Source of the DNA: Limnothrix sp. BL-A-16
GTDB taxonomy: Bacteria; Cyanobacteriota; Cyanobacteriia; CACIAM-69d
DNA length: 64,000 bases
Direction of reading: 5' to 3'
Assembly (NCBI GenBank): GCA_041937175.2
Contig: CP166615.1
Location: 3,232,001 to 3,296,000, forward strand
Shown: positions 1 through 64,000 of the stretch, one piece after another
Layout of the letters: every line of letters starts with the position of its first letter
How positions within the stretch are numbered: the stretch's first letter is position 1
Translations under genes and position numbers: made by a program
The notes under the pieces: generated by a model
The model's database searches: none
Told to the model about the DNA's origin: nothing
Seen by the model: the letters and a program-made list of their open reading frames with translations, nothing else

Positions 1-17
1 AACCCTTCGCGGCGATC

Positions 18-638
18 GTGGTCGATCGTTTGGCCCATCCTTGGCAACGGGAAACCCTCGATCGCCTGGGCATTCCCCCCGATCGACTGCTGGAACTCGA
101 TCAACACCTGCAAATCCAAGCCGACAGCCTGATTGTGCCGCGCCGCTTTAACGGCCCTTCCAGCTATGGGGTAGCGGCGCTGCGGGAATTGGGAGAAAGT
201 TTTGAGCGATCGGCCCTGGTTGGGTTTCGGCGCAGTTTGCCAAGCTGCCGCCGTTGGGTGCTTTGTGCCAGTGATGGGCGCGATCGCCCTTGGTTAAACG
301 GCCCCGCCGTGGCCCAAGACTTGGCCCGTTGGGGGTTCAGCTTGCTAGATCCGGCCGCCTGCTCGTTGGCGGAATTAATAGCAATCTTTCAAACGGCAGA
401 GGCGATCGTCTCTCCCAGTCATCCAGCCCTGGCCCTGTTGCCCCTTTGCCCAGCGGACACGATCATCCTGGAAGTTGGCTCCCGCACCTATCAACCCTTG
501 GCACAACTGGCAGGACTTCAGGGGCGATCGATCCCTGCGGAACCCGCACCCCCAGGCAACGCCAGCCCAGTGCTTTGGGTGCGATCGGCCGAAGTGCGAG
601 CCGTGCTAGCTCGTTGTTTGCGGGGCTTGCGGGTTTAG
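18..638 (+). CDS. C-terminal part of glycosyltransferase family 61 (DUF563)-like protein; probably begins before the window
   Basis: ORF with WQRETLDRLGIP and IAIFQTAEAIVSPSHPAL...TIILE segments resembling cyanobacterial GT61/capsular polysaccharide proteins. Confidence 0.6.
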   Translation: MVDRLAHPWQRETLDRLGIPPDRLLELDQHLQIQADSLIVPRRFNGPSSYGVAALRELGESFERSALVGFRRSLPSCRRWVLCASDGRDRPWLNGPAVAQDLARWGFSLLDPAACSLAELIAIFQTAEAIVSPSHPALALLPLCPADTIILEVGSRTYQPLAQLAGLQGRSIPAEPAPPGNASPVLWVRSAEVRAVLARCLRGLRV

Positions 639-755
639 CGCCGCAATTTGCAGGCTAATGCTCAGGCGGAGCGCCGCAATACCCATCCAAAACGCCCACC
701 CAAAACGCCCGTCAAAATCCATCAACACTGCTCAAAATCGAGCAACAATGCAGTA

Positions 756-1657
756 GACCTCTTGCACGAATCAAATTGGATGCATTGCCTGGTAGTTGAG
801 CAACCCAGCTAACAGATGGAGCCTCAAGCCAAAACGGCGACGACGATTGCGATAGCGTCCTGAGAAAATCCGAAATCGCTTCAAGCGACGAATGGCATGC
901 TCAATCCGAATGCGCACCGCAGCCAACGCCTGATTGCAAGCTTTTTCCACCTCCGGCAGAGACTTTCGAGGTGGTTTCCGTTTCGGGAGGATCGTGGCCT
1001 CATGGTGACGAGCTAGCCCTTGATACCCACTATCCGCTAGACACAGCCGGTCTGGAGCTAAACGAAAAGCACTCTCACGCCAAAGCCGCAGGTCATGGGT
1101 GCGACCTCGACCCATCGCCGCGGCCAGGAATTGACCGGAGCGCCAATCAATCACCAATTGCCCTTTCAGCGTATGTTGCTTCTGCTTGCCGCTGTAGTAA
1201 GCACGCTGTTTTTTTTGGGTCGTTCAATGGCGACTTCGGTCACATCAATCACCACTACTGACTCATCAGCCTCGGGGTCTAAGAGGCGGCGTTTGCCGGG
1301 CAACGCAAACCGACCACTTTTGACCAAGACAGTCTCAACGCGGTTGATGATCCGACAGACGGTCGCTTCTGAGACCCCGAAATCAAGACCGATATGGAAT
1401 TGGGTGCGATACTCGCGCCAGTATTGCAGGGTCAGCAGGAGTTGATTCTCCACGCTGAGGCTATTTTGTCCACCGCGTTTGCCGCTACGGTCGAGGGCGG
1501 GACGGAGGACATCGAGCATGGCTTGGAAGGTAGAGCGACTGAAGCCACAAGCGCGGCGAAATTGCGATGGGGGAAGTGATGCAAGGTTTTCGTAGAGCAT
1601 CTCCCAGGGATGGTGACGACGACTTTCTACATTACTCCTTTATTCGTGCAAGAGGTC
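756..1657 (-). mobile_element. IS5-family (ISL2/IS702-like) insertion sequence
   Basis: Perfect 16-bp terminal inverted repeats GACCTCTTGCACGAAT (756-771 / 1642-1657), each flanked by TA; encloses a split transposase. Confidence 0.9.
771..1600 (-). CDS. IS5-family DDE transposase in two frames joined by a -1 frameshift at A8 (T-run 1209-1216)
   Basis: ORF1 has HTH region (LLLTLQYWREYRTQFHIG); ORF2 has LADSGYQG and RIRIEHAIRRLKRFRI; a -1 shift gives ERPKKKQRAYYSGKQKQHTLKGQLVID. Confidence 0.88.
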
Positions 1658-1715
1658 TAGTCTTTACCTAAAATAATTGGCACGCCATATCGCAAATGCC
1701 ATTAAGCAACGATTC

Positions 1716-1736
1716 GGTGGACATTGCCCACCCTAC
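1716..1736 (-). repeat. GTAG-type REP-like palindrome (GTAGGGTGGGCAATGTCCACC)
   Basis: GTAG tetranucleotide followed by an imperfect hairpin; abuts the MITE at 1736. Confidence 0.5.
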
Positions 1737-1877
1737 TGGCGCGGCTGCCTTAATTTACGGGGTTAAAGTCGCGAAGTTAGTCGTAGTAACAAGGGGCTTA
1801 AGCCCCTTGCTGCCTAACGATCTGGTGACGGCAACAGTCATTTGATTTGACCTATCAAAATAAGCTTGACACGCCAC
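1736..1877. mobile_element. MITE-like element, end-type B, 142 bp
   Basis: Imperfect inverted ends (CTGGCGCGGC... / ...GACACGCCAC) flanked by TA; central palindrome CAAGGGGCTTAAGCCCCTTG at 1790-1809. Confidence 0.65.
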
Positions 1878-1926
1878 TACGGGCAGATCAAAACTGATCA
1901 AACATACTCATCAGAAAAATATCCAT

Positions 1927-1955
1927 AAAAAAATGGGAGCCGTTTAAAACTCCCA
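1927..1955 (-). terminator. Rho-independent terminator downstream of hli
   Basis: TGGGAG...CTCCCA stem with a T-run on the minus strand. Confidence 0.5.
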
Positions 1956-2036
1956 CTCACCTGACTTTAGAGACCTTAGAGACTAGAGAGACTGGTGTCC
2001 GAATCACGACAGTCGCTATCTGCCTTCGTGCTGCCG

Positions 2037-2189
2037 TTAGCGCAGTCCCCAAAAGTGCATGACCCCTTGTCGGGAAAGCAATTCTGTGACCATGGCCGCG
2101 AGGATGCCGAGCATTGCCAAGCGACCATTCCAAACTTCGGCGGTGGCGGTGAAGCCCCACGGATGGGCTGTGCGACTGTTGGTTTTCAT
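2037..2189 (-). CDS. hli: High-light-inducible protein (HLIP/SCP)
   Basis: 50 aa with the GFTxxAExWNGRLAMLG chlorophyll-binding helix motif; RBS GGAG upstream. Confidence 0.93.
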   Translation of the reverse strand: MKTNSRTAHPWGFTATAEVWNGRLAMLGILAAMVTELLSRQGVMHFWGLR

Positions 2190-2202
2190 CGACCAACTCC
2201 TA

Positions 2203-2220
2203 TTTGTAAAATAATGTAAC
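2203..2220 (-). promoter_or_regulatory. HLR1 element (RpaB site) upstream of hli
   Basis: Minus strand GTTACATT-AT-TTTACAAA matches (G/T)TTACA(T/A)(T/A)-N2-(G/T)TTACA(T/A)(T/A). Confidence 0.85.
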
Positions 2221-2410
2221 AAATACTTGTTGATCGTGCAACTTTGTTTCTCAGGTGCTTGCCAAATCGACGGAAATGGGCATTTTTTGACCGTTGATTA
2301 GCCCCATGGATCAGCCCTGTTGATCCATGTTGATCCACCCTGGTAGCCGCATGGTCGATCGCAATCATCGCCTCAGGGTTGAGTGGTCAGCCCAAACCTG
2401 ACCACCCCGA

Positions 2411-3415
2411 TCATCCCTGTGATCGCAAGAGATCTTCAATGGACGATCGCAGGGGCAAGGCATCGATCGCCCCCGGTTTGGTGGTGGTCAAGGCTCCGGC
2501 CGCGCTGGCAAAGGCCACGACCGATCGAGCAACGGCCGGATCGGCCAAGGCCGCCAGCCCCCGTTCCAACAGTTGCGCCACAAACCCCGCCGTGAAGGCA
2601 TCGCCCGCCCCGGTTGTGTCCACCACAGGCACATTGAAAGCGGGCATTACTCCCCCATGGCCACTGATCCAGTAATGACAACCGCGCTCCCCGTCCGTGA
2701 CCAGCACGGCTTCTAGGTGATCCAACTTGTCCGCGATCATCATGGGATCGTGGGTATGGAACAGCCAATCGGCCTCCTCCCGCGCCAACTTCAGAAAATC
2801 CACCCGCTCCAGCAACGGCATCATCGATCCCGGTGCAATGCCTGGATCGGGCCAAAAGACCGATCGCCAGTTCACATCCAACACAATTTTGAGATAGTGC
2901 TCATCGGCCAAGTCCAAGGCCCGGCGGATGGCAGCGCTGCTGTCGGGATAGGCCAAGGCCAAAGTGCCCAACACCAAGCAATCGGCCGCTTGGAACTGCC
3001 GCGCCAACAGCAAGGAAGCTTGCAGCCGGGTATCGGCAAATTCTCGGGTGTCGTGGCCAATGTATCCACCGCTGCGAAAGGCGGCAAACTGGCGATCGCC
3101 CCGATCGTCCCGCAAGACGCAAACTTCACGGGTGGGGGCGGTGGGATGACGTTGCACTCCGTCCAAATTCACCCCCAAACTTTGCAGTTCCCCCAGCAGG
3201 CGATCGGCCGACTGCTCACTGCCCACACAGCCCACAAACCCAGCCGACACCCCCAACCGGCTGAGGGCACAAGCCACATTGGCCGGCGCACCACCGGGGT
3301 AGGTTGTCCAAGACTCCACCGCTTCGATCGATCGGCCGGGTTGATCAGCCAGACAGTCCCAAAGCAATTCACCCACGCAAAGGACTTGCGGGGAGGAGAC
3401 GCGCGCAGTCGTCAT
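2411..3415 (-). CDS. PfkB-family carbohydrate kinase (fructokinase-like)
   Basis: GGAPANVA and DTTGAGDAF PfkB signatures. Confidence 0.92.
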   Translation of the reverse strand: MTTARVSSPQVLCVGELLWDCLADQPGRSIEAVESWTTYPGGAPANVACALSRLGVSAGFVGCVGSEQSADRLLGELQSLGVNLDGVQRHPTAPTREVCVLRDDRGDRQFAAFRSGGYIGHDTREFADTRLQASLLLARQFQAADCLVLGTLALAYPDSSAAIRRALDLADEHYLKIVLDVNWRSVFWPDPGIAPGSMMPLLERVDFLKLAREEADWLFHTHDPMMIADKLDHLEAVLVTDGERGCHYWISGHGGVMPAFNVPVVDTTGAGDAFTAGFVAQLLERGLAALADPAVARSVVAFASAAGALTTTKPGAIDALPLRSSIEDLLRSQG

Positions 3416-3828
3416 GATCTCTCCTCGGTTAAGCTGGATTCGATCGGCCAATGCCGATCTATCTAGTTATTGGACTAGTTATTGGACGGTTGATTGATTA
3501 GACGGTTACTCGTGGTTATTCAGCCGTAGATCACCGCCCCATGGTGTTCCCGCCAGTCACGAAGGCAATTCAGCAAATTTGATTTCAATTCAGCCAATTC
3601 AATTCAGCGGATGTTGCCACTCCCATCGGCAATCGGCAGGGTCTTCCGAAGACCGAGGGTTTTTAGCCCAGTTCAATGGGGTCTGTCCTCTGAATCCAGC
3701 ATAACAAGCCACTTCTAGGCTGCTTGTGACAAAAAATGAATCTCTGTTAACGAGTGCGTCCCTCTGTTAAAAGCAGTTGATTTAGAAGCAGTTGATTAAC
3801 CCGTTGATTAACCCTTGCCCAGGCCTTC

Positions 3829-4923
3829 ATGAGGATCATGCCGCAGAGATCGCCTCTCTCAACCCCAGCCCCCACCGTTTACCCTCGCCCCGCTGGACTA
3901 ACGGGAACCGGGAGGCGGTCAAACAGTGGGCAAAGTCGGAAGCGATCGAGAAGAGCGTGGGGGTTGCGCCCGTTGCGGGTGTTGTTGGTGATGGTTTGGC
4001 TGGTGCTGCTGGGGGGCTGTGTGGATTTGGATACGGAGGTGCGGTTTCCGGATGCCAACCATGGCGCATTGGTACAAACGGTGCGGCTGAGTGAAGGGTG
4101 GCAGGTGTGGGGCGAGGCCACGGCCAAGGCCTGGCTCGATCGCTGGGCCGCCCAAGCCAAGACGATCGGGGGTCAAGTGTTGGAACAAAGCGATCGAACC
4201 CTGACGATCGCCATTCCCTTCCAGAACGGGCAAGATTTACAATCCACCTTTCAGACATTCAGCCAAACCCTGGGAATCGTCGATCAAGAGGCGGCGAAGT
4301 CTGGCGATCGCTCCGGCCACCAGACCACCGCAGCCCAAACGAGATCCCTTGCCAGAGGGGGCGATCGGTTAGCCGATCAAACGCTAAAGGTGAATGGGGA
4401 TTCGCTACCGGATCCGGCTTTGCTCGATCCCTTGGCCTTTCCCAGCCAGTTCCAATTGCAACAGCAAAATTGGTTGGTCGCTGTCCGAAACCAACTTCGC
4501 TACGAGGTGGACTTGCGATCGCTGGCGGCCCTGGGCGGCGAGCAGTTGGCCCTGGTGGACACGAGCCGGCTCTTGCGTTGGCAATTTGGCTTGCGAGTGC
4601 CCCATTGGGGCCAAGGCACTATCCAACCGCCCCACCCGGAACCCGACTTGAACCCCCAAGCAGGACAACCGGGCCCGATCCAGCCCAACCGCCCCAGCCC
4701 CCAACGGCAACAGGGCCGCTGGGTTTGGACTCTGGAACCGGGCACGGTCACCACGATCGAAGCGGTGTTTTGGGTTCCCAGTTGGGTGGGCATTGGCGGC
4801 CTGATGATTGGGTTATTCGGGGCGATCGGGTGGTGGCGTTGGCGACCGATCCCGACCAGTTCTCTCTCAAAAACGGAAGCCGCCGAAACCCCCAACCCAA
4901 CCGATTCCACCCCTGCCCACTGA
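3829..4923 (+). CDS. DUF3153-like membrane/lipoprotein
   Basis: LLGGCV lipobox-like segment; C-terminal IEAVFWVPSWVGIG plus TM helix; start uncertain. Confidence 0.65.
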   Translation: MRIMPQRSPLSTPAPTVYPRPAGLTGTGRRSNSGQSRKRSRRAWGLRPLRVLLVMVWLVLLGGCVDLDTEVRFPDANHGALVQTVRLSEGWQVWGEATAKAWLDRWAAQAKTIGGQVLEQSDRTLTIAIPFQNGQDLQSTFQTFSQTLGIVDQEAAKSGDRSGHQTTAAQTRSLARGGDRLADQTLKVNGDSLPDPALLDPLAFPSQFQLQQQNWLVAVRNQLRYEVDLRSLAALGGEQLALVDTSRLLRWQFGLRVPHWGQGTIQPPHPEPDLNPQAGQPGPIQPNRPSPQRQQGRWVWTLEPGTVTTIEAVFWVPSWVGIGGLMIGLFGAIGWWRWRPIPTSSLSKTEAAETPNPTDSTPAH

Positions 4924-5137
4924 GCCGTTTCCGTGCCCATCGGAACCTGATCGCCCCAACCTCGGCCCTGAAAATGACTCTGAAAACTGTCGCCTGTGAA
5001 CCTTGCGGATCGGGGGCATTTTTTAGAATAACCTCCACAGAACCCGCGCCCCAATCACTCCCGGATCCAGGCTTGGATCGGGGTTTAGACCACGGCTTGT
5101 TTGCTCAACCTCGGCCTACACACAACCTGACACTGTT

Positions 5138-7261
5138 ATGACCGCCCAGCTTCGCATTCTGATGTGCTCGCCTGACCACTACGATGTGGATTATGTGATT
5201 AATCCCTGGATGGAGGGCAATGTCCACAAGTCCTCGCGCGATCGGGCAGTGGAGCAGTGGCAAAAACTCTACAAAGTGCTCAAGGCCCGGGCGATCGTCG
5301 ATTTGGTGGAACCGGCCAAGGGTTGGCCCGACATGGTGTTCACCGCCAACGCTGGCCTGGTGCTGGGAGACAAGGCCGTCCTCAGTCGCTTCTATCACAA
5401 GGAACGGCAGGGCGAAGAACCCTACTTCAAAGCCTGGTTTGAGCAAAACGGCTTCACGGTTTACGAACTGCCCAAGGATTTGCCCTTTGAAGGGGCCGGC
5501 GATGCCCTGTTCGATCGCGAAGGGCGTTGGCTTTGGGCGGGCTATGGCTTCCGCTCCGAATTGGACTCGCATCCCTACCTGGCCCAATGGCTGGATATTG
5601 AGGTGTTGTCCCTGCATTTGGTTGATGAGCGGTTCTATCACCTGGATACCTGCTTCTGCCCCCTCGAAGGCGGCTACTTGCTCTACTATCCCGGTGCATT
5701 CGATGCCTACTCCAACCAACTGATTGAGCGACGGGTTCCGGCGGCCAAGCGGATTGCGATCGAGGAAGCCGACGCGGTGAACTTTGCCTGCAACTCCGTC
5801 AACCTGGGCCAAGTGGTGGTCATGAACAAGGCCAGCAACAGCCTGAAATCCGCCCTGGCGCGGGCCGGGTTTGAGGTGGTGGAAACGCCCCTCACGGAAT
5901 TCCTGAAAGCGGGCGGCGCGGCCAAATGCCTGACCCTGCGGGTGAATGAGCCGGTGATGGAAGATCGCCATGCGGTGGCCGGCGTTGAAACCCGTGTGAT
6001 CCAAATGCAAGGGCACTTGCTGGACTCGGGGCTAATTAACCGCGCCCTGGACTTGATCGTGGAAGGGGGCGGCAGCTTCCAAGTGTTGGATTTTCGGTTG
6101 GGTGAGCAGCGCCAAAGCACCTCCGCCGCTCGGATCAAGGTTTCCGCGCCATCCCATGAGGTGATGGAAGAGTTGATGGCCCAGTTGATCGATCTGGGGG
6201 CCGTGGCTCCGGACGATCGCTCCGAGCGCGACGCGCAGTTGGAACCCATTGAGCTGCCCGGCGTAGCTCCCGATGACTTTTACGTCACCACCATTTACCC
6301 CACGGAAGTGCGCGTTCAAGGCCAGTGGATTCGCCTGCAAAATCAACGGATGGACGGGGCGATCGCGATCGCGGGACTGAACGAAGGGCAACTGGTGGCT
6401 CGCTGCAAACTGCTGCGGGATCTGGAGTTGGGTGAATATGTGGTGACCGGCATTGACGGGATCCGCACGGTGCGCAAGGCAGAGGCCCGGGGCGATCGCA
6501 CGGCCCGCGAATCCCAGGAATTCACCTTCATGGGATCCGGCGTTTCCAGTGAGCGCCGCGTGGAGCTGGTGGTGGAACAAATTGCTTGGGAACTGCGCCA
6601 GGTGCGGGAACGGCGCGGCAAAACCGTTGTGGTGGCCGGGCCGGTGGTGATCCACACGGGCGGCGGTGAACACCTCTCACGGCTGATCCGCGAAGGCTAT
6701 GTCCATGCATTGCTGGGCGGCAACGCGATCGCCGTTCACGACATGGAACAAGCCCTGATGGGCACTTCCTTGGGAGTGGACATGAAGCAAGGAATCGCCG
6801 TGCGCGGCGGCCACCGCCACCACCTGAAGACGATCAACACCATTCGCCGTTGCGGCAACATTGCCAAGGCCGTTGAACAGGGTGTGTTGACCAACGGGAT
6901 CATGTACGAGTGCGTCAAGCAGGATGTGCCCTTTGTGCTGGCGGGATCCATCCGGGATGATGGCCCCTTGCCGGATACGGTGACGGACATGGTGGAAGCC
7001 CAGCAGGCCTACGCCAAGCTGCTGGAAGGGGCAGACACCATCATCATGCTGTCTTCGATGCTCCACTCGATCGGGGTGGGCAACATGACCCCGGCGGGCG
7101 TGAAGCTGGTTTGCGTGGACATCAACCCGGCGGTGGTGACCAAACTGGCCGATCGCGGCTCCCTGGAGTCTGTGGGCGTGGTGACCGATGTGGGTCTGTT
7201 CCTGAGCCTGCTGATGCGGCAGTTGGATAAGCTGGAAAGCCCCTACGAACTGGCAGTTTAG
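5138..7261 (+). CDS. argZ: Bifunctional arginine dihydrolase/ornithine cyclodeaminase (ArgZ/AgrE)
   Basis: N-terminal amidinotransferase fold (DMVFTANAG, YHLDTCF, GGAAKCLTL) and C-terminal LOR/SDH-like region (GSIRDDGPLPD). Confidence 0.92.
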   Translation: MTAQLRILMCSPDHYDVDYVINPWMEGNVHKSSRDRAVEQWQKLYKVLKARAIVDLVEPAKGWPDMVFTANAGLVLGDKAVLSRFYHKERQGEEPYFKAWFEQNGFTVYELPKDLPFEGAGDALFDREGRWLWAGYGFRSELDSHPYLAQWLDIEVLSLHLVDERFYHLDTCFCPLEGGYLLYYPGAFDAYSNQLIERRVPAAKRIAIEEADAVNFACNSVNLGQVVVMNKASNSLKSALARAGFEVVETPLTEFLKAGGAAKCLTLRVNEPVMEDRHAVAGVETRVIQMQGHLLDSGLINRALDLIVEGGGSFQVLDFRLGEQRQSTSAARIKVSAPSHEVMEELMAQLIDLGAVAPDDRSERDAQLEPIELPGVAPDDFYVTTIYPTEVRVQGQWIRLQNQRMDGAIAIAGLNEGQLVARCKLLRDLELGEYVVTGIDGIRTVRKAEARGDRTARESQEFTFMGSGVSSERRVELVVEQIAWELRQVRERRGKTVVVAGPVVIHTGGGEHLSRLIREGYVHALLGGNAIAVHDMEQALMGTSLGVDMKQGIAVRGGHRHHLKTINTIRRCGNIAKAVEQGVLTNGIMYECVKQDVPFVLAGSIRDDGPLPDTVTDMVEAQQAYAKLLEGADTIIMLSSMLHSIGVGNMTPAGVKLVCVDINPAVVTKLADRGSLESVGVVTDVGLFLSLLMRQLDKLESPYELAV

Positions 7262-7364
7262 GCGTTGCAGTTTAGGCGTTAGGTATTAGGCGGGCTGGGT
7301 TTCGGAGCCATCCACTTTGGCGACCGATCCCAGCCCCTGTCAGTCCATGGCTGCCACAACCGGC

Positions 7365-8687
7365 CTAGGTCTTGAGCAATCCATGCATTCCCGCCAATAA
7401 CACCCAGCCCAATAAATTCACCCGCAAATCAAATAGGGTGACATCCAAGAGATGGTAAGCGGCGAGATTGGCGAATCCTAACCCCCAAGCGGCCAAACGG
7501 GTTTGGGAGTCCCGATCGCCCCAACGGCCGATCGCCCGGGTGAACTGGGCCATGATCCAGCCACAGAGGCAGATCAGCCCCAAAGCCGCTGGCCAGCCCG
7601 TTTCCATGGCCAACATCAGGGCCAAGTTGTGGGGATGGCCCAGCCAATTGCCTGTGGCCCGTTCATACAGTCCCGTGAAGTTGCCCAAACCCCAACCCGT
7701 CCAAGGCCGCTGGGCGGCCAAGTTCCAAGCGAAGTCCCACTGACTCCGGCGCAGGGTGGCTTCGGGGCGATCGGGATACAGGGCATCATTCAGCCGGCCC
7801 CAAATGGCCTTCGGGACGATCGACCTCAGGGGACCGGCGGCCGGTTCGGGGCCAAAGGCCGCTCCCAGCACCAAGGCGATCGCCCCGCCCGCCAGGGCCA
7901 ACAACCAAAACCAACCCACGTATAACCCCGCCGCCAACAGGTCGATCGCGGCCAGGGCCCAACCACTGCGCGAGTCCGTTAGCCCGATCGCCCCCAGCAG
8001 CAACAGCACCGATAATCCATTGCCCAGGATCACCCCCCAACCGAGGGCAGCATGGGTCGATCGGTGGGTTTGCGCCCGTCGCCACCGCTCCCCATCCATC
8101 ACCAACAACCCCAGGGCCAGCACCAGCGCCACCCCAAAGTAGCTGGCGGTCACGTTGGCATATTCAAAAGCCGAAGACAGCCGCCCTGGCGGATTGCCGC
8201 CCGCGGCCAAAATCCAGTCAACGATCGGCACGACGCGCACCGGGCCGCGCCATCCCCCAAACAGTTGCCCCAACCCCAACCCCACGGCGGGCAGACAACC
8301 CCACACGATCGCCTGAGCCAAGGGCCGCAGGTGCGATCGATGGGTGATCAGTTGGCTGAAGGCCCCAAAGGCCCAAAAAAACGGCAAAAAATTCGCCAGA
8401 CCCAACGCCGCCCGCTCCAGGTTGGGCGAACCGGGCAAGGACAGCAACATCACCAGGCCGATCGCCCCCCAGGCCCAAACCAGCCGATCGCGCCGGATCG
8501 CATCCCAGCGTTGCCAGTAGGTGGCAATGATCGCCAACCCGATCGCCACCGCCCCCAAGGCCGGACTCAGGGGCAAAACCAACAGCCCCCACCAAAGCCC
8601 CGCCCAAGGCCCCAACAGGGCCGGGTCAATCACAATCGAGCGCGTGGGCCCCAGCCAAACTCGCTCCAGCGCGGCCAACTTCCCCAT
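7365..8687 (-). CDS. O-antigen ligase family protein
   Basis: Multi-TM protein with TDSRSGW, PWTGWGLGNF and HPHNLAL motifs. Confidence 0.85.
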   Translation of the reverse strand: MGKLAALERVWLGPTRSIVIDPALLGPWAGLWWGLLVLPLSPALGAVAIGLAIIATYWQRWDAIRRDRLVWAWGAIGLVMLLSLPGSPNLERAALGLANFLPFFWAFGAFSQLITHRSHLRPLAQAIVWGCLPAVGLGLGQLFGGWRGPVRVVPIVDWILAAGGNPPGRLSSAFEYANVTASYFGVALVLALGLLVMDGERWRRAQTHRSTHAALGWGVILGNGLSVLLLLGAIGLTDSRSGWALAAIDLLAAGLYVGWFWLLALAGGAIALVLGAAFGPEPAAGPLRSIVPKAIWGRLNDALYPDRPEATLRRSQWDFAWNLAAQRPWTGWGLGNFTGLYERATGNWLGHPHNLALMLAMETGWPAALGLICLCGWIMAQFTRAIGRWGDRDSQTRLAAWGLGFANLAAYHLLDVTLFDLRVNLLGWVLLAGMHGLLKT

Positions 8688-8703
8688 GGCCTAGGCTCGC
8701 TCC

Positions 8704-9561
8704 CTAGGCAAATCCGTAGGCGATCGCGTCATCGCCGCGTGTCATCCGAATTTGGGCCAGGGCAAACACCGCCGGCACAATCCGCCCGTAGTTGGTGGCG
8801 ATCGTTCGCCAACCCAAATCCGCAAAAAACCAGCCCCACATCAGGGGCCCCATCACTGCCAACACCGTTTGCGCAGCGCCATAGCGAGCGGCCGTCATCA
8901 TCATCCCCCGCTGGGCCATCTTGGCTGCCACTTGGGTTTCCAGGGCCGCCGCCGCACCGCCGGAAGCTGCGATCGCCACCTGGGCCGACTGATATCGCAC
9001 CATGTGGGTCACAAACTGTTGGGCAATTTGCCGCAACACCAGGGGCCGCACCACCGCATCCAGGGCGATCGCGCCGCCCCCTTCCAACAGCAGCCGCACC
9101 GGATCGCGCCGCAGGGCTGCGGGAATGGCATCCACACCGGGAATCGTGGCGATCGACCGTTGCAAATCCTTGGTCAGGGCGGCCCGTTGCCGCTTGGGCA
9201 ATCGCTTCCAGGCCCGATCGAGCAAGTGTAGAAAAACTTCCGCCTCCAGTTCCGTGGCTGTCCAGGTTTCACCGTAGGGCAATCGCAGATGTTGGCAAAC
9301 CCTGACCAACACATCGCGGTAGGTCACCTCATGGAACCGCCCCCGCAACACCGTTAACCCGTCGGCAGCCAAGTAGCGAAATCGACGGTCGATCGCATCT
9401 AACCAAGCATCCCGATCGCGGCTCTGTACCGACAGGGGATCGGGCGTGGCAACGTAGTCCAAGGGGTTAAACTTCCGCGCGAACAGCATCTCCGTCAGTT
9501 CGCGTAACTCATCATTAGTTGCTAATTCCAATGCTGCTCGCAGTTCGTCCACAGCCCCCAC
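8704..9561 (-). CDS. YaaW/UPF0174-like conserved protein
   Basis: DELRAALELAT, RFRYLAADG and TNYGRIVP motifs typical of cyanobacterial YaaW family. Confidence 0.75.
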   Translation of the reverse strand: MGAVDELRAALELATNDELRELTEMLFARKFNPLDYVATPDPLSVQSRDRDAWLDAIDRRFRYLAADGLTVLRGRFHEVTYRDVLVRVCQHLRLPYGETWTATELEAEVFLHLLDRAWKRLPKRQRAALTKDLQRSIATIPGVDAIPAALRRDPVRLLLEGGGAIALDAVVRPLVLRQIAQQFVTHMVRYQSAQVAIAASGGAAAALETQVAAKMAQRGMMMTAARYGAAQTVLAVMGPLMWGWFFADLGWRTIATNYGRIVPAVFALAQIRMTRGDDAIAYGFA

Positions 9562-9966
9562 TCCGCATCATTTTCAGCGTGATTGCCAGCGTTTAAATAG
9601 CGTTTGAATCGCCAATGAATGGCTCGCTAATAGCCTGTTTATGGCTTGGTTTCTATGGCTTGGGTGAGTCAGCGCCAATCGTTCCCAAGGGTGTTACACA
9701 AGGGCGCAGGAATGACAACTCAACGCCTAAATTTGCTTCGCCTTGGGGTCAGCCCCATTGTACAAAGGGATGGGAAAACGCCCATGACCTTGGCGCAAAA
9801 TCTCGCTACAATCTTTAGATTTTCTTTGCATTCCGTCTTTGGTATCTGAAGTTCAGTTAACCCTGACAGTTGGCTTGACCGTTTGGCCAGTGATGCTGGG
9901 TTGCCCCAAAAATAACGCAAAGTCTCCGTAAAATTCCTGGCCCGATCGCCCCGATATCAAGCCCCT

Positions 9967-11055
9967 ATGACAACGCTCCCCCCGGCTTTAACTCCCTCTA
10001 ATTCTGTCGTGGTGATTGGCGCAGGTTTGGCGGGACTCACGGCAGCTCACCATCTTCAGGCGGCCGGGCGATCGGTCGTGGTGCTGGAAAAGTCCCGGGG
10101 TCTGGGTGGGCGGCTAAATACCCGTCGCCATTTGGACAGTCGGGCCGATCGGGGTGTGCCCTACCTGGAACCCCAGGGGCCCTTAACGGCAGCTTGGATT
10201 CAGGAACTGCAAAGCACCTGCGACCTGCAACCTTGGCCCCAACCGCTCCATCACCTGACCGCCGGGGGCTTGCAGACCATCCCAGGGGATCAACGCTGGG
10301 CCCTGCCCACTGGCTTGAGCAGCGCGGCCAAACAGTTAGCCACTGGGTTAACAATCGCCCGTGGCCACCGGGCCATTGCCCTGACGGCTCCGGCAAACCC
10401 GGGACAGCCTTGGACGATTCAGTGTGATTTTCCGGCGGCGATCGAACCGGAGCAACAGCAGGAATTTTGGACTGCTGGGGCGATCGTGCTGGCCATTCCA
10501 GCTCCCCAGGCGGCGGACTTGCTGGAGTCGGTGGCTCCCGACTGGGCCAAGCGGGCCCGCCAAGTAACCTTCGATCCCTGCTTCAGCGTCACGGCCGCCT
10601 ATCCCCCCGATCGGGAATTGCAGTTGCCCGGAGGGAAAGCTTGGCAGGGAATTCGGGCCCAAATTCCCACCGATTGGCGCTGGTTAGCCCGCGAAGACAG
10701 CAAGGCCGACGGGATCGGGGCCATGGGGCAACCGGTGTTGCTGTTGCAAAGTTCGGCCGCGGTGGCCGAGCGGCTGTGGGATGTGCCCACCCTGGAGGCC
10801 GTGGGGCAAGCGCTGCTCGATCGGGCCGGGGCTGATCTGGGCTTGGATCTGCAACAGCCCGAATGGATTCAGGTACACCGCTGGCGCTACGCGATCGCCC
10901 GTAACCCATTGGCTGAGGGGTGCTGGATTGATCCCGATCGGGCCCTGGCGGTGGCAGGAGACTGGTGTGTTGCTCATCCACCCGGGCAATCCCTGGAAGC
11001 GGCCCTGCGATCGGGACTATCCGCCGCCCAAGACCTGCTAGCCCATTGTTTTTAG
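9967..11055 (+). CDS. NAD(P)/FAD-dependent oxidoreductase (renalase-like)
   Basis: GAGLAG, EKSRGLGGR, HRWRYA and AGDWC motifs. Confidence 0.88.
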   Translation: MTTLPPALTPSNSVVVIGAGLAGLTAAHHLQAAGRSVVVLEKSRGLGGRLNTRRHLDSRADRGVPYLEPQGPLTAAWIQELQSTCDLQPWPQPLHHLTAGGLQTIPGDQRWALPTGLSSAAKQLATGLTIARGHRAIALTAPANPGQPWTIQCDFPAAIEPEQQQEFWTAGAIVLAIPAPQAADLLESVAPDWAKRARQVTFDPCFSVTAAYPPDRELQLPGGKAWQGIRAQIPTDWRWLAREDSKADGIGAMGQPVLLLQSSAAVAERLWDVPTLEAVGQALLDRAGADLGLDLQQPEWIQVHRWRYAIARNPLAEGCWIDPDRALAVAGDWCVAHPPGQSLEAALRSGLSAAQDLLAHCF

Positions 11056-11117
11056 GGCATCACTGGTTTAAGTCCCTGCCGTCGATCGGGGTTTGAATCG
11101 ATCGCGCCCCTAGGTTT

Positions 11118-11250
11118 GGGGAATTAGACCTGGGGAATTAGACCTGGGGAATTAGACCTGGGGAATTAGACCTGGGGAATTAGACCTGGGGAATTAGACA
11201 TGGGGAATTAGACCTGGGGAATTAGACCTGGGGAATTAGACCTGGGGAAT
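11118..11250. repeat. Tandem repeat of 14-bp GGGGAATTAGACCT, ~9.5 copies
   Basis: Directly visible; one copy has a C>A change. Confidence 0.97.
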
Positions 11251-11424
11251 CGCCTCGCCGGGAAACGCTTCCTCATATTCCGCAATCAAATCATCCAATT
11301 CTTCCAAGGCCTGGTTCACATCAATCCGAATCGGGCCCAAATCGGCTCGATCGAGCAGAGACAATAGATAATCCCGTTTGGCCACAATCGATCGCACCTG
11401 ATCTTTCAGCACTTGCACATCCAT
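11236..11424 (-). CDS. Small conserved cyanobacterial helical protein (62 aa)
   Basis: LGPIRIDVNQALEELDDLIAEY resembles a common cyanobacterial hypothetical. Confidence 0.7.
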   Translation of the reverse strand: MDVQVLKDQVRSIVAKRDYLLSLLDRADLGPIRIDVNQALEELDDLIAEYEEAFPGEAIPQV

Positions 11425-11590
11425 GGCAGAGTCATCCTCAGCTTTACTGGGGCGTTCTAAAGGGTTGGGGCAAAAGGTTTCGGGCCGGCTGTCCAGTCCT
11501 GTTGGTGCGGAGTTGGGGATCGCCCCATCCGCTGGACGAATGGGCCATTCCATCTCAGAATTTACATTAGTTCACGAATGGAACGCGATC

Positions 11591-12145
11591 GTGTTTGGCA
11601 GCCTTCCCCTTGCTCGAATTTTGCTTTATGCCGGTGGAGCCTTAACGGCGATCGCGGCAGTGGCCTACGTCATTGGTAACTCAACCCTGAATCTGATCAC
11701 CTTTTTTTATGGCGTGCCGGTGCTGTTGGGGGGCTTGGCCCTGAAGGCTGCGGAGTTGAAACCAGCCCCCTACAAAACTCCCACGTCTCCGGCAGTGGTC
11801 GCCCTGCGCGATCGCCTGGCCACGCCCACCCAAAACCAAGTCCGCAAGGACGTAACCCGCTATCGTTACGGCGAAGAGGCCCATCTTTCCTTGGCGTTGG
11901 AGCGTTTGGGCTTGGCCCCCACGGATCCTGAACGGCCCAAGTTGGTCAGTGTGGAAGAAGTGGATTTGCAGGGAGACTATGGGCTGATCTTGGAGTTTGA
12001 ATCTCCAAAAATGCCCTTTGAAACCTGGCAGACCAAGCGAGACAAGATTGAGCGCTTCTTTGGCCCCAACTTGCGAGCGGAGGTGGCCCAAGGCGAGGGT
12101 GCGATCGTGATTGTGTCGTTGATTTCACCAGCCCCGACGGCCTAG
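11591..12145 (+). CDS. DUF2854 domain protein
   Basis: Two N-terminal TMs; LGGLALKAAELKP and RKDVTRYRYGEEAHL motifs. Confidence 0.82.
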   Translation: MFGSLPLARILLYAGGALTAIAAVAYVIGNSTLNLITFFYGVPVLLGGLALKAAELKPAPYKTPTSPAVVALRDRLATPTQNQVRKDVTRYRYGEEAHLSLALERLGLAPTDPERPKLVSVEEVDLQGDYGLILEFESPKMPFETWQTKRDKIERFFGPNLRAEVAQGEGAIVIVSLISPAPTA

Positions 12146-12181
12146 ATCTCCCCACGGGCCTCGATCGGGGGCTGCTGCTGC

Positions 12182-13243
12182 CTAAGGCTCTTCGATCGCG
12201 GGTTGATCGCGCCGTTGCACCCCTAACCCTGGCTCGATCGGGGGCAACAACCGACCACCGGGCGCGATCGCCGCGCCCACAAAGGGATCGTCCATCAAGT
12301 TCAGATGACTATCCAAGTCCAAGTAGTCGGCCCAGGGGCCCAAATGCAGGGCAGCGGTGTTGGCCAAGGCACTGTCGGAGTAGCAGCCAAACATCACTTG
12401 CAAGCCACAGGCCCGCGCCGTGGCCACCAGCCCTTTGGCCGCCGTCAGTCCGCCGGATTTCATCAGCTTGATGTTGATGCCGTGGATGTGGGGCGCAAGC
12501 TGCGGAATATCTCGCTCATCAAAACAGCTTTCATCCACAAAAATCGGCAGGGGCGATCGCGCCTTTAGTTCCGCCAGTTGGGCTTCTTGGCCCACGGGCA
12601 AGGGCTGTTCCAGATACACCACGCCCCGATCGGCCAACCAGCGGGCCATTTCGATCGCCCCGGCCAAGTCCCAGCCCCCATTGGCATCCACCAAAATCTT
12701 GGCCGCTGGTGCTTCCGCCAACACGGCCTCCACCAGGGCCCGATCGGCCGCCAACCCCTCAGGGCTACCGAGCTTCAGCTTCAGCCAAGGGGTTGCAATC
12801 ACCGATCGCCACTGTTGAACCCGCTCCCGGGCCGCCGCCGGAGAGCCAATCCCGATCGTGACGGAAATGGGCGGAATCCGTGCCCGATCGCCCCCCCACA
12901 GTTGCCACAGGGACAACCCCGATCGCTTGCCCACCCAGTCCCACAGGGCCAGATCGATCGCCGCCCGGGCCGCCGAAGGCAGTGAGCGCACCCGATCGGC
13001 AATTTGCTGGCGATCGAGCGGGTGGCAGCCGGCCAGTTTTGGCCCGATCGACTCCAGAGCTTTGGCCAAGGCCTCAGTGGTTTGGGCGTGGGCCCCATGC
13101 ACCACCGGGGAAGCCTCGCCCCACCCTTCGTAGCCCTCTGCAAAGATCCGCAGCCAGAGATTGGTGTTGCCGTGGTTGGTGCCGCGACTGATGGTGAGGG
13201 GCGATCGCTTGGTGACCGTGAAACGTTCGACGCAAATTTGCAT
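12182..13243 (-). CDS. Dipeptide (L-Ala-D/L-Glu) epimerase, enolase superfamily
   Basis: KLKLG, VDANGGW, EQP, DES, NIKLMKSGG and DLD motifs. Confidence 0.9.
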   Translation of the reverse strand: MQICVERFTVTKRSPLTISRGTNHGNTNLWLRIFAEGYEGWGEASPVVHGAHAQTTEALAKALESIGPKLAGCHPLDRQQIADRVRSLPSAARAAIDLALWDWVGKRSGLSLWQLWGGDRARIPPISVTIGIGSPAAARERVQQWRSVIATPWLKLKLGSPEGLAADRALVEAVLAEAPAAKILVDANGGWDLAGAIEMARWLADRGVVYLEQPLPVGQEAQLAELKARSPLPIFVDESCFDERDIPQLAPHIHGINIKLMKSGGLTAAKGLVATARACGLQVMFGCYSDSALANTAALHLGPWADYLDLDSHLNLMDDPFVGAAIAPGGRLLPPIEPGLGVQRRDQPAIEEP

Positions 13244-13406
13244 TGCGAGGGAGGAGGGTAATAAATGGCTAGGGGGCGACCCATACCCGATCGCCCCATT
13301 AATCAAACGTTAATCCGCCATTAACCCATCCAACTGTGCTCAGGCAACCTCTTGCAAACTCTTTCAATCGCCCTGATGCAAGTGTGCCAAGATCCCCTAA
13401 ACTCTA

Positions 13407-13425
13407 ATTGAATAGTTTTCTCAAT
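13407..13425. promoter_or_regulatory. Putative Fur box
   Basis: AT-rich 19-bp dyad ATTGA-N9-TCAAT upstream of a 2Fe-2S protein gene. Confidence 0.5.
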
Positions 13426-13511
13426 AAATCAAGCCTGATGGGCTGAAGCGGGGGTGGCGATCGACGTGCCCCCTTTGTTTAGCCTCCCTTATTGCAAATC
13501 TTTCTGGATAG

Positions 13512-14348
13512 TTGGAGGACTTCGTGAAGCCGTTTTCGTTCGATCGCCCCTTGCATAACGCCCATAATCCTTTCAACCCCGCCACGCCCCCTCGGCTTGG
13601 GCTGCAATCGGTCTTTTATCCCTTTAAAAAACGCCAATTTTTCCAACTGAGCGGTCGCATTTGTGCCACCCACACGGACAAGGCCGGCCGCTGCAAGGCG
13701 CTTCAACTCGAAACCGACGGACGCATCGAACAGATCAAGCTGGCCAAGCCGTTGCGATCGCGCCTGGGCCACACCTTGCATGTGGGCAGTTGGGTTTCCC
13801 TGGCGGGCACGGCCAAATGTCATCCCCACAAAGGGTGGGTGAAGTTCAAGGCCAAGGCCCTCACGGGATCTTCGGTGCAACCCATGGAACCCATGGGGCG
13901 ATCGCCCTTCAGTCGTTCGGCCAATTTGCCCTGGACTCGGCAACCGGCAGCGCCCCCAACGCGCCCCGCTGCGGCTCCCATGCCCCAACGGGCCCCCTTC
14001 GCGCCGCCCGCACAGTCCACCTCACCCGATCGGTCATTTGCGCGCCCAACCGATCGCTCAACCGATTGCTCAACCACGGGCCCTTCCAACCGCCCCGTCG
14101 GCAGAATTCTGATTTGTCAAAAGTCCAGTTGTCGGAAGCGGGGCAGCGATGGCGTTTGCCGGGCCATTAACCAGGCGTTAGCCGATCGGGGACTGAGCGA
14201 TCGGGTCAAGGTACAAACCACGGGCTGTCTCAAGGAATGTAGCCGCGGCCCGGCGGTGGTGACCCTTCCGGACAAAACCCGCCACACCCGGATCTCGCCC
14301 GATCGGATCCCCGAGCTGATTGAAACCCACTTCGGGCAACTGTCTTAG
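13512..14348 (+). CDS. Thioredoxin-like [2Fe-2S] ferredoxin domain protein with N-terminal OB-like region
   Basis: C-terminal CQKSSC...GCLKECSRGP Cys pattern. Confidence 0.8.
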   Translation: MEDFVKPFSFDRPLHNAHNPFNPATPPRLGLQSVFYPFKKRQFFQLSGRICATHTDKAGRCKALQLETDGRIEQIKLAKPLRSRLGHTLHVGSWVSLAGTAKCHPHKGWVKFKAKALTGSSVQPMEPMGRSPFSRSANLPWTRQPAAPPTRPAAAPMPQRAPFAPPAQSTSPDRSFARPTDRSTDCSTTGPSNRPVGRILICQKSSCRKRGSDGVCRAINQALADRGLSDRVKVQTTGCLKECSRGPAVVTLPDKTRHTRISPDRIPELIETHFGQLS

Positions 14349-14887
14349 GGTTTATCCTCCAATTCCTCAAACCCTGATGCCACCGTTAGCCGATCGGGGA
14401 GAACAAGGGGCTGAAGGCTTGTCGCTCAATAGTCCACAACCCTGATGCCACCGTTAGCCGATCGGGGAGAACAAGGGGCTGAAGGCTTGTCGCTCAATAG
14501 TCCACAACCCTGATGCCACCGTTAGCCGATCAAGGGACTGAAGGCTTGTCGCTCAATAGTCCACAACCCTGATGCCACCGTTAGCCGATCAGGGGGGACA
14601 AGGGGCTGAAGGCTTGTCGCTCAATAGTCCACAACCCTGATGCCACCGTTAGCCGATCAGGGGGGACAAGGGGCTGAAGGCTTGTCGCTCAATAGTCCAC
14701 AACCCTGATGCCACCGTTAGCCGATCGGGGAGAACAAGGGGCTGAAGGCTTGTCGCTCAATAGTCCACAACCCTGATGCCACCGTTAGCCGATCAGGGGG
14801 GACAAGGGGCTTAAGCCCCTTGTTACGACGATTGGGGCATAGAAAATTAACCATTTCTGCTGGATTCCAGGAACAAGCGACAGGCTC
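14348..14887. mobile_element. MITE-like element (end-type A) with internal tandem amplification
   Basis: TA-GGG left end, ...GCGACAGGCTC-TA right end, palindrome at 14803-14822; homologous to 45875-46016. Confidence 0.65.
14370..14811. repeat. Tandem array of a 68-bp unit (6 full copies, one shortened to 59 bp, plus a partial 7th)
   Basis: Unit starts at 14370, 14438, 14506, 14565, 14633, 14701, 14769. Confidence 0.95.
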
Positions 14888-15192
14888 TAGGGTCTGTCGT
14901 TTTCTTTCTGAAACCCTGATGTTTGCGTCGCGAGACCTGGAAAAACAGAGGCATTGCCGAGAGAACTCGCATTTTGGTAACTAACCAATGCAAAGTTCTA
15001 CAGTCTGTTAAAAATTGCGAGCGATCGGTCACAACTCCTTTCCATCTCAGGATTTCACCGATATTCTGGGGTTCAGAAGCGGTAGATAAAAATCGAGTTG
15101 GATCTTCTCGGCGGGGGTGTGTAACATCTCTGCCGATTGTTTTTCTCAGTTCCTCAACCGTTCTTGATCCGTTTCTCAAGGTTTTCCAACTT

Positions 15193-15579
15193 ATGAAGCA
15201 GTCGATGATGTCTCTGCCGGCGATCGCCTTGGCCATTGGACTCGGTTTGGCAGTTCCAGTGATTGAAAGCGCGATCACTCCGTCGGTGGTTTTGGCCCAA
15301 AGCTTGCCCACCGGCACATTTTCCGATGGGGAATGGACGGTGCGCCTTGCTTACCAAGGCAACGCTCTTACCTATTACGGCCGCAATGAAAATAGCGGGG
15401 ATTCATTGTTTTTGAGCGGGGCTTCCGTGGGCGGCAATGCCAGCCGCCGCACCTACACCTGGAACAATAGCGGCCATCGCTATCGAGTGAGCTGGCAACC
15501 GTCGGATCCAGACACGATTCGGGTGGAAGTGTTTTCGCCCAATGGTCGCAACATTCTGAATCGACTGCTGTATCGCTAG
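15193..15579 (+). CDS. Small secreted beta-rich protein
   Basis: Signal peptide ending VLA-Q; beta-strand-rich mature part. Confidence 0.75.
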   Translation: MKQSMMSLPAIALAIGLGLAVPVIESAITPSVVLAQSLPTGTFSDGEWTVRLAYQGNALTYYGRNENSGDSLFLSGASVGGNASRRTYTWNNSGHRYRVSWQPSDPDTIRVEVFSPNGRNILNRLLYR

Positions 15580-15619
15580 GGTTGCAAGACCTGGGAATGA
15601 TCGCCAGAGTGATGCCCTC

Positions 15620-16342
15620 TCAAAACAACAGGCGCGATCGCAGTCGGTCTCCCCATTGATTGAGCTGCTCTAGCCACTGACCACCCCGATCGCGCCATTG
15701 TTGCCAAGTTTCCGCTAAATTCACCAGTCGATCGACCCGCAGATCCACATTTTGGGTCGGGTACTTTTGCAGTAACTCCAACAGGGAAACTTGACCGTCA
15801 TTCTCCGCCGCGGCCATCAGGGCCCGGCGGAGATTTTGATGGTTGTCGGTGCGTTTGGGCCCTTGCAACACCTGGCTCAACTGCTCCAACAGGATTGCGC
15901 CCTGGGAACTGGCCAGGGCCCGATCGAGCAACCCAGCAGGCATGGTCACCCGTTGGGTCAAAATTTGGCGCACCCGATCGGGTCGTTGCTGGCTCAGGAT
16001 CAAATAGGTTTCCAAATCATCCGAGAGTTCTCCCCGATCGGCCCAAGTCACCAAATCGGTGACCGGCAAGGCTCCCCCCAAAGGGCCGTAGCGCAGGGTG
16101 ATGGTTTCCGCCGCGATCGCGGGGCCAGTCCCGGCTCCCCAGGCGATCGCGAGGCTGGCGATCGAACCGGTCATCCAACGGGCCAGGGCGCGATCGGGTA
16201 GCCGGGCGTGATGAATGGAATCAAGGCGAGCTGCTCGCTTAGGTCGATCGAGACAGGGGCGATCGGGAAGAAAGGTCGGCACTGGAATTGGAATTGGATG
16301 AAGAAGGGTCGCGGGAAGAGTTGGGGAACGCGGGCAATTCAT
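15620..16342 (-). CDS. DUF1400 (alpha/beta hydrolase-associated) protein
   Basis: AIAAETITLRYGP and VSLLELLQKYPT motifs; start uncertain. Confidence 0.78.
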   Translation of the reverse strand: MNCPRSPTLPATLLHPIPIPVPTFLPDRPCLDRPKRAARLDSIHHARLPDRALARWMTGSIASLAIAWGAGTGPAIAAETITLRYGPLGGALPVTDLVTWADRGELSDDLETYLILSQQRPDRVRQILTQRVTMPAGLLDRALASSQGAILLEQLSQVLQGPKRTDNHQNLRRALMAAAENDGQVSLLELLQKYPTQNVDLRVDRLVNLAETWQQWRDRGGQWLEQLNQWGDRLRSRLLF

Positions 16343-17090
16343 GAACCGACTCAGCGGGAGGATTCAGGGGCGGAGCCGGAGCCACCCGCTGGGCCGGACG
16401 GGGCAAATCATCACGCCAAGGGCCCAGCAGTTGCACCGAAACCCAGGCATAGCCCGCATAGGCCGGAATGGTGACCGCCGCGAGCAGGGCGGCAATTCCC
16501 CAACCCCAATTGCGGAAGCCGGGCCCTTGGTATTGGGTGCGATAGGGATCAAAGGGCAGAGCTGATAAGTCCAGTTCGTCGCGCAAGTGCAGCGGCCGGC
16601 GAAATCGCACCCGGCGATCATCAAACTTTTCCAACAAAATCCAACCGGCCAGGGCTTCTTCGCGACAAAGTTGGGCAAAGGTGACAGGATTGGCAAAGAG
16701 GGGGCGCTTGGCGCGCACAATTTTGTATTCCCACTCGATCGCCTGGCGCTCCGAAGGCGCGGTGTCCAGGGGGGGCAAGGCGGCCACGGCCGGATCGATC
16801 GGGCGGTGCAAACTCCGCAAAAACTCAACGCAATCGATTAAGTCGGGCTGTGGTGCGAGGTCGCATTGTCCGGCGCTGGGGTCTACTGCCCGTAGCACCG
16901 ATGTGAAGTTTTGGGGCGATCGGCTGGCGGGGGAACGGGGCATCCGGCGCGTGGGCCACAAGGGCACCTCACGGGAATCGGTATCGTAATCATCGCGATC
17001 GTAATCATCGCGGTAATGATCAAAACCTTCTTCGCGAGCTTCATCCGCCGAGGGAAAGCCGGAAGCATCGGGGCCGGATTGCACCGTCAT
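16239..17090 (-). CDS. Hypothetical membrane protein
   Basis: WEYKIVR...EEALAGWILLEKFDDRRVRFRRP conserved-looking core plus TM helix. Confidence 0.65.
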   Translation of the reverse strand: MTVQSGPDASGFPSADEAREEGFDHYRDDYDRDDYDTDSREVPLWPTRRMPRSPASRSPQNFTSVLRAVDPSAGQCDLAPQPDLIDCVEFLRSLHRPIDPAVAALPPLDTAPSERQAIEWEYKIVRAKRPLFANPVTFAQLCREEALAGWILLEKFDDRRVRFRRPLHLRDELDLSALPFDPYRTQYQGPGFRNWGWGIAALLAAVTIPAYAGYAWVSVQLLGPWRDDLPRPAQRVAPAPPLNPPAESVHELPAFPNSSRDPSSSNSNSSADLSSRSPLSRST

Positions 17091-17184
17091 TGCTGCTGAA
17101 GCCTGTTGGAATGCGTATGGTGGAATGCGTATGGTGAAATGCGTACCGTGGAAGATGTATCCGCTTTGGGCATTGGGTGGCGAG

Positions 17185-18291
17185 ATGGGCCTCATTGTAT
17201 CTGAGATATTTGCGTTGGTCGGTGGTGGGCTGGGCCAGACCCGGAGCCAGGAAACGGGTGATCGATCGACCCTTCAGCGATCGATCATTCAGGGGCGATC
17301 GGCCCCTTGGCGCTGGTTGCTTTGGGGGGCGATCGCCCTGGGGCCCGTTCTGATGCCCATCACCCATGCCCAAGCCGCTGAACCACCCACCCCCGAGGGC
17401 AACAGCAACCCCTGCGGCCCAGCGGTGCTCGATCGACTGGTTCGCCATCGGTTGGCCGCCGGAGAAACCGTCGAAAGCCTCGCCAGTCGCTATAACCTGC
17501 TGCCCAGCACCCTGCTGGCCCTGAATCCCAACCTGCGGGGCGGCCAACTGCCCAAACCCGGCACGGAAATTTTGATTGCTCCCATTAACGGAATTCGGGT
17601 GGAAACCCAACCGGGCGACAATTGGCAGTCGATCGCCCAGCAATACCGCGTTCGGGCCGACTCCCTGTTTACGGTCAATGGTTGCCAGGCCCAACCGGGT
17701 CGATCGGTCTTTGTGCCCGGTGTGCTTTGGTCCCCGATCGACCCTGGAGTCAGCGCACCCCCCAGCGCCAGCGACCCGGACAACGACCTGCTGCGCTATC
17801 CCCTGTCGGAAATTAGCCGCCCCCTAACGGACTTTGGCTGGCAAGTGGGGCCCACCGGAGCCGCCGTCTTTAACAGTTACATCACCCTCGAAGCCCGACC
17901 CAGCGCCGTCGTCCTGGCCGTTGGGCCCGGAACCGTCGCCTTTGTGGGCCCCAACTCCGGCTATCCAGGGCAACTGGTGGTGGTCAACCATCAGGGCGGC
18001 CGCCAAACCCGCTATGCCAACCTGGGGGCCACCTCCGTCCAGCGCGGGCAACGGGTCAACGCGGGCAGTCGCCTGGGCACGATCCCCAGCCGCCCCGCCA
18101 ACGGCCGCAGCCGTGGCCTGTGGTTTGAAGTTCGCTACAACTCCTCCGTGGGCTGGGTGGCGCAAAATCCTGGCCCCTATCTGCAACGGATGGAACCGGC
18201 GCGATCGACCCCGCCCAGCTCCACCGCCCCCACTGGCAACCGACCCAGCCCGCGCCCAAGTCCGCCCCGTAACGGTTCCAGCAATCGATGA
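17185..18291 (+). CDS. LysM + M23 peptidase-like protein
   Basis: Two LysM repeats; C-terminal M23 fold (GQLVVVNH...TRYANL). Confidence 0.85.
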   Translation: MGLIVSEIFALVGGGLGQTRSQETGDRSTLQRSIIQGRSAPWRWLLWGAIALGPVLMPITHAQAAEPPTPEGNSNPCGPAVLDRLVRHRLAAGETVESLASRYNLLPSTLLALNPNLRGGQLPKPGTEILIAPINGIRVETQPGDNWQSIAQQYRVRADSLFTVNGCQAQPGRSVFVPGVLWSPIDPGVSAPPSASDPDNDLLRYPLSEISRPLTDFGWQVGPTGAAVFNSYITLEARPSAVVLAVGPGTVAFVGPNSGYPGQLVVVNHQGGRQTRYANLGATSVQRGQRVNAGSRLGTIPSRPANGRSRGLWFEVRYNSSVGWVAQNPGPYLQRMEPARSTPPSSTAPTGNRPSPRPSPPRNGSSNR

Positions 18292-18381
18292 CGGTTGGTC
18301 TTCGCTTCTGAATTGACCGCGATCGCCCGACCCGATAAGGTTCTAGGAGGAAATTTCTAGCGCAATAGGCAACCCCGAACC

Positions 18382-19107
18382 TTGGCTAAGACCGTCATTG
18401 CAGGCAACTGGAAAATGTATAAAACCCAGGCCGAAACCCTGGAGTTTTTGAAGCCCTTCGTTGAGCAAATCGCCGAAACCCCGGACGATCGCGAAATTGT
18501 GCTGTGCGTTCCCTTCACGGATCTCAGCGTGCTGTCCAATGCTCTTCACGGCAGCCGCATCCGCATCGGCGCGCAAAACGTCCATTGGGAAGCCAACGGA
18601 GCCTACACCGGCGAAATTTCGGCTGAAATGCTGACCGAACTGGGTGTTCGCTACGTGGTGGTGGGCCACAGCGAACGGCGGCAATATTTTGGTGAAACCG
18701 ACGAAACCGTCAACCGCCGATTGAAGGCGGCCCAAGCGGCCGGTTTGATCCCGATTTTGTGTGTGGGCGAAACCAAACAACAGCGCGACGCAGGCGAAAC
18801 CCAAACCCACATTGCCCAACAATTGAAGGCGGGGTTGGTGGGCGTGAACCTGAGCAATTTGGTGATTGCCTATGAACCCATTTGGGCGATCGGCACCGGG
18901 GACACCTGCGAATCCAAAGAGGCCAACCGAGTGATTGGCTGGATTCGCGATCAACTCAATGGTGAAGACTTGCCGATTCAATACGGCGGTTCCGTCAAGC
19001 CCGAGTTGATTGATGAAATCATGGCCCAACCGGAAATTAACGGTGTGTTGGTTGGTGGCGCGAGCCTTGACCCGATCGGCTTTGCTCGGATTGTGAACTA
19101 TCAATAA
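18382..19107 (+). CDS. tpiA: Triosephosphate isomerase
   Basis: [35 protein letters not shown]. Confidence 0.98.
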
Positions 19108-19176
19108 TTGCCATCGTTATTGTCACAATCTGCTCCATTGCTTTTCCCTGTTTCTCTCATCAACTGCTAACCAATA

Positions 19177-19216
19177 GGCAGGCGATCGGGTCGGAATATC
19201 CGCTTGATCGCCTGCT
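19177..19216. terminator. Hairpin between convergent tpiA and protease genes
   Basis: GCAGGCGATC...GATCGCCTGC inverted repeat. Confidence 0.55.
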
Positions 19217-19257
19217 TTCGTTATGATTTCTCGTGTGTGATTTTTAGCGCATGACTC

Positions 19258-22236
19258 TTAGCGCGTCGCCACATCCTCCGCCTCACTCAAGAACTCATCA
19301 TAGGTCAGGCGGATAAATCCATCCTTGCGGGGTGGAGTCAGCTTATTGCCATCACCATCCCCACTCACCCCCGCAGTTCCACCGTTATCCTGTCCGTGGG
19401 GATTGAAGACCACCACGTAGCGCTGCCCACCTTCTTCAAAAGCATCAGTCACCGTGTAGGCATGGCTGCCATAGAGCAATGACACCTTCTTCGGTGTGGA
19501 AGCGGTCACAGTCAGCCCGCCCGCCAGAGCGTCCCGAATGATTTCAAAGGTATAACCGGGATTGCCATCCTCCTCCGGCTTGTTGGTGTAGCGCGTTGGT
19601 TTGCCACCCAGCACATGGCCTTGGGCTTCGGCTTCTGAGCCACCATTGCCCATCTTGTCGTAGCTACCCAACCACTGGGCATAGGCACGCTCCATCACCA
19701 CGGGCCAGAGGATATTGTTGGGATCCTCAGGGTTTTGGGTGCGGGTTGAACCCGCAATCTTGCCTTCATTGGTGATGAAAGTTTGGTCAACCGTCACATA
19801 CTCTGCCCGTCCGGTTTGCGAATTGAAGAATCGCACCGTATAGGTTTGGTCGCCATTATTGGTAATCGCATCCAAAATGGTCTGCGATGTACCGGAACCC
19901 CGGAAGGGATTCTCTTCAGACGAGGGGCCCAAAGGTTGGCGACGGAATGTTGATCCCAAGGCAGCGATGTAATAGCAATTGCCGAATGGCTCCTGGGCCA
20001 AATCGCCAATGATCGGTTGTCCCCTCGTGCCGTAGAGCGTTCCTTGAACGGGCTGATAGGTGAAGGTTGTGGTTGAAGGGTTGCTTTCTGATGAGAATGT
20101 ATCTGTCCAAGTTGGTGTTGGACGCACTTGCCCTAAGAACCAGTTGCCCACCACATCGTCGTTGAAACTACTGGCGCTAATTCCCTCGGCGGCCACCTCG
20201 CCTGCAACTTTGCCGGCCAGGTAACGAACCGGGGCGGGCACATCGAAGGCATCTGTGGAACGAGAGAGGGTTTCCAGGTCAGCCGATTCACTGGCATCAA
20301 TTTGCCCATCGGCACTCATCACTTGGTAAATCGCCAAATAGTCAGCGCGATCGAGCAATTCATCATTGGCCCGGGTTTGTACTTCCGTCCGCACACCGTC
20401 ACTCTTGAGGGCCCCGAGGTAAGTGTTCAAGCTCGGGCGGGCCCGCTGTACCGTGTTGCTGCCGGGAGCGGCCGTGACCGTGAAGGCTCCCACTTGCTCT
20501 TCGATCGAGCTGCTGACGCGTACCAGATAATTGCGTCCCGCTTCCGGCGTAAACGTAAGCTGGGAATTCACATTATTCGGGAAACTGATGTCGTCATTGT
20601 CGGCAACCACTAATCCCGAAGCGGCATCCACCACCTCTAGGTGAGGATCCAGAGCCGTGGAGGAGAGGTTCAGTTGCACCGCCTGCCCCGCTGTCACACC
20701 GGTCAGGTTGTAATCAGCCCGATAGAAACCTTCGGCCTTCGGAGAACCACCGGACAGGGAACCGCTGAGACTTTGCCCCAAACCCAAACTGCCAGCCAGC
20801 GTGCTGGAGCCGGTGACGCTGACGCTGAAATCACCCACGGCGCTGACACCCGTAACAAAGCTGGTGACCCGTAGCGTGTAGTCCGTATCGGGTTTGGCGG
20901 TGAAACTCAGACCCGCATTCTTGGTGGTGGGGCTACCGTTGTCATTTTCGGCAACCACCTGGCCGGTCGCTTCATCAATGATTTGTACTGCCGGATCAAA
21001 ACCATTGCGACCGGCAACAGTGATGTCAACTTTTTGATTGCCAACCACATCCGTCAGGAAGAAGTCCTGAGATCTCGCACCGCCTGCTCTGGTGGGGTTC
21101 AAGGCGCTGGTGTTGGTCAGAGAGCCACTAGTGGTTTGGCCTGGCGCAACCGTTTCAATCGTTTCATTCCCCGTGGAACCGCTACCCAGGGCTTCCAAAT
21201 CTAGGCTATAGGTGGTGTTGGCTGCTGAGGTGACACGAGCAAAGTAAGTGCCAGCAAACTGTTGTGGGAAGTAGATTTCACCAGTCTGCCCAGGCGTGGC
21301 GATCGTTGATTCCAGCATTTCGCCCCCGTCCAGACGACCGTTATTGTTTAGGTCGCGGAACAGTTCTAGGGTGGCTGGCGCACTGTTTTGGTAAAGGAAT
21401 AGGCCAAAGTCGCGGTTGCGATCCAGCGAGAAGCGGTACAAGTCACTCTTTCCAGGACTCAGGGTTCCTGTGCGGGTGTCAGTGCCACTGAGAGTTCCTG
21501 CATTGGTGGCGCTGCCTAGGGATAGCCCGATCGCGCTAGCCGGAGTCGCTACTGCTTTTTGCTGGAGAGCCAAATTAAAGTTTGTGTTCCCCTCAAACTG
21601 ATACACGTCCAGAAAATACTGGCCGGGGAACAGATTCAGCGTCAGGGATTCAGCAGCAGTGCCTTCGTTTTCCGAGAAGATCAATTCTTCTTCTGGTTCA
21701 AACAGGCGGTTTTTGTTTAAGTCTTGCCACAGGGACAGATCTGAATCGGCACTCAGGCCACTCAATGTGGCCGAGAGGGTTGAGGTTTCACGAATGCCCA
21801 GCTCATAGCTAACAATCGGCTGGTCATCATTAATGCGACCGGACAAGGTGCGCGTTCCCGTCAAGGGGTCAAGGCTGGTGGTAGGCACCTCCACGATCGG
21901 CTGCGGTTGAATGCTCTTGTAGCCAAACCGAGCCAGGGCCGCCGCCAGCAATTCTTCGTAGCGTTTGTTGTCTCGCCTGATGCGCTCGCTCGATTCGCCT
22001 GTCAGGGGATCTACGCCCTCTGGAAGTGTTGCACTGCCTCCCTCTGTGAGCAAGGTTGTGGAGTTCACGAACAAATCGCTAGAAATACCGCCTAAAAAGC
22101 TCCCAACCTGATTGACACCCAAAAACTTTAGGGTATCTGTCAATGTGCCATTAGGAACAATTGCACCCTGATTTCCACTGAGTGCTTCGGTCGATCGTTG
22201 CGTTGCATCGATCGATCCAAAAAGATCGCTATTCAT
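19258..22236 (-). CDS. PPC-repeat protein with C-terminal calpain-like (C2) cysteine protease
   Basis: Repeated PPC-like domains; QEPFGNCYY, HAYTV and FNPHG supply Cys/His/Asn triad. Confidence 0.82.
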   Translation of the reverse strand: MNSDLFGSIDATQRSTEALSGNQGAIVPNGTLTDTLKFLGVNQVGSFLGGISSDLFVNSTTLLTEGGSATLPEGVDPLTGESSERIRRDNKRYEELLAAALARFGYKSIQPQPIVEVPTTSLDPLTGTRTLSGRINDDQPIVSYELGIRETSTLSATLSGLSADSDLSLWQDLNKNRLFEPEEELIFSENEGTAAESLTLNLFPGQYFLDVYQFEGNTNFNLALQQKAVATPASAIGLSLGSATNAGTLSGTDTRTGTLSPGKSDLYRFSLDRNRDFGLFLYQNSAPATLELFRDLNNNGRLDGGEMLESTIATPGQTGEIYFPQQFAGTYFARVTSAANTTYSLDLEALGSGSTGNETIETVAPGQTTSGSLTNTSALNPTRAGGARSQDFFLTDVVGNQKVDITVAGRNGFDPAVQIIDEATGQVVAENDNGSPTTKNAGLSFTAKPDTDYTLRVTSFVTGVSAVGDFSVSVTGSSTLAGSLGLGQSLSGSLSGGSPKAEGFYRADYNLTGVTAGQAVQLNLSSTALDPHLEVVDAASGLVVADNDDISFPNNVNSQLTFTPEAGRNYLVRVSSSIEEQVGAFTVTAAPGSNTVQRARPSLNTYLGALKSDGVRTEVQTRANDELLDRADYLAIYQVMSADGQIDASESADLETLSRSTDAFDVPAPVRYLAGKVAGEVAAEGISASSFNDDVVGNWFLGQVRPTPTWTDTFSSESNPSTTTFTYQPVQGTLYGTRGQPIIGDLAQEPFGNCYYIAALGSTFRRQPLGPSSEENPFRGSGTSQTILDAITNNGDQTYTVRFFNSQTGRAEYVTVDQTFITNEGKIAGSTRTQNPEDPNNILWPVVMERAYAQWLGSYDKMGNGGSEAEAQGHVLGGKPTRYTNKPEEDGNPGYTFEIIRDALAGGLTVTASTPKKVSLLYGSHAYTVTDAFEEGGQRYVVVFNPHGQDNGGTAGVSGDGDGNKLTPPRKDGFIRLTYDEFLSEAEDVATR

Positions 22237-22794
22237 AAACTATGCTAAGCCCCAAAAGAGTACTGGAGAGATTAAGCCAGTGACTTTAGCTGCGGCAACG
22301 ATTATTCCAACCGATCGTGCAAAAAATCACTAACGTCTCCGTGCCAGATTTAGCCGCTCATGCTAACAGCCCATCATCTGGAATGGGTTTAGTGTTACAA
22401 GAGTGTTACGCCCAAAATCGCCTAAATTAACCGAAAACAGTTCCTGAGTCCATATTCAGGCGATTTTCAGGCTGAAGACTTATTCATCAATCAGACTGAA
22501 ATTAGATCAGGAGTAAGTTAAGTTTCATTAATTAGCCAATGAATTGTCATCAATCAAGAATCAAATGATCAAATTTTTAATTGGATAATTGCCAATAAAA
22601 TTAGATCACAAACTTCATTGAAAATTCGATGATCAATCTGGCAGTTGAATTGTCAATACATTTGCCAAATCGTCAATCAATTTTTAATCAAATCAATGAA
22701 TGATTGAGCTAATCACTTGTCAAGTCAGATTTATTTGAAAATCATCTCGATTTTTCAGTACCTCACTGCCACTTCATCTCCATCTACTTGTTGG

Positions 22795-24209
22795 CTAATT
22801 ATTATTGCTACTGCTACCTTCTTCTTCCGTTGTCGCAGGGCTTCCAAACGTGCCGCCGGGGCCAAAAAGGGACGTGGCCGCCTCATCCAGTTGTTGGAAA
22901 AAGAGCAGGAAGCCCAAGACATCTCGGAACGGTTGGGTCACGGTGTTCAAGGCATAGGTAATACGGGCGATGAGATTGCGATTCACAACCACCACGTCGT
23001 TATCACGCAGGGGAGGATTATTCGCTGGATCACCCATAAACGCAGCCTTGCCATCCAGAACTCGGGTCACCGGTTTGCCCTGTTCGGGATCAAAACGAAT
23101 GAGGGCAATTCGCCGGAGCCGGGCGGTATCCAATGACACGCCATTGAGCGCATCAATGAAGGTGCTGCCGTTGGGCAGGGTGAGGGTGACCAGGCCACCG
23201 CGACCGGCATAGTTCACCATCCGAATCCGAATGGCGGCACGGGCTACGTTGCTGCGGGCCATCAGGTCTGCGTCATAGCCCGGATCAATGCCGGATTCGC
23301 GCCGAGGTACCACGATCGCATCGCCATCTTGCAGATAAATCCGGGGTTCCGGGGCCCCTTCCACGAGTAGCGAGAGCAGGTTCACGTTTTTCTCGATCGT
23401 GGAGCCGTCGGGCAGTTGGCGGCGAACTTTGATGGCCCGTAGGTCGGCCCAGTCGGTGGCTCCGCCGGAGGCCACCAGGGCGGTCACGACCGTATCAAAG
23501 GGACTCACTCGATAGAATCCGGGTTTGACCACTTCGCCAGTGACCACAATGTCGGGATTCACGGGGGTGAGCACACCGACGGTGACGATCGGGTTAACGA
23601 GATAGCGTTCGTACCCCTGTTGCAGAAACTTTTGCAGTTCGGCGGTGGTTAGCCCTTCCGCATTGACGATTCCCAGTAGGGGGACGGAAATCTGCCCCTG
23701 AACATTGACGATGGTGGAGGTGTTGAGTTCGGGGAAGCCTTGCACCTGAACGGCGATCGTGTCGTAGGACGAGAGGCGATAGACCCGCCACTCCGGGGGC
23801 GGTGCGGTTAAGGATTCGGGCCAGTCGGGAATGGGTTGTCCCGGTTGTCCCGGTTGCAAAAGCGGCACGGGGGCGGCGTTGGGGTCGGAGGGTTGAGCCA
23901 AGGCCGGGCCGGGGGCCGGTTGGGCTGGGGTTGTTGGGGGGGGATGGAGCCGGTTGGGTTGGGGGCCGCTTGGATCGGTCGAATTTGGGGGCGATCGGGG
24001 CCCGATCGGGGAATATCCGGAAACACGGCTTCGGCGGCCGACGGATCGGGATTGAAATCGGGCCGGTTGGTGGGCTGCTCCAAATCGGAGCCATTCGCTC
24101 CCTGGCGAGGCGTTTGGGCCAAGACGGCGATCGCCTGACTACTGAGCAGGACGATCGGTAAACAACGGCTGAGGGCCAAGGTCAGGGCGGGCAGGGAGGA
24201 ACGGGCCAT
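22795..24209 (-). pseudogene. Polysaccharide export protein (Wza/SLBB family) split by a frameshift at a C8 tract
   Basis: Signal peptide ORF from 24209 is out of frame with the Poly_export/SLBB ORF; one extra C at 23936-23943 fuses them. Confidence 0.75.
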
Positions 24210-24334
24210 AGGACAGAAAAGGGCAGCAACGGCAGAATCAGCGGCATCCAAAGCATCCAATCAGCAGAATTCAATCAGGGGCAAAGGGCAGCAATGCCAT
24301 CCCAATTGAGCCATGCAGCAATTCGCGATCGGTG

Positions 24335-25129
24335 CTAGCGATCGACCTTGGGCGGGGCAGGTTTCAGCGGCCCCGTCAACAGGACTTGCTGCACCTGTTG
24401 CGCCAAATCGGTTAAGCGGGCTTGATAGTTTTGATCCCACTCATCCAAGGGCTTATCCGTAGGCAACAGCAAACTGACCGCAACCCAAGGGGTATGGCCC
24501 TGTTGCCATTGGGCCAGTTGATCACGCCAAAACCATTGGCTCGGGGCCGGGTCGCCCCCTTGGGGCCAGGCATACCAGGACAACAGGAAATAGGTTTGGT
24601 GCTGACTGGTCCAAAGCCGCACCAGCCGGGCCCGGAAGGGCGGCAGGCCCGCCGGAGTCAGGGTCAAGGTCTGTTCTGAGTCTGTTTGCAGGCCGTCGCC
24701 CAACCAGTTGCCGGAGTCGAGGGCTGTCCATTCCACTTGGGGCCGATCGCGCCCGCGCTTCATGGGCATCAGCAACAACACGGCGCGATCGCGTTGGGCT
24801 GCGGCGTTGGGGGTTGCGCCCGAGCCTTGGGGCCGCACCCGCTCGATCGGCTGCCAAAGCCACTGTTCACCGCCCAAACTGCGCTGGCTGATCTGCTGGG
24901 TTTGCCAACCGGGAATGGCTAAGCCCTGTTTGGGTAATTGCCGCAGGGTTTTCAGTTGGCTGGGGTTGCCGGCCCGTTGCCAGCGCCAGGCCCCGCCCGC
25001 CACATAACCCGGCAAGGATCCCAGGGCGATCGCCCCCAACAGGCCCAGGGCCAGCAGCTTAGAGCGGTGGCGGCCCCAGAAAGTTTGAGTGGGGGTGGGT
25101 TGCGAGTCCGAAGCGGAAGAGTCGGTCAT
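24335..25129 (-). CDS. Cyanoexosortase B system-associated protein
   Basis: N-terminal TM, PQVEW, WYAWPQGGDPAPSQWFWRDQLAQW; adjacent to wza. Confidence 0.75.
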   Translation of the reverse strand: MTDSSASDSQPTPTQTFWGRHRSKLLALGLLGAIALGSLPGYVAGGAWRWQRAGNPSQLKTLRQLPKQGLAIPGWQTQQISQRSLGGEQWLWQPIERVRPQGSGATPNAAAQRDRAVLLLMPMKRGRDRPQVEWTALDSGNWLGDGLQTDSEQTLTLTPAGLPPFRARLVRLWTSQHQTYFLLSWYAWPQGGDPAPSQWFWRDQLAQWQQGHTPWVAVSLLLPTDKPLDEWDQNYQARLTDLAQQVQQVLLTGPLKPAPPKVDR

Positions 25130-25416
25130 GGGAAAAAGCAGCGGCGGGCAAGGACAGGCTCAAGAGCAAAAATCAAACTAAGGCAATCAAACTAAAACCC
25201 AAGCTGAAACCAAAGCAAAGCTCAAAACACCAACGACAACACAAACCAAAACGGCAACAGATGCACCACGATTAGCTGATCCACAGGCAAATCCTCCCGC
25301 CAGGATAGCGGGCTGGGACTGGTGGCCGCCAAGGGCAACGCGATCGCCCGGGGAGTCGATCGACCCGTCTGGAGATCGATTCGGGATCGATTTGAAATCG
25401 ATGAGATGACCGCAAA

Positions 25417-28400
25417 TTACCAAGGACTGCCAATTGTGGTGAAGCTGGCCCAATAGTAGGGGTGCGCTAGGGAAAAAGTCGCTAACTTGCTCGACTCCGG
25501 CGGCAAATCTACAACGCCACCGGGAAACACCAAGCGCCCATCTTCGGCCCGAGTTTGCCCCCGCAACATGGCAATTTGGGCCCGGCGCAGGGCTTCCGCT
25601 TTGATGGGGGCCGATCGCAAGGCATCATAGAACCCCGCCATCAGCCCCAAGGTTCCCTCATCACTCACATACCAGAGGCTAGCCACCACGGATTTCACCC
25701 CCGCATCCACCGCAAAGCCCGCAAATCCCAACTCCGCCGACTCATCCCCGATCGCCGTGCGACAAGCACTCAGCACCAACAATTCCACGGGCGGACTGCC
25801 CAACCCCAAGTAGCGCAAATCACTGACGGCTAGCCGTCGATCCCATAACCGCACAAAGGAATCTTGGGGAGAGCCGGGCCGAAAATCCGCGTGGGTGGCC
25901 AAATGCAAAATCGGGAACGGGTTCGATCGCCGCTGACGTTTCAGGTTTTCTAAGTTGAACTCTTCATTCAGAAAGGTTTTGTCCCGGGGAATGAGCCGCT
26001 GAATCGTGGCCAGCTCCACCGGCACGGCGGGCAACGGTGGCAAATCCGTGAACTCCGAGGCCCCAAAACTGAGCACCGGGGCCGATCGAATGGGTTCAAA
26101 CTGCGTATCGGTCAGGTTAATGCTGGGAATTAACCCAACGCTGTATTTTTCAATCAAAAACTGCTGGCCATCGTGCAACACGGACACGGGCAGCGATCGC
26201 ATCCCGCGATCCATCGAAAAGGCGATCGTGTCCACCTGATGGCGCACCAAATCTTCGGCCACGGGCCCCACAATCCAGCGGTATAGCTGTTCGGCCGGGG
26301 GGCGGTAGGTGTTGCTGATGCGGGCTACGGGGGTGGTGATGGCGGCTCGCAAATCATTCACCGCCTTCAAAACCCGATCGCGCTGGGCCTCGCGCACCAC
26401 TCGATAGATCGGTGGTGCATCGGGAATCACCAAAATCACATCCAACTGCTCAGGGCGAGCGAAGGTATACAAAATCGCCGGTTTCAGGCCCGTTTTGGAC
26501 TCCAAACGGCGCAATGTGCCCTGAAGGTCGGGAAAACTTTGCACATCGTTGCTCAGGGCCCGACCTAGATGGCCGTTGGTGAGGGTGGTATAGAGCCGAT
26601 CGATTTCCACCGCTGCCTTGTCCGAAGCACCGTCTTTCAGGTGGTCAATGATTTGACGACGGGCCACCTGTTCAACGTCCGTCAAATTGTCTTCCGATTG
26701 CGCCCCGTTGCCCATGGCCCGTTGCTGCACGCTGCGCCCCGCTTCCGGGTCAGCGCGATCGCCCTTCGCTTCTGGCTCCCCACCGGGAGTCGGCGTGGGA
26801 CTCGGAGAAGGCGTGGGACTCGGGGAAGGTGTGGGACTCGGGGAAGGTGTGGGCGTGGGGCTGGGACTCGGCGTGGGACTTGGTGTGGGACTTGGCGTGG
26901 GACTGGGGGAAGGACTGGGACTTGGGCTAGGCGTAGGGCTTGGATCAGGACTGGGGCTGGGGCTAGGACTGGGACTAGGGGTGGGAACTGGCTCGCCCGT
27001 GGTGATGAATTCGATGTTGCCCTGGGTGAAGGGGCCCGGAAAGGAACCGGTGCTGATGGTGCTGCTGCCGGTGGAAACGCCGCCCGCCAAGCCATTGCCG
27101 CCGCTGCTGGGCGTTTCGCCCACCACCAAAGGCACAACGGGCGTTTGGGAACCGCCGCCATGGGTGATGCGCACGGCATTCCCTCCCTGGCTGCCGCCCG
27201 TGGCAATGCTGGTCAAAACGCCCGATCGATCAATAAAAGCCCCCAGGGCCCGGAAAAAGCGCGTGCTCACAATATCCACGCTGCCACCCCGACCATCGCT
27301 CCCCCCTTGGGCGTTCAGGCTGGTGATTTGCACATCGCCCGGGCCCGTGAGGGTGAGGTTGGCGTTGCCACCATTGCCGCCAATGGCACTGAGATTCAGG
27401 GTTCCCAAACTGATGCCGGTGCTGGCGCGGGCCTGAAGATTGCCGCCTTGGCTGTTGCCGCTGGCGTTCAGGTTGCCCCCACTGATCTGGTCGGTGGCGC
27501 TGATCAGCGTGATGCTACCGGCGGCGTTTTGTCCCTGGGTGCTGAGGCTGCCAAAGCTGAGGGCCCGCTGGGCGGTGAGGGTGATGTTGCCGCCGCCGTT
27601 GCCCGCCGCCGTGATCAAACCGGCGATCGCGGCGCTGTTGTTGCTGCTGGCGATCGCCACATTGCCGGCCACGCCAATCACCGGAGCACTGGTGGACAGG
27701 TCGCCACTGAGGGCGATCGGGCCGTTGCTGTCGATCGTTACGCCGCCGCCGCTGCCATTGTTGCCGATCGCCTGGAGATTGCCCCCCACCGTCACCCCCG
27801 TGCTGCTATTAAGCGTGACTGCTCCCCCGGACTGACTGCCGCTGCTGGTGATGGCTCCCGTGGCGATCGCCCCGCCCGAGGTTCGCAATGTCACTTGCCC
27901 CCCGATCGGGCCCTGGCTGGTGATGGCTCCCGTGGTCAGGTTACCCGGCGCAGACAGGTTAATCGCCCCGCCGATGGTGTTAATGTCGCCCGTGGTGATG
28001 GAGCCACTACTGCTATTGAGGGTGATCGGGCCACCTTCGTTACCGGTGGTGCGCAAGGAGCCGGTGGTGATGCTGGAGCCGGCCGAGAGGTCGATCGCCC
28101 CGCCCTGGGTTTCCAGCGCCCCGATTGAGATCGCCTCGCCCGCTTGAATGGTGATCGGTGCGCCCAAGGTGCTCAACACATCGGCGGAATCCAAAAACCG
28201 CACATCGCGCCCCGCCGTGAACCGCACGGATCCCCCATTGGCCATCTGGAGACTGAGGCGATTGTCGGGTAAATTTTCTAGGAAAATATCCCGCTCCGCT
28301 TCCAGGATCAGGTTAGCGGTGCTCAACAACAGTTCTAAGCGCCCCTCACTGATTGTGAAGTCCACGGGAGTGGGCGGCCCCGTAAAAAAGCCTTGATCGG

Positions 28401-29781
28401 TGCGCAGAATCTGATTTTCTGGCTGGCCAAAGGGCACATTACCGCTCAATTCCGAATCATTAATGCCCACTAAACCGGGCACAATCCGAATATCCTGGGG
28501 ATCCAGCAGCAGCGTGCCCAAGGGGCCCAAGGGAGCCGTCAGATCCACCGTTCCCCGCACGGCCAGTTCCCCCTTGGCCGACAGTTCCACAAAACCACCC
28601 GGGCCACCGTTGGGGCCGCCCCGGGCCGCGATCGCCCCGCTATACCAAGTCAAACCATCGGCCCAAACAATCACCTGACCGCCTGCCCCTCGATCGGTGG
28701 CGTTGGCCTGAATTTGGCTGGCCCGATCGACCCAAGTGGCCCAAGCGCTGAACAGATTCCCGCTGCCCCGTTCGCTGCCGCCAATTTGCACCCGACCGCC
28801 CCCCTGAGGGCCGCTGGCTTCCAAATTAGCCCCCACCAAACCCACCCGATCGCCCCCGATCGTGATGCTGCCGCCGGGGCCGGTGGAGCGAGCGGTGTCC
28901 ACATTCCCGGCCACCACCACACCCCGATCGGGCAAGGCCACGGGCCCCGACGCGGCCGATTGCAACAGCACCGAGCCATCGGGATTGATCACCAACTGGG
29001 ACGCGGCGGCGGTGGGGCTGCCGGCCAACAATTCCGCCAGCGATCGCCCCCCGATCGCCCCCGGTTCCGGCAAGGCCACTTCCAAGGTCAAGGTGGATCC
29101 ATCGGGCGCAATCCTGACCCGATTCGTGCCGGGAATGGCGGCCACGGTCACGTTGCCCCCGGGCGCTTGCAGCCGGCCCGTGGACACCACGGAACCACCG
29201 CCCAACAGCCACAGATTTTGTCCTTCGCCCACGGCAAGGGAACCCCAGTTCAACAGATGACCAGGGCGATCGCTCACAAAATCCAGCCATTGCAAGGAGC
29301 CACTCAAGCCGCGAAAGTCTACGGGCCCTTGGGCGGGAAACCAACCGCCATCGCTGAAACCCAGCCGATCGGCGGTGGTGGCCATAAACGAAGCGGGCAC
29401 ATCCAACCGGGCCCCAGCCCCAAACAGGATCCCCGCAGGATTCATGAGATATAAATTCGCCTGGCCGCCGGAGACCCGAATCAGCCCTTCAATCACGGAC
29501 GGTTCACCCCCAGTGACGCGCCCGACGATCGCCCGCAAGTCCGGTGTGGCCAAAAAGTTAGCGATTTCCTGGGAACTGAGGCCCAGCCGCTGAAAGCTAT
29601 GGAACAGGTTATCGCCCGATCGGATGCCGCCGCCGATGTTGTATTGGTTGCCCTGTTGTTGGACGGTGGTGCCCAGGCCGTCGTTGGCGGGAACGATCGC
29701 CGGTTCGGCATGGACGGGGCTGGCCAGGAGGGCCATGCCGATGCCAAAAATCCCGATCGCCGTTTGCCGGTAACTACCCAT
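25417..29781 (-). CDS. Filamentous-hemagglutinin N-terminal (TPS) domain + CHAT protease protein
   Basis: [24 protein letters not shown], Gly-rich beta-helix repeats, PS/PT linker, CHAT HLATHA and LSACRTA, terminal HPYYWASF. Confidence 0.9.
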
Positions 29782-29919
29782 GGCTTTTCCTCGCTCGATC
29801 GCTGGGGGTGGATGTGTCCTTAGGGCGATCGTAGCTCGCAAACGGTTGATTAACCCTGGCTTAATTTGGAGCGGCGGGGTGGTTGGGGCGATCGGTTTTG
29901 GGGGTGGATGGTGGGGTTT

Positions 29920-29938
29920 GGCCCCGGGGGATGGGGCC
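29920..29938 (-). CRISPR. Degenerate terminal (trailer) repeat
   Basis: GGCCCC-GGGGGAT-GGGGCC keeps the repeat stem and 19-nt length, one spacer length (39 nt) from the first full repeat. Confidence 0.7.
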
Positions 29939-29977
29939 AATCAATGCGATTGCGCAACGCAAGGTCGATTTTTGCGG

Positions 29978-31843
29978 GTTTCCAATCAAGTGGGGGCCCC
30001 AGCGAGTGGGGCCCTGGTTGAACTGGCCTACAAGGTCAACGAAATCCCGGCGTTTCCAATCAAGTGGGGGCCCCAGCGAGTGGGGCCTCTGCTGTGCCGA
30101 CCACCAATGGGGCCGTTGAGGTGGGTCAGCCAGTTTCCAATCAAGTGGGGGCCCCAGCGAGTGGGGCCCGATCCACGGATTTTGGTGCAATCCCACCCGA
30201 TCGCTCAAGGTTTCCAATCAAGTGGGGGCCCCAGCGAGTGGGGCCAACCAAGGCAGCGGAAGCGCTGGGAGCTAAGTTCGATGCGCTGGTTTCCAATCAA
30301 GTGGGGGCCCCAGCGAGTGGGGCCTTGAGATCCCACCTGTACTAATCAATTCGCTGATGTTTCCAATCAAGTGGGGGCCCCAGCGAGTGGGGCCAAGACC
30401 GCTCTTTACTTTGAAGAATCCGAAGCAACGCGAAAGTTTCCAATCAAGTGGGGGCCCCAGCGAGTGGGGCCTTGGGATTGCCGTAATTACTTCTGCGACT
30501 GAACCCCCGGGTTTCCAATCAAGTGGGGGCCCCAGCGAGTGGGGCCATGGAACACTGGCAGGCGGATGGACTACTCCCCGAAGCGGTTTCCAATCAAGTG
30601 GGGGCCCCAGCGAGTGGGGCCTCCGTTGTTGTTGAGAGGTGAGGACTCGGGCGATCGATCAGTGTTTCCAATCAAGTGGGGGCCCCAGCGAGTGGGGCCT
30701 AGAAACCTTGCTGGCTAAGGAGCCGGAGTTGAAATACCAGTGTTTCCAATCAAGTGGGGGCCCCAGCGAGTGGGGCCGATTTGGGCGCGGAGACCAGCAA
30801 CTTCCTTGATGTCCTCGTTTCCAATCAAGTGGGGGCCCCAGCGAGTGGGGCCTTTGCATCGATCAATTGCCGATTGAGGGCCCGGTCAAGTTTCCAATCA
30901 AGTGGGGGCCCCAGCGAGTGGGGCCTCGAGTGTCTGGTTGGTTGTCCAGATCGAAAAAGAAACTCACTGTTTCCAATCAAGTGGGGGCCCCAGCGAGTGG
31001 GGCCACTGATCGAAACCTCCTGATTCCGCATTGGAAGGGTTTGCACTGTTTCCAATCAAGTGGGGGCCCCAGCGAGTGGGGCCTTGACATGGACTACGAC
31101 GAAGAGTTAAAGTTCGCGATCGCCTACTGGTTTCCAATCAAGTGGGGGCCCCAGCGAGTGGGGCCTTTGATCGCTTGCGTGAACGTGTTGACGCTCTTGA
31201 GAGTTTCCAATCAAGTGGGGGCCCCAGCGAGTGGGGCCGAGATTCGATACTTCGAGGGGGGATCCTGCAAGGCGAAATTGTTTCCAATCAAGTGGGGGCC
31301 CCAGCGAGTGGGGCCCTCTCTATTTTGAAGAGGCTGAGGCAGTTAGAAATTGTTTCCAATCAAGTGGGGGCCCCAGCGAGTGGGGCCTTTGGAAGCCAGT
31401 CAACGGGTGATAGACCAGCGCCAAAACGTTTCCAATCAAGTGGGGGCCCCAGCGAGTGGGGCCTTTGCCTGCTTTCTTGGCTTCTTATTTGATTAATGGC
31501 GAGTTTCCAATCAAGTGGGGGCCCCAGCGAGTGGGGCCCTAGATTCTAAGCAGATCGGTCAACTGACTGATGAGTGGTTTCCAATCAAGTGGGGGCCCCA
31601 GCGAGTGGGGCCCAATTAAGAGCCATGCCTAAAAAGATACCCAATCCAGGTTTCCAATCAAGTGGGGGCCCCAGCGAGTGGGGCCGTTTTGTTATGTCCC
31701 TACACATTCTTCGTGGCGCATATAACTGGTTTCCAATCAAGTGGGGGCCCCAGCGAGTGGGGCCTTGGTGACTGTTCTGACAGTAGCGATATAACCTTCG
31801 TCGTCGTGTTTCCAATCAAGTGGGGGCCCCAGCGAGTGGGGCC
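29978..31843 (-). CRISPR. CRISPR array: 25 identical 36-bp repeats (minus strand GGCCCCACTCGCTGGGGCCCCCACTTGATTGGAAAC), 24 spacers of 34-46 nt
   Basis: Counted directly; orientation from the 3' GAAAC end, right-side leader and left degenerate repeat. Confidence 0.98.
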
Positions 31844-32050
31844 TCCCCCCCAAATTAACCCTTGTGGCGTAAGGGTTGCAAGGTGCTCGATCTACAACCT
31901 CCCAAAGGACTGGACAAAACCCAAATTTTTGTTCCATGGAAAACGTCCAAAGCTCTTGCCCCACAACCGATCCACAACCTCCACGACAAAATGCGGGTTT
32001 CAGCCGATCGCCCCAGGTTGTAGATTTCCGACACATTGCGTTACAAAATG
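31844..32050 (-). promoter_or_regulatory. CRISPR leader
   Basis: Non-coding; GATC(T/C)ACAACCT motifs at 31889 and 31969 with an inverted copy at 32015-32025. Confidence 0.75.
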
Positions 32051-32123
32051 ACCGATCCTGACGGCGACGACAGCGGCCGCCCGCCCCAAACCTCCGCCTG
32101 GGCCAGCATTTGAACGGGCATAG

Positions 32124-33374
32124 TTACGTCGCCAAAGCCGATCGAATTTCGGCATTCAGGCGATCGAACGGATTATCTGTTAGCGAAACCGTCACAATTC
32201 CCTTCAAAATTCGGCGCAATTGATTCAACACCTCGTCAGGATTTTCCATGCGCGAAATACCCTTAAACTCATGCACCATTTGATTGCGATCGGCGCAGAG
32301 ATTTTCAATTTTGTCTAAATCTTTCAGCAGTTCTTTCGAGTCAGGATAACAATCCAAAATCAGCCGCATGGTCAGGCGATTGGGAAAATAGCTGGTGCGG
32401 ACGGCGCGATTTTTGGGGGCTGCCTGCTCTAGGGTGCGATAGACTTCACCGGATTTGAGAGCCTTGACCGCTTCCCAGAATCGATCGGTGTCGGCCTCAT
32501 TTTTGGGAAATTCTGCTAGCTGCCCGATCGCGTATTTCAGCACATTTTCTTGGATGCCAAATACTCGCGTAAAAAAGGTGAAATAGTCGCGATTGTTCAG
32601 CGACAACACTGCATTGAAATAGGCTTCCGCCAAAACCGTGGGCTTGTGTCCCGATCGCAGCTTGCCAATGTCCTTAGCCCAGCGATCGTCGATTTGGCCC
32701 GCCAGATTCTGAATCGCATCGTTGGCCCCATGAAAGTCGAAAGCCTTGCGACAACGGGCATATTCCAACAACCCTTGCAGGCGATCGGTTGCTAACTGGC
32801 TGGCTTCCAACTCCAACCAAGCACCGCTGTAGTTGTAGTCGGCAATTTGTTGCTCAATTCGCTTGCGATCGAACTCCTGCCGCAACACCAAAACATCAGT
32901 CGCAAACACCCGACTTTGATTCGGCTGCATTTTCTCGGGATTGCGAACTTGCCACACTTGGCTGTTACCGGCATAGCCCGCCGCCTGCAACAAACTGAAG
33001 GCCGATTTCATCGCTGGCGTACCCGAAGAGGCGTTAAATTCAATGCGATCGCCTGGCTCCAGCAGTAATTTCACCTGCTCCAAACCACGCTTCGCTTCTT
33101 GGGCTGCCAATAACAAATCGGTCGGGTCTTTTGAGAGTTGATTGCTAGTGGGAATTAGCTCCACCGACAACCCCGATAATTGCGCTTCTGATTCGATATG
33201 ATCTTGGGTGTCGCGGGCGTTTTTGGCTGTGCCTTCCGTATGGAGCAACAGCACTTTTTTAATCGTTGTCCCCCGATTCAACAAAAATCGCAGCAAACTA
33301 ATGATCGATCCTTCGGTTTCCGTCGCGGCAAACGGATCTTGATTACCCACAAACGACAAAACAACACTAGCCAT
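32124..33374 (-). CDS. CARF (RtcR/Csm6-like) + HEPN ribonuclease, putative cOA effector
   Basis: SFVGNQDP, DPTD, NASSGTPAMK CARF motifs; C-terminal RNQMVH (Rx4H). Confidence 0.78.
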   Translation of the reverse strand: MASVVLSFVGNQDPFAATETEGSIISLLRFLLNRGTTIKKVLLLHTEGTAKNARDTQDHIESEAQLSGLSVELIPTSNQLSKDPTDLLLAAQEAKRGLEQVKLLLEPGDRIEFNASSGTPAMKSAFSLLQAAGYAGNSQVWQVRNPEKMQPNQSRVFATDVLVLRQEFDRKRIEQQIADYNYSGAWLELEASQLATDRLQGLLEYARCRKAFDFHGANDAIQNLAGQIDDRWAKDIGKLRSGHKPTVLAEAYFNAVLSLNNRDYFTFFTRVFGIQENVLKYAIGQLAEFPKNEADTDRFWEAVKALKSGEVYRTLEQAAPKNRAVRTSYFPNRLTMRLILDCYPDSKELLKDLDKIENLCADRNQMVHEFKGISRMENPDEVLNQLRRILKGIVTVSLTDNPFDRLNAEIRSALAT

Positions 33375-33422
33375 GATTTTGAGTTTAGAGAGATCGGCTT
33401 TAGTTTGGAGAAAAATCAACCA

Positions 33423-34085
33423 TCAATCGACCAGTTCAGATTTGGCTACGGGTCTCGTGTTTATCTCTGTTTGAATTTGGGCATAAAGCAATTGAGCCTG
33501 TCCCTCGATGGATAAACTAGATGAAATGCCAATCGCTAGACCAAGGAACAATCCCATCAGGAAAGTGCCTATAAATCCACTAAATCCTAGAAAACCACCC
33601 AAAACCAACCCTAAAAGCAGTCCAAACAATCCTCCAAAAATGCTATAGCCTAACAATAAAGATTTCGCTTGGTTGCGAAGTCTGGATGCTACTTTTAAGG
33701 CAAATTCGGGATTATAAACCAGTCGCATTTGATCAGAAGACTGTGATAATTCTGAGTACACTGATTCAGAGTATTGCTGATGAACTTCAGTGCCCGTTAA
33801 ATAAAAAATCTCATTCCAAATAGGTCTAAGTTGTCCAGTTTTTCTGGCTTCAAGGTTCAGAACTTCGATTCCTTCCGGTTGAATCGTTTTGAGGCCACGC
33901 ATCAGGCGATCGCGGATTTGTTCTAGTTGGGGTGGATTTTCTCCCTCAAAGGTCAGCTTCAGTTCATTGCCGTTGGTGCGGCCTTTACAAGTCCAGCCCT
34001 CTTTTTGGAACGATCGATTCAGCATCGCCGCGATCGCCCCTGGTTTGCCCTGTTTTGCCAAGTTGAGAAGCGTGTTATCTGCCAT
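33423..34085 (-). CDS. Hypothetical membrane protein within the cas operon
   Basis: Soluble N-terminal domain (LAKQGKPGAIAAMLNRS) plus Gly-rich two-TM hairpin. Confidence 0.75.
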   Translation of the reverse strand: MADNTLLNLAKQGKPGAIAAMLNRSFQKEGWTCKGRTNGNELKLTFEGENPPQLEQIRDRLMRGLKTIQPEGIEVLNLEARKTGQLRPIWNEIFYLTGTEVHQQYSESVYSELSQSSDQMRLVYNPEFALKVASRLRNQAKSLLLGYSIFGGLFGLLLGLVLGGFLGFSGFIGTFLMGLFLGLAIGISSSLSIEGQAQLLYAQIQTEINTRPVAKSELVD

Positions 34086-34148
34086 GACTGGATTCCTCCA
34101 AGGTTGATACACAACAAACGTGAAAAGGGCGATCGCAGAGCAAGCCAA

Positions 34149-34808
34149 TCACTGGCGATCGGAGATCACACTAGATCGCAACTGTTGGCGAAGCTGGGCT
34201 TCCGCTGCAATTTCATCTTGTTCAGAAGCCGCCAAAAATTGATAGAGCTGGGCTTTTTCGATTGTGGGAAAGGTGGGACTTTGGCTCAGTTCTTGATAGG
34301 TTCGATCAGTTTGGAGGGCATAAATTTTCCATTCCTGACCGTTGTAGCGCCAAAATTCAGGAATTCCGAGGCTGGCGTAGAGGTTGAGCTTGTCGATGTC
34401 GGTGTGGGTGATGTCAATTTCTACGACCAGATCAGGCGGTGGATCGGTGTTCAGATCAATAGTTTTGCCAGCGACTTTGGGTTGATTTTGAATGTAGTAA
34501 GCGAGGTCTGGTTCGGCGGCGCGATCGAGATCGGGGCGATCGAGCCTGGTCGATCCCAAGCTTTTGAGTTTTAGCCCCAGTTCTGCAACCAAGATGCGAA
34601 TAAACAAGCCGATTAATTCACGGGAAAATTCATGCAGTTCCAGGGGCATAACAAGTTCAATTTTGCCGCGATCGTAGGTTAGCCGCACCGATCGTTCTTC
34701 CCCCAACGCGGCTAGCAAGTGGCGATATTGTTCAGGGGTGCGATCGCATAACAAAAAACGCTGCTCTGCGATCGGTCTAGATAGTTTGGACTGAATCAAA
34801 ACAGTCAT
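34149..34808 (-). CDS. Uma2-family (PD-(D/E)XK) endonuclease
   Basis: EPDLAYY, PPDLVVEIDIT, YASLGIPEFWRY. Confidence 0.9.
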   Translation of the reverse strand: MTVLIQSKLSRPIAEQRFLLCDRTPEQYRHLLAALGEERSVRLTYDRGKIELVMPLELHEFSRELIGLFIRILVAELGLKLKSLGSTRLDRPDLDRAAEPDLAYYIQNQPKVAGKTIDLNTDPPPDLVVEIDITHTDIDKLNLYASLGIPEFWRYNGQEWKIYALQTDRTYQELSQSPTFPTIEKAQLYQFLAASEQDEIAAEAQLRQQLRSSVISDRQ

Positions 34809-34835
34809 AGTCTTACAAAGCCCCTATTGCAGTCA

Positions 34836-36323
34836 TTACAGCTCATTAACTTCCTCAACTAGTTTCTGATGTACCAAAACCATCAGACTGGCAACACCAT
34901 CTTCATCATCAACTTGATCGATTAACTTGAAGTTTTGATCAGAAATAAAATTTAGGCAATTCAAAACACACTTTTTCCAAAGACTTTCAGGATCAAAGGC
35001 TCTGGGATCAATTTTCCAAGCCTGGAAAACGGATTCTTTTCCTTTTAATCCTGAAAGTTGATGAAATAAGTCATTTCTATTCTTAAATACATGATTCCCA
35101 AACGTCCATATATCTAGATTTCGTGATTTATCAATTCGCTTCTCAAGGTTAAGGGCAAAATATAAGTCTTTTCCATAGCGATTGAGATTCTTTTCTCCGA
35201 TAGTGATAACTCTTGATTCAGCAGGAAATTTCCGATCAGCCCATTTTCGCAATAGTCCCTCAACAGCCCGAAAGCTGTGGAACATAGCTTCCACAGTGTC
35301 TACGCGCTCCAGGCGCTTCACGGCTAGATAAGCAGACTCATAGGCTGTTGACCACCACAATTGCTTTCTTTGAAGAGCCAAGTCATGAAAGTAAGGAATT
35401 AAACTTAGCGTGTCAAAGAACTTGTCGAATTCTGCAAAATTCCACTGAATTGCAGCCTCCAGCAATAGGCTCAGCTCTTGAGATAATCCAAAATTGAGCA
35501 ATTCTTGAACTGCTGCATAATTGCCAAATTTCAGTAGCTCTCTTGCTTGTTGCTTTTTAATTCCGCGCAGATAGCTAGAGCTTTCAATGAACTGCGCTGA
35601 GTTTTCTTGAGTGTCGCTTGTCTTGAGATTATTTTGATTTTCACTGGTGACTAAGAAACGTACGCGATCGCCAAAGTAGGACAAGGACATAAACTGCACA
35701 GCCGAAGAAATAGCCGGTGTGCTAGCCTGATGGCTCACGTACACTTGCTCAAGCTCGCCATCAGTTGCCAGTAGATCATTATTTAAAACGGCAAATTTTT
35801 GGCGCACCAGCTCCAGTACTGAATCCCAATTATCCAAACTGTCCGCAACAGTCTCTGGTTGCAAAACAATTGGCTCTACTACTTGAGCATTCGGCAACTG
35901 CTCGCTAAAGTAGCGCTTTAAAATTGGGAGCAGTTCAGAAGTATCTTGCCAATACGGGCTTTTTACCCCTCGTTCAGTCCGACCATCTGCAAAAATCTTG
36001 GATTGGTCAGTCAGGACTAGAACGATTTGATTTAGTTCACCAGGCTGCCGCACTTTCCGAGTGAAGTTTTCTAAAAGAGGAAAAACCAGTTGGCAAAAAA
36101 TAGTGCTTTGGATCTCTGATTGATTTTGATAAACAGACCCAAGAACCCGTGCAGGAACGCGAAGCACTTCATCATTACTTTTAAAGTGAATCTTCTTAAA
36201 ATCTACATGATACTTCTCATCATAATCTACTTCAAGACACTCATACCAGTCATCCCAGCAAGAGTTTCTTTTCAACTGAATATCGCTGCTGCCGATTGTC
36301 AAAATCCAAATCTTAATCTTCAT
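34836..36323 (-). CDS. Divergent CARF-like + HEPN protein, putative second effector
   Basis: TIGSSD, LTDQ, QDT, HQASTPAIS Rossmann-like motifs; FRAVE and RNDLFH (Rx4H). Confidence 0.62.
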   Translation of the reverse strand: MKIKIWILTIGSSDIQLKRNSCWDDWYECLEVDYDEKYHVDFKKIHFKSNDEVLRVPARVLGSVYQNQSEIQSTIFCQLVFPLLENFTRKVRQPGELNQIVLVLTDQSKIFADGRTERGVKSPYWQDTSELLPILKRYFSEQLPNAQVVEPIVLQPETVADSLDNWDSVLELVRQKFAVLNNDLLATDGELEQVYVSHQASTPAISSAVQFMSLSYFGDRVRFLVTSENQNNLKTSDTQENSAQFIESSSYLRGIKKQQARELLKFGNYAAVQELLNFGLSQELSLLLEAAIQWNFAEFDKFFDTLSLIPYFHDLALQRKQLWWSTAYESAYLAVKRLERVDTVEAMFHSFRAVEGLLRKWADRKFPAESRVITIGEKNLNRYGKDLYFALNLEKRIDKSRNLDIWTFGNHVFKNRNDLFHQLSGLKGKESVFQAWKIDPRAFDPESLWKKCVLNCLNFISDQNFKLIDQVDDEDGVASLMVLVHQKLVEEVNEL

Positions 36324-36327
36324 AACA

Positions 36328-38115
36328 TTAGTTCCTTCCCCAAACTAGTTGAAACTCTGCTGGATCAGTTGATGAGGATTTCAAAAAATCAAGAAACTCT
36401 CTACATTCGTTAGAGTCGTCCAAGAAAATTGTTAAAATCTCGAAGAATTGATCAGTTTGAATAGCCATTTTCTCTCCTGGCTGATTAGGATTGTCAATTA
36501 AGCAAATTTTAGGATACATGCGATGGATAACTCTACCAATAGTAGATTTGTCAGATTCAACTAACCCCGTTAGAGAAGTCTTGTAAATTGATTTCTCCTG
36601 CTCAGTCTTCAAAATTGCCCGTTGATAAGGCTTATGAAACCAAGACACTGCACGAGAATCACTCATACCTTCAGCCAAACGTGCCCACACTTCAACTTTG
36701 CTAGGATGCCAAGACTCTCGCCAATTTTTAGCCCATCGATCTGATTGAATGGTTAACTTTTCTTGCTGTTCGAGCCATTCACGTTTCAATTCCATCCATT
36801 CACTCGCTGTTGATCGAACACTATCTAAAAACGAGCAAATGCTTTTAATACTCGAAACACTCCTATTGAGTCTCCGGCTCTTTTCATCTGACCACTCCCA
36901 ATGGCAACCAATTAGAGGCTTATAACCGCGAGAATTTTGATAGTAGACATTCCAAAATTTTTGGTGATCAACTCGTCGCCAAGATTTTCCGAATCCACCT
37001 AAAAATAAAGCAAACTGCATCAGCTTTTTAATTAGCTTTGCTAGTGTTTTTTCGTGATGAGAATCATCTAGTGATCGATTTAGAAGCCAAACCAAATTCC
37101 CTTCAACAACATACTGTCCTGAAGGAAAAGGTTCGACATTTGGTGGCAACGGGTGAAACTGGAATCCAAGTAAACCAACAGTTGGTTTGTTAGATTGAAT
37201 CCCTCCAAAAAGGTCTTCAACTAGTCGCTCTGCTATTTTACAATCTGTCAAGCCACCAAATAGACGCAAAGCATGGCCTCGCAATGCAGCACGAAAAATA
37301 TTAGGGCGAAACTCAGCTGAGCCATCTAGCAGCTTGGGGGCTTGCCCTTGACCCTTGAGTTTTGCTGAATACAAAACCTTACGCACCTTAACAGATGTCG
37401 CTTTCACAGACTGCCCATAGCCCGTGGCAGTCTTAGAACCCAAGCCAACGGATAGTGCTCGCTCCCAAATTGTCCAAATCGTTTGCCACTCAGCATTCAA
37501 TAGTGGTTGATTACTCGAAATGGCAAAACGCAACTTTGGCTGATACAGTGAAACCATGGAATAGGCCGTTTCACCAGACGGCTTTTTATCTGTTTTCATG
37601 GTTTTAACCTGCCATTCTTGCTGAGGGTGAACAAGGTCAATTAGGCCCTTTGTCCAATCATTGGTTGGATAAGCACCAAGAAAGCGCAGAATTCCGGGGC
37701 ATAGATCGGTTTCTTTGCCGCAATAGCGATCAGTGCTGCCTACCAACACCATTCCTAATGCCTCGGCCTGCTCACAGGCACTCCGAAACGCCCCCTTCAT
37801 ACTGCTGCCTGGATAGAACGGAATTCCCGCCTTCCCCAAAACCGGCCGAATAATCCCATCATCCTGACCTCCATTAGTGACAAATCGCCAGGAAATTTGA
37901 TAGGACTTAGCACTATAAACCGGTGTTTGTTCGTCCTTAGCATCCCGAGCAGGAATCTGTTCAGCCTTGTCAATCCACTCATTAACCCACTTATCAATGT
38001 CGCGTGGTTGGCCGTCTTTAGTTTTACCTGCATATTGCAGTTTGGATCGCCCATCAATCTGAGCGCGAAACATCCTCGGTACTTCTTCATAGCTGTCAGG
38101 AATCGCTGGCATCAT
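36328..38115 (-). CDS. cmr6: Cmr6-Cmr1 fusion RAMP protein
   Basis: First RAMP (PGSSMKGAFR...GLGSKTATGYG), second RAMP (FRAALRGH...LGGFGKSWRR). Confidence 0.82.
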   Translation of the reverse strand: MMPAIPDSYEEVPRMFRAQIDGRSKLQYAGKTKDGQPRDIDKWVNEWIDKAEQIPARDAKDEQTPVYSAKSYQISWRFVTNGGQDDGIIRPVLGKAGIPFYPGSSMKGAFRSACEQAEALGMVLVGSTDRYCGKETDLCPGILRFLGAYPTNDWTKGLIDLVHPQQEWQVKTMKTDKKPSGETAYSMVSLYQPKLRFAISSNQPLLNAEWQTIWTIWERALSVGLGSKTATGYGQSVKATSVKVRKVLYSAKLKGQGQAPKLLDGSAEFRPNIFRAALRGHALRLFGGLTDCKIAERLVEDLFGGIQSNKPTVGLLGFQFHPLPPNVEPFPSGQYVVEGNLVWLLNRSLDDSHHEKTLAKLIKKLMQFALFLGGFGKSWRRVDHQKFWNVYYQNSRGYKPLIGCHWEWSDEKSRRLNRSVSSIKSICSFLDSVRSTASEWMELKREWLEQQEKLTIQSDRWAKNWRESWHPSKVEVWARLAEGMSDSRAVSWFHKPYQRAILKTEQEKSIYKTSLTGLVESDKSTIGRVIHRMYPKICLIDNPNQPGEKMAIQTDQFFEILTIFLDDSNECREFLDFLKSSSTDPAEFQLVWGRN

Positions 38116-38116
38116 C

Positions 38117-38545
38117 TCACTTCCCAATTTTGTAACGCTGAGTCCACCAAACCAAGCAATCGCAAAGCTGTGTCAAAACGGCGATCGCCACTCGTTGATC
38201 TTCAATTGATAAAGACCAAAGTTTTTTGGAAACTTCTTCAATCTTTTTGGAAGCTTCTGAATTTTTTAAATCAACAGTGTCTTTAGGCAATAGAATTCCA
38301 GCGTCTTCCATTACTCCACAGAAGGCATCCCACGTATCTTTCCAATATTTAGATTTTGCCACCTCCAGATTCTCTTTTTTATTACCACTAGCCAAGCGCA
38401 AATGTTCTCCCCAAAATCGCTCTAGTCCATAGGCCACGGACATACGCATTTTGTGGGATTGATTCATAGAGTCTGGATCACGCTCACGTGCTGACAACAC
38501 CAATTTCTGCGCAACACGATCAAGTTCATAGGACTTCCAAGTCAT
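38117..38545 (-). CDS. cmr5: Cmr5-like small subunit (Cas11)
   Basis: 142-aa helical protein between cmr4 and cmr6; YGLERFWGE and LVWW motifs. Confidence 0.72.
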   Translation of the reverse strand: MTWKSYELDRVAQKLVLSARERDPDSMNQSHKMRMSVAYGLERFWGEHLRLASGNKKENLEVAKSKYWKDTWDAFCGVMEDAGILLPKDTVDLKNSEASKKIEEVSKKLWSLSIEDQRVAIAVLTQLCDCLVWWTQRYKIGK

Positions 38546-39357
38546 TACTGGTCACCTCCTGAGAGCAACACACGACAGCGACCAAAGCCAATGGATTCGA
38601 GTCCACCAAAATAGATTTCAGATTCCTTATGCTCTCCAAAGGGTTCCCATCCGTGTTCTTTTAAGGCAATAGGAAAAATCATAATGCTCCCTTCTGGTAA
38701 AGCTTCAGTATTGAAAAATGCCCCCTTCGTAACCTTTTTCTCAGCATCATCGAGTTTGACTCGGCTTTGACGATAAAGTGCCATGTCATGCAGCATGGAA
38801 ATATCATTGTCATCAACGACCACGAGCTTATTTCGATCTAGATCAATATCAGCAGGCACCCAAGGAGATAGATCAGCCGTATTCGTAATCTCCAAAAATC
38901 CAAGATTGAAGAACAGAATTTTTCCTCGTCCTTGAACTTGTCGTCCTTGTAGCCCTTTTGGTGCAGTGTAGGGTGCAGGTACATCGGCTTTGATGCCTGT
39001 AATCCGTTTATAGCGCTTGAGCAAAGATGGGCAACTCACCCAAACCACCGGCTGTCCTGGACAGAAAACTGGAAACCAAACCAATGAAGCATATTCAAAC
39101 TTCACCAAGGCTTCAGTAGTTCCGCCATCTGGTTGATTATCTACAGCTTCATGACCATACCAGTAGTTAGTTGCTGTGCGATCCGAACCCCGCATCTCTG
39201 CCCGAAAGCGACCACGAATCGAACTACCGGGAATAATGCCGGTTTGGGTGAACTGATCCCGAAAGATTAGGTTCAAATTACCGGTTTCTTCACCCGCCGT
39301 TGCCCCCACATGCAACGGGGCAAGGGTTTCAATTATGCCGAACGCTCTGTTGTACAT
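38545..39357 (-). CDS. cmr4: Cmr4 (Cas7 backbone RAMP)
   Basis: PLHVG, IIPGSSIRGRFR, FNTEALPEG, GGLESIGFG. Confidence 0.9.
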   Translation of the reverse strand: MYNRAFGIIETLAPLHVGATAGEETGNLNLIFRDQFTQTGIIPGSSIRGRFRAEMRGSDRTATNYWYGHEAVDNQPDGGTTEALVKFEYASLVWFPVFCPGQPVVWVSCPSLLKRYKRITGIKADVPAPYTAPKGLQGRQVQGRGKILFFNLGFLEITNTADLSPWVPADIDLDRNKLVVVDDNDISMLHDMALYRQSRVKLDDAEKKVTKGAFFNTEALPEGSIMIFPIALKEHGWEPFGEHKESEIYFGGLESIGFGRCRVLLSGGDQ

Positions 39358-40445
39358 TCTGGGACTCCTTGAATTTCAACCGGTAAACATAGACCACATC
39401 CCAATTGCTTGAGTGAAAATCCTTCCTTGGGAAACCACTCTTCAGGAAAATCCCACCAGGTCATGTTTAAAGGCTCGCGGAAAACATAAACACTGCCACT
39501 GGGAACGGCATACCGCCCTCGCCCTAGTCGCCGCCCTTTTCGAGGATCATCTTTGTTTTGACCCACTCGATAGCGATAGGGCACAGGTTTATCCATCAAC
39601 AACTTGAGGTCACGCTTCGGGAAACTCGGATGTTGTGGATAACGATAGGAAAGGTTATTTGACCCCCAAACGGCCGGAGTGATTAAGGCAAAAGCATGAG
39701 AGATTTTTTGAGCTAGCAACCGATTTAATGGATGTCGCTCGTTAATTGGTTTAGTTTCAATCTCTGCCAAATGTCCTTCGCCACCAAGCCGATACCAACC
39801 ATTGAGATCAATAGTTTCCAAATTAGTTAAGTAAACTAGGCATACATCTTCAGGAAGTTGAACAGCATTTTCCAAAAACAAGCCATCTTCATGCAATACA
39901 TGACGCTCATCATTCCGCATTTGAGTATGTAGGAATGGGGTTGATTTCCAGGGAGATGATCTAAGAGACTGATCGTTTTCTTTAATTTCCTCGTTAGTCC
40001 AGTTCCAGGTATTAATGCGTTGCCAGATGGTTGATGCTGAACCCTTAATATCTCCAGATCCTCGATGCCAGCGATATTGATTGAGATATTGACTATTTGA
40101 CTGATTGGATTGTCGTGCTAGCGACCACTCATCTACTGATGCCCATTTATTTTCGCCTGTTGCACCAATGATCCGATGACGAGGCATAGGCACATAAAAG
40201 TCTTTAGGACTCCTGGTGTATGCCCAAAATGGTCCCGCAACCACTAGTTCTTGTTGAAGTAGGCTTGGATTCATGAAGTTTTGAATTTGATTTGCACCCA
40301 AAATTAGTCCAGATATTGCAGCAGCATCGGGAGGAAATTTATAGTTGGATTTGCCTACCAGACTGCCTATCGACAGAAATCCTCCAGAGCTGGCATACAT
40401 AAAGCCCAATGGAGAAATAGTCACTAGAGATTTGAATTCCGACAT
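39333..40445 (-). CDS. cmr3: Cmr3 (Cas5)
   Basis: FPPDAA, LGGEGHL, LITPAVW, YAVPSGSVY, KQLGCG. Confidence 0.88.
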   Translation of the reverse strand: MSEFKSLVTISPLGFMYASSGGFLSIGSLVGKSNYKFPPDAAAISGLILGANQIQNFMNPSLLQQELVVAGPFWAYTRSPKDFYVPMPRHRIIGATGENKWASVDEWSLARQSNQSNSQYLNQYRWHRGSGDIKGSASTIWQRINTWNWTNEEIKENDQSLRSSPWKSTPFLHTQMRNDERHVLHEDGLFLENAVQLPEDVCLVYLTNLETIDLNGWYRLGGEGHLAEIETKPINERHPLNRLLAQKISHAFALITPAVWGSNNLSYRYPQHPSFPKRDLKLLMDKPVPYRYRVGQNKDDPRKGRRLGRGRYAVPSGSVYVFREPLNMTWWDFPEEWFPKEGFSLKQLGCGLCLPVEIQGVPECTTERSA

Positions 40446-42181
40446 AATTGCCACCCTACTTCGATCAGATCATCTACCCACATGATGAAGCGAAAGCCTT
40501 TATCTACAAACTCGAGATTTCCAAAGAATTTATGCAGCCCATCTCGCATTACTGCACTCCAAATTCTAGAGCTTTGATTCTGGAAGTACAAATCAAAAAT
40601 TGTCTGGGCTACGTCACGATGTATAGGGCGATATTTCTTCGGATCGAGCAAAATAGCATGGCGATCCTTTAAAGCAGCCCAATCACTGTAGATATGACTC
40701 CAGTTCGCTTCAGCACCTGTTTTGTTGTTACGATCGCAATAGCTATCCAAAATTGCTAGCTCATCCCAGGGGCAAGTCCATTGCACAAATCGACCGCTGT
40801 TGAACACGATGCGGATGGTGACTCGATCGCGCCCTAGGTTTTTTGAGCGTTGTTCAGCTTCTCGGCAATGCTGCAAAATATCGCGTTGTGGAACCTGATG
40901 ACCAGCCCAAACAAACCCCACGCTATACGTCAGCTTAAATCCCAATTCGTGCTGCGTATCTGCTTGGATTTGTTGCCATTTCTCGGGGAGCTTTTTTAGC
41001 CAGTTCCATGCTTCAATCGGCTGAACTTTTGCTGGCAATTTATTTGAGTTACTAGGCTCTTCGCTATAAAGAACACCAAGAAAGTCATCCCCACCAGCAT
41101 AAATCACACGCCCCTTTCCCTCAGGAAATAGCTCTTTTGCTTTGGCAAACTTTTGCCCCCAATTTCGCATTAAGGTTGAAAATCGTTGAAGATTGCGATC
41201 ACGTTTTTGGGGGCTATCAGGATAGCGATTAGCCAGGTCAGTTAGTTTGTCACCCACCTTGTCACCATCGCCCATAAACCAACCTGTCCAGTAATCCTTC
41301 TCGCGGTAAATATCGCGAAACGACGTTTCAGGATGATCAATGCCAATATCAAGCGCTAATGGCTCAAAGGTAACAAGGCGTTTTGCCAGCTCAGGAATGC
41401 TCAAGCGTTCGCGGGGGCTGATAAATTTCCCGCCGTCATTATCTGGATTAGCAAAGTGATCCTTCAGTTCCTGATCAGAAGGAAATGATTGATGGCAGCG
41501 CTTAAAATCATCCAAAATCCAGGCTAAGCGAAGATAAAAACGCTCGATATCCTGTCTTTCGCTGGCTGAAAACGATCGCCCTGGATTGTTGTCAGGTTTG
41601 CCCAATCCGGGCCAGGCGATCGCATCAGTTCCCGTAATACTGGAGCTTTCACCAACCCAATTAATCCCAATCCAATCCCGCTTCAGCTTACGAGTTTCCA
41701 AGTCCTCCATCGCTGATTGGGGTGTTGTGCCATAGCCCCAAAACACTTCCCACGCATAGAGTCCCCAGCGCTCCCACTCACCGGCCCCACGCCGATCGCC
41801 CGGGATGGGCTGTGACCAAAAGTAGGACTCACTGGGTAGGTTCTGCTCAATCCAGCATCGGCAAGATTGAAGGAGCATTTGCCAATGCTTGAGCAGACTC
41901 TTTTTGACATCATGGCGCTTAATTTTTGGCCCTTTCAGCAAAATGCGATTGGGCATACCTCTTTGATGATCAATGCAGGCAGGGGAAATTACTTCAGCGC
42001 TCTGCCCATCTGCATTTCGGGTTAGGTCTTCAATTAGTTTTTGGCTCAGATAGGACAAAATTTGGGAAGCGCCAAACAAATCACGCAACTTACGAGACTT
42101 TTCGATGAACCCTTGGACGGGCGCAAAACTAATGGCGGTGTAAATGACGGCGGAATCAGACATCTTCTGTTCTGAAGTCAT
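40424..42181 (-). CDS. cas10: Cas10/Cmr2 lacking the HD domain
   Basis: Begins directly at PVQGFIEKSRKLRDL; GDGDKVG and YAGGDDFLG palm motifs; only 585 aa. Confidence 0.92.
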   Translation of the reverse strand: MTSEQKMSDSAVIYTAISFAPVQGFIEKSRKLRDLFGASQILSYLSQKLIEDLTRNADGQSAEVISPACIDHQRGMPNRILLKGPKIKRHDVKKSLLKHWQMLLQSCRCWIEQNLPSESYFWSQPIPGDRRGAGEWERWGLYAWEVFWGYGTTPQSAMEDLETRKLKRDWIGINWVGESSSITGTDAIAWPGLGKPDNNPGRSFSASERQDIERFYLRLAWILDDFKRCHQSFPSDQELKDHFANPDNDGGKFISPRERLSIPELAKRLVTFEPLALDIGIDHPETSFRDIYREKDYWTGWFMGDGDKVGDKLTDLANRYPDSPQKRDRNLQRFSTLMRNWGQKFAKAKELFPEGKGRVIYAGGDDFLGVLYSEEPSNSNKLPAKVQPIEAWNWLKKLPEKWQQIQADTQHELGFKLTYSVGFVWAGHQVPQRDILQHCREAEQRSKNLGRDRVTIRIVFNSGRFVQWTCPWDELAILDSYCDRNNKTGAEANWSHIYSDWAALKDRHAILLDPKKYRPIHRDVAQTIFDLYFQNQSSRIWSAVMRDGLHKFFGNLEFVDKGFRFIMWVDDLIEVGWQLCRNSNL

Positions 42182-42408
42182 GTTGAAAGTCCCGTGGCCT
42201 AATCAAGCTTGAAGCGACTTGATTGTTTTCACATCTGTGCCTTGGCTACCATCCTAAGGGATGCATCCCCTAAGCGAGGTGTAAGTTTTGATATTGTTTA
42301 TTAAGCAACATCAATGCTTGTAAGGCTTTGTGTTGTTGGGTTTGGCGCGATCACCCTCTGGCCGGGAAAATAATATTTCTGGGTAGGCGGACGGCTGGAG
42401 ATGTGTTA

Positions 42409-43575
42409 ATGGCAACCCGATCGCATCATGGGTACGAGGAGCCGATCGCCTTCGATCGCCTGCTGCTGTTGGCGGCCCTGTTGGCTCAGGAGCCGGGCAG
42501 CGGAGCGATCGAAGCGGGGGGCTTGGCTGCGATCGGGGCGGCCCTGCGCGATCGGGCGACGGCCCTGGGGCGGCCCTTTCCGGCAGATTACCCCTCGATT
42601 CCGACCTTGCGGAAGGATTTGGCCACCTTGCGGGCCTACGGACTGCTGGGCGATCGGATGTATCGCTGGGGCTATTACCTAGGGGTGGGTGGGCTGTCAG
42701 CGGCGGAACTGACGATCGCCCTGAATGGGTTGCGGCTGATGGCGATCGACCTGGGCGATCCACAGGTGGCCCAATGCTGGGAGGCGATCGAGCGGCGGCT
42801 GAAGTCTTGGGATGCGGAGGCCAAGGGGCAACTCACCTATCTGCTCCGGCGATCGCTCTCGCGCCCCGTGAGTGAGCAAGACCCGATCGCCCGGATGCAA
42901 CGGGGTCAAGATTGGGATCGGCTGGCGGAACGGTTGGAGGCGATCGAGCAGGCAATTTTGACCGGCCAGGCGATCGAACTGAAGGTGGCCCGCTCACCAC
43001 ACCCGGACGATCGGGGCGATCGGGAGCGGCTCTATCCGTTGCAGTTGCTGTTTTACGACGTGGGTTGGTATTTGCTCTATGAAAAAGTGGATTCGGGCCA
43101 GTTTGCCACCCGGCGGATCGATCGCCTGAGTGCGGAGGTGCGACCGTTGCCGTTGCCGCCCCGGGGCTTACGGATCCAATGGCAACGGCTGCGGAAAGCG
43201 ACGGATCTGCTTTCGGCCGGTTGGGGACTGTTTTTAGGGGAAGCGACGGAACAGGCGCAGGAGTTGGCGGGGCGGGAATCGTTGGTGTCGGCGGCGGTGC
43301 GGTTTTGGCGGCCGACGGCGGATTTTATTGCGGAGGGCGATCGCCGCCACCCATCCCAGGAGATGAGCTGGGGAAGTTCGACGGGCGAGGGGCGCGATTG
43401 GTTGGATTTTCGGGTGCGGTTGCCGAGGCGATCGATCGCTGAGTTTGGGCGGTGGGTGCGGCGGTATGGGAGCGATGCGGTGGTGCTGGAGCCGCCGGAG
43501 TTGGTGGCGCAGTTTCGGCAGATGGCGATCGCCCTGGCCCAGGCCTATGGGGTTGGGGCAGGCGGTTCTAGCTGA
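42409..43575 (+). CDS. HTH-WYL-WCX transcriptional regulator, divergent from cas10
   Basis: TLRKDLATL HTH, LYPLQL..GWYLL, RIDRL, YGSDAVVLEPPEL; RBS GGAG. Confidence 0.88.
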   Translation: MATRSHHGYEEPIAFDRLLLLAALLAQEPGSGAIEAGGLAAIGAALRDRATALGRPFPADYPSIPTLRKDLATLRAYGLLGDRMYRWGYYLGVGGLSAAELTIALNGLRLMAIDLGDPQVAQCWEAIERRLKSWDAEAKGQLTYLLRRSLSRPVSEQDPIARMQRGQDWDRLAERLEAIEQAILTGQAIELKVARSPHPDDRGDRERLYPLQLLFYDVGWYLLYEKVDSGQFATRRIDRLSAEVRPLPLPPRGLRIQWQRLRKATDLLSAGWGLFLGEATEQAQELAGRESLVSAAVRFWRPTADFIAEGDRRHPSQEMSWGSSTGEGRDWLDFRVRLPRRSIAEFGRWVRRYGSDAVVLEPPELVAQFRQMAIALAQAYGVGAGGSS

Positions 43576-43976
43576 TTGAGGGCCCCGCAGATATATTTCT
43601 TGACGGTTTCGCGGCTGGCGGTCACGCCGCTGGGCAAGGTAAACACCATCTCAACGGTGGTTTGGTTATTTTCTGCGAAGGCAAATACGTCAATGGGCAA
43701 GGCCCGTTGAAAGGCGGTGGCGGGATTTTCGGCGCGCATCGTACCGTTGGCTACGTCGGTGCTGAGGGTGCGAATGCCTTCGCGGGCCAAAATCACCCGC
43801 AGTTGAAAGAAGGCTCTTTCGACGGATAGGCCTTGGACTTGGACGCGGGCGAAGTAGGCGGAACCGTTGAAGAAGTCGCCTTTTTTGTCGAAGCTTTCTT
43901 CGCAGGTGGTGGCCAGGGCGGGCGTGCCAAGGCAGAGCAAGGCCAGGCTCAGGAGGAGCGATCGCATGGTTTGCAT
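43545..43976 (-). CDS. Small secreted hypothetical protein
   Basis: Signal peptide ending PALA; two Cys. Confidence 0.72.
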   Translation of the reverse strand: MQTMRSLLLSLALLCLGTPALATTCEESFDKKGDFFNGSAYFARVQVQGLSVERAFFQLRVILAREGIRTLSTDVANGTMRAENPATAFQRALPIDVFAFAENNQTTVEMVFTLPSGVTASRETVKKYICGALNQLEPPAPTP

Positions 43977-44119
43977 GATCGGGTCGAAGAACAAAACCTC
44001 AGGATTGCCGATCGGGAATGGGCATGGCCATAGCGGTGTGACACAAAGGAGCCACAGCACGCGATCGTGTAGAGCAATGATGGCGGCCCAAGTAATCGGA
44101 AATAGTCGGCTTGCCCGAT

Positions 44120-44184
44120 CAACCGATCCACAACCTCCGCGAAACAATGCGGGTTTTAGTCGATCGCCCCAGGTTGTGGATCGG
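44120..44184. repeat. Second copy of the CRISPR leader core with no array
   Basis: 44120-44181 matches 31964-32025 at 56/62 nt; 14-bp perfect inverted repeat 44123-44136 / 44171-44184. Confidence 0.9.
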
Positions 44185-44195
44185 CTCATTGTTGA

Positions 44196-44465
44196 CTAGC
44201 CGACCGTGATATTCGGCTCCTCGCAGAAATTCACCAACACCGTTTCGCTTTCCGACTCATCCTCAAACACAAAGCTGATGTACCACTCACAGGGCGAATC
44301 ATTCGTATGTTCCGCCCAAGTGACCGTTGCCCCCTCCCCAGAAGCAATTCCCTCTTCTGGCAAATCGAACTGCGACCACTCCTCATCATCGGGCGAAACC
44401 CAAATTTCCAGAATGGTTTGATCGGTGTTGTTGGTGACCGTAAAGCTAAACAAATCGTCCGACAT
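44196..44465 (-). CDS. Small acidic beta-rich hypothetical protein
   Basis: 89 aa; FTVTNNT...EIWVSP...W...CEW...NFCE pattern. Confidence 0.65.
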   Translation of the reverse strand: MSDDLFSFTVTNNTDQTILEIWVSPDDEEWSQFDLPEEGIASGEGATVTWAEHTNDSPCEWYISFVFEDESESETVLVNFCEEPNITVG

Positions 44466-44679
44466 GGGGGGTATATCCCAAAATTGCAGAATACGGCTCC
44501 GTTCTAGACTCCAAACCGGGTCGCTGTGGGCTTTCCTTAGCTTTTCTTCACCACGCCGTTCCCTTGCCCGCAATTCAAATTTCAACTCCTATGCTGAAAT
44601 GAAACCCTGGTCGATCGGGCGTTCCTGAACCGATCGGTCTTGGTTTTGATGGTTTTTGATCAATTAGGAGCAAGATTCG

Positions 44680-45444
44680 ATGAAATGGACTGGCAAACAA
44701 GGCCCATGGCTCGCGGGCCTGTCCCTCGCGATCGCCAGCACCGCCGCGATCGGGGGTTGGGGATTTAGCCAATGGCGGGGCCAACAACCCGCCGCATCGG
44801 CCCAAGGTTCCAACCCCATCGCCCAGGCCAGCCCCGCCCTTTGTCCTCCCGGCGGGGACGCGGCCGGCGGCATGGCGCATCATATGCACTCGATGCAGGT
44901 GAGCAGCGAGTTTGAATTCATCAGCCACATGATTCCGCACCACCAGGAGGCGATCGACACGGCCAAGCTCGTGCGCGATCGCACCCAACGGCCGGAAATG
45001 CGGCAATTTACCCAAGCGATTATTGATGCCCAAAGCCGGGAGGTGAGCCAAATGAAAACATGGCTGCAAACCTGGTATCCCAACCAAACCAGCACCCAGG
45101 CCTACCAGCCCATGATGCGCCCTCTGGAACCTTTGCAAGGGGATGCGCTGGATCAGCAGTTCTTGCAAGATATGGTGATGCACCATCAAGGGGCGGTGAT
45201 GATGGCCCAAAGCCTGATTCAAGGCAAGTTGGTGAAACATCCGCCCGTGCAGTCGATGGCTCAGGATGTGATTCGCACCCAAAGCCAGGAGATTGATCAG
45301 ATGCAAACCTGGTTGGGGGCTTGGTTCCCGAACGGTGGCCAATGTGGGCGATCGACGACGGATTCCACGGGCAACGGGTTAATGCACCACGGCATGAACC
45401 ACGGGAACATGAACCACGGCATGAACCATGGGAAACAGCCTTAG
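44680..45444 (+). CDS. DUF305 (CopM-like) periplasmic metal-binding protein
   Basis: MIPHHQEA and MVMHHQGA repeats; His/Met-rich tail. Confidence 0.88.
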   Translation: MKWTGKQGPWLAGLSLAIASTAAIGGWGFSQWRGQQPAASAQGSNPIAQASPALCPPGGDAAGGMAHHMHSMQVSSEFEFISHMIPHHQEAIDTAKLVRDRTQRPEMRQFTQAIIDAQSREVSQMKTWLQTWYPNQTSTQAYQPMMRPLEPLQGDALDQQFLQDMVMHHQGAVMMAQSLIQGKLVKHPPVQSMAQDVIRTQSQEIDQMQTWLGAWFPNGGQCGRSTTDSTGNGLMHHGMNHGNMNHGMNHGKQP

Positions 45445-45874
45445 GCTTCGTTGTATTCGCCATCGGGTTTGCACCGTGGTGATTCGCCACCATGATTAGT
45501 CTGGGTCAATAGTCCAGCAGGGGCCGTATAGGGCCGGCCGCTAGCATCCATCGGGAATGGCATGGGATCACCATCCCGATCGCCCATCGATTTTGGTTGA
45601 CTATGGTTGATTCTTAAAGAAATGGCTAAGGAACAAGCAGCCATTAGCCACAACTTCAACGAATTTTCTGAGGAAATGGCCCTGGCACTTTCTGGGACAA
45701 TTTGGACAACCCAACGCCCCGGGGACATTTTCTGAGCCAAAAAACTTCTGAGCCAGAAAAACCGTCAGGAAATTTTTACAAATTCCACAGGGGGGCGATC
45801 GCCGGCCGGCGGGAACCTTGGTATCGTGGAGATATAAATCGTATACCGCAATACGAAATAGATCAGGAAGCTTA

Positions 45875-46016
45875 GGGTGTGTCGTCAAATCGCCTGAAAC
45901 CCTGATTCCACCGTTGGCAGATCGTGGAAGACAAGATGCTCAAGCCCCTTGTGACGACGACTGGGACATGTAAAATCAATCGTTTCTGCCTGATCCTAGG
46001 AAATGACGACAGACCC
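45875..46016. mobile_element. MITE-like element, end-type A, 142 bp
   Basis: Inverted ends GGGTGTGTCGTCA / TGACGACAGACCC flanked by TA; degenerate central palindrome at 45932-45951. Confidence 0.75.
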
Positions 46017-46152
46017 TATTTCCTAACGTTATATTTGCGCCGTTTTAGCGCTAGTTTGGCGCTGTTCTGGTGCTTTGCGAGGGTTCGCTCACGCCACCTC
46101 ACTGCTCGATCGATTCATAACTGCCGAATCTGTTCCTCAAGAATTTCACCGT

Positions 46153-46905
46153 ATGCTGGCCAGCGATCGCGCCCTGAAATTTAATCCCCTGGATGCGGGG
46201 CAACCCAGCCGCATCCTGATTGTTGAAGACGAAGAACTGATTCGCGATATGGTTGCCGCGGCCCTGCGCGACGAGGGCTATGAAGTATTAGTGGCGGCCG
46301 ATGGGGCTGCGGCCTTGAACCTGTTGAATCTGAACAATCCCGGCGACATGAACCGCCCGCCCGACTTGATTGTTCTGGATTTGATGTTGCCCCGGGTGAA
46401 TGGGCTGGATCTGTGTCGGCTGTTGCGCCAGCGCCAAGATCCCGTGCCGATTTTGATGCTGAGTGCTAAGGGCAGCGAGACCGATCGGGTGTTGGGGCTG
46501 GAAGTGGGGGCTGATGACTACCTCACGAAGCCCTTCAGTATGCGGGAGTTGGTGGCTCGTTGCCGGGCCCTGCTGCGGCGCAATCGGATCGTGAGCGCGG
46601 CCCAACCGGAAGTGCTGCGCTATCGGGATATTGAACTGTATCCCCAGGAATGCCGGGTGGTGGTGCGAACTCAGGAAGTGAACCTGTCACCGAAGGAATT
46701 TCGACTGCTGGAATTGTTTGTGCAACATCCCCGGCGGGTTTGGTCTCGGGAGCAATTGCTGGAGCGCATTTGGGGCATTGACTTCATTGGCGACAGCAAA
46801 ACCGTTGATGTGCATATCCGCTGGCTGCGAGAAAAGATTGAGCTAGATCCCAGCACGCCTGAATACATCGTCACCATTCGCGGCTTTGGCTATCGATTTG
46901 GTTAG
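46153..46905 (+). CDS. sphR: Phosphate regulon response regulator (SphR/PhoB, OmpR family)
   Basis: Receiver (VEDEE, LDLMLP) and TVDVHIRWLREK; upstream of kinase and phoU. Confidence 0.85.
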   Translation: MLASDRALKFNPLDAGQPSRILIVEDEELIRDMVAAALRDEGYEVLVAADGAAALNLLNLNNPGDMNRPPDLIVLDLMLPRVNGLDLCRLLRQRQDPVPILMLSAKGSETDRVLGLEVGADDYLTKPFSMRELVARCRALLRRNRIVSAAQPEVLRYRDIELYPQECRVVVRTQEVNLSPKEFRLLELFVQHPRRVWSREQLLERIWGIDFIGDSKTVDVHIRWLREKIELDPSTPEYIVTIRGFGYRFG

Positions 46906-48445
46906 TGTCCTAGTCGGTTTAGGACTGGGGCTAGGGGTTGGGGTGTGGCAACAGGCGCGGCTGCGTTCTCGCCTGATGCAGCTTTTTGCGCCCATTTTGG
47001 CCGATGAGGTGGCGATTCCGTTGGGGCTGGAGTCCTTGGTGCGGCGCGGAGTGGTGGCGGCGCTCGATCGGGAAGTGGCCCTGGAGTCTCAGCTCGAAAT
47101 CTGGGAGAAGGCCCTGGCGGCGGCTCCGATCGCCTTTCTGTGGGTCGATCGCGATGATGGCCTACGGTGGTGCAATGATCGGGCCCGGGAATTGTTCGCC
47201 ATCCGTCAGTGGCAACCCAGCCAAGACCGGCTCTTGATTGAGGTGGTGCGCTCCTACGATTTGGATCAGTTGGTGCAACAAACCCGGCGGGGCCGGCTCA
47301 CTTGCCAACGGGACTGGACTTTTTATGGGGATCCACGGCCGGAACCCACGGAACCGACGGAGGGCCCGGAGTTCAGCGACCACGGGACGATCGATCCGCC
47401 ATTGCCGGGGCCGGGAACCGCCACCAAGGGGGTGGGGCTGGCCCTGCGGGGGTGGGGAATTCCGCTGCCCCATGGTCATGTGGCGATTTTTGTGGAAAAT
47501 TGCCAACAGATGGTGGATTTGGCCCGCAGTCGCAACCGGTGGATTAATGATTTGGCCCATGAGTTGCGCACGCCCCTCACGTCCATTCAATTGGTGTTTG
47601 AAACCCTGCAAAAGCAACTGGAACCGCCCTTGAGCCATTGGGTTGATCGGGCGATGCCGGAAGTGAAACGGCTGGTGCGCTTTGTGCAAGATTGGCTGGA
47701 TTTGAGCCAAATGGAACAGAATCCGGGGCAAATTTTGCGTCTGGAGGTGTTGGACTTGGTGGAGGTGGCCCAGGCGGCTTGGCAGTCGGTGGAACCCTTG
47801 GCGGAACGAAAATCGGTGGCCCTGGTGCTCGATCGGGATGGGTTAGATCATCTTTGGCTCCAGGGCGATCGGGCCAAGCTCCATCGGCTGCTGTTGAATC
47901 TGCTGGACAATGCGATTAAGTACAGCCCGGAAGGTGGGCAAATTTGGCTGCACATTTCCCAAGATGCGCCGGCCTTGACCTTGCCCCAGCCGCCCAAGGA
48001 GTTAGCGGAGGAATTGGCGGAGGAATTGGGTTTGGCGAGCCAGTCGGGCGATCGCGCCTCGGAGTCTGACCCGCACTGGGCCGCCGGAGCGCCCCAGCCC
48101 AACCCCCAAGCGGCCAGCGACTCCCCCGACCCAGACAATGACCCGATCGCCACCTGGGCCTATGCCGACGTGATCGATATGGGGCCCGGATTTTCGCCCA
48201 CGGATTTACCTCACATTTTCGAGCGGCTCTATCGCGGCGACGCTTCCCGCACCCGCGAAACCGATGCCATGATTGCGCCCCAGTTACCCAGCACCGGCAG
48301 CGGCCTGGGGCTAGCGATCGCCCGGCAAATTGCGATCGCCCATGGGGGACAAATTACCGGCAGCAACGACCCCAAAACCGGCGGCGCAAGGCTGCGGGTG
48401 GCCCTGCCGATTCGGGCCATCCGTCAACCCCTGGATGATCTGTAG
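46886..48445 (+). CDS. sphS: Phosphate sensor histidine kinase (SphS/PhoR)
   Basis: AHELRTPLT H-box, NLLDNAIKY, DMGPG, GSGLGL. Confidence 0.85.
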   Translation: MAIDLVSVLVGLGLGLGVGVWQQARLRSRLMQLFAPILADEVAIPLGLESLVRRGVVAALDREVALESQLEIWEKALAAAPIAFLWVDRDDGLRWCNDRARELFAIRQWQPSQDRLLIEVVRSYDLDQLVQQTRRGRLTCQRDWTFYGDPRPEPTEPTEGPEFSDHGTIDPPLPGPGTATKGVGLALRGWGIPLPHGHVAIFVENCQQMVDLARSRNRWINDLAHELRTPLTSIQLVFETLQKQLEPPLSHWVDRAMPEVKRLVRFVQDWLDLSQMEQNPGQILRLEVLDLVEVAQAAWQSVEPLAERKSVALVLDRDGLDHLWLQGDRAKLHRLLLNLLDNAIKYSPEGGQIWLHISQDAPALTLPQPPKELAEELAEELGLASQSGDRASESDPHWAAGAPQPNPQAASDSPDPDNDPIATWAYADVIDMGPGFSPTDLPHIFERLYRGDASRTRETDAMIAPQLPSTGSGLGLAIARQIAIAHGGQITGSNDPKTGGARLRVALPIRAIRQPLDDL

Positions 48446-49512
48446 CGCTTGACGATCGGGCGCAATCCCCAAAAACACCAACAACCGGGGCGATCGAGCT
48501 GTTTGGTAGCCAACAGCACCCCAACCGGTGCAGAAATTTTGAACAATCATCTCAGGGGCGACTCTTCCCGGGATTGCGGCAGATCAGCCCACTAAAGTTT
48601 GGTTAAATTCCCACTAAACTTCTGAGCTGGAACCCCCATCTTAAGAAAATATAAGATATAAAGGAAAGGCAATCTTTTGACATGCATCCATTAATTTCTC
48701 ATTTCCATTCCCCTTTTTACCGAGGCATTTTTATTCCAATCCTTATCCATCAGACAATCGCCAATTAGTCCAATGGCAGCCTTGATTAATCCTAGATTGA
48801 TCTTTCGCAGATTGTCCTTTCATGAACCTTTGATCAGACAACAGCATGAGTCATTAAGTATGAGTCATTAATCACCCCAGTCGATGTTTCGTCATCATTC
48901 CTTGCGATCTTCCCGATCGCTCAAAAATTGTCAAATCCATCAAGATTGATTGGAGTTTGACCCAGCAATCCCTAATTCTATTTCTGTCCGTTGCCTAGCA
49001 GCTTCCCAGAAACTTCCCGGAAATTTTTCCAGTACTTTTGGATCAGCCTTTCCCTAGTCATCAAACTCTCGGCGCGATCGGCTTTGTTCAAAATTTCTGC
49101 CCGAATTTCTGCCCAAAATATTCATAGCCAAGCGTCAAGCCCCTAAGCCACACTCATCTTTCTTTGCCAGACCCCAAACCAAGAGCCAGCAATTCATCAA
49201 GAATTTATGGTGCGATTCATGGTTTTGAGCCTTCGCTTCCCCCGATCACGCCATTCGTGACTCCTCCATCCTCTAGCTCTTTTTCTCATCTCTTCTCATC
49301 GATCAATGTAGCTCGTAGGCTTTTAGGGCATTGGTATTTTGGTTCTTTGAAGTGAGTGTTTTCAATAGAACTGAGCGGGCAGGGTCATTGCGGGGCAAGG
49401 TCTAAATTCAAAAGAAAATCATCAACAAGACATCATCATGAGCCGATGATCACGGTTTCCAAAGTAGGGTTGGGGCGAGCTGTTGATTCATTCCGTCGTT
49501 TATGAAGGTTCC

Positions 49513-50208
49513 ATGATTGCTGTAGACGTGAAACGATCTTTGTTTTCCACTGCTTCGGGTGCGGCCACCAAACCGACGGCGATCGAGCGCAAAATCAAGC
49601 GAGTTTGCCAAGATGTGCTGCGGATGGGAGCGCTGGTTGAGGATTCGTTTCGCCTCACTCAGCAAGCCCTGTTTGCCCGCGACCTATCCACGATCGAGCG
49701 GATTAATGCCCTCGAAGACCGCATCGATGCGTTCTATCGCCAAATTGAACTCGACTGCGTGGTCACCATGACCCTGAACGCTCCGGTGGCGGAAAATTGC
49801 CGCTGGCTGAGTGCCCTGATGCAGTTGGTGCGGGACTTGGAACGCATTGGCGATTATTCCCAGGATTTGGCGGACATTGCGGTGCGCCTGTTTCCCTATG
49901 GGCCCCATCCCCATTTGGAGGAGGTGGAAGCCATGGCTCGCCAAACCCTAACCATGTTGGGCATGAGTTTGGCGGCGTTGGTAGAACCAGATCCGGAGGC
50001 GGGGGCCCGGCTCCAGGCGGCGGACAATGTGGTGGATGAGGCTTACGATCGCCTCTATAGCCTGTTGGCCACGCAGCGGGATGTGCCGGGGCCGATCGAG
50101 CCGGTGTTGCTGATGGTGCTGACCATTCGCCACATTGAGCGCATGGCCGACCATGCCACCAACATCGCCCAACGGGCCTCCTATATCGTGACGGGTCACC
50201 GCCCCTAG
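49513..50208 (+). CDS. phoU: Phosphate signaling protein PhoU
   Basis: DLERIGD and ERMADHATNIA motifs. Confidence 0.93.
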   Translation: MIAVDVKRSLFSTASGAATKPTAIERKIKRVCQDVLRMGALVEDSFRLTQQALFARDLSTIERINALEDRIDAFYRQIELDCVVTMTLNAPVAENCRWLSALMQLVRDLERIGDYSQDLADIAVRLFPYGPHPHLEEVEAMARQTLTMLGMSLAALVEPDPEAGARLQAADNVVDEAYDRLYSLLATQRDVPGPIEPVLLMVLTIRHIERMADHATNIAQRASYIVTGHRP

Positions 50209-50307
50209 CCATCCCCTGAGAGGATGCCTGATCAGCCAGAATGTCCACTCCGTAAGCCCCAGCGATCAACGAAGACAAGGGGCTTCAGGCCCTTGCCCCC
50301 ACGACCC

Positions 50308-51228
50308 CTAAGCCCCAAACAGCCAAAGCCAAAGGGGCAAGGTGAAGGGCAAGGCCAGGGTTCCCAGGGCCACACTGGACACGGCCAAGTCCCGATCGAG
50401 GTCGTAGGCTTCGGCAATGACCAAACAGGCAAAGGCCGGGGGCATGGCCATCTGCAACACCAAAACCAAGAGGGTTGGCCCCTGCCATCCCCAACCCCGC
50501 AGGGCCAACCCCACCACCAGGGGCACGATCGCCATTTTGATCACCAACAGGGCGATCGCCGGGGCCGTGGCATTGCCCCAACGCAACTGACTGAGCCGCA
50601 TTCCAATCAACACCAAGGCCAGGGCCACCACAGTCCAAGCAATGGCCGTCAGTCCCCGATCGATCACCTGGGGCAGGGCGATCGATCGCGACCCCAAGCC
50701 CGCCAGGGCCCCCCAGACCGTCGGATTCACCAACCCCGCCCGCACCATGCCCCAACCGTCGCTGGATTGTCCCCCCAGCCGGGCCGCCAGGGCCGAACCC
50801 ACCCCATAGGCCCCCAGGGTTGTGCCCGCCACATCAAAAAACAGGGCCCAGGCAAATTGCCCACTCCCCACCAGGGCCAGGGCGATCGGGAAGCCCAAAT
50901 AGCCCGTGTTGCCAAACATGCTCCCCAGCCAAAAGCTGGCTCGCCGTTGGGGAGCGGTCACCCCTTGCCAGTGCAACCATCCCCAAGCCAGGCAACCGGC
51001 CAGGGCGATCGCCCCCCAAGCCACCAAGGGAGCCAGCCAGGCTTGACCGCTCAGATCCGTTTGGCGCAAAAAGGCCACGCAGCTCAGGGGCACCCCTACC
51101 CAAAACAGCCCTTGCCCGATCGCCCCGGACACCCGCGCCGGTAACCAGCGGCCCAACAGCACCCCCAAGCCCACCCCACCGGCCAAGGTGGCGTATAACT
51201 TCCCCAACACAACTGCATCCAACGCCAT
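50308..51228 (-). CDS. AEC (auxin efflux carrier) family transporter
   Basis: Multi-TM; GNTGYLGFP and AMPPA motifs. Confidence 0.85.
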   Translation of the reverse strand: MALDAVVLGKLYATLAGGVGLGVLLGRWLPARVSGAIGQGLFWVGVPLSCVAFLRQTDLSGQAWLAPLVAWGAIALAGCLAWGWLHWQGVTAPQRRASFWLGSMFGNTGYLGFPIALALVGSGQFAWALFFDVAGTTLGAYGVGSALAARLGGQSSDGWGMVRAGLVNPTVWGALAGLGSRSIALPQVIDRGLTAIAWTVVALALVLIGMRLSQLRWGNATAPAIALLVIKMAIVPLVVGLALRGWGWQGPTLLVLVLQMAMPPAFACLVIAEAYDLDRDLAVSSVALGTLALPFTLPLWLWLFGA

Positions 51229-51617
51229 TCCCTATCCCTGCCTTTGCCCAACAGTTCCCATTCAGCTCCAATCTCAGATCCAATCCCAGGTTCAATTCAG
51301 ATTTAGTTTCAGATCCAATGCAGATTCAATTCGATTGAGTTTCGAGCCAAGATTCCACAAAAACTCGCCCCCTTTCCATCAAACGCATCCCCACAGCCCC
51401 AAAACCGGCCGCAGTTTCCGCCAAAGACCTCAGTAATCCCGATTCGATCGGTCACATGCTCTCTTTCGCGAACCCCATGGCAAGCGCTACAGTGTCGAAA
51501 ACCAAATAAACCACGCCGGAATCCGGCAAGCCTCGCCCATTTCCCTTGGCTTGCTGATTCCACGATCGCACCGTTAAATAAAACGTGAAGCATTCCCGGG
51601 GAGAAGCCAGCTAAACC

Positions 51618-52778
51618 ATGAAAGCCATGATCCTTGCGGCAGGCAAAGGCACGCGTGTTCGGCCAATCACCTTCACCGTGCCCAAGCCGATGATCCCCAT
51701 CCTGCAAAAGCCAGTGATGGAATTCCTGATCGAGCTTTTGCGCCAACACGGCTTTGATCAAGTGGTGGTGAACGTCAGCCACCTGGCCAAGGAAATTGAA
51801 GACTATTTTCGTGACGGCCAACGGTTTGGGGTCGAAATTGCCTATTCCTTTGAAGGATTTGTCGAAGACGGCGAGCTGATTGGCAAAGCTCTCGGATCTG
51901 CGGGTGGCCTGCGCAAAATCCAAGACTTCTCCCCCTTCTTTGATGACACTTTTGTGGTGCTTTGCGGCGATGCGCTGATTGATTTGGACTTGACCGCCGC
52001 CGTCAAATTCCACAAGGCCAAAGGCTCCCTAGCCACGATCGTTATGAAATCCGTGCCCCGGGATGAGGTGTCTAGCTATGGGGTGGTGCTGACAGATCCG
52101 GACGGCCGGATCAAGGCATTCCAGGAAAAACCCGCCGTGGAAGAAGCCCTCAGCACCAGCATCAACACCGGGATTTATATCTTTGAGCCGGAAATTTTCA
52201 ACTACATTCCCCCGGGCTGTGAGTATGACATCGGGGGCGACCTGTTTCCCAAACTGGTGGAAATGGGTGCGCCGTTCTATGGCATCACCATGGATTTTCA
52301 GTGGGTTGATATTGGCAAAGTGCCGGACTACTGGCGGGCCATTCGCAGTGTGCTGTTAGGGGAAGTGCAAAACGTGGCCATTCCTGGACGACAGGTGCGC
52401 CCGGGGGTTTATACGGGGCTGAATGTGGCGGTCAACTGGGACAAGGTAGATATCCAAGGGCCGGTGTATATCGGGGGCATGAGCCGGATTGATGATGGGG
52501 CAAAGATTATTGGCCCCACGGCGATCGGGCAAAACTGCCACATTTGCAGCGGGGCCACGGTGGAAAACAGCGTGATTTTTGAATATTCCCGTTTGGGCCC
52601 GGGGGTGCGGCTGGTGGATAAGTTGGTGTTCGGTCGCTATTGTGTGGATAAGACGGGCGCGACGATCGATGTGCAGGCGGCGGCCCTCGATTGGCTGATT
52701 ACGGATGCCAGACAGGTGATGCCTGCTACACCCACGGAGGAAGGCCAGGCGATTGCGGAGTTGTTGCAGTTGGAGTGA
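51618..52778 (+). CDS. cugP: NDP-sugar pyrophosphorylase (cyanobacterial CugP-type UDP-glucose pyrophosphorylase)
   Basis: MKAMILAAGKGTRVRP, VVLCGDA, C-terminal beta-helix. Confidence 0.8.
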   Translation: MKAMILAAGKGTRVRPITFTVPKPMIPILQKPVMEFLIELLRQHGFDQVVVNVSHLAKEIEDYFRDGQRFGVEIAYSFEGFVEDGELIGKALGSAGGLRKIQDFSPFFDDTFVVLCGDALIDLDLTAAVKFHKAKGSLATIVMKSVPRDEVSSYGVVLTDPDGRIKAFQEKPAVEEALSTSINTGIYIFEPEIFNYIPPGCEYDIGGDLFPKLVEMGAPFYGITMDFQWVDIGKVPDYWRAIRSVLLGEVQNVAIPGRQVRPGVYTGLNVAVNWDKVDIQGPVYIGGMSRIDDGAKIIGPTAIGQNCHICSGATVENSVIFEYSRLGPGVRLVDKLVFGRYCVDKTGATIDVQAAALDWLITDARQVMPATPTEEGQAIAELLQLE

Positions 52779-52948
52779 GCCAGGCGATCGGGATCGAGGC
52801 CCGATCGAGCCAGCCCCCGAGGTCAACTTGGCTGCGGGAATTTCCCGATCGACAATCCAGGAAATTCCCATCAGGTCTGCAAAAGACCGTCTACCCTTTT
52901 GCAGGATTGTCAGTTAGCATTGGCGAGAAGTTTTAGACAGGCATCAGT

Positions 52949-53707
52949 ATGGCCGAGGGTCGAGTAGCGTTTTTAGCAGGCTGCGCCATTACGGGATCGC
53001 TGGCATTTGCGGTCGCGAAGGGATGGATTGCGGTGGGCGCGCCTCCGTCCTCGGTTCCCGGGCTGTCGGAAAATCCCAACGGGGTTCCCCTGCTCGAAGG
53101 GGGTGGCCAACTGCCCCCGGCCCCCACGGTGACCATGCTGCCCTCGCCGCCGCCCACTGCTGTGACCGCGCCCGCCGCCCGCCCCAGTGCCGCCGCGAAC
53201 GGTGCTGCTGATGCGGCGGCCACCCCTCCCACGGGCGACAGCACGATCGCCAAGTTGGAGGAACGGCTGCGGAAAAGCGAAGACCAACTGAAGGAAATTC
53301 AAGCGGACTTGCGAGAAGACCGCAAAGACCGGGAGCGCCTGACTGCGGCGGTGGATAAACTGAGCACCGCCGTACAGGGCCAGGAAAAGAACCTCACTTC
53401 CATGGCCTTGGATGACAAGTTGGCGCAAATTGCTGCTAACCGGGGCGAACAGCAGCCCCCGGGCCAATGGGGCAACGGCATCCTTTGGGCCCTGGGGGGC
53501 ATGGTGCTGACGGTTAGCAGCATTGTGATGGCGGGGGTGATTTCCACCATGGCCCGGCAAAACCGAGGGAGCTATGGCGCGCCGCCCCACAGCCCGCAAC
53601 CCTTCCACCCCATCCGAGTGGTTCCTACTTATTTACCTCGGGCCCGCCAGGATCAGGCGGTGCGCCGGGAACCGGGGACGGCGGACTTCGTGGAATACGA
53701 TTACTAG
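52949..53707 (+). CDS. Hypothetical membrane protein (TM, Pro-rich, coiled coil, TM)
   Basis: Architecture from translation. Confidence 0.7.
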   Translation: MAEGRVAFLAGCAITGSLAFAVAKGWIAVGAPPSSVPGLSENPNGVPLLEGGGQLPPAPTVTMLPSPPPTAVTAPAARPSAAANGAADAAATPPTGDSTIAKLEERLRKSEDQLKEIQADLREDRKDRERLTAAVDKLSTAVQGQEKNLTSMALDDKLAQIAANRGEQQPPGQWGNGILWALGGMVLTVSSIVMAGVISTMARQNRGSYGAPPHSPQPFHPIRVVPTYLPRARQDQAVRREPGTADFVEYDY

Positions 53708-53832
53708 GGCTTTTCAGGCTCGTACTAGGCTATTGCTGGGACTGGGTGGCGACCCAAAAAGGGCGATCGGGAAATGGCGGTGAGTGGCCTGTGGGTGGCC
53801 GGTGATGGCGATGCGTTCCTGATCATGGGGCG

Positions 53833-55308
53833 ATGATGCACGATCGGGCGTTGAGTTTGGCTCGCCAAGGGGATTGGCCGGGAGCGATCGCCCTATGGCA
53901 ACAAATGGCGGCAGCGGCCCCCCATGATGGGGCCATTTGGAAGAATTTAGGGATTGCCTATTATCGATCGGGGCATTGGCTCCAGTCGATCGACTGCTAT
54001 CAACGGGCGATCGCCCTGCGGCCGGAGGATCCGGGTTTGCGAGTCAATCTGGGAGCGGCCCTCAAACAGGCCCAACAGCTCCCGGCGGCCGTGGCGGAAT
54101 ATGAACGGGCGATCGCCCTGGATCCTGATCATTGGGATGCCCATCGCAATTTGGCCAATGCCCTGGAAAAGCTGGGCGACCTGATTCCCGCCGAAGTTCA
54201 TATCCGGCAGGTGGTGGCAGCACTGCCCCAATGCGCCAAAGCCCGCCACAGCTTGGGCAATATCCTTTGGGAACAGGGTCGCTATGAAGACGCGATCGCC
54301 CAATATAACCAGGCCTTGGCGATCGAGCCGGATTTCCATGAGGCGATCGCCAATCGGGGTATGGTGCAAATGACCCTCGGCCAATGGGAACAGGGCCTAG
54401 CGGACTATGAGCACCGTTGGTTTTGTGTGGAAACGGCGCGGGGGCTGCCGCCGGTTCCCTTTCCCCAACCGGTTTGGACGGGAGCGCAACCGCTGGCGGG
54501 CAAAACCATTCTGCTCTACTCAGATATGGGCTTTGGGGATGCGCTGAACTTTGTGCGCTATGCTCCCCTGTTGGCGGCCCGGGGAGCGCGGGTGCTGCTG
54601 GAATGTCCAAGGCCCCTGGCTCGGCTGTTTGGCACGGTGGCGGGCGTGGCGCAGGTGGTGATCCGAGGGGAAGCGCCACCGCCGTTTGATTATTGGTCGC
54701 CGTTGATGAGTTTGCCGGCCGCCTTGGGAACCACGCCAGCCACCATTCCAGCGAATATTCCCTATTTTCAGCCCCTTCAATCGCTGCCGTTGTTTCCAGG
54801 GTTTCCACCGTCAGCTCAGGGGGCGATCGAGCCGGAACCTTTACCAATCGCCTCGCCAGCGGGTCAACGGTGGGGATTTGTTTGGGCTTCGGGCAAAACA
54901 GGAGCCACCGCCCGCAAGCGATCGACCGCTTTGGCCCAATGGGCGGCCCTGCTGCGATCGCCGGGCTATCAGTTTTGGAGTTTACAAACGGAAACCAGCC
55001 CCGAGGAGCGGGCCTGGCTCGCCGATCGGGGCATTCCCGCCTTGGGCGATCGGCTCACGGATTTTGCGGACACGGCCCAAGCGATCGCCCAACTGGATGG
55101 GGTGATCACCGTAGACACCGCCACAGCCCACCTGGCCGGGGCGATCGGCAAACCGGTTTGGATTCTGTTGCCGGCCGTGCCCGACTGGCGCTGGCTGCTG
55201 AACACCGATCGCACCCCCTGGTATCCCACAGCCAGACTCTTTCGCCAACCGAAGATTGGCGATTGGGCGGCGGTTTTTGCCCAAGTACAAAGGGCGCTGG
55301 CCCCATGA
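53833..55308 (+). CDS. TPR-repeat protein with GT9-like glycosyltransferase domain
   Basis: TPRs; DMGFGD, TVDTATAHLAGA, DWRW, TPWYPT. Confidence 0.88.
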   Translation: MMHDRALSLARQGDWPGAIALWQQMAAAAPHDGAIWKNLGIAYYRSGHWLQSIDCYQRAIALRPEDPGLRVNLGAALKQAQQLPAAVAEYERAIALDPDHWDAHRNLANALEKLGDLIPAEVHIRQVVAALPQCAKARHSLGNILWEQGRYEDAIAQYNQALAIEPDFHEAIANRGMVQMTLGQWEQGLADYEHRWFCVETARGLPPVPFPQPVWTGAQPLAGKTILLYSDMGFGDALNFVRYAPLLAARGARVLLECPRPLARLFGTVAGVAQVVIRGEAPPPFDYWSPLMSLPAALGTTPATIPANIPYFQPLQSLPLFPGFPPSAQGAIEPEPLPIASPAGQRWGFVWASGKTGATARKRSTALAQWAALLRSPGYQFWSLQTETSPEERAWLADRGIPALGDRLTDFADTAQAIAQLDGVITVDTATAHLAGAIGKPVWILLPAVPDWRWLLNTDRTPWYPTARLFRQPKIGDWAAVFAQVQRALAP

Positions 55309-55414
55309 CCAACGCCCCAAAAATAGTCGATTCGCGAGATATGGCCCCCGGCCAATTCCCCCCGCCAGACTAACGACTGACGAAGGAATCAAGCCGGGCG
55401 ATCGACTTGCCCTA

Positions 55415-55567
55415 GTAGCGCGGCTACCTTAATTCGCTTGGTCAAATTACATGACTGTTACTGTCACCTAATCGTTAAGCAGCAAGGGGCTTAAGCCCCT
55501 TGTTACAACGACTGGGACATGGAGAATCAATCGTTTCCGCCTGATCCTAGGAAATGACGACAGGCCT
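55415..55567. mobile_element. Chimeric MITE-like element (type B left end, type A right end)
   Basis: Left half matches the reverse complement of 1790-1860; right half matches 45952-46016; palindrome 55483-55502; TA on both sides. Confidence 0.7.
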
Positions 55568-55596
55568 TAAGCCTGTCAAGCTACTAGAGACCCGTT

Positions 55597-56736
55597 CTAG
55601 AAACCCATCGCCTGGGCCACTGCCTCCAATTCCGGTTCAATCCCTTGGTGGTACTGATTTTGGGAGGTTTTCAGGGCCGTATCCGGATCCTTCAAACCAT
55701 TCCCCGTCAGCACACAAACCACCGTGGCCCCGGCGGGCACTTGGTCGCGCACCTTCAGCAGCCCCGCCACGGAAGCCGCGCTAGCCGGTTCACAGAACAC
55801 GCCTTCTTCACCCGCGAGCAGTTGGTAGGCCTCCAGAATTTCTTCATCGGTGACCGCCTCAAAGCCGCCTTGGCTGGCATCCCGCACCGCCAGAGCCTTA
55901 TCCCAACTGGCGGGCTTGCCGATGCGAATGGCCGTCGCGATCGTGTGTGGATCCAAAACCGGACGACCTACCACCAACGGCGCAGACCCGGCCGCTTGGA
56001 AGCCCATCATCCGGGGCAACCGCTGGCACCGTTGCTCCTGGTGATATTCACAGAAGCCCATCCAATAGGCGGTGATGTTCCCGGCATTCCCCACGGGCAC
56101 GCAGAGCCAGTCCGGCGCATCGCCCAGGGCATCCACCACCTCAAAGGCGGCGGTTTTTTGCCCCTGAAGTCGATAGGGGTTCACGGAGTTCACCAGGGTG
56201 ATCGGATAGTCGTTGGCCATTTGGCGCACCAACTCCAACGCCCGATCGAAGTTGCCCCGAATCGCCAGCACCTCAGCGCCGTAGAGCAGGGCTTGGGCAA
56301 GCTTGCCCAGGGCCACATAGCCATCGGGAATCAAGACAAAAGCCTTGAGGCCACCCCGGCGGGCATAGGCAGCAGCAGCGGCGGAGGTGTTGCCGGTGCT
56401 GGCGCAAATCACCGCCTTGGCTCCGGCTTCCTTGGCTTTGGTCACGGCCATGGTCATCCCCCGGTCTTTGAAGCTGCCGGTGGGATTCAAACCGTCATAT
56501 TTCACGTAAACTTTCACGCCGCGCCCAATCCGATCGGCCACGGACGGGACGGGAATTAACGGTGTATTACCCTCGTGTAGGGTGACAACGGGCGTGGAGT
56601 CGGTAACGGGAAGATAGCGGCGATAGGTTTCGATCAGGCCGCGCCAGCCTCCCGGGGGCGCTGGAACCTGTGCCGTACTGGCCGTGCGAGGATCAACAAT
56701 TGGGGCGGATTCGACGACGGGTAAACGAGCGGTCAC
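55597..56736 (-). CDS. thrC: Threonine synthase
   Basis: [34 protein letters not shown]. Confidence 0.96.
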
Positions 56737-56904
56737 AGAGCGTCTACAACTCCAACGTGCTTGCAGATTACCCAAACAGTTTAACCTGACAGGCCCGAAC
56801 GCGGCGACGACGAACCTATCAAAAGCTGGGTGCTGAAAATTGAATCACGGCCGTTGAAATGATGCAAATGCTGATCGAAAGGGTGAGCCAAAGGTGAACA
56901 GAAT

Positions 56905-57597
56905 ATGACCTTTCAACTGACACAGGTAGTGCCTTGGGGGCGATCGTTTGAGGACTATCGGCAAATGTTTTCCCTCACGGAGGAGGATTTGGAGCGATCG
57001 ATCCTCGACTGTGCCGGTGGGCCGGCCAGCTTTAACGCGACGATGCATCGGTTGGGAAAACGGGTAATTTCCTGCGACCCGATTTATCAGTTTTCAGCGG
57101 CGGAAATTGCCCAACGGATTGCGGAAACCTGTCCCAAAATCGTGGCGGGATTGCACGAAAACCACGATTGGTTTGTGTGGTCTGCGGAATTGCCCACGCC
57201 GGAAGCGTTGGCGGACTATCGGTTGCAAGCAATGGGGGAATTTTTGGCGGATTTTCCTGCCGGATTGCCAGAACAGCGCTACCAACCATGCTGTTTGCCG
57301 GAGTTGCCCTTTGGGGATGGGGAGTTTGAGTTGGCGCTCTGCTCCCATTTGCTCTTTACCTATTCCGCTCAATTTTCCCTGGAATTTCATCAGCAATCGA
57401 TCGGGGAATTAGCCCGGGTGGCGCAGGAAGTGCGGGTGTTTCCGCTGCTGGAAAATTATCAGGTGACCCGATCGCCCCATGTGCAACCGACGATCGATCA
57501 CTTGGTCGATCGGGGTTTGCGGGTGGAAGTTTTGCCCACCACCTACGAATTTCAGCGGGGTGGCAATGAACTGCTGCGCATTTGGCGCGCACCCTAG
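56905..57597 (+). CDS. SAM-dependent methyltransferase-like protein
   Basis: ILDCAGGPASF, LPFGDGEFELALCSH. Confidence 0.8.
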   Translation: MTFQLTQVVPWGRSFEDYRQMFSLTEEDLERSILDCAGGPASFNATMHRLGKRVISCDPIYQFSAAEIAQRIAETCPKIVAGLHENHDWFVWSAELPTPEALADYRLQAMGEFLADFPAGLPEQRYQPCCLPELPFGDGEFELALCSHLLFTYSAQFSLEFHQQSIGELARVAQEVRVFPLLENYQVTRSPHVQPTIDHLVDRGLRVEVLPTTYEFQRGGNELLRIWRAP

Positions 57598-57758
57598 CCA
57601 GAGCCAACTGGCAAAAAAACGCGCTTGATCGTCAGCGCCTGATCGCCAGTGCGATCGAGACTGGCGCGATCAAGGCCAGGGCCAGGAACCAAGCACCGGA
57701 CAAGTTCCCAAAAGCGTGCTATCGATCGGATGATGTGCCACTCCTTGCTTCGTTATCG

Positions 57759-58067
57759 ATGGTTACTGCTTTGGCGCTATTGATCCTGTTCTCGATCGCC
57801 CTGCTGCCACCGTTGCTGTCCCTGCGGGCCGTTCGCCGCTATGAAGCCCTGGTGCAAACCACGGTTGCCCGGGCCCGCCTGACGACCCGATCGCCCCGGT
57901 CGTCCTTCCCGGGGCCTCAGCCCCCGGAACTGACCCATATTCCAGGGGCGGGCTATGTCATCGGCAATCTGAGCTGTCGGTTCAATGCCCGATCGCCCCA
58001 GTTGCGCTGTGCCGTGAATCCCAGTGGCCCCTGTGCCGATTGCCATTGGTACGAAGCCACGCCTTAA
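57759..58067 (+). CDS. DUF6464-like small membrane protein
   Basis: IGNLSCRFNARSPQLRCAVNPSGPCADC Cys motif. Confidence 0.72.
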   Translation: MVTALALLILFSIALLPPLLSLRAVRRYEALVQTTVARARLTTRSPRSSFPGPQPPELTHIPGAGYVIGNLSCRFNARSPQLRCAVNPSGPCADCHWYEATP

Positions 58068-58125
58068 CAGGTGGTTAATCAGTTAATCAACTCATTAGTT
58101 AATTAGTAGACTGTTGATTAACCCA

Positions 58126-59355
58126 TCAATCAAGGGCCGTTGGCGATTTACCCACGATCGCCCCCAGCGTTGCCACCAAAATATCGGGCGTTTGGCCGCT
58201 GGTGGCAAAGATACTCGCCTCGCCCTGCAATCGATAGGCGGGGTTAGTGGCCAGAATGCCTCGCCCCCCTTGGGCCACGAGGGCGGCTTGGGTGGCTCGG
58301 CCCATGAGGGCGATCGCCTGGGCCCGCAGTTGCAGTTTTCGGGCATAGGGTTTGTCGATCGGGCGGCCGTAGACCTGTTGCCGCAATTGGTCAAACTCCC
58401 GGCGCAGGGTGTCGTGGGCAACGGCGATCGTCAGCAGGCGTTTTTCCTGGAACAGCACCGTTAGCCGATCGAGGGCCGCTTGGGTGCAACCGAGGGCGAA
58501 GTAGACCCCTTGCAGAGCGTTCCGGCGATCGAGTTGCTGAATCCAGTCGATCGGCTTGAGGCCAATCACGGCCGCTTCGGGAATTAGCCAGCGATCAAAT
58601 GTGACTGCCGCCGTTTGGGTGGCGTTCATGGCTCCCAACACCATGGGCGGCTCCGGCTGAATGTTGCGATCGCCCGATTGCACCGCCGTCAACGGCACAA
58701 TGCCAAACAGCACCCCGGCCGCCGTTGGCACAGCTAACACCGCTTCGGGAAAGTGCCCCACCCCAGTCACCCAAGGAGCCGTGCCCGTAACTTCCCAGCC
58801 ACCGGCCACGGCGCGCCCCTCGATCGGGGGATCATCCGCCCGCCGCAGATGGGAAAAGGCGATGCCCAATTGTCGATCGCCCCGCGCGATCACCGGTAAA
58901 TATTGGGTTTTGAGGTCGTCATTGTCCCCGGAGGCAATCAGCGCCGCTGCGGTTTGGTGCTGGGCTTGCAAAAAGGCCAAAGCACCGGAACAGCGAGCCA
59001 GTTGCTCCCGAAACCAACCATATTCCTCTTCGTTCAGGGCTTTGCCGCCCCACTCGACGGGCACTTTCAGGGCTAACCAACCCTGTTGCCCCAGCCATTG
59101 AAGGGCCGCAGTCAGGGCTTCCGGCTGGCGATCGAGTGAATCCGCCTGGGGCCCCAGGGTGGTCAGCAATTGGGCCGCCGCCTGCTCCAACCAAGGAGGC
59201 AAATTGGGCCCGTCCGTCGCGGCCAGCGTCGGGGTCATCGGGTTGGTCTCTGTGTGGTTGGTCTCCGTGTGGTTAGCCTCTGCATGGTTGATTACTTCGC
59301 CGCTGGTGTCGTTAGGGCCGGTGTTGTTGGGGCTGATGTCTTGAGATGGCTCCAC
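58126..59355 (-). CDS. Acyl-CoA dehydrogenase family protein
   Basis: LKVPVEWGG, IAFSHLRR, APWVTG motifs. Confidence 0.82.
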   Translation of the reverse strand: MEPSQDISPNNTGPNDTSGEVINHAEANHTETNHTETNPMTPTLAATDGPNLPPWLEQAAAQLLTTLGPQADSLDRQPEALTAALQWLGQQGWLALKVPVEWGGKALNEEEYGWFREQLARCSGALAFLQAQHQTAAALIASGDNDDLKTQYLPVIARGDRQLGIAFSHLRRADDPPIEGRAVAGGWEVTGTAPWVTGVGHFPEAVLAVPTAAGVLFGIVPLTAVQSGDRNIQPEPPMVLGAMNATQTAAVTFDRWLIPEAAVIGLKPIDWIQQLDRRNALQGVYFALGCTQAALDRLTVLFQEKRLLTIAVAHDTLRREFDQLRQQVYGRPIDKPYARKLQLRAQAIALMGRATQAALVAQGGRGILATNPAYRLQGEASIFATSGQTPDILVATLGAIVGKSPTALD

Positions 59356-59829
59356 CTTGGTCGATCGGGGATGAGTAGTGGTTTACGGCTATTGTGCTAC
59401 GGCCGGGAGTTTTCGCCCCCTGGCCAGCGGCGTTTGAGCAGCGTTGTCAACGAAATGTTAACTCTAAAGTTAAGGTTTCTTGCATGAACGAGGCCGCCCG
59501 AAACGCACCGTGATAACTTTCTTCTCGGTTAGCAAAGCGCCAACCGCCATCAATATCTCCCCACCCATTCGGAACCTTAATTTCGGTCAATTCGCTTGCT
59601 GAAATTAACTTCGGAAGATCAGTTCAAGATAATCGCAATTTAATCGCAGATTAATCATGAACGGTTCTCAAAACTGATGGGTAATGCCAGTTGATCGGTG
59701 AACTATTGATCGTAAATTAATGATCGAATTGGTTGACCGCATCAATTAGAAATTGGTGAGATTTTGAAGACAGTGGCTCCGCTTTCTAACCTGCTTGAAT
59801 CACGCCGTTTTACTTCTCTGGCAGTAGCG

Positions 59830-60021
59830 ATGTTGACCCACAAAAGCGATGCACCGGTTCGTGAAAGCTTCAGCGATTATGTAGCCGAATTGCAATTGCA
59901 CATGAGTTTGCAAGCGCGAAACCTGGTTCCTTCATCGGGCCAAGCGGAAGAAAACCGTGATCGCTTGCTGCGAGAAACCCAAGAAACCGTCGAGAAAATG
60001 CTATCGCGGCAATTGGGCTAA
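59830..60021 (+). CDS. Small conserved cyanobacterial protein
   Basis: DYVAELQLHMSLQARNLVP; 63 aa. Confidence 0.65.
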   Translation: MLTHKSDAPVRESFSDYVAELQLHMSLQARNLVPSSGQAEENRDRLLRETQETVEKMLSRQLG

Positions 60022-60335
60022 GATGCTTTGGTCAAGACATCTTGATCAAGGGGCTTGGTGATTCGTCACCGACAAACCATAACAATCTGAATAAAAACGC
60101 TCTTCGGAGTGGTTTTTAAAGCGCAATCAAAACTCAGTTGTTTGTTTTTTCTTTCCTTTTAATTGCTTTTTCAATTCCTTTCTTGAATGCCCGATCGCGC
60201 CTTTTTTAGCGATCACCCTTTTAATTCCACAAACTACTGTATAACCAAAAGCACGCTCCGATTCTGGGGCGTGCTTTTGGTTTCTGGCCCCAGTGAACTT
60301 GGGGGTCAATTTTCCCGCCTGCCCGTTTTTGCATC

Positions 60336-61421
60336 ATGACCCTTGCGATTAATTTGAGTTTTACGATTCCCGAACCAACGGGCTTGGCAACTTACGCGAT
60401 CGAACTGTTGCCCTACTTGCGATCGCGCGATCCTTTGCTATTTAGCCCCTGGGAAATGGCGGGGTTTCGTAACCAGCGCGTGCCCGCCAACATGACTTCA
60501 GATTTAGGCGCAAAGGGTCATCTACGGCGACTGTTTTGGACGCAATTTCGCTTGCCGCAACTGTGCCGTCGATCGGGTGTTGAGCTGCTGTTTTGTCCGG
60601 TTCCCGAGGCTCCAATTCAGTTTGGCACTCGGGCCCTGCGCACCCTGGTGATGGTACATGATTTGATTCCGCTGCGGTTTTTTCCGCCCCGATCGCGCCT
60701 ACATCTTTACAGCAAATATTACGTGCGCCGAGTGGCCGAACAGGCCACCCATTTGCTCTGTAATTCCCAGGCCACGGCCGATGATTTAGTCCATTTTTTC
60801 CAAATTCCTGCCCAGAAAATTACCGTCACTCCGTTAGCGCACAATGCCGATCGCTACCGATTTTTGAACCTGCCGCGCCGCCCTTATTTCTTCTATGTGG
60901 GACGCAACGATCCTTACAAAAATTTACCGGGGGCGATCGCGGCCTTTGCCCAATTTTTGCGGATGGCTCCGGCCAATGATTGGCAATTTTGGATTGCTGG
61001 GCCCATGAACCCGCGCTATCAACCGGCCCTGGCGGCCCAAATTGCGGAATTGGGTTTGGCCGATCGGGTGCGCTTTTTAGGATATGTGCCGATCGAGCAA
61101 TTACCGGTATTGCTGAACCAGGCGATCGCGTTGGTTTTTCCCACTCGTTGGGAAGGCTTTGGGATTCCGGCCCTGGAAGCGATGGCCTGCGGTACACCCG
61201 TGATCACCTCCAATCTGGCTTCGTTGCCGGAGGTAACGGGCGATGCAGCGTTGTTGATTGACCCAGAACAACCCCGAGCCATTGCTGATGCCATGGTGCA
61301 GGTGGCCACCGATGACCGACTTTGGCAGGAGTTACACCAACGCAGCCTCGATCGCGCCAGTCAGTTCAGTTGGGCCAAAACCGCAGCCCAAACGCAAGCC
61401 GTTTTGAGGCAATTGTTTTAA
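60336..61421 (+). CDS. Glycosyltransferase family 4
   Basis: HDLIP and [14 protein letters not shown] (EX7E). Confidence 0.92.
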
Positions 61422-61487
61422 GGCAATGTCAAGCCCCTTGAAAGCAAGGCGCTGGCAACGGCCAAATCGACCGACCTAGAAGCATAT

Positions 61488-61585
61488 GGATCGTGGGGGA
61501 CAAGGGGCTTAAGCCCCTTGTTACGGCGACTAGGGCATGGAAGATCAATCGTTTCAGCATCACCTCGAAAAATGACGACACCCCC
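61488..61585. mobile_element. Partial MITE-like element (type A right half)
   Basis: Palindrome 61501-61520; right end AAATGACGACACCCCC followed by TA. Confidence 0.65.
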
Positions 61586-61764
61586 TAAGCCCCTTGCCCC
61601 CACAACGATTGAGTGGAATAACCACTGGTCTCCACCTTCTTCACCACGCCAAGCGCTCAAACAATTCAGGGGACGATCGCCCGATCGCCCCCTGAATCTG
61701 GGTGCTGGTTTCCTGAGTCAATTATCCTCAGTGTCCGTTACCCATCCAAGCCAATTGATTTAGC

Positions 61765-62484
61765 CTATTCAGCGGTGGCCAGCTCTTCCGTGCTGCCCCG
61801 GCTGCGGCGGCGGGTCAGGGTGTTAAACAACATTTGCCCGATCGCCTTGATCAAATTGCCTTCCAATTCCATGAACATTTTCATGTTCTTGCCAAACGCA
61901 TCATTGGCTTCATCCACAATGCGATCGGCCGTGGCTTCATCGATCGGCAATTCGTTCAGCGCTGCCCGATATTGGTTCTTGAAAGCCTTCTCATCCGAGA
62001 TGGTTTCAAACTCATAGAAAGCCGTTCCTTGGCCATCGGTCAAGTTCATGGCATTCACGGCAATGTTCTTGAGAATTTGCCCACCGGACAAGTCACCCAA
62101 ATAGCGCGTGTAGGAATGGGCCACCAACAATTCGGGAGCCGTGGCCGACACTTCCCGCACCCGAGCAATGTAGTCTTGGGCGGCGGTCGAAGGCTTCACT
62201 TCTTCACGCCAATTGGAGCCGTAATAGTAAGCCAAATCACGCTCCAGGCTGCTCTTGCGATACAACTCTTGGAAGTTGATCGGCGCAACAACTGGGTGAT
62301 CTTTGTGCTTGGTCATTTCCTCTTCCATTGCCGTGTAGACAAAGTAGAGGTTGCCCACCAGTTTGCGATAGGAGCTTTTTTCGACTACGCCTTTCAGAAA
62401 GCACTTCACGAAGCCGACATTCTCTGCCATGCTGTGTGATTTTTTCGTGCCTTCGCGTAGTTTGGTTGCTAAATTGACGCTCAT
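61765..62484 (-). CDS. ho1: Heme oxygenase (biliverdin-producing)
   Basis: LREGTKKSH, HSYTRYLGDLSGGQ. Confidence 0.95.
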   Translation of the reverse strand: MSVNLATKLREGTKKSHSMAENVGFVKCFLKGVVEKSSYRKLVGNLYFVYTAMEEEMTKHKDHPVVAPINFQELYRKSSLERDLAYYYGSNWREEVKPSTAAQDYIARVREVSATAPELLVAHSYTRYLGDLSGGQILKNIAVNAMNLTDGQGTAFYEFETISDEKAFKNQYRAALNELPIDEATADRIVDEANDAFGKNMKMFMELEGNLIKAIGQMLFNTLTRRRSRGSTEELATAE

Positions 62485-62807
62485 GTTAAAGAAGTTGAGA
62501 AGTCTGCGAATACCAGTTTGCCAATTTTGTGCGATTCCTGGGCAAAGGCAGCGGGGGAGAAATCCACACCCCCTACCGAACGCGGGCCCCTAAAACAGTT
62601 AGGTTGCGACGGTTGCCGACACAGGGCAGCACTTAACCACGGCGAAAGACGGCCAAAGCAAAATCCTGTCTCGATCGCTGGGTGACTCGATCGTTAGATT
62701 AGCGGGATTTTCTGAACGTTATGGTTAAGAATCATGACAAGCACCAAAGTTATCGAGTTTGATCAAATCAATCATTTTCGTATCTCTCCTTGCTTGAATC
62801 CCTGGCT

Positions 62808-63875
62808 GTGAGTTTTTGCCTAAACCCCCAGTGCGATCGCCCGCACAATCCCGATCAGGGAAATTTTTGCCTCAATTGCGGTGCTCCCTTGCTGTTGCGG
62901 GGGCACTACCGCGCCATTCGCCCCCTGGGCCGTGGCGGCTTTGCACGCACCTACTTGGGCATCGATCGCGATCGGCTCGATACCCCCTGTGCCATTAAGC
63001 AATTTTTGCCCAGCGCCAAAACCCCCGCTGGCCGCGACAAGGCGATTGAACTGTTCACCCGCGAGGCCCTACGGCTGCGAGACTTGGGCGACAATCCGCA
63101 AATTCCCGCCCTGTTGGGATTTTTTGAGGAAGGGGGCTACCTCTACCTGGTGCAGGAATACATCGCCGGGGAAACCATCGATCGGGAACTGCAACGATCA
63201 GGCCCGTTCAGCGAAGCCAAGCTGCTGGCCTTCCTGCGGGATTTGTTGCCCGTGTTGCAATTTGTGCACGATCGCAGCACGATTCACCGGGATCTGAAGC
63301 CCTTGAACCTGATTCGTCGTCAACGGGATCAGCGAATTGTCCCGATCGATTTCGGCGTGGCTAAAGTGCTGGAAGCCAACACCCAAAGCCGCCCCGGCAC
63401 GAAAATTGGCACGGCCGGCTATGCGCCCGATGAGCAATTGCGCGGCGGCCAGGCCTATCCCGCCAGCGATCTCTACAGCGTGGGAGCGATCTGCGTGTTT
63501 CTGCTGACCGGTGTGGAACCGGAGGAGCTATACAACCCCCTGACGGGCCAGTGGCCTTGGCGAGAACAGTTGGCCCAATGGCGGGATGAGCTGTCGGGCA
63601 ATGGAGATTCGCTAGATGCATCCCAACGGAAGCACTTGCCGGTGTCTGACTCGGTGAGCGAAGGGTTGGGCTTGGTGCTCGATCGACTCTTGCAACCGGC
63701 CGTTGCCGATCGCTACCAAAGCGCCCTGGAAGTGCTGGCGGATCTAGACAACATCATTCGCACCATGCCCCCTTCTCCCTACCGTCGAGAAGAGTCCATG
63801 GCGGTCGATCGCGATCGGGCCAAGCGCTTTTGGCTGACTCGAATTGGCACATCTTCCGGCGGCAATTTTTCATAG
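62808..63875 (+). CDS. Ser/Thr protein kinase with N-terminal 4-Cys motif
   Basis: CLNPQC...CLNCG; GRGGFA, IHRDLKP, DFG, ASDLYS. Confidence 0.92.
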   Translation: MSFCLNPQCDRPHNPDQGNFCLNCGAPLLLRGHYRAIRPLGRGGFARTYLGIDRDRLDTPCAIKQFLPSAKTPAGRDKAIELFTREALRLRDLGDNPQIPALLGFFEEGGYLYLVQEYIAGETIDRELQRSGPFSEAKLLAFLRDLLPVLQFVHDRSTIHRDLKPLNLIRRQRDQRIVPIDFGVAKVLEANTQSRPGTKIGTAGYAPDEQLRGGQAYPASDLYSVGAICVFLLTGVEPEELYNPLTGQWPWREQLAQWRDELSGNGDSLDASQRKHLPVSDSVSEGLGLVLDRLLQPAVADRYQSALEVLADLDNIIRTMPPSPYRREESMAVDRDRAKRFWLTRIGTSSGGNFS

Positions 63876-64000
63876 AACTCGGGCAGTTTGACCTTAATTG
63901 TCCAGAGCACGGCCTTTTCAATTTCCAGGTGCGATCGATAGCGATAAACAAATTTCCAAGCTAACCGATTAGGCAAAAAGATAAAGACCAAAATCTTGGT

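Follow-up and report, generated by a model that had tools for sequence, protein, structure and literature searches.

A chromosomal III-Bv CRISPR locus in Limnothrix with an HD-less Cas10 and an asparagine at the Cmr4 slicer position: a candidate signal-only RNA sensor

Organization of the locus

The window analysed here, a 64,000-nt stretch of the Limnothrix sp. BL-A-16 chromosome, carries a CRISPR locus whose open reading frames we searched against the Pfam, NCBIfam and PADLOC profiles. On the minus strand the order is cas10, cmr3, cmr4, cmr5, a cmr6-cmr1 fusion, a csx1-type gene, a Uma2 gene, a membrane protein gene, a csm6-type gene, the leader and the array; a WYL gene is divergent, upstream of cas10. 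The cas10 gene (40424-42181; 585 aa) matches the PADLOC Cas10b profile (PDLC02051, 3e-195) as well as Pfam Cmr2_N and Cas10-Cmr2_palm2. Downstream of it on the same strand lie cmr3 (39333-40454; PF09700, 2e-12; PDLC01640, 1e-13), cmr4 for the backbone subunit (38545-39357; PDLC01441, 3e-26; TIGR02580, 4e-23, under the 87-bit cut-off of that profile), cmr5 for the small subunit (38117-38545; PDLC01476, 2e-60) and the cmr6/1 fusion (36328-38127; PDLC01212, 2e-183). All genes of the set named in the original prediction were found, in one orientation (minus strand) and with little space between them.

The N-terminal half of the cmr6/1 product is Cmr6-like and the C-terminal half Cmr1-like. In the structural model of the fusion (m8f4310437c11), residues 3-238 match Cmr6 (3x1l_H, Z 12.2) and residues 244-595 match Cmr1 (9l7c_A, Z 20.8; 4l6u_A, Z 19.8; 4w8x, Z 16.9), and hhalign against a 683-aa fusion from a sister genus (G220), which itself has a Cmr1 profile match, returned a probability of 98.4. 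The joining of Cmr1 and Cmr6 in a single protein is a hallmark of III-Bv, as is the presence of Cas10/Cmr2, Cmr3, Cmr4 and Cmr5 in one operon; in a synteny survey the cas10-cmr3-cmr4-cmr5 order was common to 40 related loci, wherever the contig extended far enough. The locus is therefore of the known III-Bv kind, that of Synechocystis CRISPR3, and profiles, motifs and model bear out the proposal that a Cmr system of this type, whose Cas10 has GGDD but no HD domain, precedes CARF-HEPN effectors.

Cas10 retains the cyclase motifs but lacks the HD domain

The Palm1/Cmr2_N motif of Cas10 begins as early as residue 14, while the same motif is found at 240-278 in P. furiosus Cmr2 (4w8y); the HD domain expected ahead of Palm1 is absent. 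GGDD occupies residues 363-366 and GDGD, the first metal-binding Asp motif, residues 304-307. The lack of HD and the presence of GGDD agree with what had been proposed for Cas10. The missing HD domain is, however, less remarkable than first implied: all 35 full-length Cas10 ORFs of the clade (489-587 aa) lack it, and one survey reported a recognisable HD domain in just 39% of 1113 type III loci (PMC11229360). Neither GGDD nor GDGD varies in any of 31 sequences, and the cyclase motifs appear to be kept under selection across the clade. By sequence, the Palm/cyclase pair of this Cas10, which is encoded by the only cas10 gene in the genome, would be the sole conserved catalytic centre of the complex, which points to cyclic oligoadenylate (cOA) as its probable output.

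Another Cas10 product, such as SAM-AMP, is very unlikely to be the signal. HD-less III-B Cas10 proteins with other products are known, and 9arw_A, the solved Cas10 nearest in sequence, is a distant match (E 7e-9); yet both conserved effectors at the locus are CARF proteins, and neither a CorA-type effector, described as the signature of the SAM-AMP route in a classification paper (PMC12669027), nor a SAM lyase or NrN occurs among the scanned genes.

An asparagine at the slicer position of Cmr4

Profile alignments to PDB Cmr4 chains pair N29 of the Limnothrix Cmr4 with D26 of P. furiosus and with the Asp of S. islandicus chain 6s6b_D, an assignment for which the HMM alignments across the loop need a one-residue gap. 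The equivalent of the catalytic D26 is accordingly absent, and D86 of P. furiosus Cmr4 aligns with Y89. N29 is invariant in all 29 aligned sequences; among the best 120 homologue clusters the loop reads GNLNLIF in 119 and GNLSLIF in one, with Asp in none. The motif also occurs in a plasmid of Synechocystis strain B12, the nearest named Synechocystis record compared, and the module-B Cmr4 of G220 carries a deletion at the same spot. In P. furiosus Cmr4, D26N was reported to abolish target RNA cleavage and leave binding intact (PMC4762429), while D26A abolishes cleavage and D86A lowers it (PMC4333402).

We therefore slightly favour a loss of slicing by Cmr4. With the Asp replaced by Asn and the cyclase motifs invariant, the complex may truly be a sensor with signalling as its only output. 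The suggestion of a pure RNA sensor in the original prediction thus gains support from the invariant Asn at the slicer position, while both the loss of slicing and the cOA signalling are what we infer.

It is rather unlikely, although a serious contender, that the complex is instead a conventional III-B machine in which Cmr4 still slices through other residues, with cOA signalling as an addition, as happens in many type III systems that have no HD domain. The acidic residues E23, E24, D34 and E88 near the loop are invariant and might substitute for the missing Asp, the alignment depends on the gap mentioned above, and the slicer loop was described as disordered and flexible in the apo Cmr4 crystal structure (PMC4333402). 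Moreover, single deletions of the accessory candidates slr7080, slr7083 and slr7088 are reported to have left plasmid interference by the Synechocystis III-Bv system intact (PMC6546367), so that either the core complex acts by itself there or the effectors are redundant. This reading has to contend with a loop devoid of Asp in the 120 closest relatives, with an engineered D26N change that suffices to abolish cleavage in P. furiosus, with a Tyr at the second important acidic position, and with the deletion in the module-B Cmr4.

Accessory genes

The gene immediately downstream of cmr6/1 (34836-36323, minus strand; PDLC01795, 1e-111; PDLC01508, 4e-88) had been described as CARF-like/HEPN. The HEPN part of that description holds; the qualifier does not, the product being a complete Csx1-family CARF-HEPN protein with the motif RNDLFH. 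In 23 of the 40 III-Bv loci a homologue is the gene next after cmr6/1, the RNxxxH motif is present in all 24 full-length orthologues, and of the 27 III-Bv loci scanned, 25 have cmr6/1 followed immediately by a gene for a CARF protein. The Csx1 type is the only accessory gene conserved across the clade.

The second CARF-HEPN gene, of the Csm6 type (32124-33419, minus strand; PDLC01806, 8e-141), also matches the csm6 profile TIGR02672 (1.6e-24, under the cut-off of that profile); its true start is likely at 33374, giving a protein of 416 aa. Its HEPN motif RNQMVH and CARF motif NASSGTP are invariant in seven of seven aligned relatives. With full-length profile matches and an intact R-x4-H, within the R-x4-6-H pattern, both proteins resemble the Csx1/Csm6 CARF-HEPN ribonucleases, and a locus-encoded CARF effector, here present as two genes, is what a cOA-signalling type III system would carry; the presence of two paralogous types in one locus is a difference from those ribonucleases. 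In G220 a single chimeric protein combines a Csm6-type CARF domain with a Csx1-type HEPN domain.

Between these effectors lie two further genes. Uma2 (34149-34808, minus strand; PF05685, 2e-21) belongs to a PD-(D/E)xK-like endonuclease family. The original prediction counted all four downstream genes (Csx1, Uma2, membrane protein and Csm6) as signal-driven effectors of one cassette, in keeping with their common orientation and tight spacing, with the match of Uma2 to the PADLOC defence-candidate family PDC-S17 (6e-37) and with its retention at about 95% identity in contigs from close relatives (runs X1 and X5). That reading is improbable. The genome holds 57 copies of Uma2, and profile searches (Pfam, NCBIfam, PADLOC) detected no sensor domain in the protein. 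In two related loci (L107 and L109) Uma2 is missing and the csx1 and membrane protein genes are 70-90 nt apart, an IS element occupies its position in the sister strain G401, and only one of the 40 III-Bv loci has a Uma2 gene nearby, on the opposite strand. Lacking conserved linkage, Uma2 was rejected as a CRISPR accessory gene; we judge it, from its distribution, to be an inserted passenger that does not belong to the conserved system, which leaves a cassette of three genes instead of four.

The membrane protein gene (33423-34148, minus strand), whose start is likely at 34085 (220 aa), has no match in Pfam, NCBIfam or PADLOC, and no CARF or SAVED domain or known sensor was detected in its product. 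In the model (pLDDT 70.9), a disordered linker joins an alpha/beta N-domain of some 95 aa to a glycine-rich two-helix hairpin; fold searches gave no clear match (best Foldseek E 0.087; best N-domain VIA-align Z 7.4). Only 12 clusters of homologues were found, among which the N-domain is nearly invariant; this domain also heads other, unrelated cyanobacterial proteins. In all six loci with continuing sequence (the window, G401, L107, L108, L109 and L110) the Csm6-type gene comes next, and the same two genes are seen beside either of two Cmr cassettes. Together, membrane protein and Csm6 form a conserved pair restricted to the Limnothrix lineage, and add a candidate new ancillary family. Like Cam1, Csx23, CorA and Cap1/Chp1, it is a small membrane protein whose gene lies in a type III locus encoding an HD-less Cas10; the profile and fold searches detected in it no CARF or SAVED domain and no clear counterpart of the Csx23 or CorA sensor. 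A non-CARF soluble domain can bind cA4, as described for Csx23 (PMC11014256; PMC11229360).

The divergent gene (42328-43575, plus strand; PDLC01036, 4e-23) encodes a protein with a WCX domain (PF25583, 6e-9) and a WYL domain (PF13280, 3e-4; 21.2 bits, slightly under the 21.8-bit cut-off), the architecture of WYL-domain CRISPR-cas regulators, and like these it adjoins a cas operon. WYL homologues were found in 15 of the 40 III-Bv loci, six of them divergent and directly beside cas10, and L107 and L109 have a homologue at 77% identity. Judged by its position, the protein probably controls transcription of the operon.

In relatives, the frame made up of the WYL gene, the membrane-Csm6 pair and the array encloses another Cmr cassette, one whose Cas10 bears an HD domain. 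The module-B Cas10 proteins, of 1036 and 1059 aa, are extended at the N terminus by about 220 residues that include an HD dyad, at residues 18-19 in G220 and a few residues further on, within the corresponding motif, in L111. The same frame with either an HD-less or an HD-bearing Cmr cassette is a clean case of effector-module exchange.

CRISPR array and crRNA maturation

The leader (31844-32123, minus strand) separates the Csm6-type gene from the first repeat of the only CRISPR array in the genome (29978-31843, minus strand), in which 25 repeats of 36 nt, all identical, alternate with 24 spacers of 34-46 nt. Leader and array do follow the effectors as first proposed, although the interval originally delimited began at 32124 and left the array outside. 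The leader is 88% identical to that of G401 over window positions 31808-32113, and no sigma-70 consensus was found in it.

In minus-strand orientation all repeats end in CUUGAUUGGAAAC. The repeat RNA is predicted to fold into a 5' stem-loop of 7 bp followed by a single-stranded tail (-15.7 kcal/mol, z -2.6), and in G220 the stem of 9 out of 33 repeats has the compensatory pair C4T/G16A. The tail matches the 5' tag reported for Synechocystis CRISPR3 (PMC3575380) at 12 of 13 bases. Neither PF10040 nor PF01881 has a match in this 100%-complete genome, and no Cas6 family appears among the scanned locus ORFs; in view of this absence of Cas6, the pre-crRNA is most likely cut by the host RNase E, encoded by one gene. 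By analogy with Synechocystis CRISPR3, cleavage would fall in the single-stranded tail and leave a handle of 13-14 nt.

Genome context and origin

This locus is the only CRISPR-Cas system of the genome. Cas1 and Cas2 were likewise not found in the complete genome, and since both are missing the array cannot be updated here. The cas genes have a GC content of 41-50%, against 55% for the genome, and lie in a low-GC island; G402, of the same genus, has an empty site. These features speak for a foreign, horizontally acquired locus.

An inherited relic that no longer defends the cell might leave much the same picture: adaptation genes and Cas6 are absent, none of the spacers is matched in full anywhere else in the genome, and no protospacer was found for any spacer in phage and plasmid collections or for the newest spacer in IMG/VR. 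We nevertheless think it improbable that the locus is frozen in this way, as all 10 reading frames are intact, the 25 repeats are identical, and the catalytic motifs of Cas10 and of the Csm6- and Csx1-type proteins are conserved; III-Bv systems are, moreover, reported to function without Cas6 (PMC6546367, PMC12464536). Six arrays with the same repeat (24, 80, 23, 25, 10 and 31 spacers) share no spacer at all, which suggests that the lineage is active.

Proposed mode of action

The locus is thus probably best explained as a stand-alone interference module of the cyanobacterial III-Bv kind with a signal-only output. The Cmr complex, composed of Cas10, Cmr3, a Cmr4 filament, Cmr5 and Cmr6-Cmr1, would bind complementary transcripts but, with no HD nuclease in Cas10 and Asn for the essential Asp in Cmr4, would not slice them. 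The Palm/cyclase of Cas10 would then make a signal, probably cOA, and this signal, as we infer from the effector families, would switch on the Csx1- and Csm6-type CARF-HEPN RNases, leading to unspecific RNA degradation and stalling of the infected cell; the original prediction supposed dormancy or abortive infection as the likely outcome. The membrane protein most likely acts with or alongside Csm6 at the membrane, and the WYL protein would provide transcriptional control. Beyond the original prediction, the Cmr4 Asn, the three-gene cassette and the exchangeable frame of WYL gene, membrane-Csm6 pair and array are added points.

Type III systems have a built-in timer for Cas10, which is stopped once the target RNA is cut. 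Complexes engineered to be slicer-dead are reported to over-signal, with autoimmunity in one archaeon (PMC9368842). More tentatively, and with somewhat less than even confidence, we suggest that the entire cyanobacterial III-Bv clade, whose Cmr4 proteins fall into 1892 clusters at 90% identity, could be naturally slicer-dead and nuclease-free. Its complexes would only signal and would have no self-shut-off by target cutting; shut-off and immunity would be left to the CARF-HEPN RNases, joined in the Limnothrix lineage by the new CARF-less membrane protein coupled to Csm6. If so, a large natural clade without slicer Asp and HD domain, yet with the cyclase under strict selection, would be a natural experiment on how a signal-only sensor is kept safe, and would offer a ready-made non-cleaving RNA sensor for diagnostics.

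Comparison with known systems

The closest parallel is CRISPR3 of Synechocystis sp. PCC 6803, described as having Cmr2-Cmr3-Cmr4-Cmr5, a Cmr1-Cmr6 fusion and no Cas6 (PMC6546367, PMC3575380, PMC12464536). Both systems have a repeat with a 5' stem-loop and single-stranded tail, a near-identical handle, and a cyanobacterial host with RNase E. The Limnothrix locus differs in being chromosomal, in a genome without adaptation genes, and in its accessories, namely the Csx1 type, the membrane protein, the Csm6 type and the inserted Uma2. VmeCmr likewise has an HD-less Cas10; it is reported to depend for immunity on a cyclic oligoadenylate together with an ancillary nuclease, and to slice target RNA very slowly (PMC8682760). 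VmeCmr differs in retaining the Cmr4 Asp, with residual cleavage lost in its D26A variant, and is a prophage-borne system using cA3, the DNase NucC and a type I-F Cas6. Finally, the catalytic Asp residues of Cas7 are described as not conserved in subtypes III-G and III-H either, but there an HD nuclease that looks active is retained and DNA cleavage is predicted (PMC12669027); in the Limnothrix system, by contrast, HD is absent and the cyclase conserved, so that the output remaining to it would be the signal.

Locus organization and genomic setting

The locus consists of a CRISPR array and ten reading frames. Along the minus strand, cas10 (40424-42181), cmr3 (39333-40454), cmr4 (38545-39357), cmr5 (38117-38545) and a gene for a 599-aa cmr6/cmr1 protein (36328-38127) are followed by a CARF-HEPN gene of the Csx1 type (34836-36323), a Uma2 gene (34149-34808), a gene for a small membrane protein (33423-34148), a CARF-HEPN gene of the Csm6 type (32124-33419), a 280-nt leader and the array itself (29978-31843; 24 spacers and 25 identical 36-nt repeats). 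A gene with WYL and WCX domains (42328-43575) diverges from cas10. Assignments by Pfam, NCBIfam and PADLOC, in which the membrane protein has no family match, confirm the gene set and order originally described.

The genome, which is 100% complete and comprises 4.56 Mb on two contigs (the window lies on the 4.54-Mb chromosome), lacks matches to Cas1 and Cas2 and to both Cas6 families. Since it also holds a single RAMP match at E <= 0.001, a single Cas10 and a single array with this repeat, the locus is the only CRISPR-Cas system of the genome and is interference-only. The same RAMP and Cas10 counts led us to reject a second CRISPR-Cas system as a source of Cas6, Cas1 or a slicer.

The cas and accessory genes have a GC content of 41-50%, lower than the genome average of 55% and the 64% of the WYL gene. 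G402, another genome of this genus, is devoid of the locus; its empty site (L094, G402:C70, 1424-1817) comprises 58 bp matching window 31989-32046, in the leader region, located 19 bp from a homologue of window 44196-44512, and thus marks the right edge of the island. The left flank at this site is unlike that of the window. The closest protein relatives carry names pointing to Limnothrix redekei. No promoter consensus emerged from promoter and terminator scans covering the leader and the gap between the WYL gene and cas10. At most 27% of the sampled words occur in any one public sequencing run; short contigs of one metatranscriptome run (X17) cover parts of Uma2, cmr6/1 and the csm6 end, although contigs alone do not amount to transcription.

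Several further features were noted in the surroundings. A minus-strand ORF of 214 aa with no family match (43545-44189) is convergent with the WYL gene, their ends overlapping by about 30 nt, and falls within the segment absent from G402. On the other side, a 1507-aa minus-strand ORF (25417-29940) that carries a TPS secretion domain at its N-terminus and a CHAT protease domain at its C-terminus starts 38 nt past the last repeat, in the orientation of the array and with native GC content (about 60-63%). Farther away lie a 992-aa minus-strand ORF with a PPC domain and a calpain-type Peptidase_C2 domain (19258-22236) and two tandem repeats, one with a 68-bp unit (14370-14815; 6.7 copies, 93% matches), the other with a 14-bp unit (11117-11250; 9.6 copies).

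Affiliation with the III-Bv clade

According to PMC6546367, CRISPR3 of Synechocystis is a III-B variant in which Cmr1 and Cmr6 are fused, Cas6 is absent and RNase E does the processing. An AlphaFold model of the cmr6/cmr1 protein (pLDDT 71.8, pTM 0.75) displays such a fusion: predicted residues 244-595 match Cmr1 (9l7c_A, Z 20.8, rmsd 3.4 over 272 aligned residues; 4l6u_A, Z 19.8; 4w8x, Z 16.9), and residues 3-238 match Cmr6 (3x1l_H, Z 12.2). With the fused protein as query, matches at E <= 1e-10 were obtained in 67 of the 401 sampled cyanobacterial genomes, our own included, 49 of them at E <= 1e-50. From the best matches we built a comparison set of 40 loci (one from each genome), without the weaker matches and some siblings; the order of the five core genes is constant in all 40 as far as the contigs extend. 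A Cmr4 query retrieved 1892 protein clusters at E <= 1e-5, and a Cas10 query against PLSDB gave no match to pSYSA of PCC 6803. The locus is thus genuine and intact, and it belongs to the known III-Bv kind. The striking features singled out in the original prediction are present, but much of what they comprise is ordinary for this clade. Three other points merit further work: the combined loss, throughout the clade, of the slicer Asp and HD, the conserved pairing of the membrane protein with Csm6, and the exchange of cassettes.

Cas10 and the slicer position of Cmr4

The 40 loci gave 37 Cas10 matches. Two are fragments; each of the remaining 35 is an ORF of 489-587 aa whose alignment begins at its first residues, which makes the absence of HD a property of the clade. 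The Palm1 motif occupies residues 16-54 of our Cas10, compared with 240-278 of P. furiosus Cmr2 (4w8y). The GGDD (363-366) and GDGD (304-307) motifs are invariant in all 31 aligned sequences. An HD-less Cas10 retaining GGDD, as had been predicted, is therefore borne out on both counts, but with 35/35 full-length clade ORFs sharing it the loss of HD is unremarkable. Nor is an HD-less Cas10 unusual at large: in a survey of 1113 type III loci, 39% had an HD domain and 92% a cyclase (PMC11229360), and a characterised HD-less III-B system is reported to act through NucC (PMC8682760).

The main new point concerns the slicer Asp position of Cmr4. In an alignment of solved Cmr4 chains with a profile built from 29 members of the clade, Asn29, within the invariant loop GNLNLIFRD, faced Asp26 of P. 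furiosus Cmr4 (GVVDQPIQRE) as well as the Asp in chain 6s6b_D of S. islandicus; for chain 9arw_C the pairing was the same in single-sequence and profile alignments. Asn29 is invariant (29/29), and the loop motif is visible in 37 of the 38 clade ORFs, the exception (L070) being out of register. Among the best 120 database relatives, 119 read GNLNLIF and one GNLSLIF, none having Asp; the plasmid copy of Synechocystis sp. B12 has an identical loop. In P. furiosus, D26N is reported to abolish target cleavage and leave binding unaffected (PMC4762429), D26A likewise to abolish cleavage and D86A to reduce it (PMC4333402); D86 pairs with Tyr89 of our Cmr4. Against this, the alignment of Asn29 with Asp26 requires a one-residue gap in the loop, which is described as disordered in the apo crystal of P. 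furiosus Cmr4 (PMC4333402), and invariant acidic residues (E23, E24, D34 and E88) lie nearby. Weighing these against the Asn29 evidence, we rate the loss of slicing by Cmr4 as somewhat better than an even chance. Among the papers listed for III-Bv, Synechocystis CRISPR3, Cmr4 and the slicer, no title or abstract opening points to an Asp loss in III-Bv Cmr4.

Accessory genes

A Csx1-type gene lies directly past cmr6/1 in 23 of the 40 loci (tblastn), and this type is a regular partner of the III-Bv clade. In a PADLOC scan of 27 III-Bv loci, which excluded three sibling loci and those with no co-oriented downstream ORF within 800 bp, the first such ORF encodes a CARF protein in 25, mostly PDLC01795/01508 and otherwise CARF-RelE, PDLC01808, PDLC01796 or the Csm6 type. 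All 24 full-length Csx1-type orthologues contain the RNxxxH motif. The Csm6 type occurs in only 2 of the 40 loci, yet in every close relative.

Uma2 had been counted as one of a four-gene effector cassette, from which it now drops out. In two related loci (L107 and L109) only 70-90 nt separate csx1 from the membrane-protein gene, with no Uma2; in the sister strain (G401) both contigs break off at this very junction, inside the opposite ends of a multi-copy IS element; and the genome has 57 Uma2 copies. Gene comparison thus places Uma2 outside the conserved accessory set, as an apparent insertion. Contigs of two public runs (X1 and X5) carry Uma2 at the same spot with about 95% identity, so the insertion is common to close strains. 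The IS element of the G401 junction is also found at window 754-1659 (ORFs 771-1157, DDE_Tnp_4, and 1166-1600, HTH_Tnp_4), its ends occurring in about ten genome copies.

The membrane protein has only 12 homologue clusters and was found at one place in genome contigs and in five metagenome loci. A Csm6-type gene follows it in all six loci that continue (the window, L079 of G401, L107, L108, L109 and L110). This conserved linkage, on which the pairing is based, suggests that the membrane protein either cooperates with Csm6 or serves as a membrane effector in parallel to it. Its model (pLDDT 70.9) predicts an alpha-alpha-beta-beta-alpha-beta-beta domain (residues 1-95, pLDDT about 80-86), a disordered linker (99-124) and two helices (126-166 and 168-210) that pass through a hydrophobic stretch rich in glycine. 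Homologues vary hardly at all in the N-domain; three of them have another C-terminus with a weak DUF4177 match. Pfam at E up to 1 gave nothing usable for this protein and two paralogous N-domain proteins, Foldseek no clear fold (best E 0.087), VIA-align no sensor fold (Z 7.8 to generic helical hairpins, Z 7.4 to KhpB/EloR for the N-domain), and Atlas only TM-scores <=0.48, to other cyanobacterial proteins sharing the N-domain.

Relatives of the N-domain stand at the head of other cyanobacterial proteins. This module of about 95 aa (window 33800-34085), which belongs to no Pfam family, has distant paralogues (28-30% identity) at G000:C1:1205204-1205494 and 827691-827984 of our genome, N-terminal on other proteins here and in relatives; in Atlas, similar N-terminal modules occur on cyanobacterial CapA, EcsC, CheW, TrkA and polysaccharide-deacetylase proteins.

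Alternative Cmr cassettes

The sister genus (G220) and two further loci (L108 and L111) have the same repeat beside a different Cmr cassette, made up of Cas10 (1036-1059 aa), Cmr3, Cmr4, Cmr5 and a Cmr6-Cmr1 fusion (668-688 aa), to which G220 adds a PD-DExK gene. At its N-terminus the long Cas10 is extended by about 220 residues; the extension contains an HD dyad, located at 18-19 in G220 and slightly farther on (by a few residues), within the equivalent motif, in L111. In the Cmr4 of this cassette, D26 falls opposite a gap. The WYL gene accompanies it in G220 and L111; L108 retains both the membrane-protein gene and Csm6, the L111 sequence ends inside the membrane-protein gene, and G220 has a chimeric CARF-HEPN gene in place of the two. 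Of the two cassettes, it is the HD-less one that carries a Csx1 gene of its own. Judging from these comparisons, the locus is a frame with exchangeable Cmr cassettes.

Repeat and spacers

Read on the minus strand, the repeat begins with a 7-bp stem-loop at its 5' side and continues as a single-stranded tail, a layout likewise described for the Synechocystis repeat (PMC12464536). Its end, CUUGAUUGGAAAC, is identical at 12 of 13 bases to the 13-nt CRISPR3 tag given in PMC3575380. The genome has one RNase E gene. In the G220 locus (L102, G220:C3), two arrays with the same repeat flank the cas genes (about 2575-3350 and 14562-16466), and in 9 of the 33 repeats there C4T is paired with G16A, so that the stem is preserved.

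The array gave no match to phage and plasmid collections, and its newest spacer no exact match in IMG/VR. Matches of the spacers to the genome are short (14-22 nt) and stem mostly from a motif repeated in spacers 3 (30169-30209) and 9 (30622-30663), which has dozens of genome copies with exact matches of 14-16 nt. These matches are not self-targeting, and the motif fits an origin from cyanobacterial or cyanophage DNA. Six arrays (24, 80, 23, 25, 10 and 31 spacers) have no spacer in common, and Cas1 adjoins the loci of some relatives (L067, L072 and L108); the lineage has therefore been adapting, which our genome cannot do.

Proposed mode of action and comparison with known systems

The gene set, the absence of HD and of the slicer Asp, the conservation of the cyclase and HEPN motifs and the patterns of linkage can be read directly from the sequences compared. 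By analogy with the protein families and the Synechocystis work, RNase E would mature the crRNA, and binding of a transcript would induce Cas10 to synthesize cOA. The two CARF-HEPN RNases would then be activated, leading to growth arrest or abortive infection, with transcription presumably controlled by the WYL protein. The original prediction went further, taking the complex for a pure RNA sensor, so that immunity would depend almost entirely on the effectors. In Synechocystis, deleting three accessory candidates one at a time is reported to leave plasmid interference unimpaired (PMC6546367), which speaks against a purely effector-dependent immunity. The deleted genes, however, are not of the CARF-HEPN kinds found here, and being single, the deletions leave room for redundancy.

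As described, Synechocystis CRISPR3 resembles our locus both in its Cmr6-Cmr1 fusion and in the absence of Cas6. A parallel to the Cmr4 finding is provided by subtypes III-G and III-H, in which, according to the 2025 classification (PMC12669027), the Asp residues of Cas7 are not conserved; those subtypes, however, keep an apparently active HD domain, whereas the Cas10 of our locus has none.

Follow-up and report, generated by a model that had tools for sequence, protein, structure and literature searches.

Cmr4 proteins without the canonical catalytic aspartate in a clade of cyanobacterial CRISPR loci

Genes and features of the locus

The window, by which we mean the whole analysed stretch of 64,000 nucleotides from Limnothrix sp. 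BL-A-16, contains a cas operon in the order cas10-cmr3-cmr4-cmr5-cmr6, followed downstream by genes for two CARF-HEPN proteins and by a CRISPR array (Table 1). All core cas ORFs are intact, and the locus appears to be a Cas6-less cyanobacterial variant of type III-B. The large Cmr6-type subunit aligns over residues 65-385, a span that takes in both G-rich loops, with a 649-aa protein of Synechocystis pSYSA (BLASTP E 1e-11), and judged by sequence it corresponds to the Synechocystis Cmr1-Cmr6 fusion. The array repeat has in common with the pSYSA (L001) repeat its GTTTCCAATCAA start (the 5' 12 nt) and the 3' stem motif ...CGAGTGG.G.C, and repeats of the pSYSA CRISPR3 family are found in the arrays of 18 of the 20 sister loci compared, all of which come from other genomes. 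The array is probably read on the minus strand, by analogy with the published III-Bv repeat structure (PMC12464536).

Table 1. Features of the cas locus, with window coordinates and the basis of each assignment.
Feature	Coordinates	Strand	Basis
WYL/WCX-domain protein	42328-43575	plus, divergent from cas10	WCX E 5.8e-9; WYL E 2.8e-4; PADLOC WYL E 1.7e-21
Cas10/Cmr2, 585 aa	40424-42181	minus	Cmr2_N residues 15-72 and palm2 301-455 (Pfam); GGDD and GDGD
Cmr3, 373 aa	39333-40454	minus	PF09700 E 2.3e-12
Cmr4 (Cas7 backbone), 270 aa	38545-39357	minus	TIGR02580, PF03787, predicted fold
Cmr4 active-site loop, residues 16-34 = HVGATAGEETGNLNLIFRD	39256-39312	minus	translation and alignments
Cmr5 (Cas11 small subunit), 142 aa	38117-38545	minus	PADLOC Cmr5 E 2e-60
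Large two-RAMP Cmr6-type subunit, 599 aa	36328-38127	minus	PADLOC Cmr6 (499 positions) E 2.2e-183
Csx1-like CARF-HEPN, 495 aa, invariant R416-N417...H421	34836-36323	minus	PADLOC CARF1--CARF_HEPN E 1.3e-111; Csx1 E 4e-88
Uma2-family (restriction-endonuclease-like) gene	34149-34808	minus	PF05685 E 2e-21
241-aa protein, hydrophobic C-terminal part, membrane-like	33423-34148	minus	no family match
Csm6-like CARF-HEPN, 431 aa, RNQMVH motif	32124-33419	minus	PADLOC CARF1--CARF_HEPN E 8.4e-141; Csm6 CARF domain
CRISPR array (25 copies of a 36-nt repeat), downstream of the cas operon	29978-31843	probably minus	repeat family

The cyclase signatures of Cas10 are retained, with a palm2 domain (E 3.5e-12) and both the GGDD and GDGD motifs. 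Residue 10 of this protein aligns with residue 218 of the 979-aa Cas10 of Synechocystis pSYSA, in which Cmr2_N runs from residue 222 and an H-D dipeptide is found at residues 15-16. Since Cmr2_N of the window Cas10 begins as early as residue 15, these positions together indicate that it has no HD region, in agreement with the first-pass annotation. We considered whether HD might be encoded separately upstream of cas10 by a split gene and rejected this, as the divergent WYL gene comes next. The same architecture recurs in the sister loci, where all 19 complete Cas10 proteins are 489-585 aa long, start at the Cmr2_N motif ...YTAI.FAPVQGFIEKSRKLRDL... and keep GGDD; the twentieth is cut by a contig end.

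The Csm6-like protein scores 86.8 bits against TIGR02672, under the cut-off of 150, and for the 495-aa CARF-HEPN protein a profile comparison with PDB sequences gave chance matches only. Homologues of the 495-aa protein are present in 10 of the 20 sister loci, and the Csm6-like protein in two. We further scanned 40 ORFs from the nine sister loci that have neither of the two window proteins. Six of these loci encode other CARF proteins (CARF-HEPN, CARF-RelE, CARF-DUF2103, CARF-TM); of the remaining three, one has only a Csx3-AAA protein and two have none. Overall, a CARF protein lies within 9 kb in 17 of the 20 sister loci. The Uma2-family gene, probably a passenger, and the ORF of the 241-aa protein lie between the two CARF-HEPN genes, and each is found in none of the 20 sister loci. 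The WYL/WCX protein is a likely regulator.

Neither Cas6 (PF01881) nor Cas1 (PF01867) was matched in the 100% complete genome (4.56 Mb), which carries the 25-repeat array; control genomes were positive in both searches. Maturation of the crRNA in III-Bv systems relies on two host enzymes, RNase E and RNase J (PMC12464536; PMC6546367). Cas1 or RT-Cas1 adjoins the module in several sister loci (L036, L038, L040 and L052), and a TnpB/Cas12f-like ORF (PADLOC Cas12f E 2.9e-97) lies beside the sister locus L037 at 17379-18674. Cmr4 is the sole match to PF03787 at E <= 0.001 in the complete genome, and a second, canonical backbone elsewhere in it is therefore rejected.

The cassette of cas and effector genes (32000-42200) has a GC content of 40-52%, against 56-65% in its flanks, and has the look of an island gained by horizontal transfer; the neighbouring array is at approximately 55-60% GC, and its version of the repeat is GC-rich. 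No Rfam family matched in a scan of 28000-44000. Outside the cassette, tandem repeats with units of about 65-70 nt occupy 14370-14800, and 26767-26991 holds an 18-nt periodic G-rich repeat that is probably coding and is unrelated to the repeats at 14.4 kb.

The residue at the catalytic position of Cmr4

The Cmr4 gene, which starts with ATG at 39357-39355 on the minus strand, lies between cmr3 and cmr5. Its product matches TIGR02580 with an E-value of 4.3e-23 and 82.5 bits, slightly below the equivalog cut-off of 87, and the Pfam RAMPs family PF03787 with 60.6 bits (cut-off 22.1). A structural model predicted from a 102-sequence alignment (pLDDT 92.8, pTM 0.90) replaced an earlier one that was made from 20 close relatives alone and reached a pLDDT of 43.6. 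The top Foldseek matches of the retained model are all solved Cmr4 chains (E down to 2.4e-17, TM-score 0.70-0.74).

The role of the canonical aspartate is documented in several type III complexes. The P. furiosus chains 4wnz, 4rdp and 4w8w read ...HPGSGTELGVVDQPIQRE... with D26, which matches the GVVDQPIQR motif quoted in the first-pass annotation, and the residue numbers H15, D26, E32 and D86 in excerpts of PMC4333402 agree with the aligned chains. According to the same excerpts, D26A abolishes target cleavage and E32A leaves cleavage unaffected. D86 is part of an inter-subunit salt bridge, and D86A lowers activity. The substitution D26N abolishes cleavage with target binding unaffected (excerpt of PMC4762429). 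For the III-Dv complex, the Asp of each site is described, in an excerpt, as coordinating Mg2+ at the scissile phosphate. Passages of a preprint on Cmr-beta (10.1101/2020.06.24.163345) place D31 in an active-site loop that spans G21-P33, at a distance of 3.8-4.9 A from the scissile 5'O, name no protein residue in the site besides D31, and mention E39 and E149 of Cmr5 as lying near it.

The corresponding loop of the window Cmr4 reads G-N-L-N-L where canonical proteins have G-x-x-D-x-P. The Pro is absent, the loop falls one residue short of the canonical G-x-x-D-x-P-I-x-R-E, and residues 25-32 include no Asp or Glu, whichever alignment is used. Translation bears out the earlier reading of codon 29 as AAC (39273-39271, minus strand), giving N29; of the loop span proposed with it, the end at 39312 stands, whereas the start at 39255 is one base too far and belongs at 39256. 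Four independent alignments, each with a one-residue gap at the canonical Pro, place N29 on the Asp equivalent to Pf D26. These are a phmmer alignment with the DtCmr4 chain 9arw_C, an alignment of the clade profile with PfCmr4, an hhalign comparison of the clade with 78 canonical Cmr4 proteins (probability 99.95, E 6.8e-38), and a MAFFT alignment of 102 sequences in which the column has 76 Asp, 20 Asn, two Glu and four gaps. Every one of the 78 canonical sequences in the MAFFT alignment is acidic at this column (76 Asp and two Glu), and none of the non-canonical ones is. Two ungapped alignments (4qts_C and 9lq6_D) instead put L28 on the Asp, with N29 one position further, so the exact equivalent is N29 or L28. 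At the level of sequence, this confirms that the catalytic-Asp position of Cmr4 is occupied by Asn29 or Leu28, the four gapped alignments giving the Asn of the first-pass annotation.

Nearby acids were also considered as substitutes. D34, which had been raised as an alternative active-site residue, aligns with Pf E32, and because the E32A mutant cleaves normally (PMC4333402, in the excerpts), D34 is rejected as a hidden catalytic residue. E23 and E24 are still candidate substitutes, because the loop block 21-30 is modelled at a pLDDT of just 61; at this low confidence residues 23-25 form a turn that points away from strand 28-31. Separately, Tyr89 (39091-39093) is the equivalent of the salt-bridge residue D86 of PfCmr4. 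Among the 102 aligned Cmr4 proteins this column holds D 71, E 11 and Tyr 17, the Tyr being that of the window clade.

Conservation and distribution of the aspartate-less loop

A word-indexed search returned 1892 relatives of the window Cmr4. The best 120 of these are cyanobacterial proteins of 65-100% identity, which carry GNLNLIFRD in 119 cases and GNLSLIFRD in one. An exhaustive search of representatives gave 540 proteins at E <= 0.001, with a sharp break between a close group of at least 51% identity and canonical Cmr4 at approximately 25-40%; Asn29 is present in 31 of the 31 close-group representatives that include the N-terminus. Position 29 is thus Asn in 150 and Ser in one of the 151 clade members examined, and Asp or Glu in none. 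The single Ser variant suggests that the position tolerates another small polar residue.

Per-column agreement with the query, taken over 38 clade members of 56-92% identity, is 96.6% for loop residues 22-34 and 70% for the whole protein, making the loop the best-conserved segment of Cmr4 in the clade. N27, L28 and N29 are invariant in these 38 proteins, E23 is found in all of them and E24 in 37. Acids are nearly absent from the E23 and E24 columns in canonical Cmr4, so these two residues are specific to the clade. The Asn-type loop is present in 20 of the 20 sister loci, where Asn29 is encoded by AAC in 13 and AAT in seven. The use of both codons indicates selection on the amino acid, and the recurrence of the motif across relatives shows that Asn29 is neither a chance occurrence nor a sequencing error. 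The missing Asp is a trait of the whole clade and not a local mutation of one gene. Of 401 genomes sampled from the phylum, 90 have any Cmr4 match and 47, the genome under study included, have a Cmr4 of the window type (E <= 1e-88), with fragments in two more.

The Asp is also absent from the III-Bv Cmr4 of Synechocystis pSYSA (L001 6977-7756), which is 33% identical to the window Cmr4 and whose loop, ...TTQEGNLLGIARES... (also ...QEGNLLGIARES...), is two residues shorter than the canonical one. A third, small group without the Asp (P0166 and P0180) has the loop ...RGNNNPIYR..., with no acid in it; this group is sister to the window clade on the tree. A maximum-likelihood tree was made from 106 sequences by a quick method without bootstrap and is unrooted. 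In it a single branch (SH-aLRT 98) separates all 28 carboxylate-less sequences from the 78 canonical D/E sequences, so that one change of state suffices. The split is kept, again with one change, when the loop columns (residues 14-36) are removed (SH-aLRT 99), for which the program warned of long branches meeting at the split. From these sequences, a single origin of the Asp loss is compatible with the tree.

Target cleavage, signalling and known systems

Taken together, we think it probable, by a modest margin, that the complex binds target RNA without slicing it and that defence proceeds through cyclic-oligoadenylate signalling. The first-pass annotation had likewise suggested a backbone that may not cut target RNA, prolonged Cas10 signalling and a complex with no intrinsic nuclease, and the sequence comparisons support this. 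The carboxylate that holds the metal in position and gives a proton to the leaving group at every 6-nt cleavage site would be lost from Cmr4, whose sequence points to a loss of slicing. Since no part of Cmr4 is under stronger purifying selection than the loop, the crRNA-loaded Cas10-Cmr3-Cmr4-Cmr5-Cmr6 complex would most likely still bind complementary transcripts; it would probably slice bound transcripts not at all or only very slowly. With the HD nuclease of Cas10 absent and its cyclase intact, an Asp-less Cmr4 and an HD-less Cas10 would make up a complex without a nuclease of its own. Cyclic oligoadenylate made by Cas10 would then activate the two CARF-HEPN proteins encoded downstream, and these would constitute the defence. 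Activation of Cas10 would be prolonged and would be switched off in other ways, for example by ring-nuclease activity of the CARF proteins or by host RNases. Engineered loss of Cmr4 cleavage leads to lethal autoimmunity in S. islandicus (PMC9368842), which implies that some compensating control must operate in a natural non-cleaving system.

Some observations weigh against this non-slicing reading. Such strong conservation of the loop is atypical of a decayed active site, and the acidic, clade-specific E23 and E24 could possibly represent a relocated carboxylate. In addition, the Synechocystis system provides plasmid interference that no single deletion of an accessory gene abolishes (PMC6546367). 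Slicing might have been kept through a relocated acid, either E23/E24 at the loop tip or an acidic residue of Cmr5, possibly with an altered rate or register. The near-invariance of both glutamates in the clade and their near-absence from canonical Cmr4, their location where the protein is most conserved, the single Glu that the Synechocystis-type group keeps directly before its GN, and the proximity of Cmr5 E39 and E149 to the site in Cmr-beta (in the passages of the preprint 10.1101/2020.06.24.163345) all fit this alternative. However, the third Asp-less group has no acid anywhere in the loop, the single Asp is irreplaceable, even by Asn, in all systems studied, and the model, at low confidence, turns residues 23-25 off the strand 28-31. 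We regard retained slicing by a relocated acid as unlikely, though it is the alternative to be taken most seriously.

The backbone might also present the RNA for cutting in trans, whether by host RNase E or J or by the activated CARF-HEPN RNases. In type VII systems a ribonuclease is recruited to a Cas7 that is catalytically inactive (PMC13069675, in an excerpt), RNase E and RNase J already mature the III-Bv crRNA (PMC12464536), and the genome has no match to Cas6 (PF01881). Yet no dedicated nuclease gene is conserved beside the core genes across the 20 sister loci, and we found no evidence that a nuclease is recruited, which makes cutting in trans rather improbable. Least credible of all is that the system is a remnant in decay, with the loss of the Asp belonging to this process. 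The failure to find Cas1 (PF01867) in the genome and the low-GC character of the cas cassette could be read in this way, but the core ORFs are all intact, the array has 25 repeats, the GGDD and HEPN motifs are preserved, and the loop motif is conserved across many genera with synonymous codon variation.

Extending the non-slicing reading to the wider group, we see roughly even chances that the cyanobacterial III-B lineage that includes Synechocystis CRISPR3 gave up slicing in one old event, and that the branch of the window, being HD-less as well, became a pure, long-lived RNA sensor, which would be unable to turn itself off through target slicing. Slicing of target RNA by Cas7 is regarded as a timer built into type III immunity. 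If the proposal is true, target cleavage is not universally required to regulate this immunity, and these organisms must hold another safeguard against autoimmunity. A natural, widespread clade that lacks the canonical Asp, keeps cyclic-oligoadenylate signalling and has no HD domain offers a direct test of whether signalling without slicing can be kept under control, and could supply naturally long-lived RNA sensors, which are now made by mutation for diagnostics. Because the Asp is also missing in the well-studied Synechocystis CRISPR3 system, the proposal can be tested in an existing model. A literature search of the full texts of papers returned no paper on Asp loss in III-Bv or related cyanobacterial Cmr4 and no report that pairs an HD-less Cas10 with a cleavage-deficient Cmr4.

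A close known system is the III-Bv system CRISPR3 on pSYSA of Synechocystis sp. PCC 6803. The two have in common the two-RAMP Cmr6-type subunit, the repeat family, the lack of Cas6 (reported in PMC6546367 for Synechocystis and seen here in the PF01881 search), and the absence of the Cmr4 Asp, with both proteins on the same side of the tree. They differ in Cas10, since the 979-aa Synechocystis protein has about 215 extra N-terminal residues with the H-D dipeptide, a region absent from the window Cas10. These sequence comparisons make the window system sister to the Synechocystis III-Bv type, not a member of it. Canonical Cmr4 of P. furiosus, T. thermophilus, S. islandicus and A. fulgidus (4w8w, 3x1l, 6s8b, 9arw) has the same fold and the same operon position, but it carries x-[IV]-D-x where the window protein has N-L-N in a loop that lacks the Pro and is shorter by one residue, and it differs further at D86 of PfCmr4, which is replaced by Tyr89.

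Other type III systems share parts of this combination. In the subtypes described in 2025 in PMC12669027, as excerpted, the catalytic aspartates of Cas7 are also not conserved; there the cyclase is inactivated, the CARF effectors are lost and the HD domain is apparently active, which is the reverse of the situation in the window. The Vibrio metoecus Cmr-NucC system (PMC8682760) likewise has an HD-less Cas10 and relies on a cOA-activated effector, and its abstract gives no hint that the Cmr4 Asp is lost. The nearest equivalents at the active site itself are the engineered mutants PfCmr4 D26N and D26A, SisCmr4-alpha D27A, which is toxic in S. islandicus (PMC9368842), and Cmr4-beta D31A. All of these lack the carboxylate at the same position, and D26N introduces the very residue found in the window. 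These mutants were made in the laboratory, whereas the state seen in the window is natural, old and conserved, and is accompanied by a remodelled loop.
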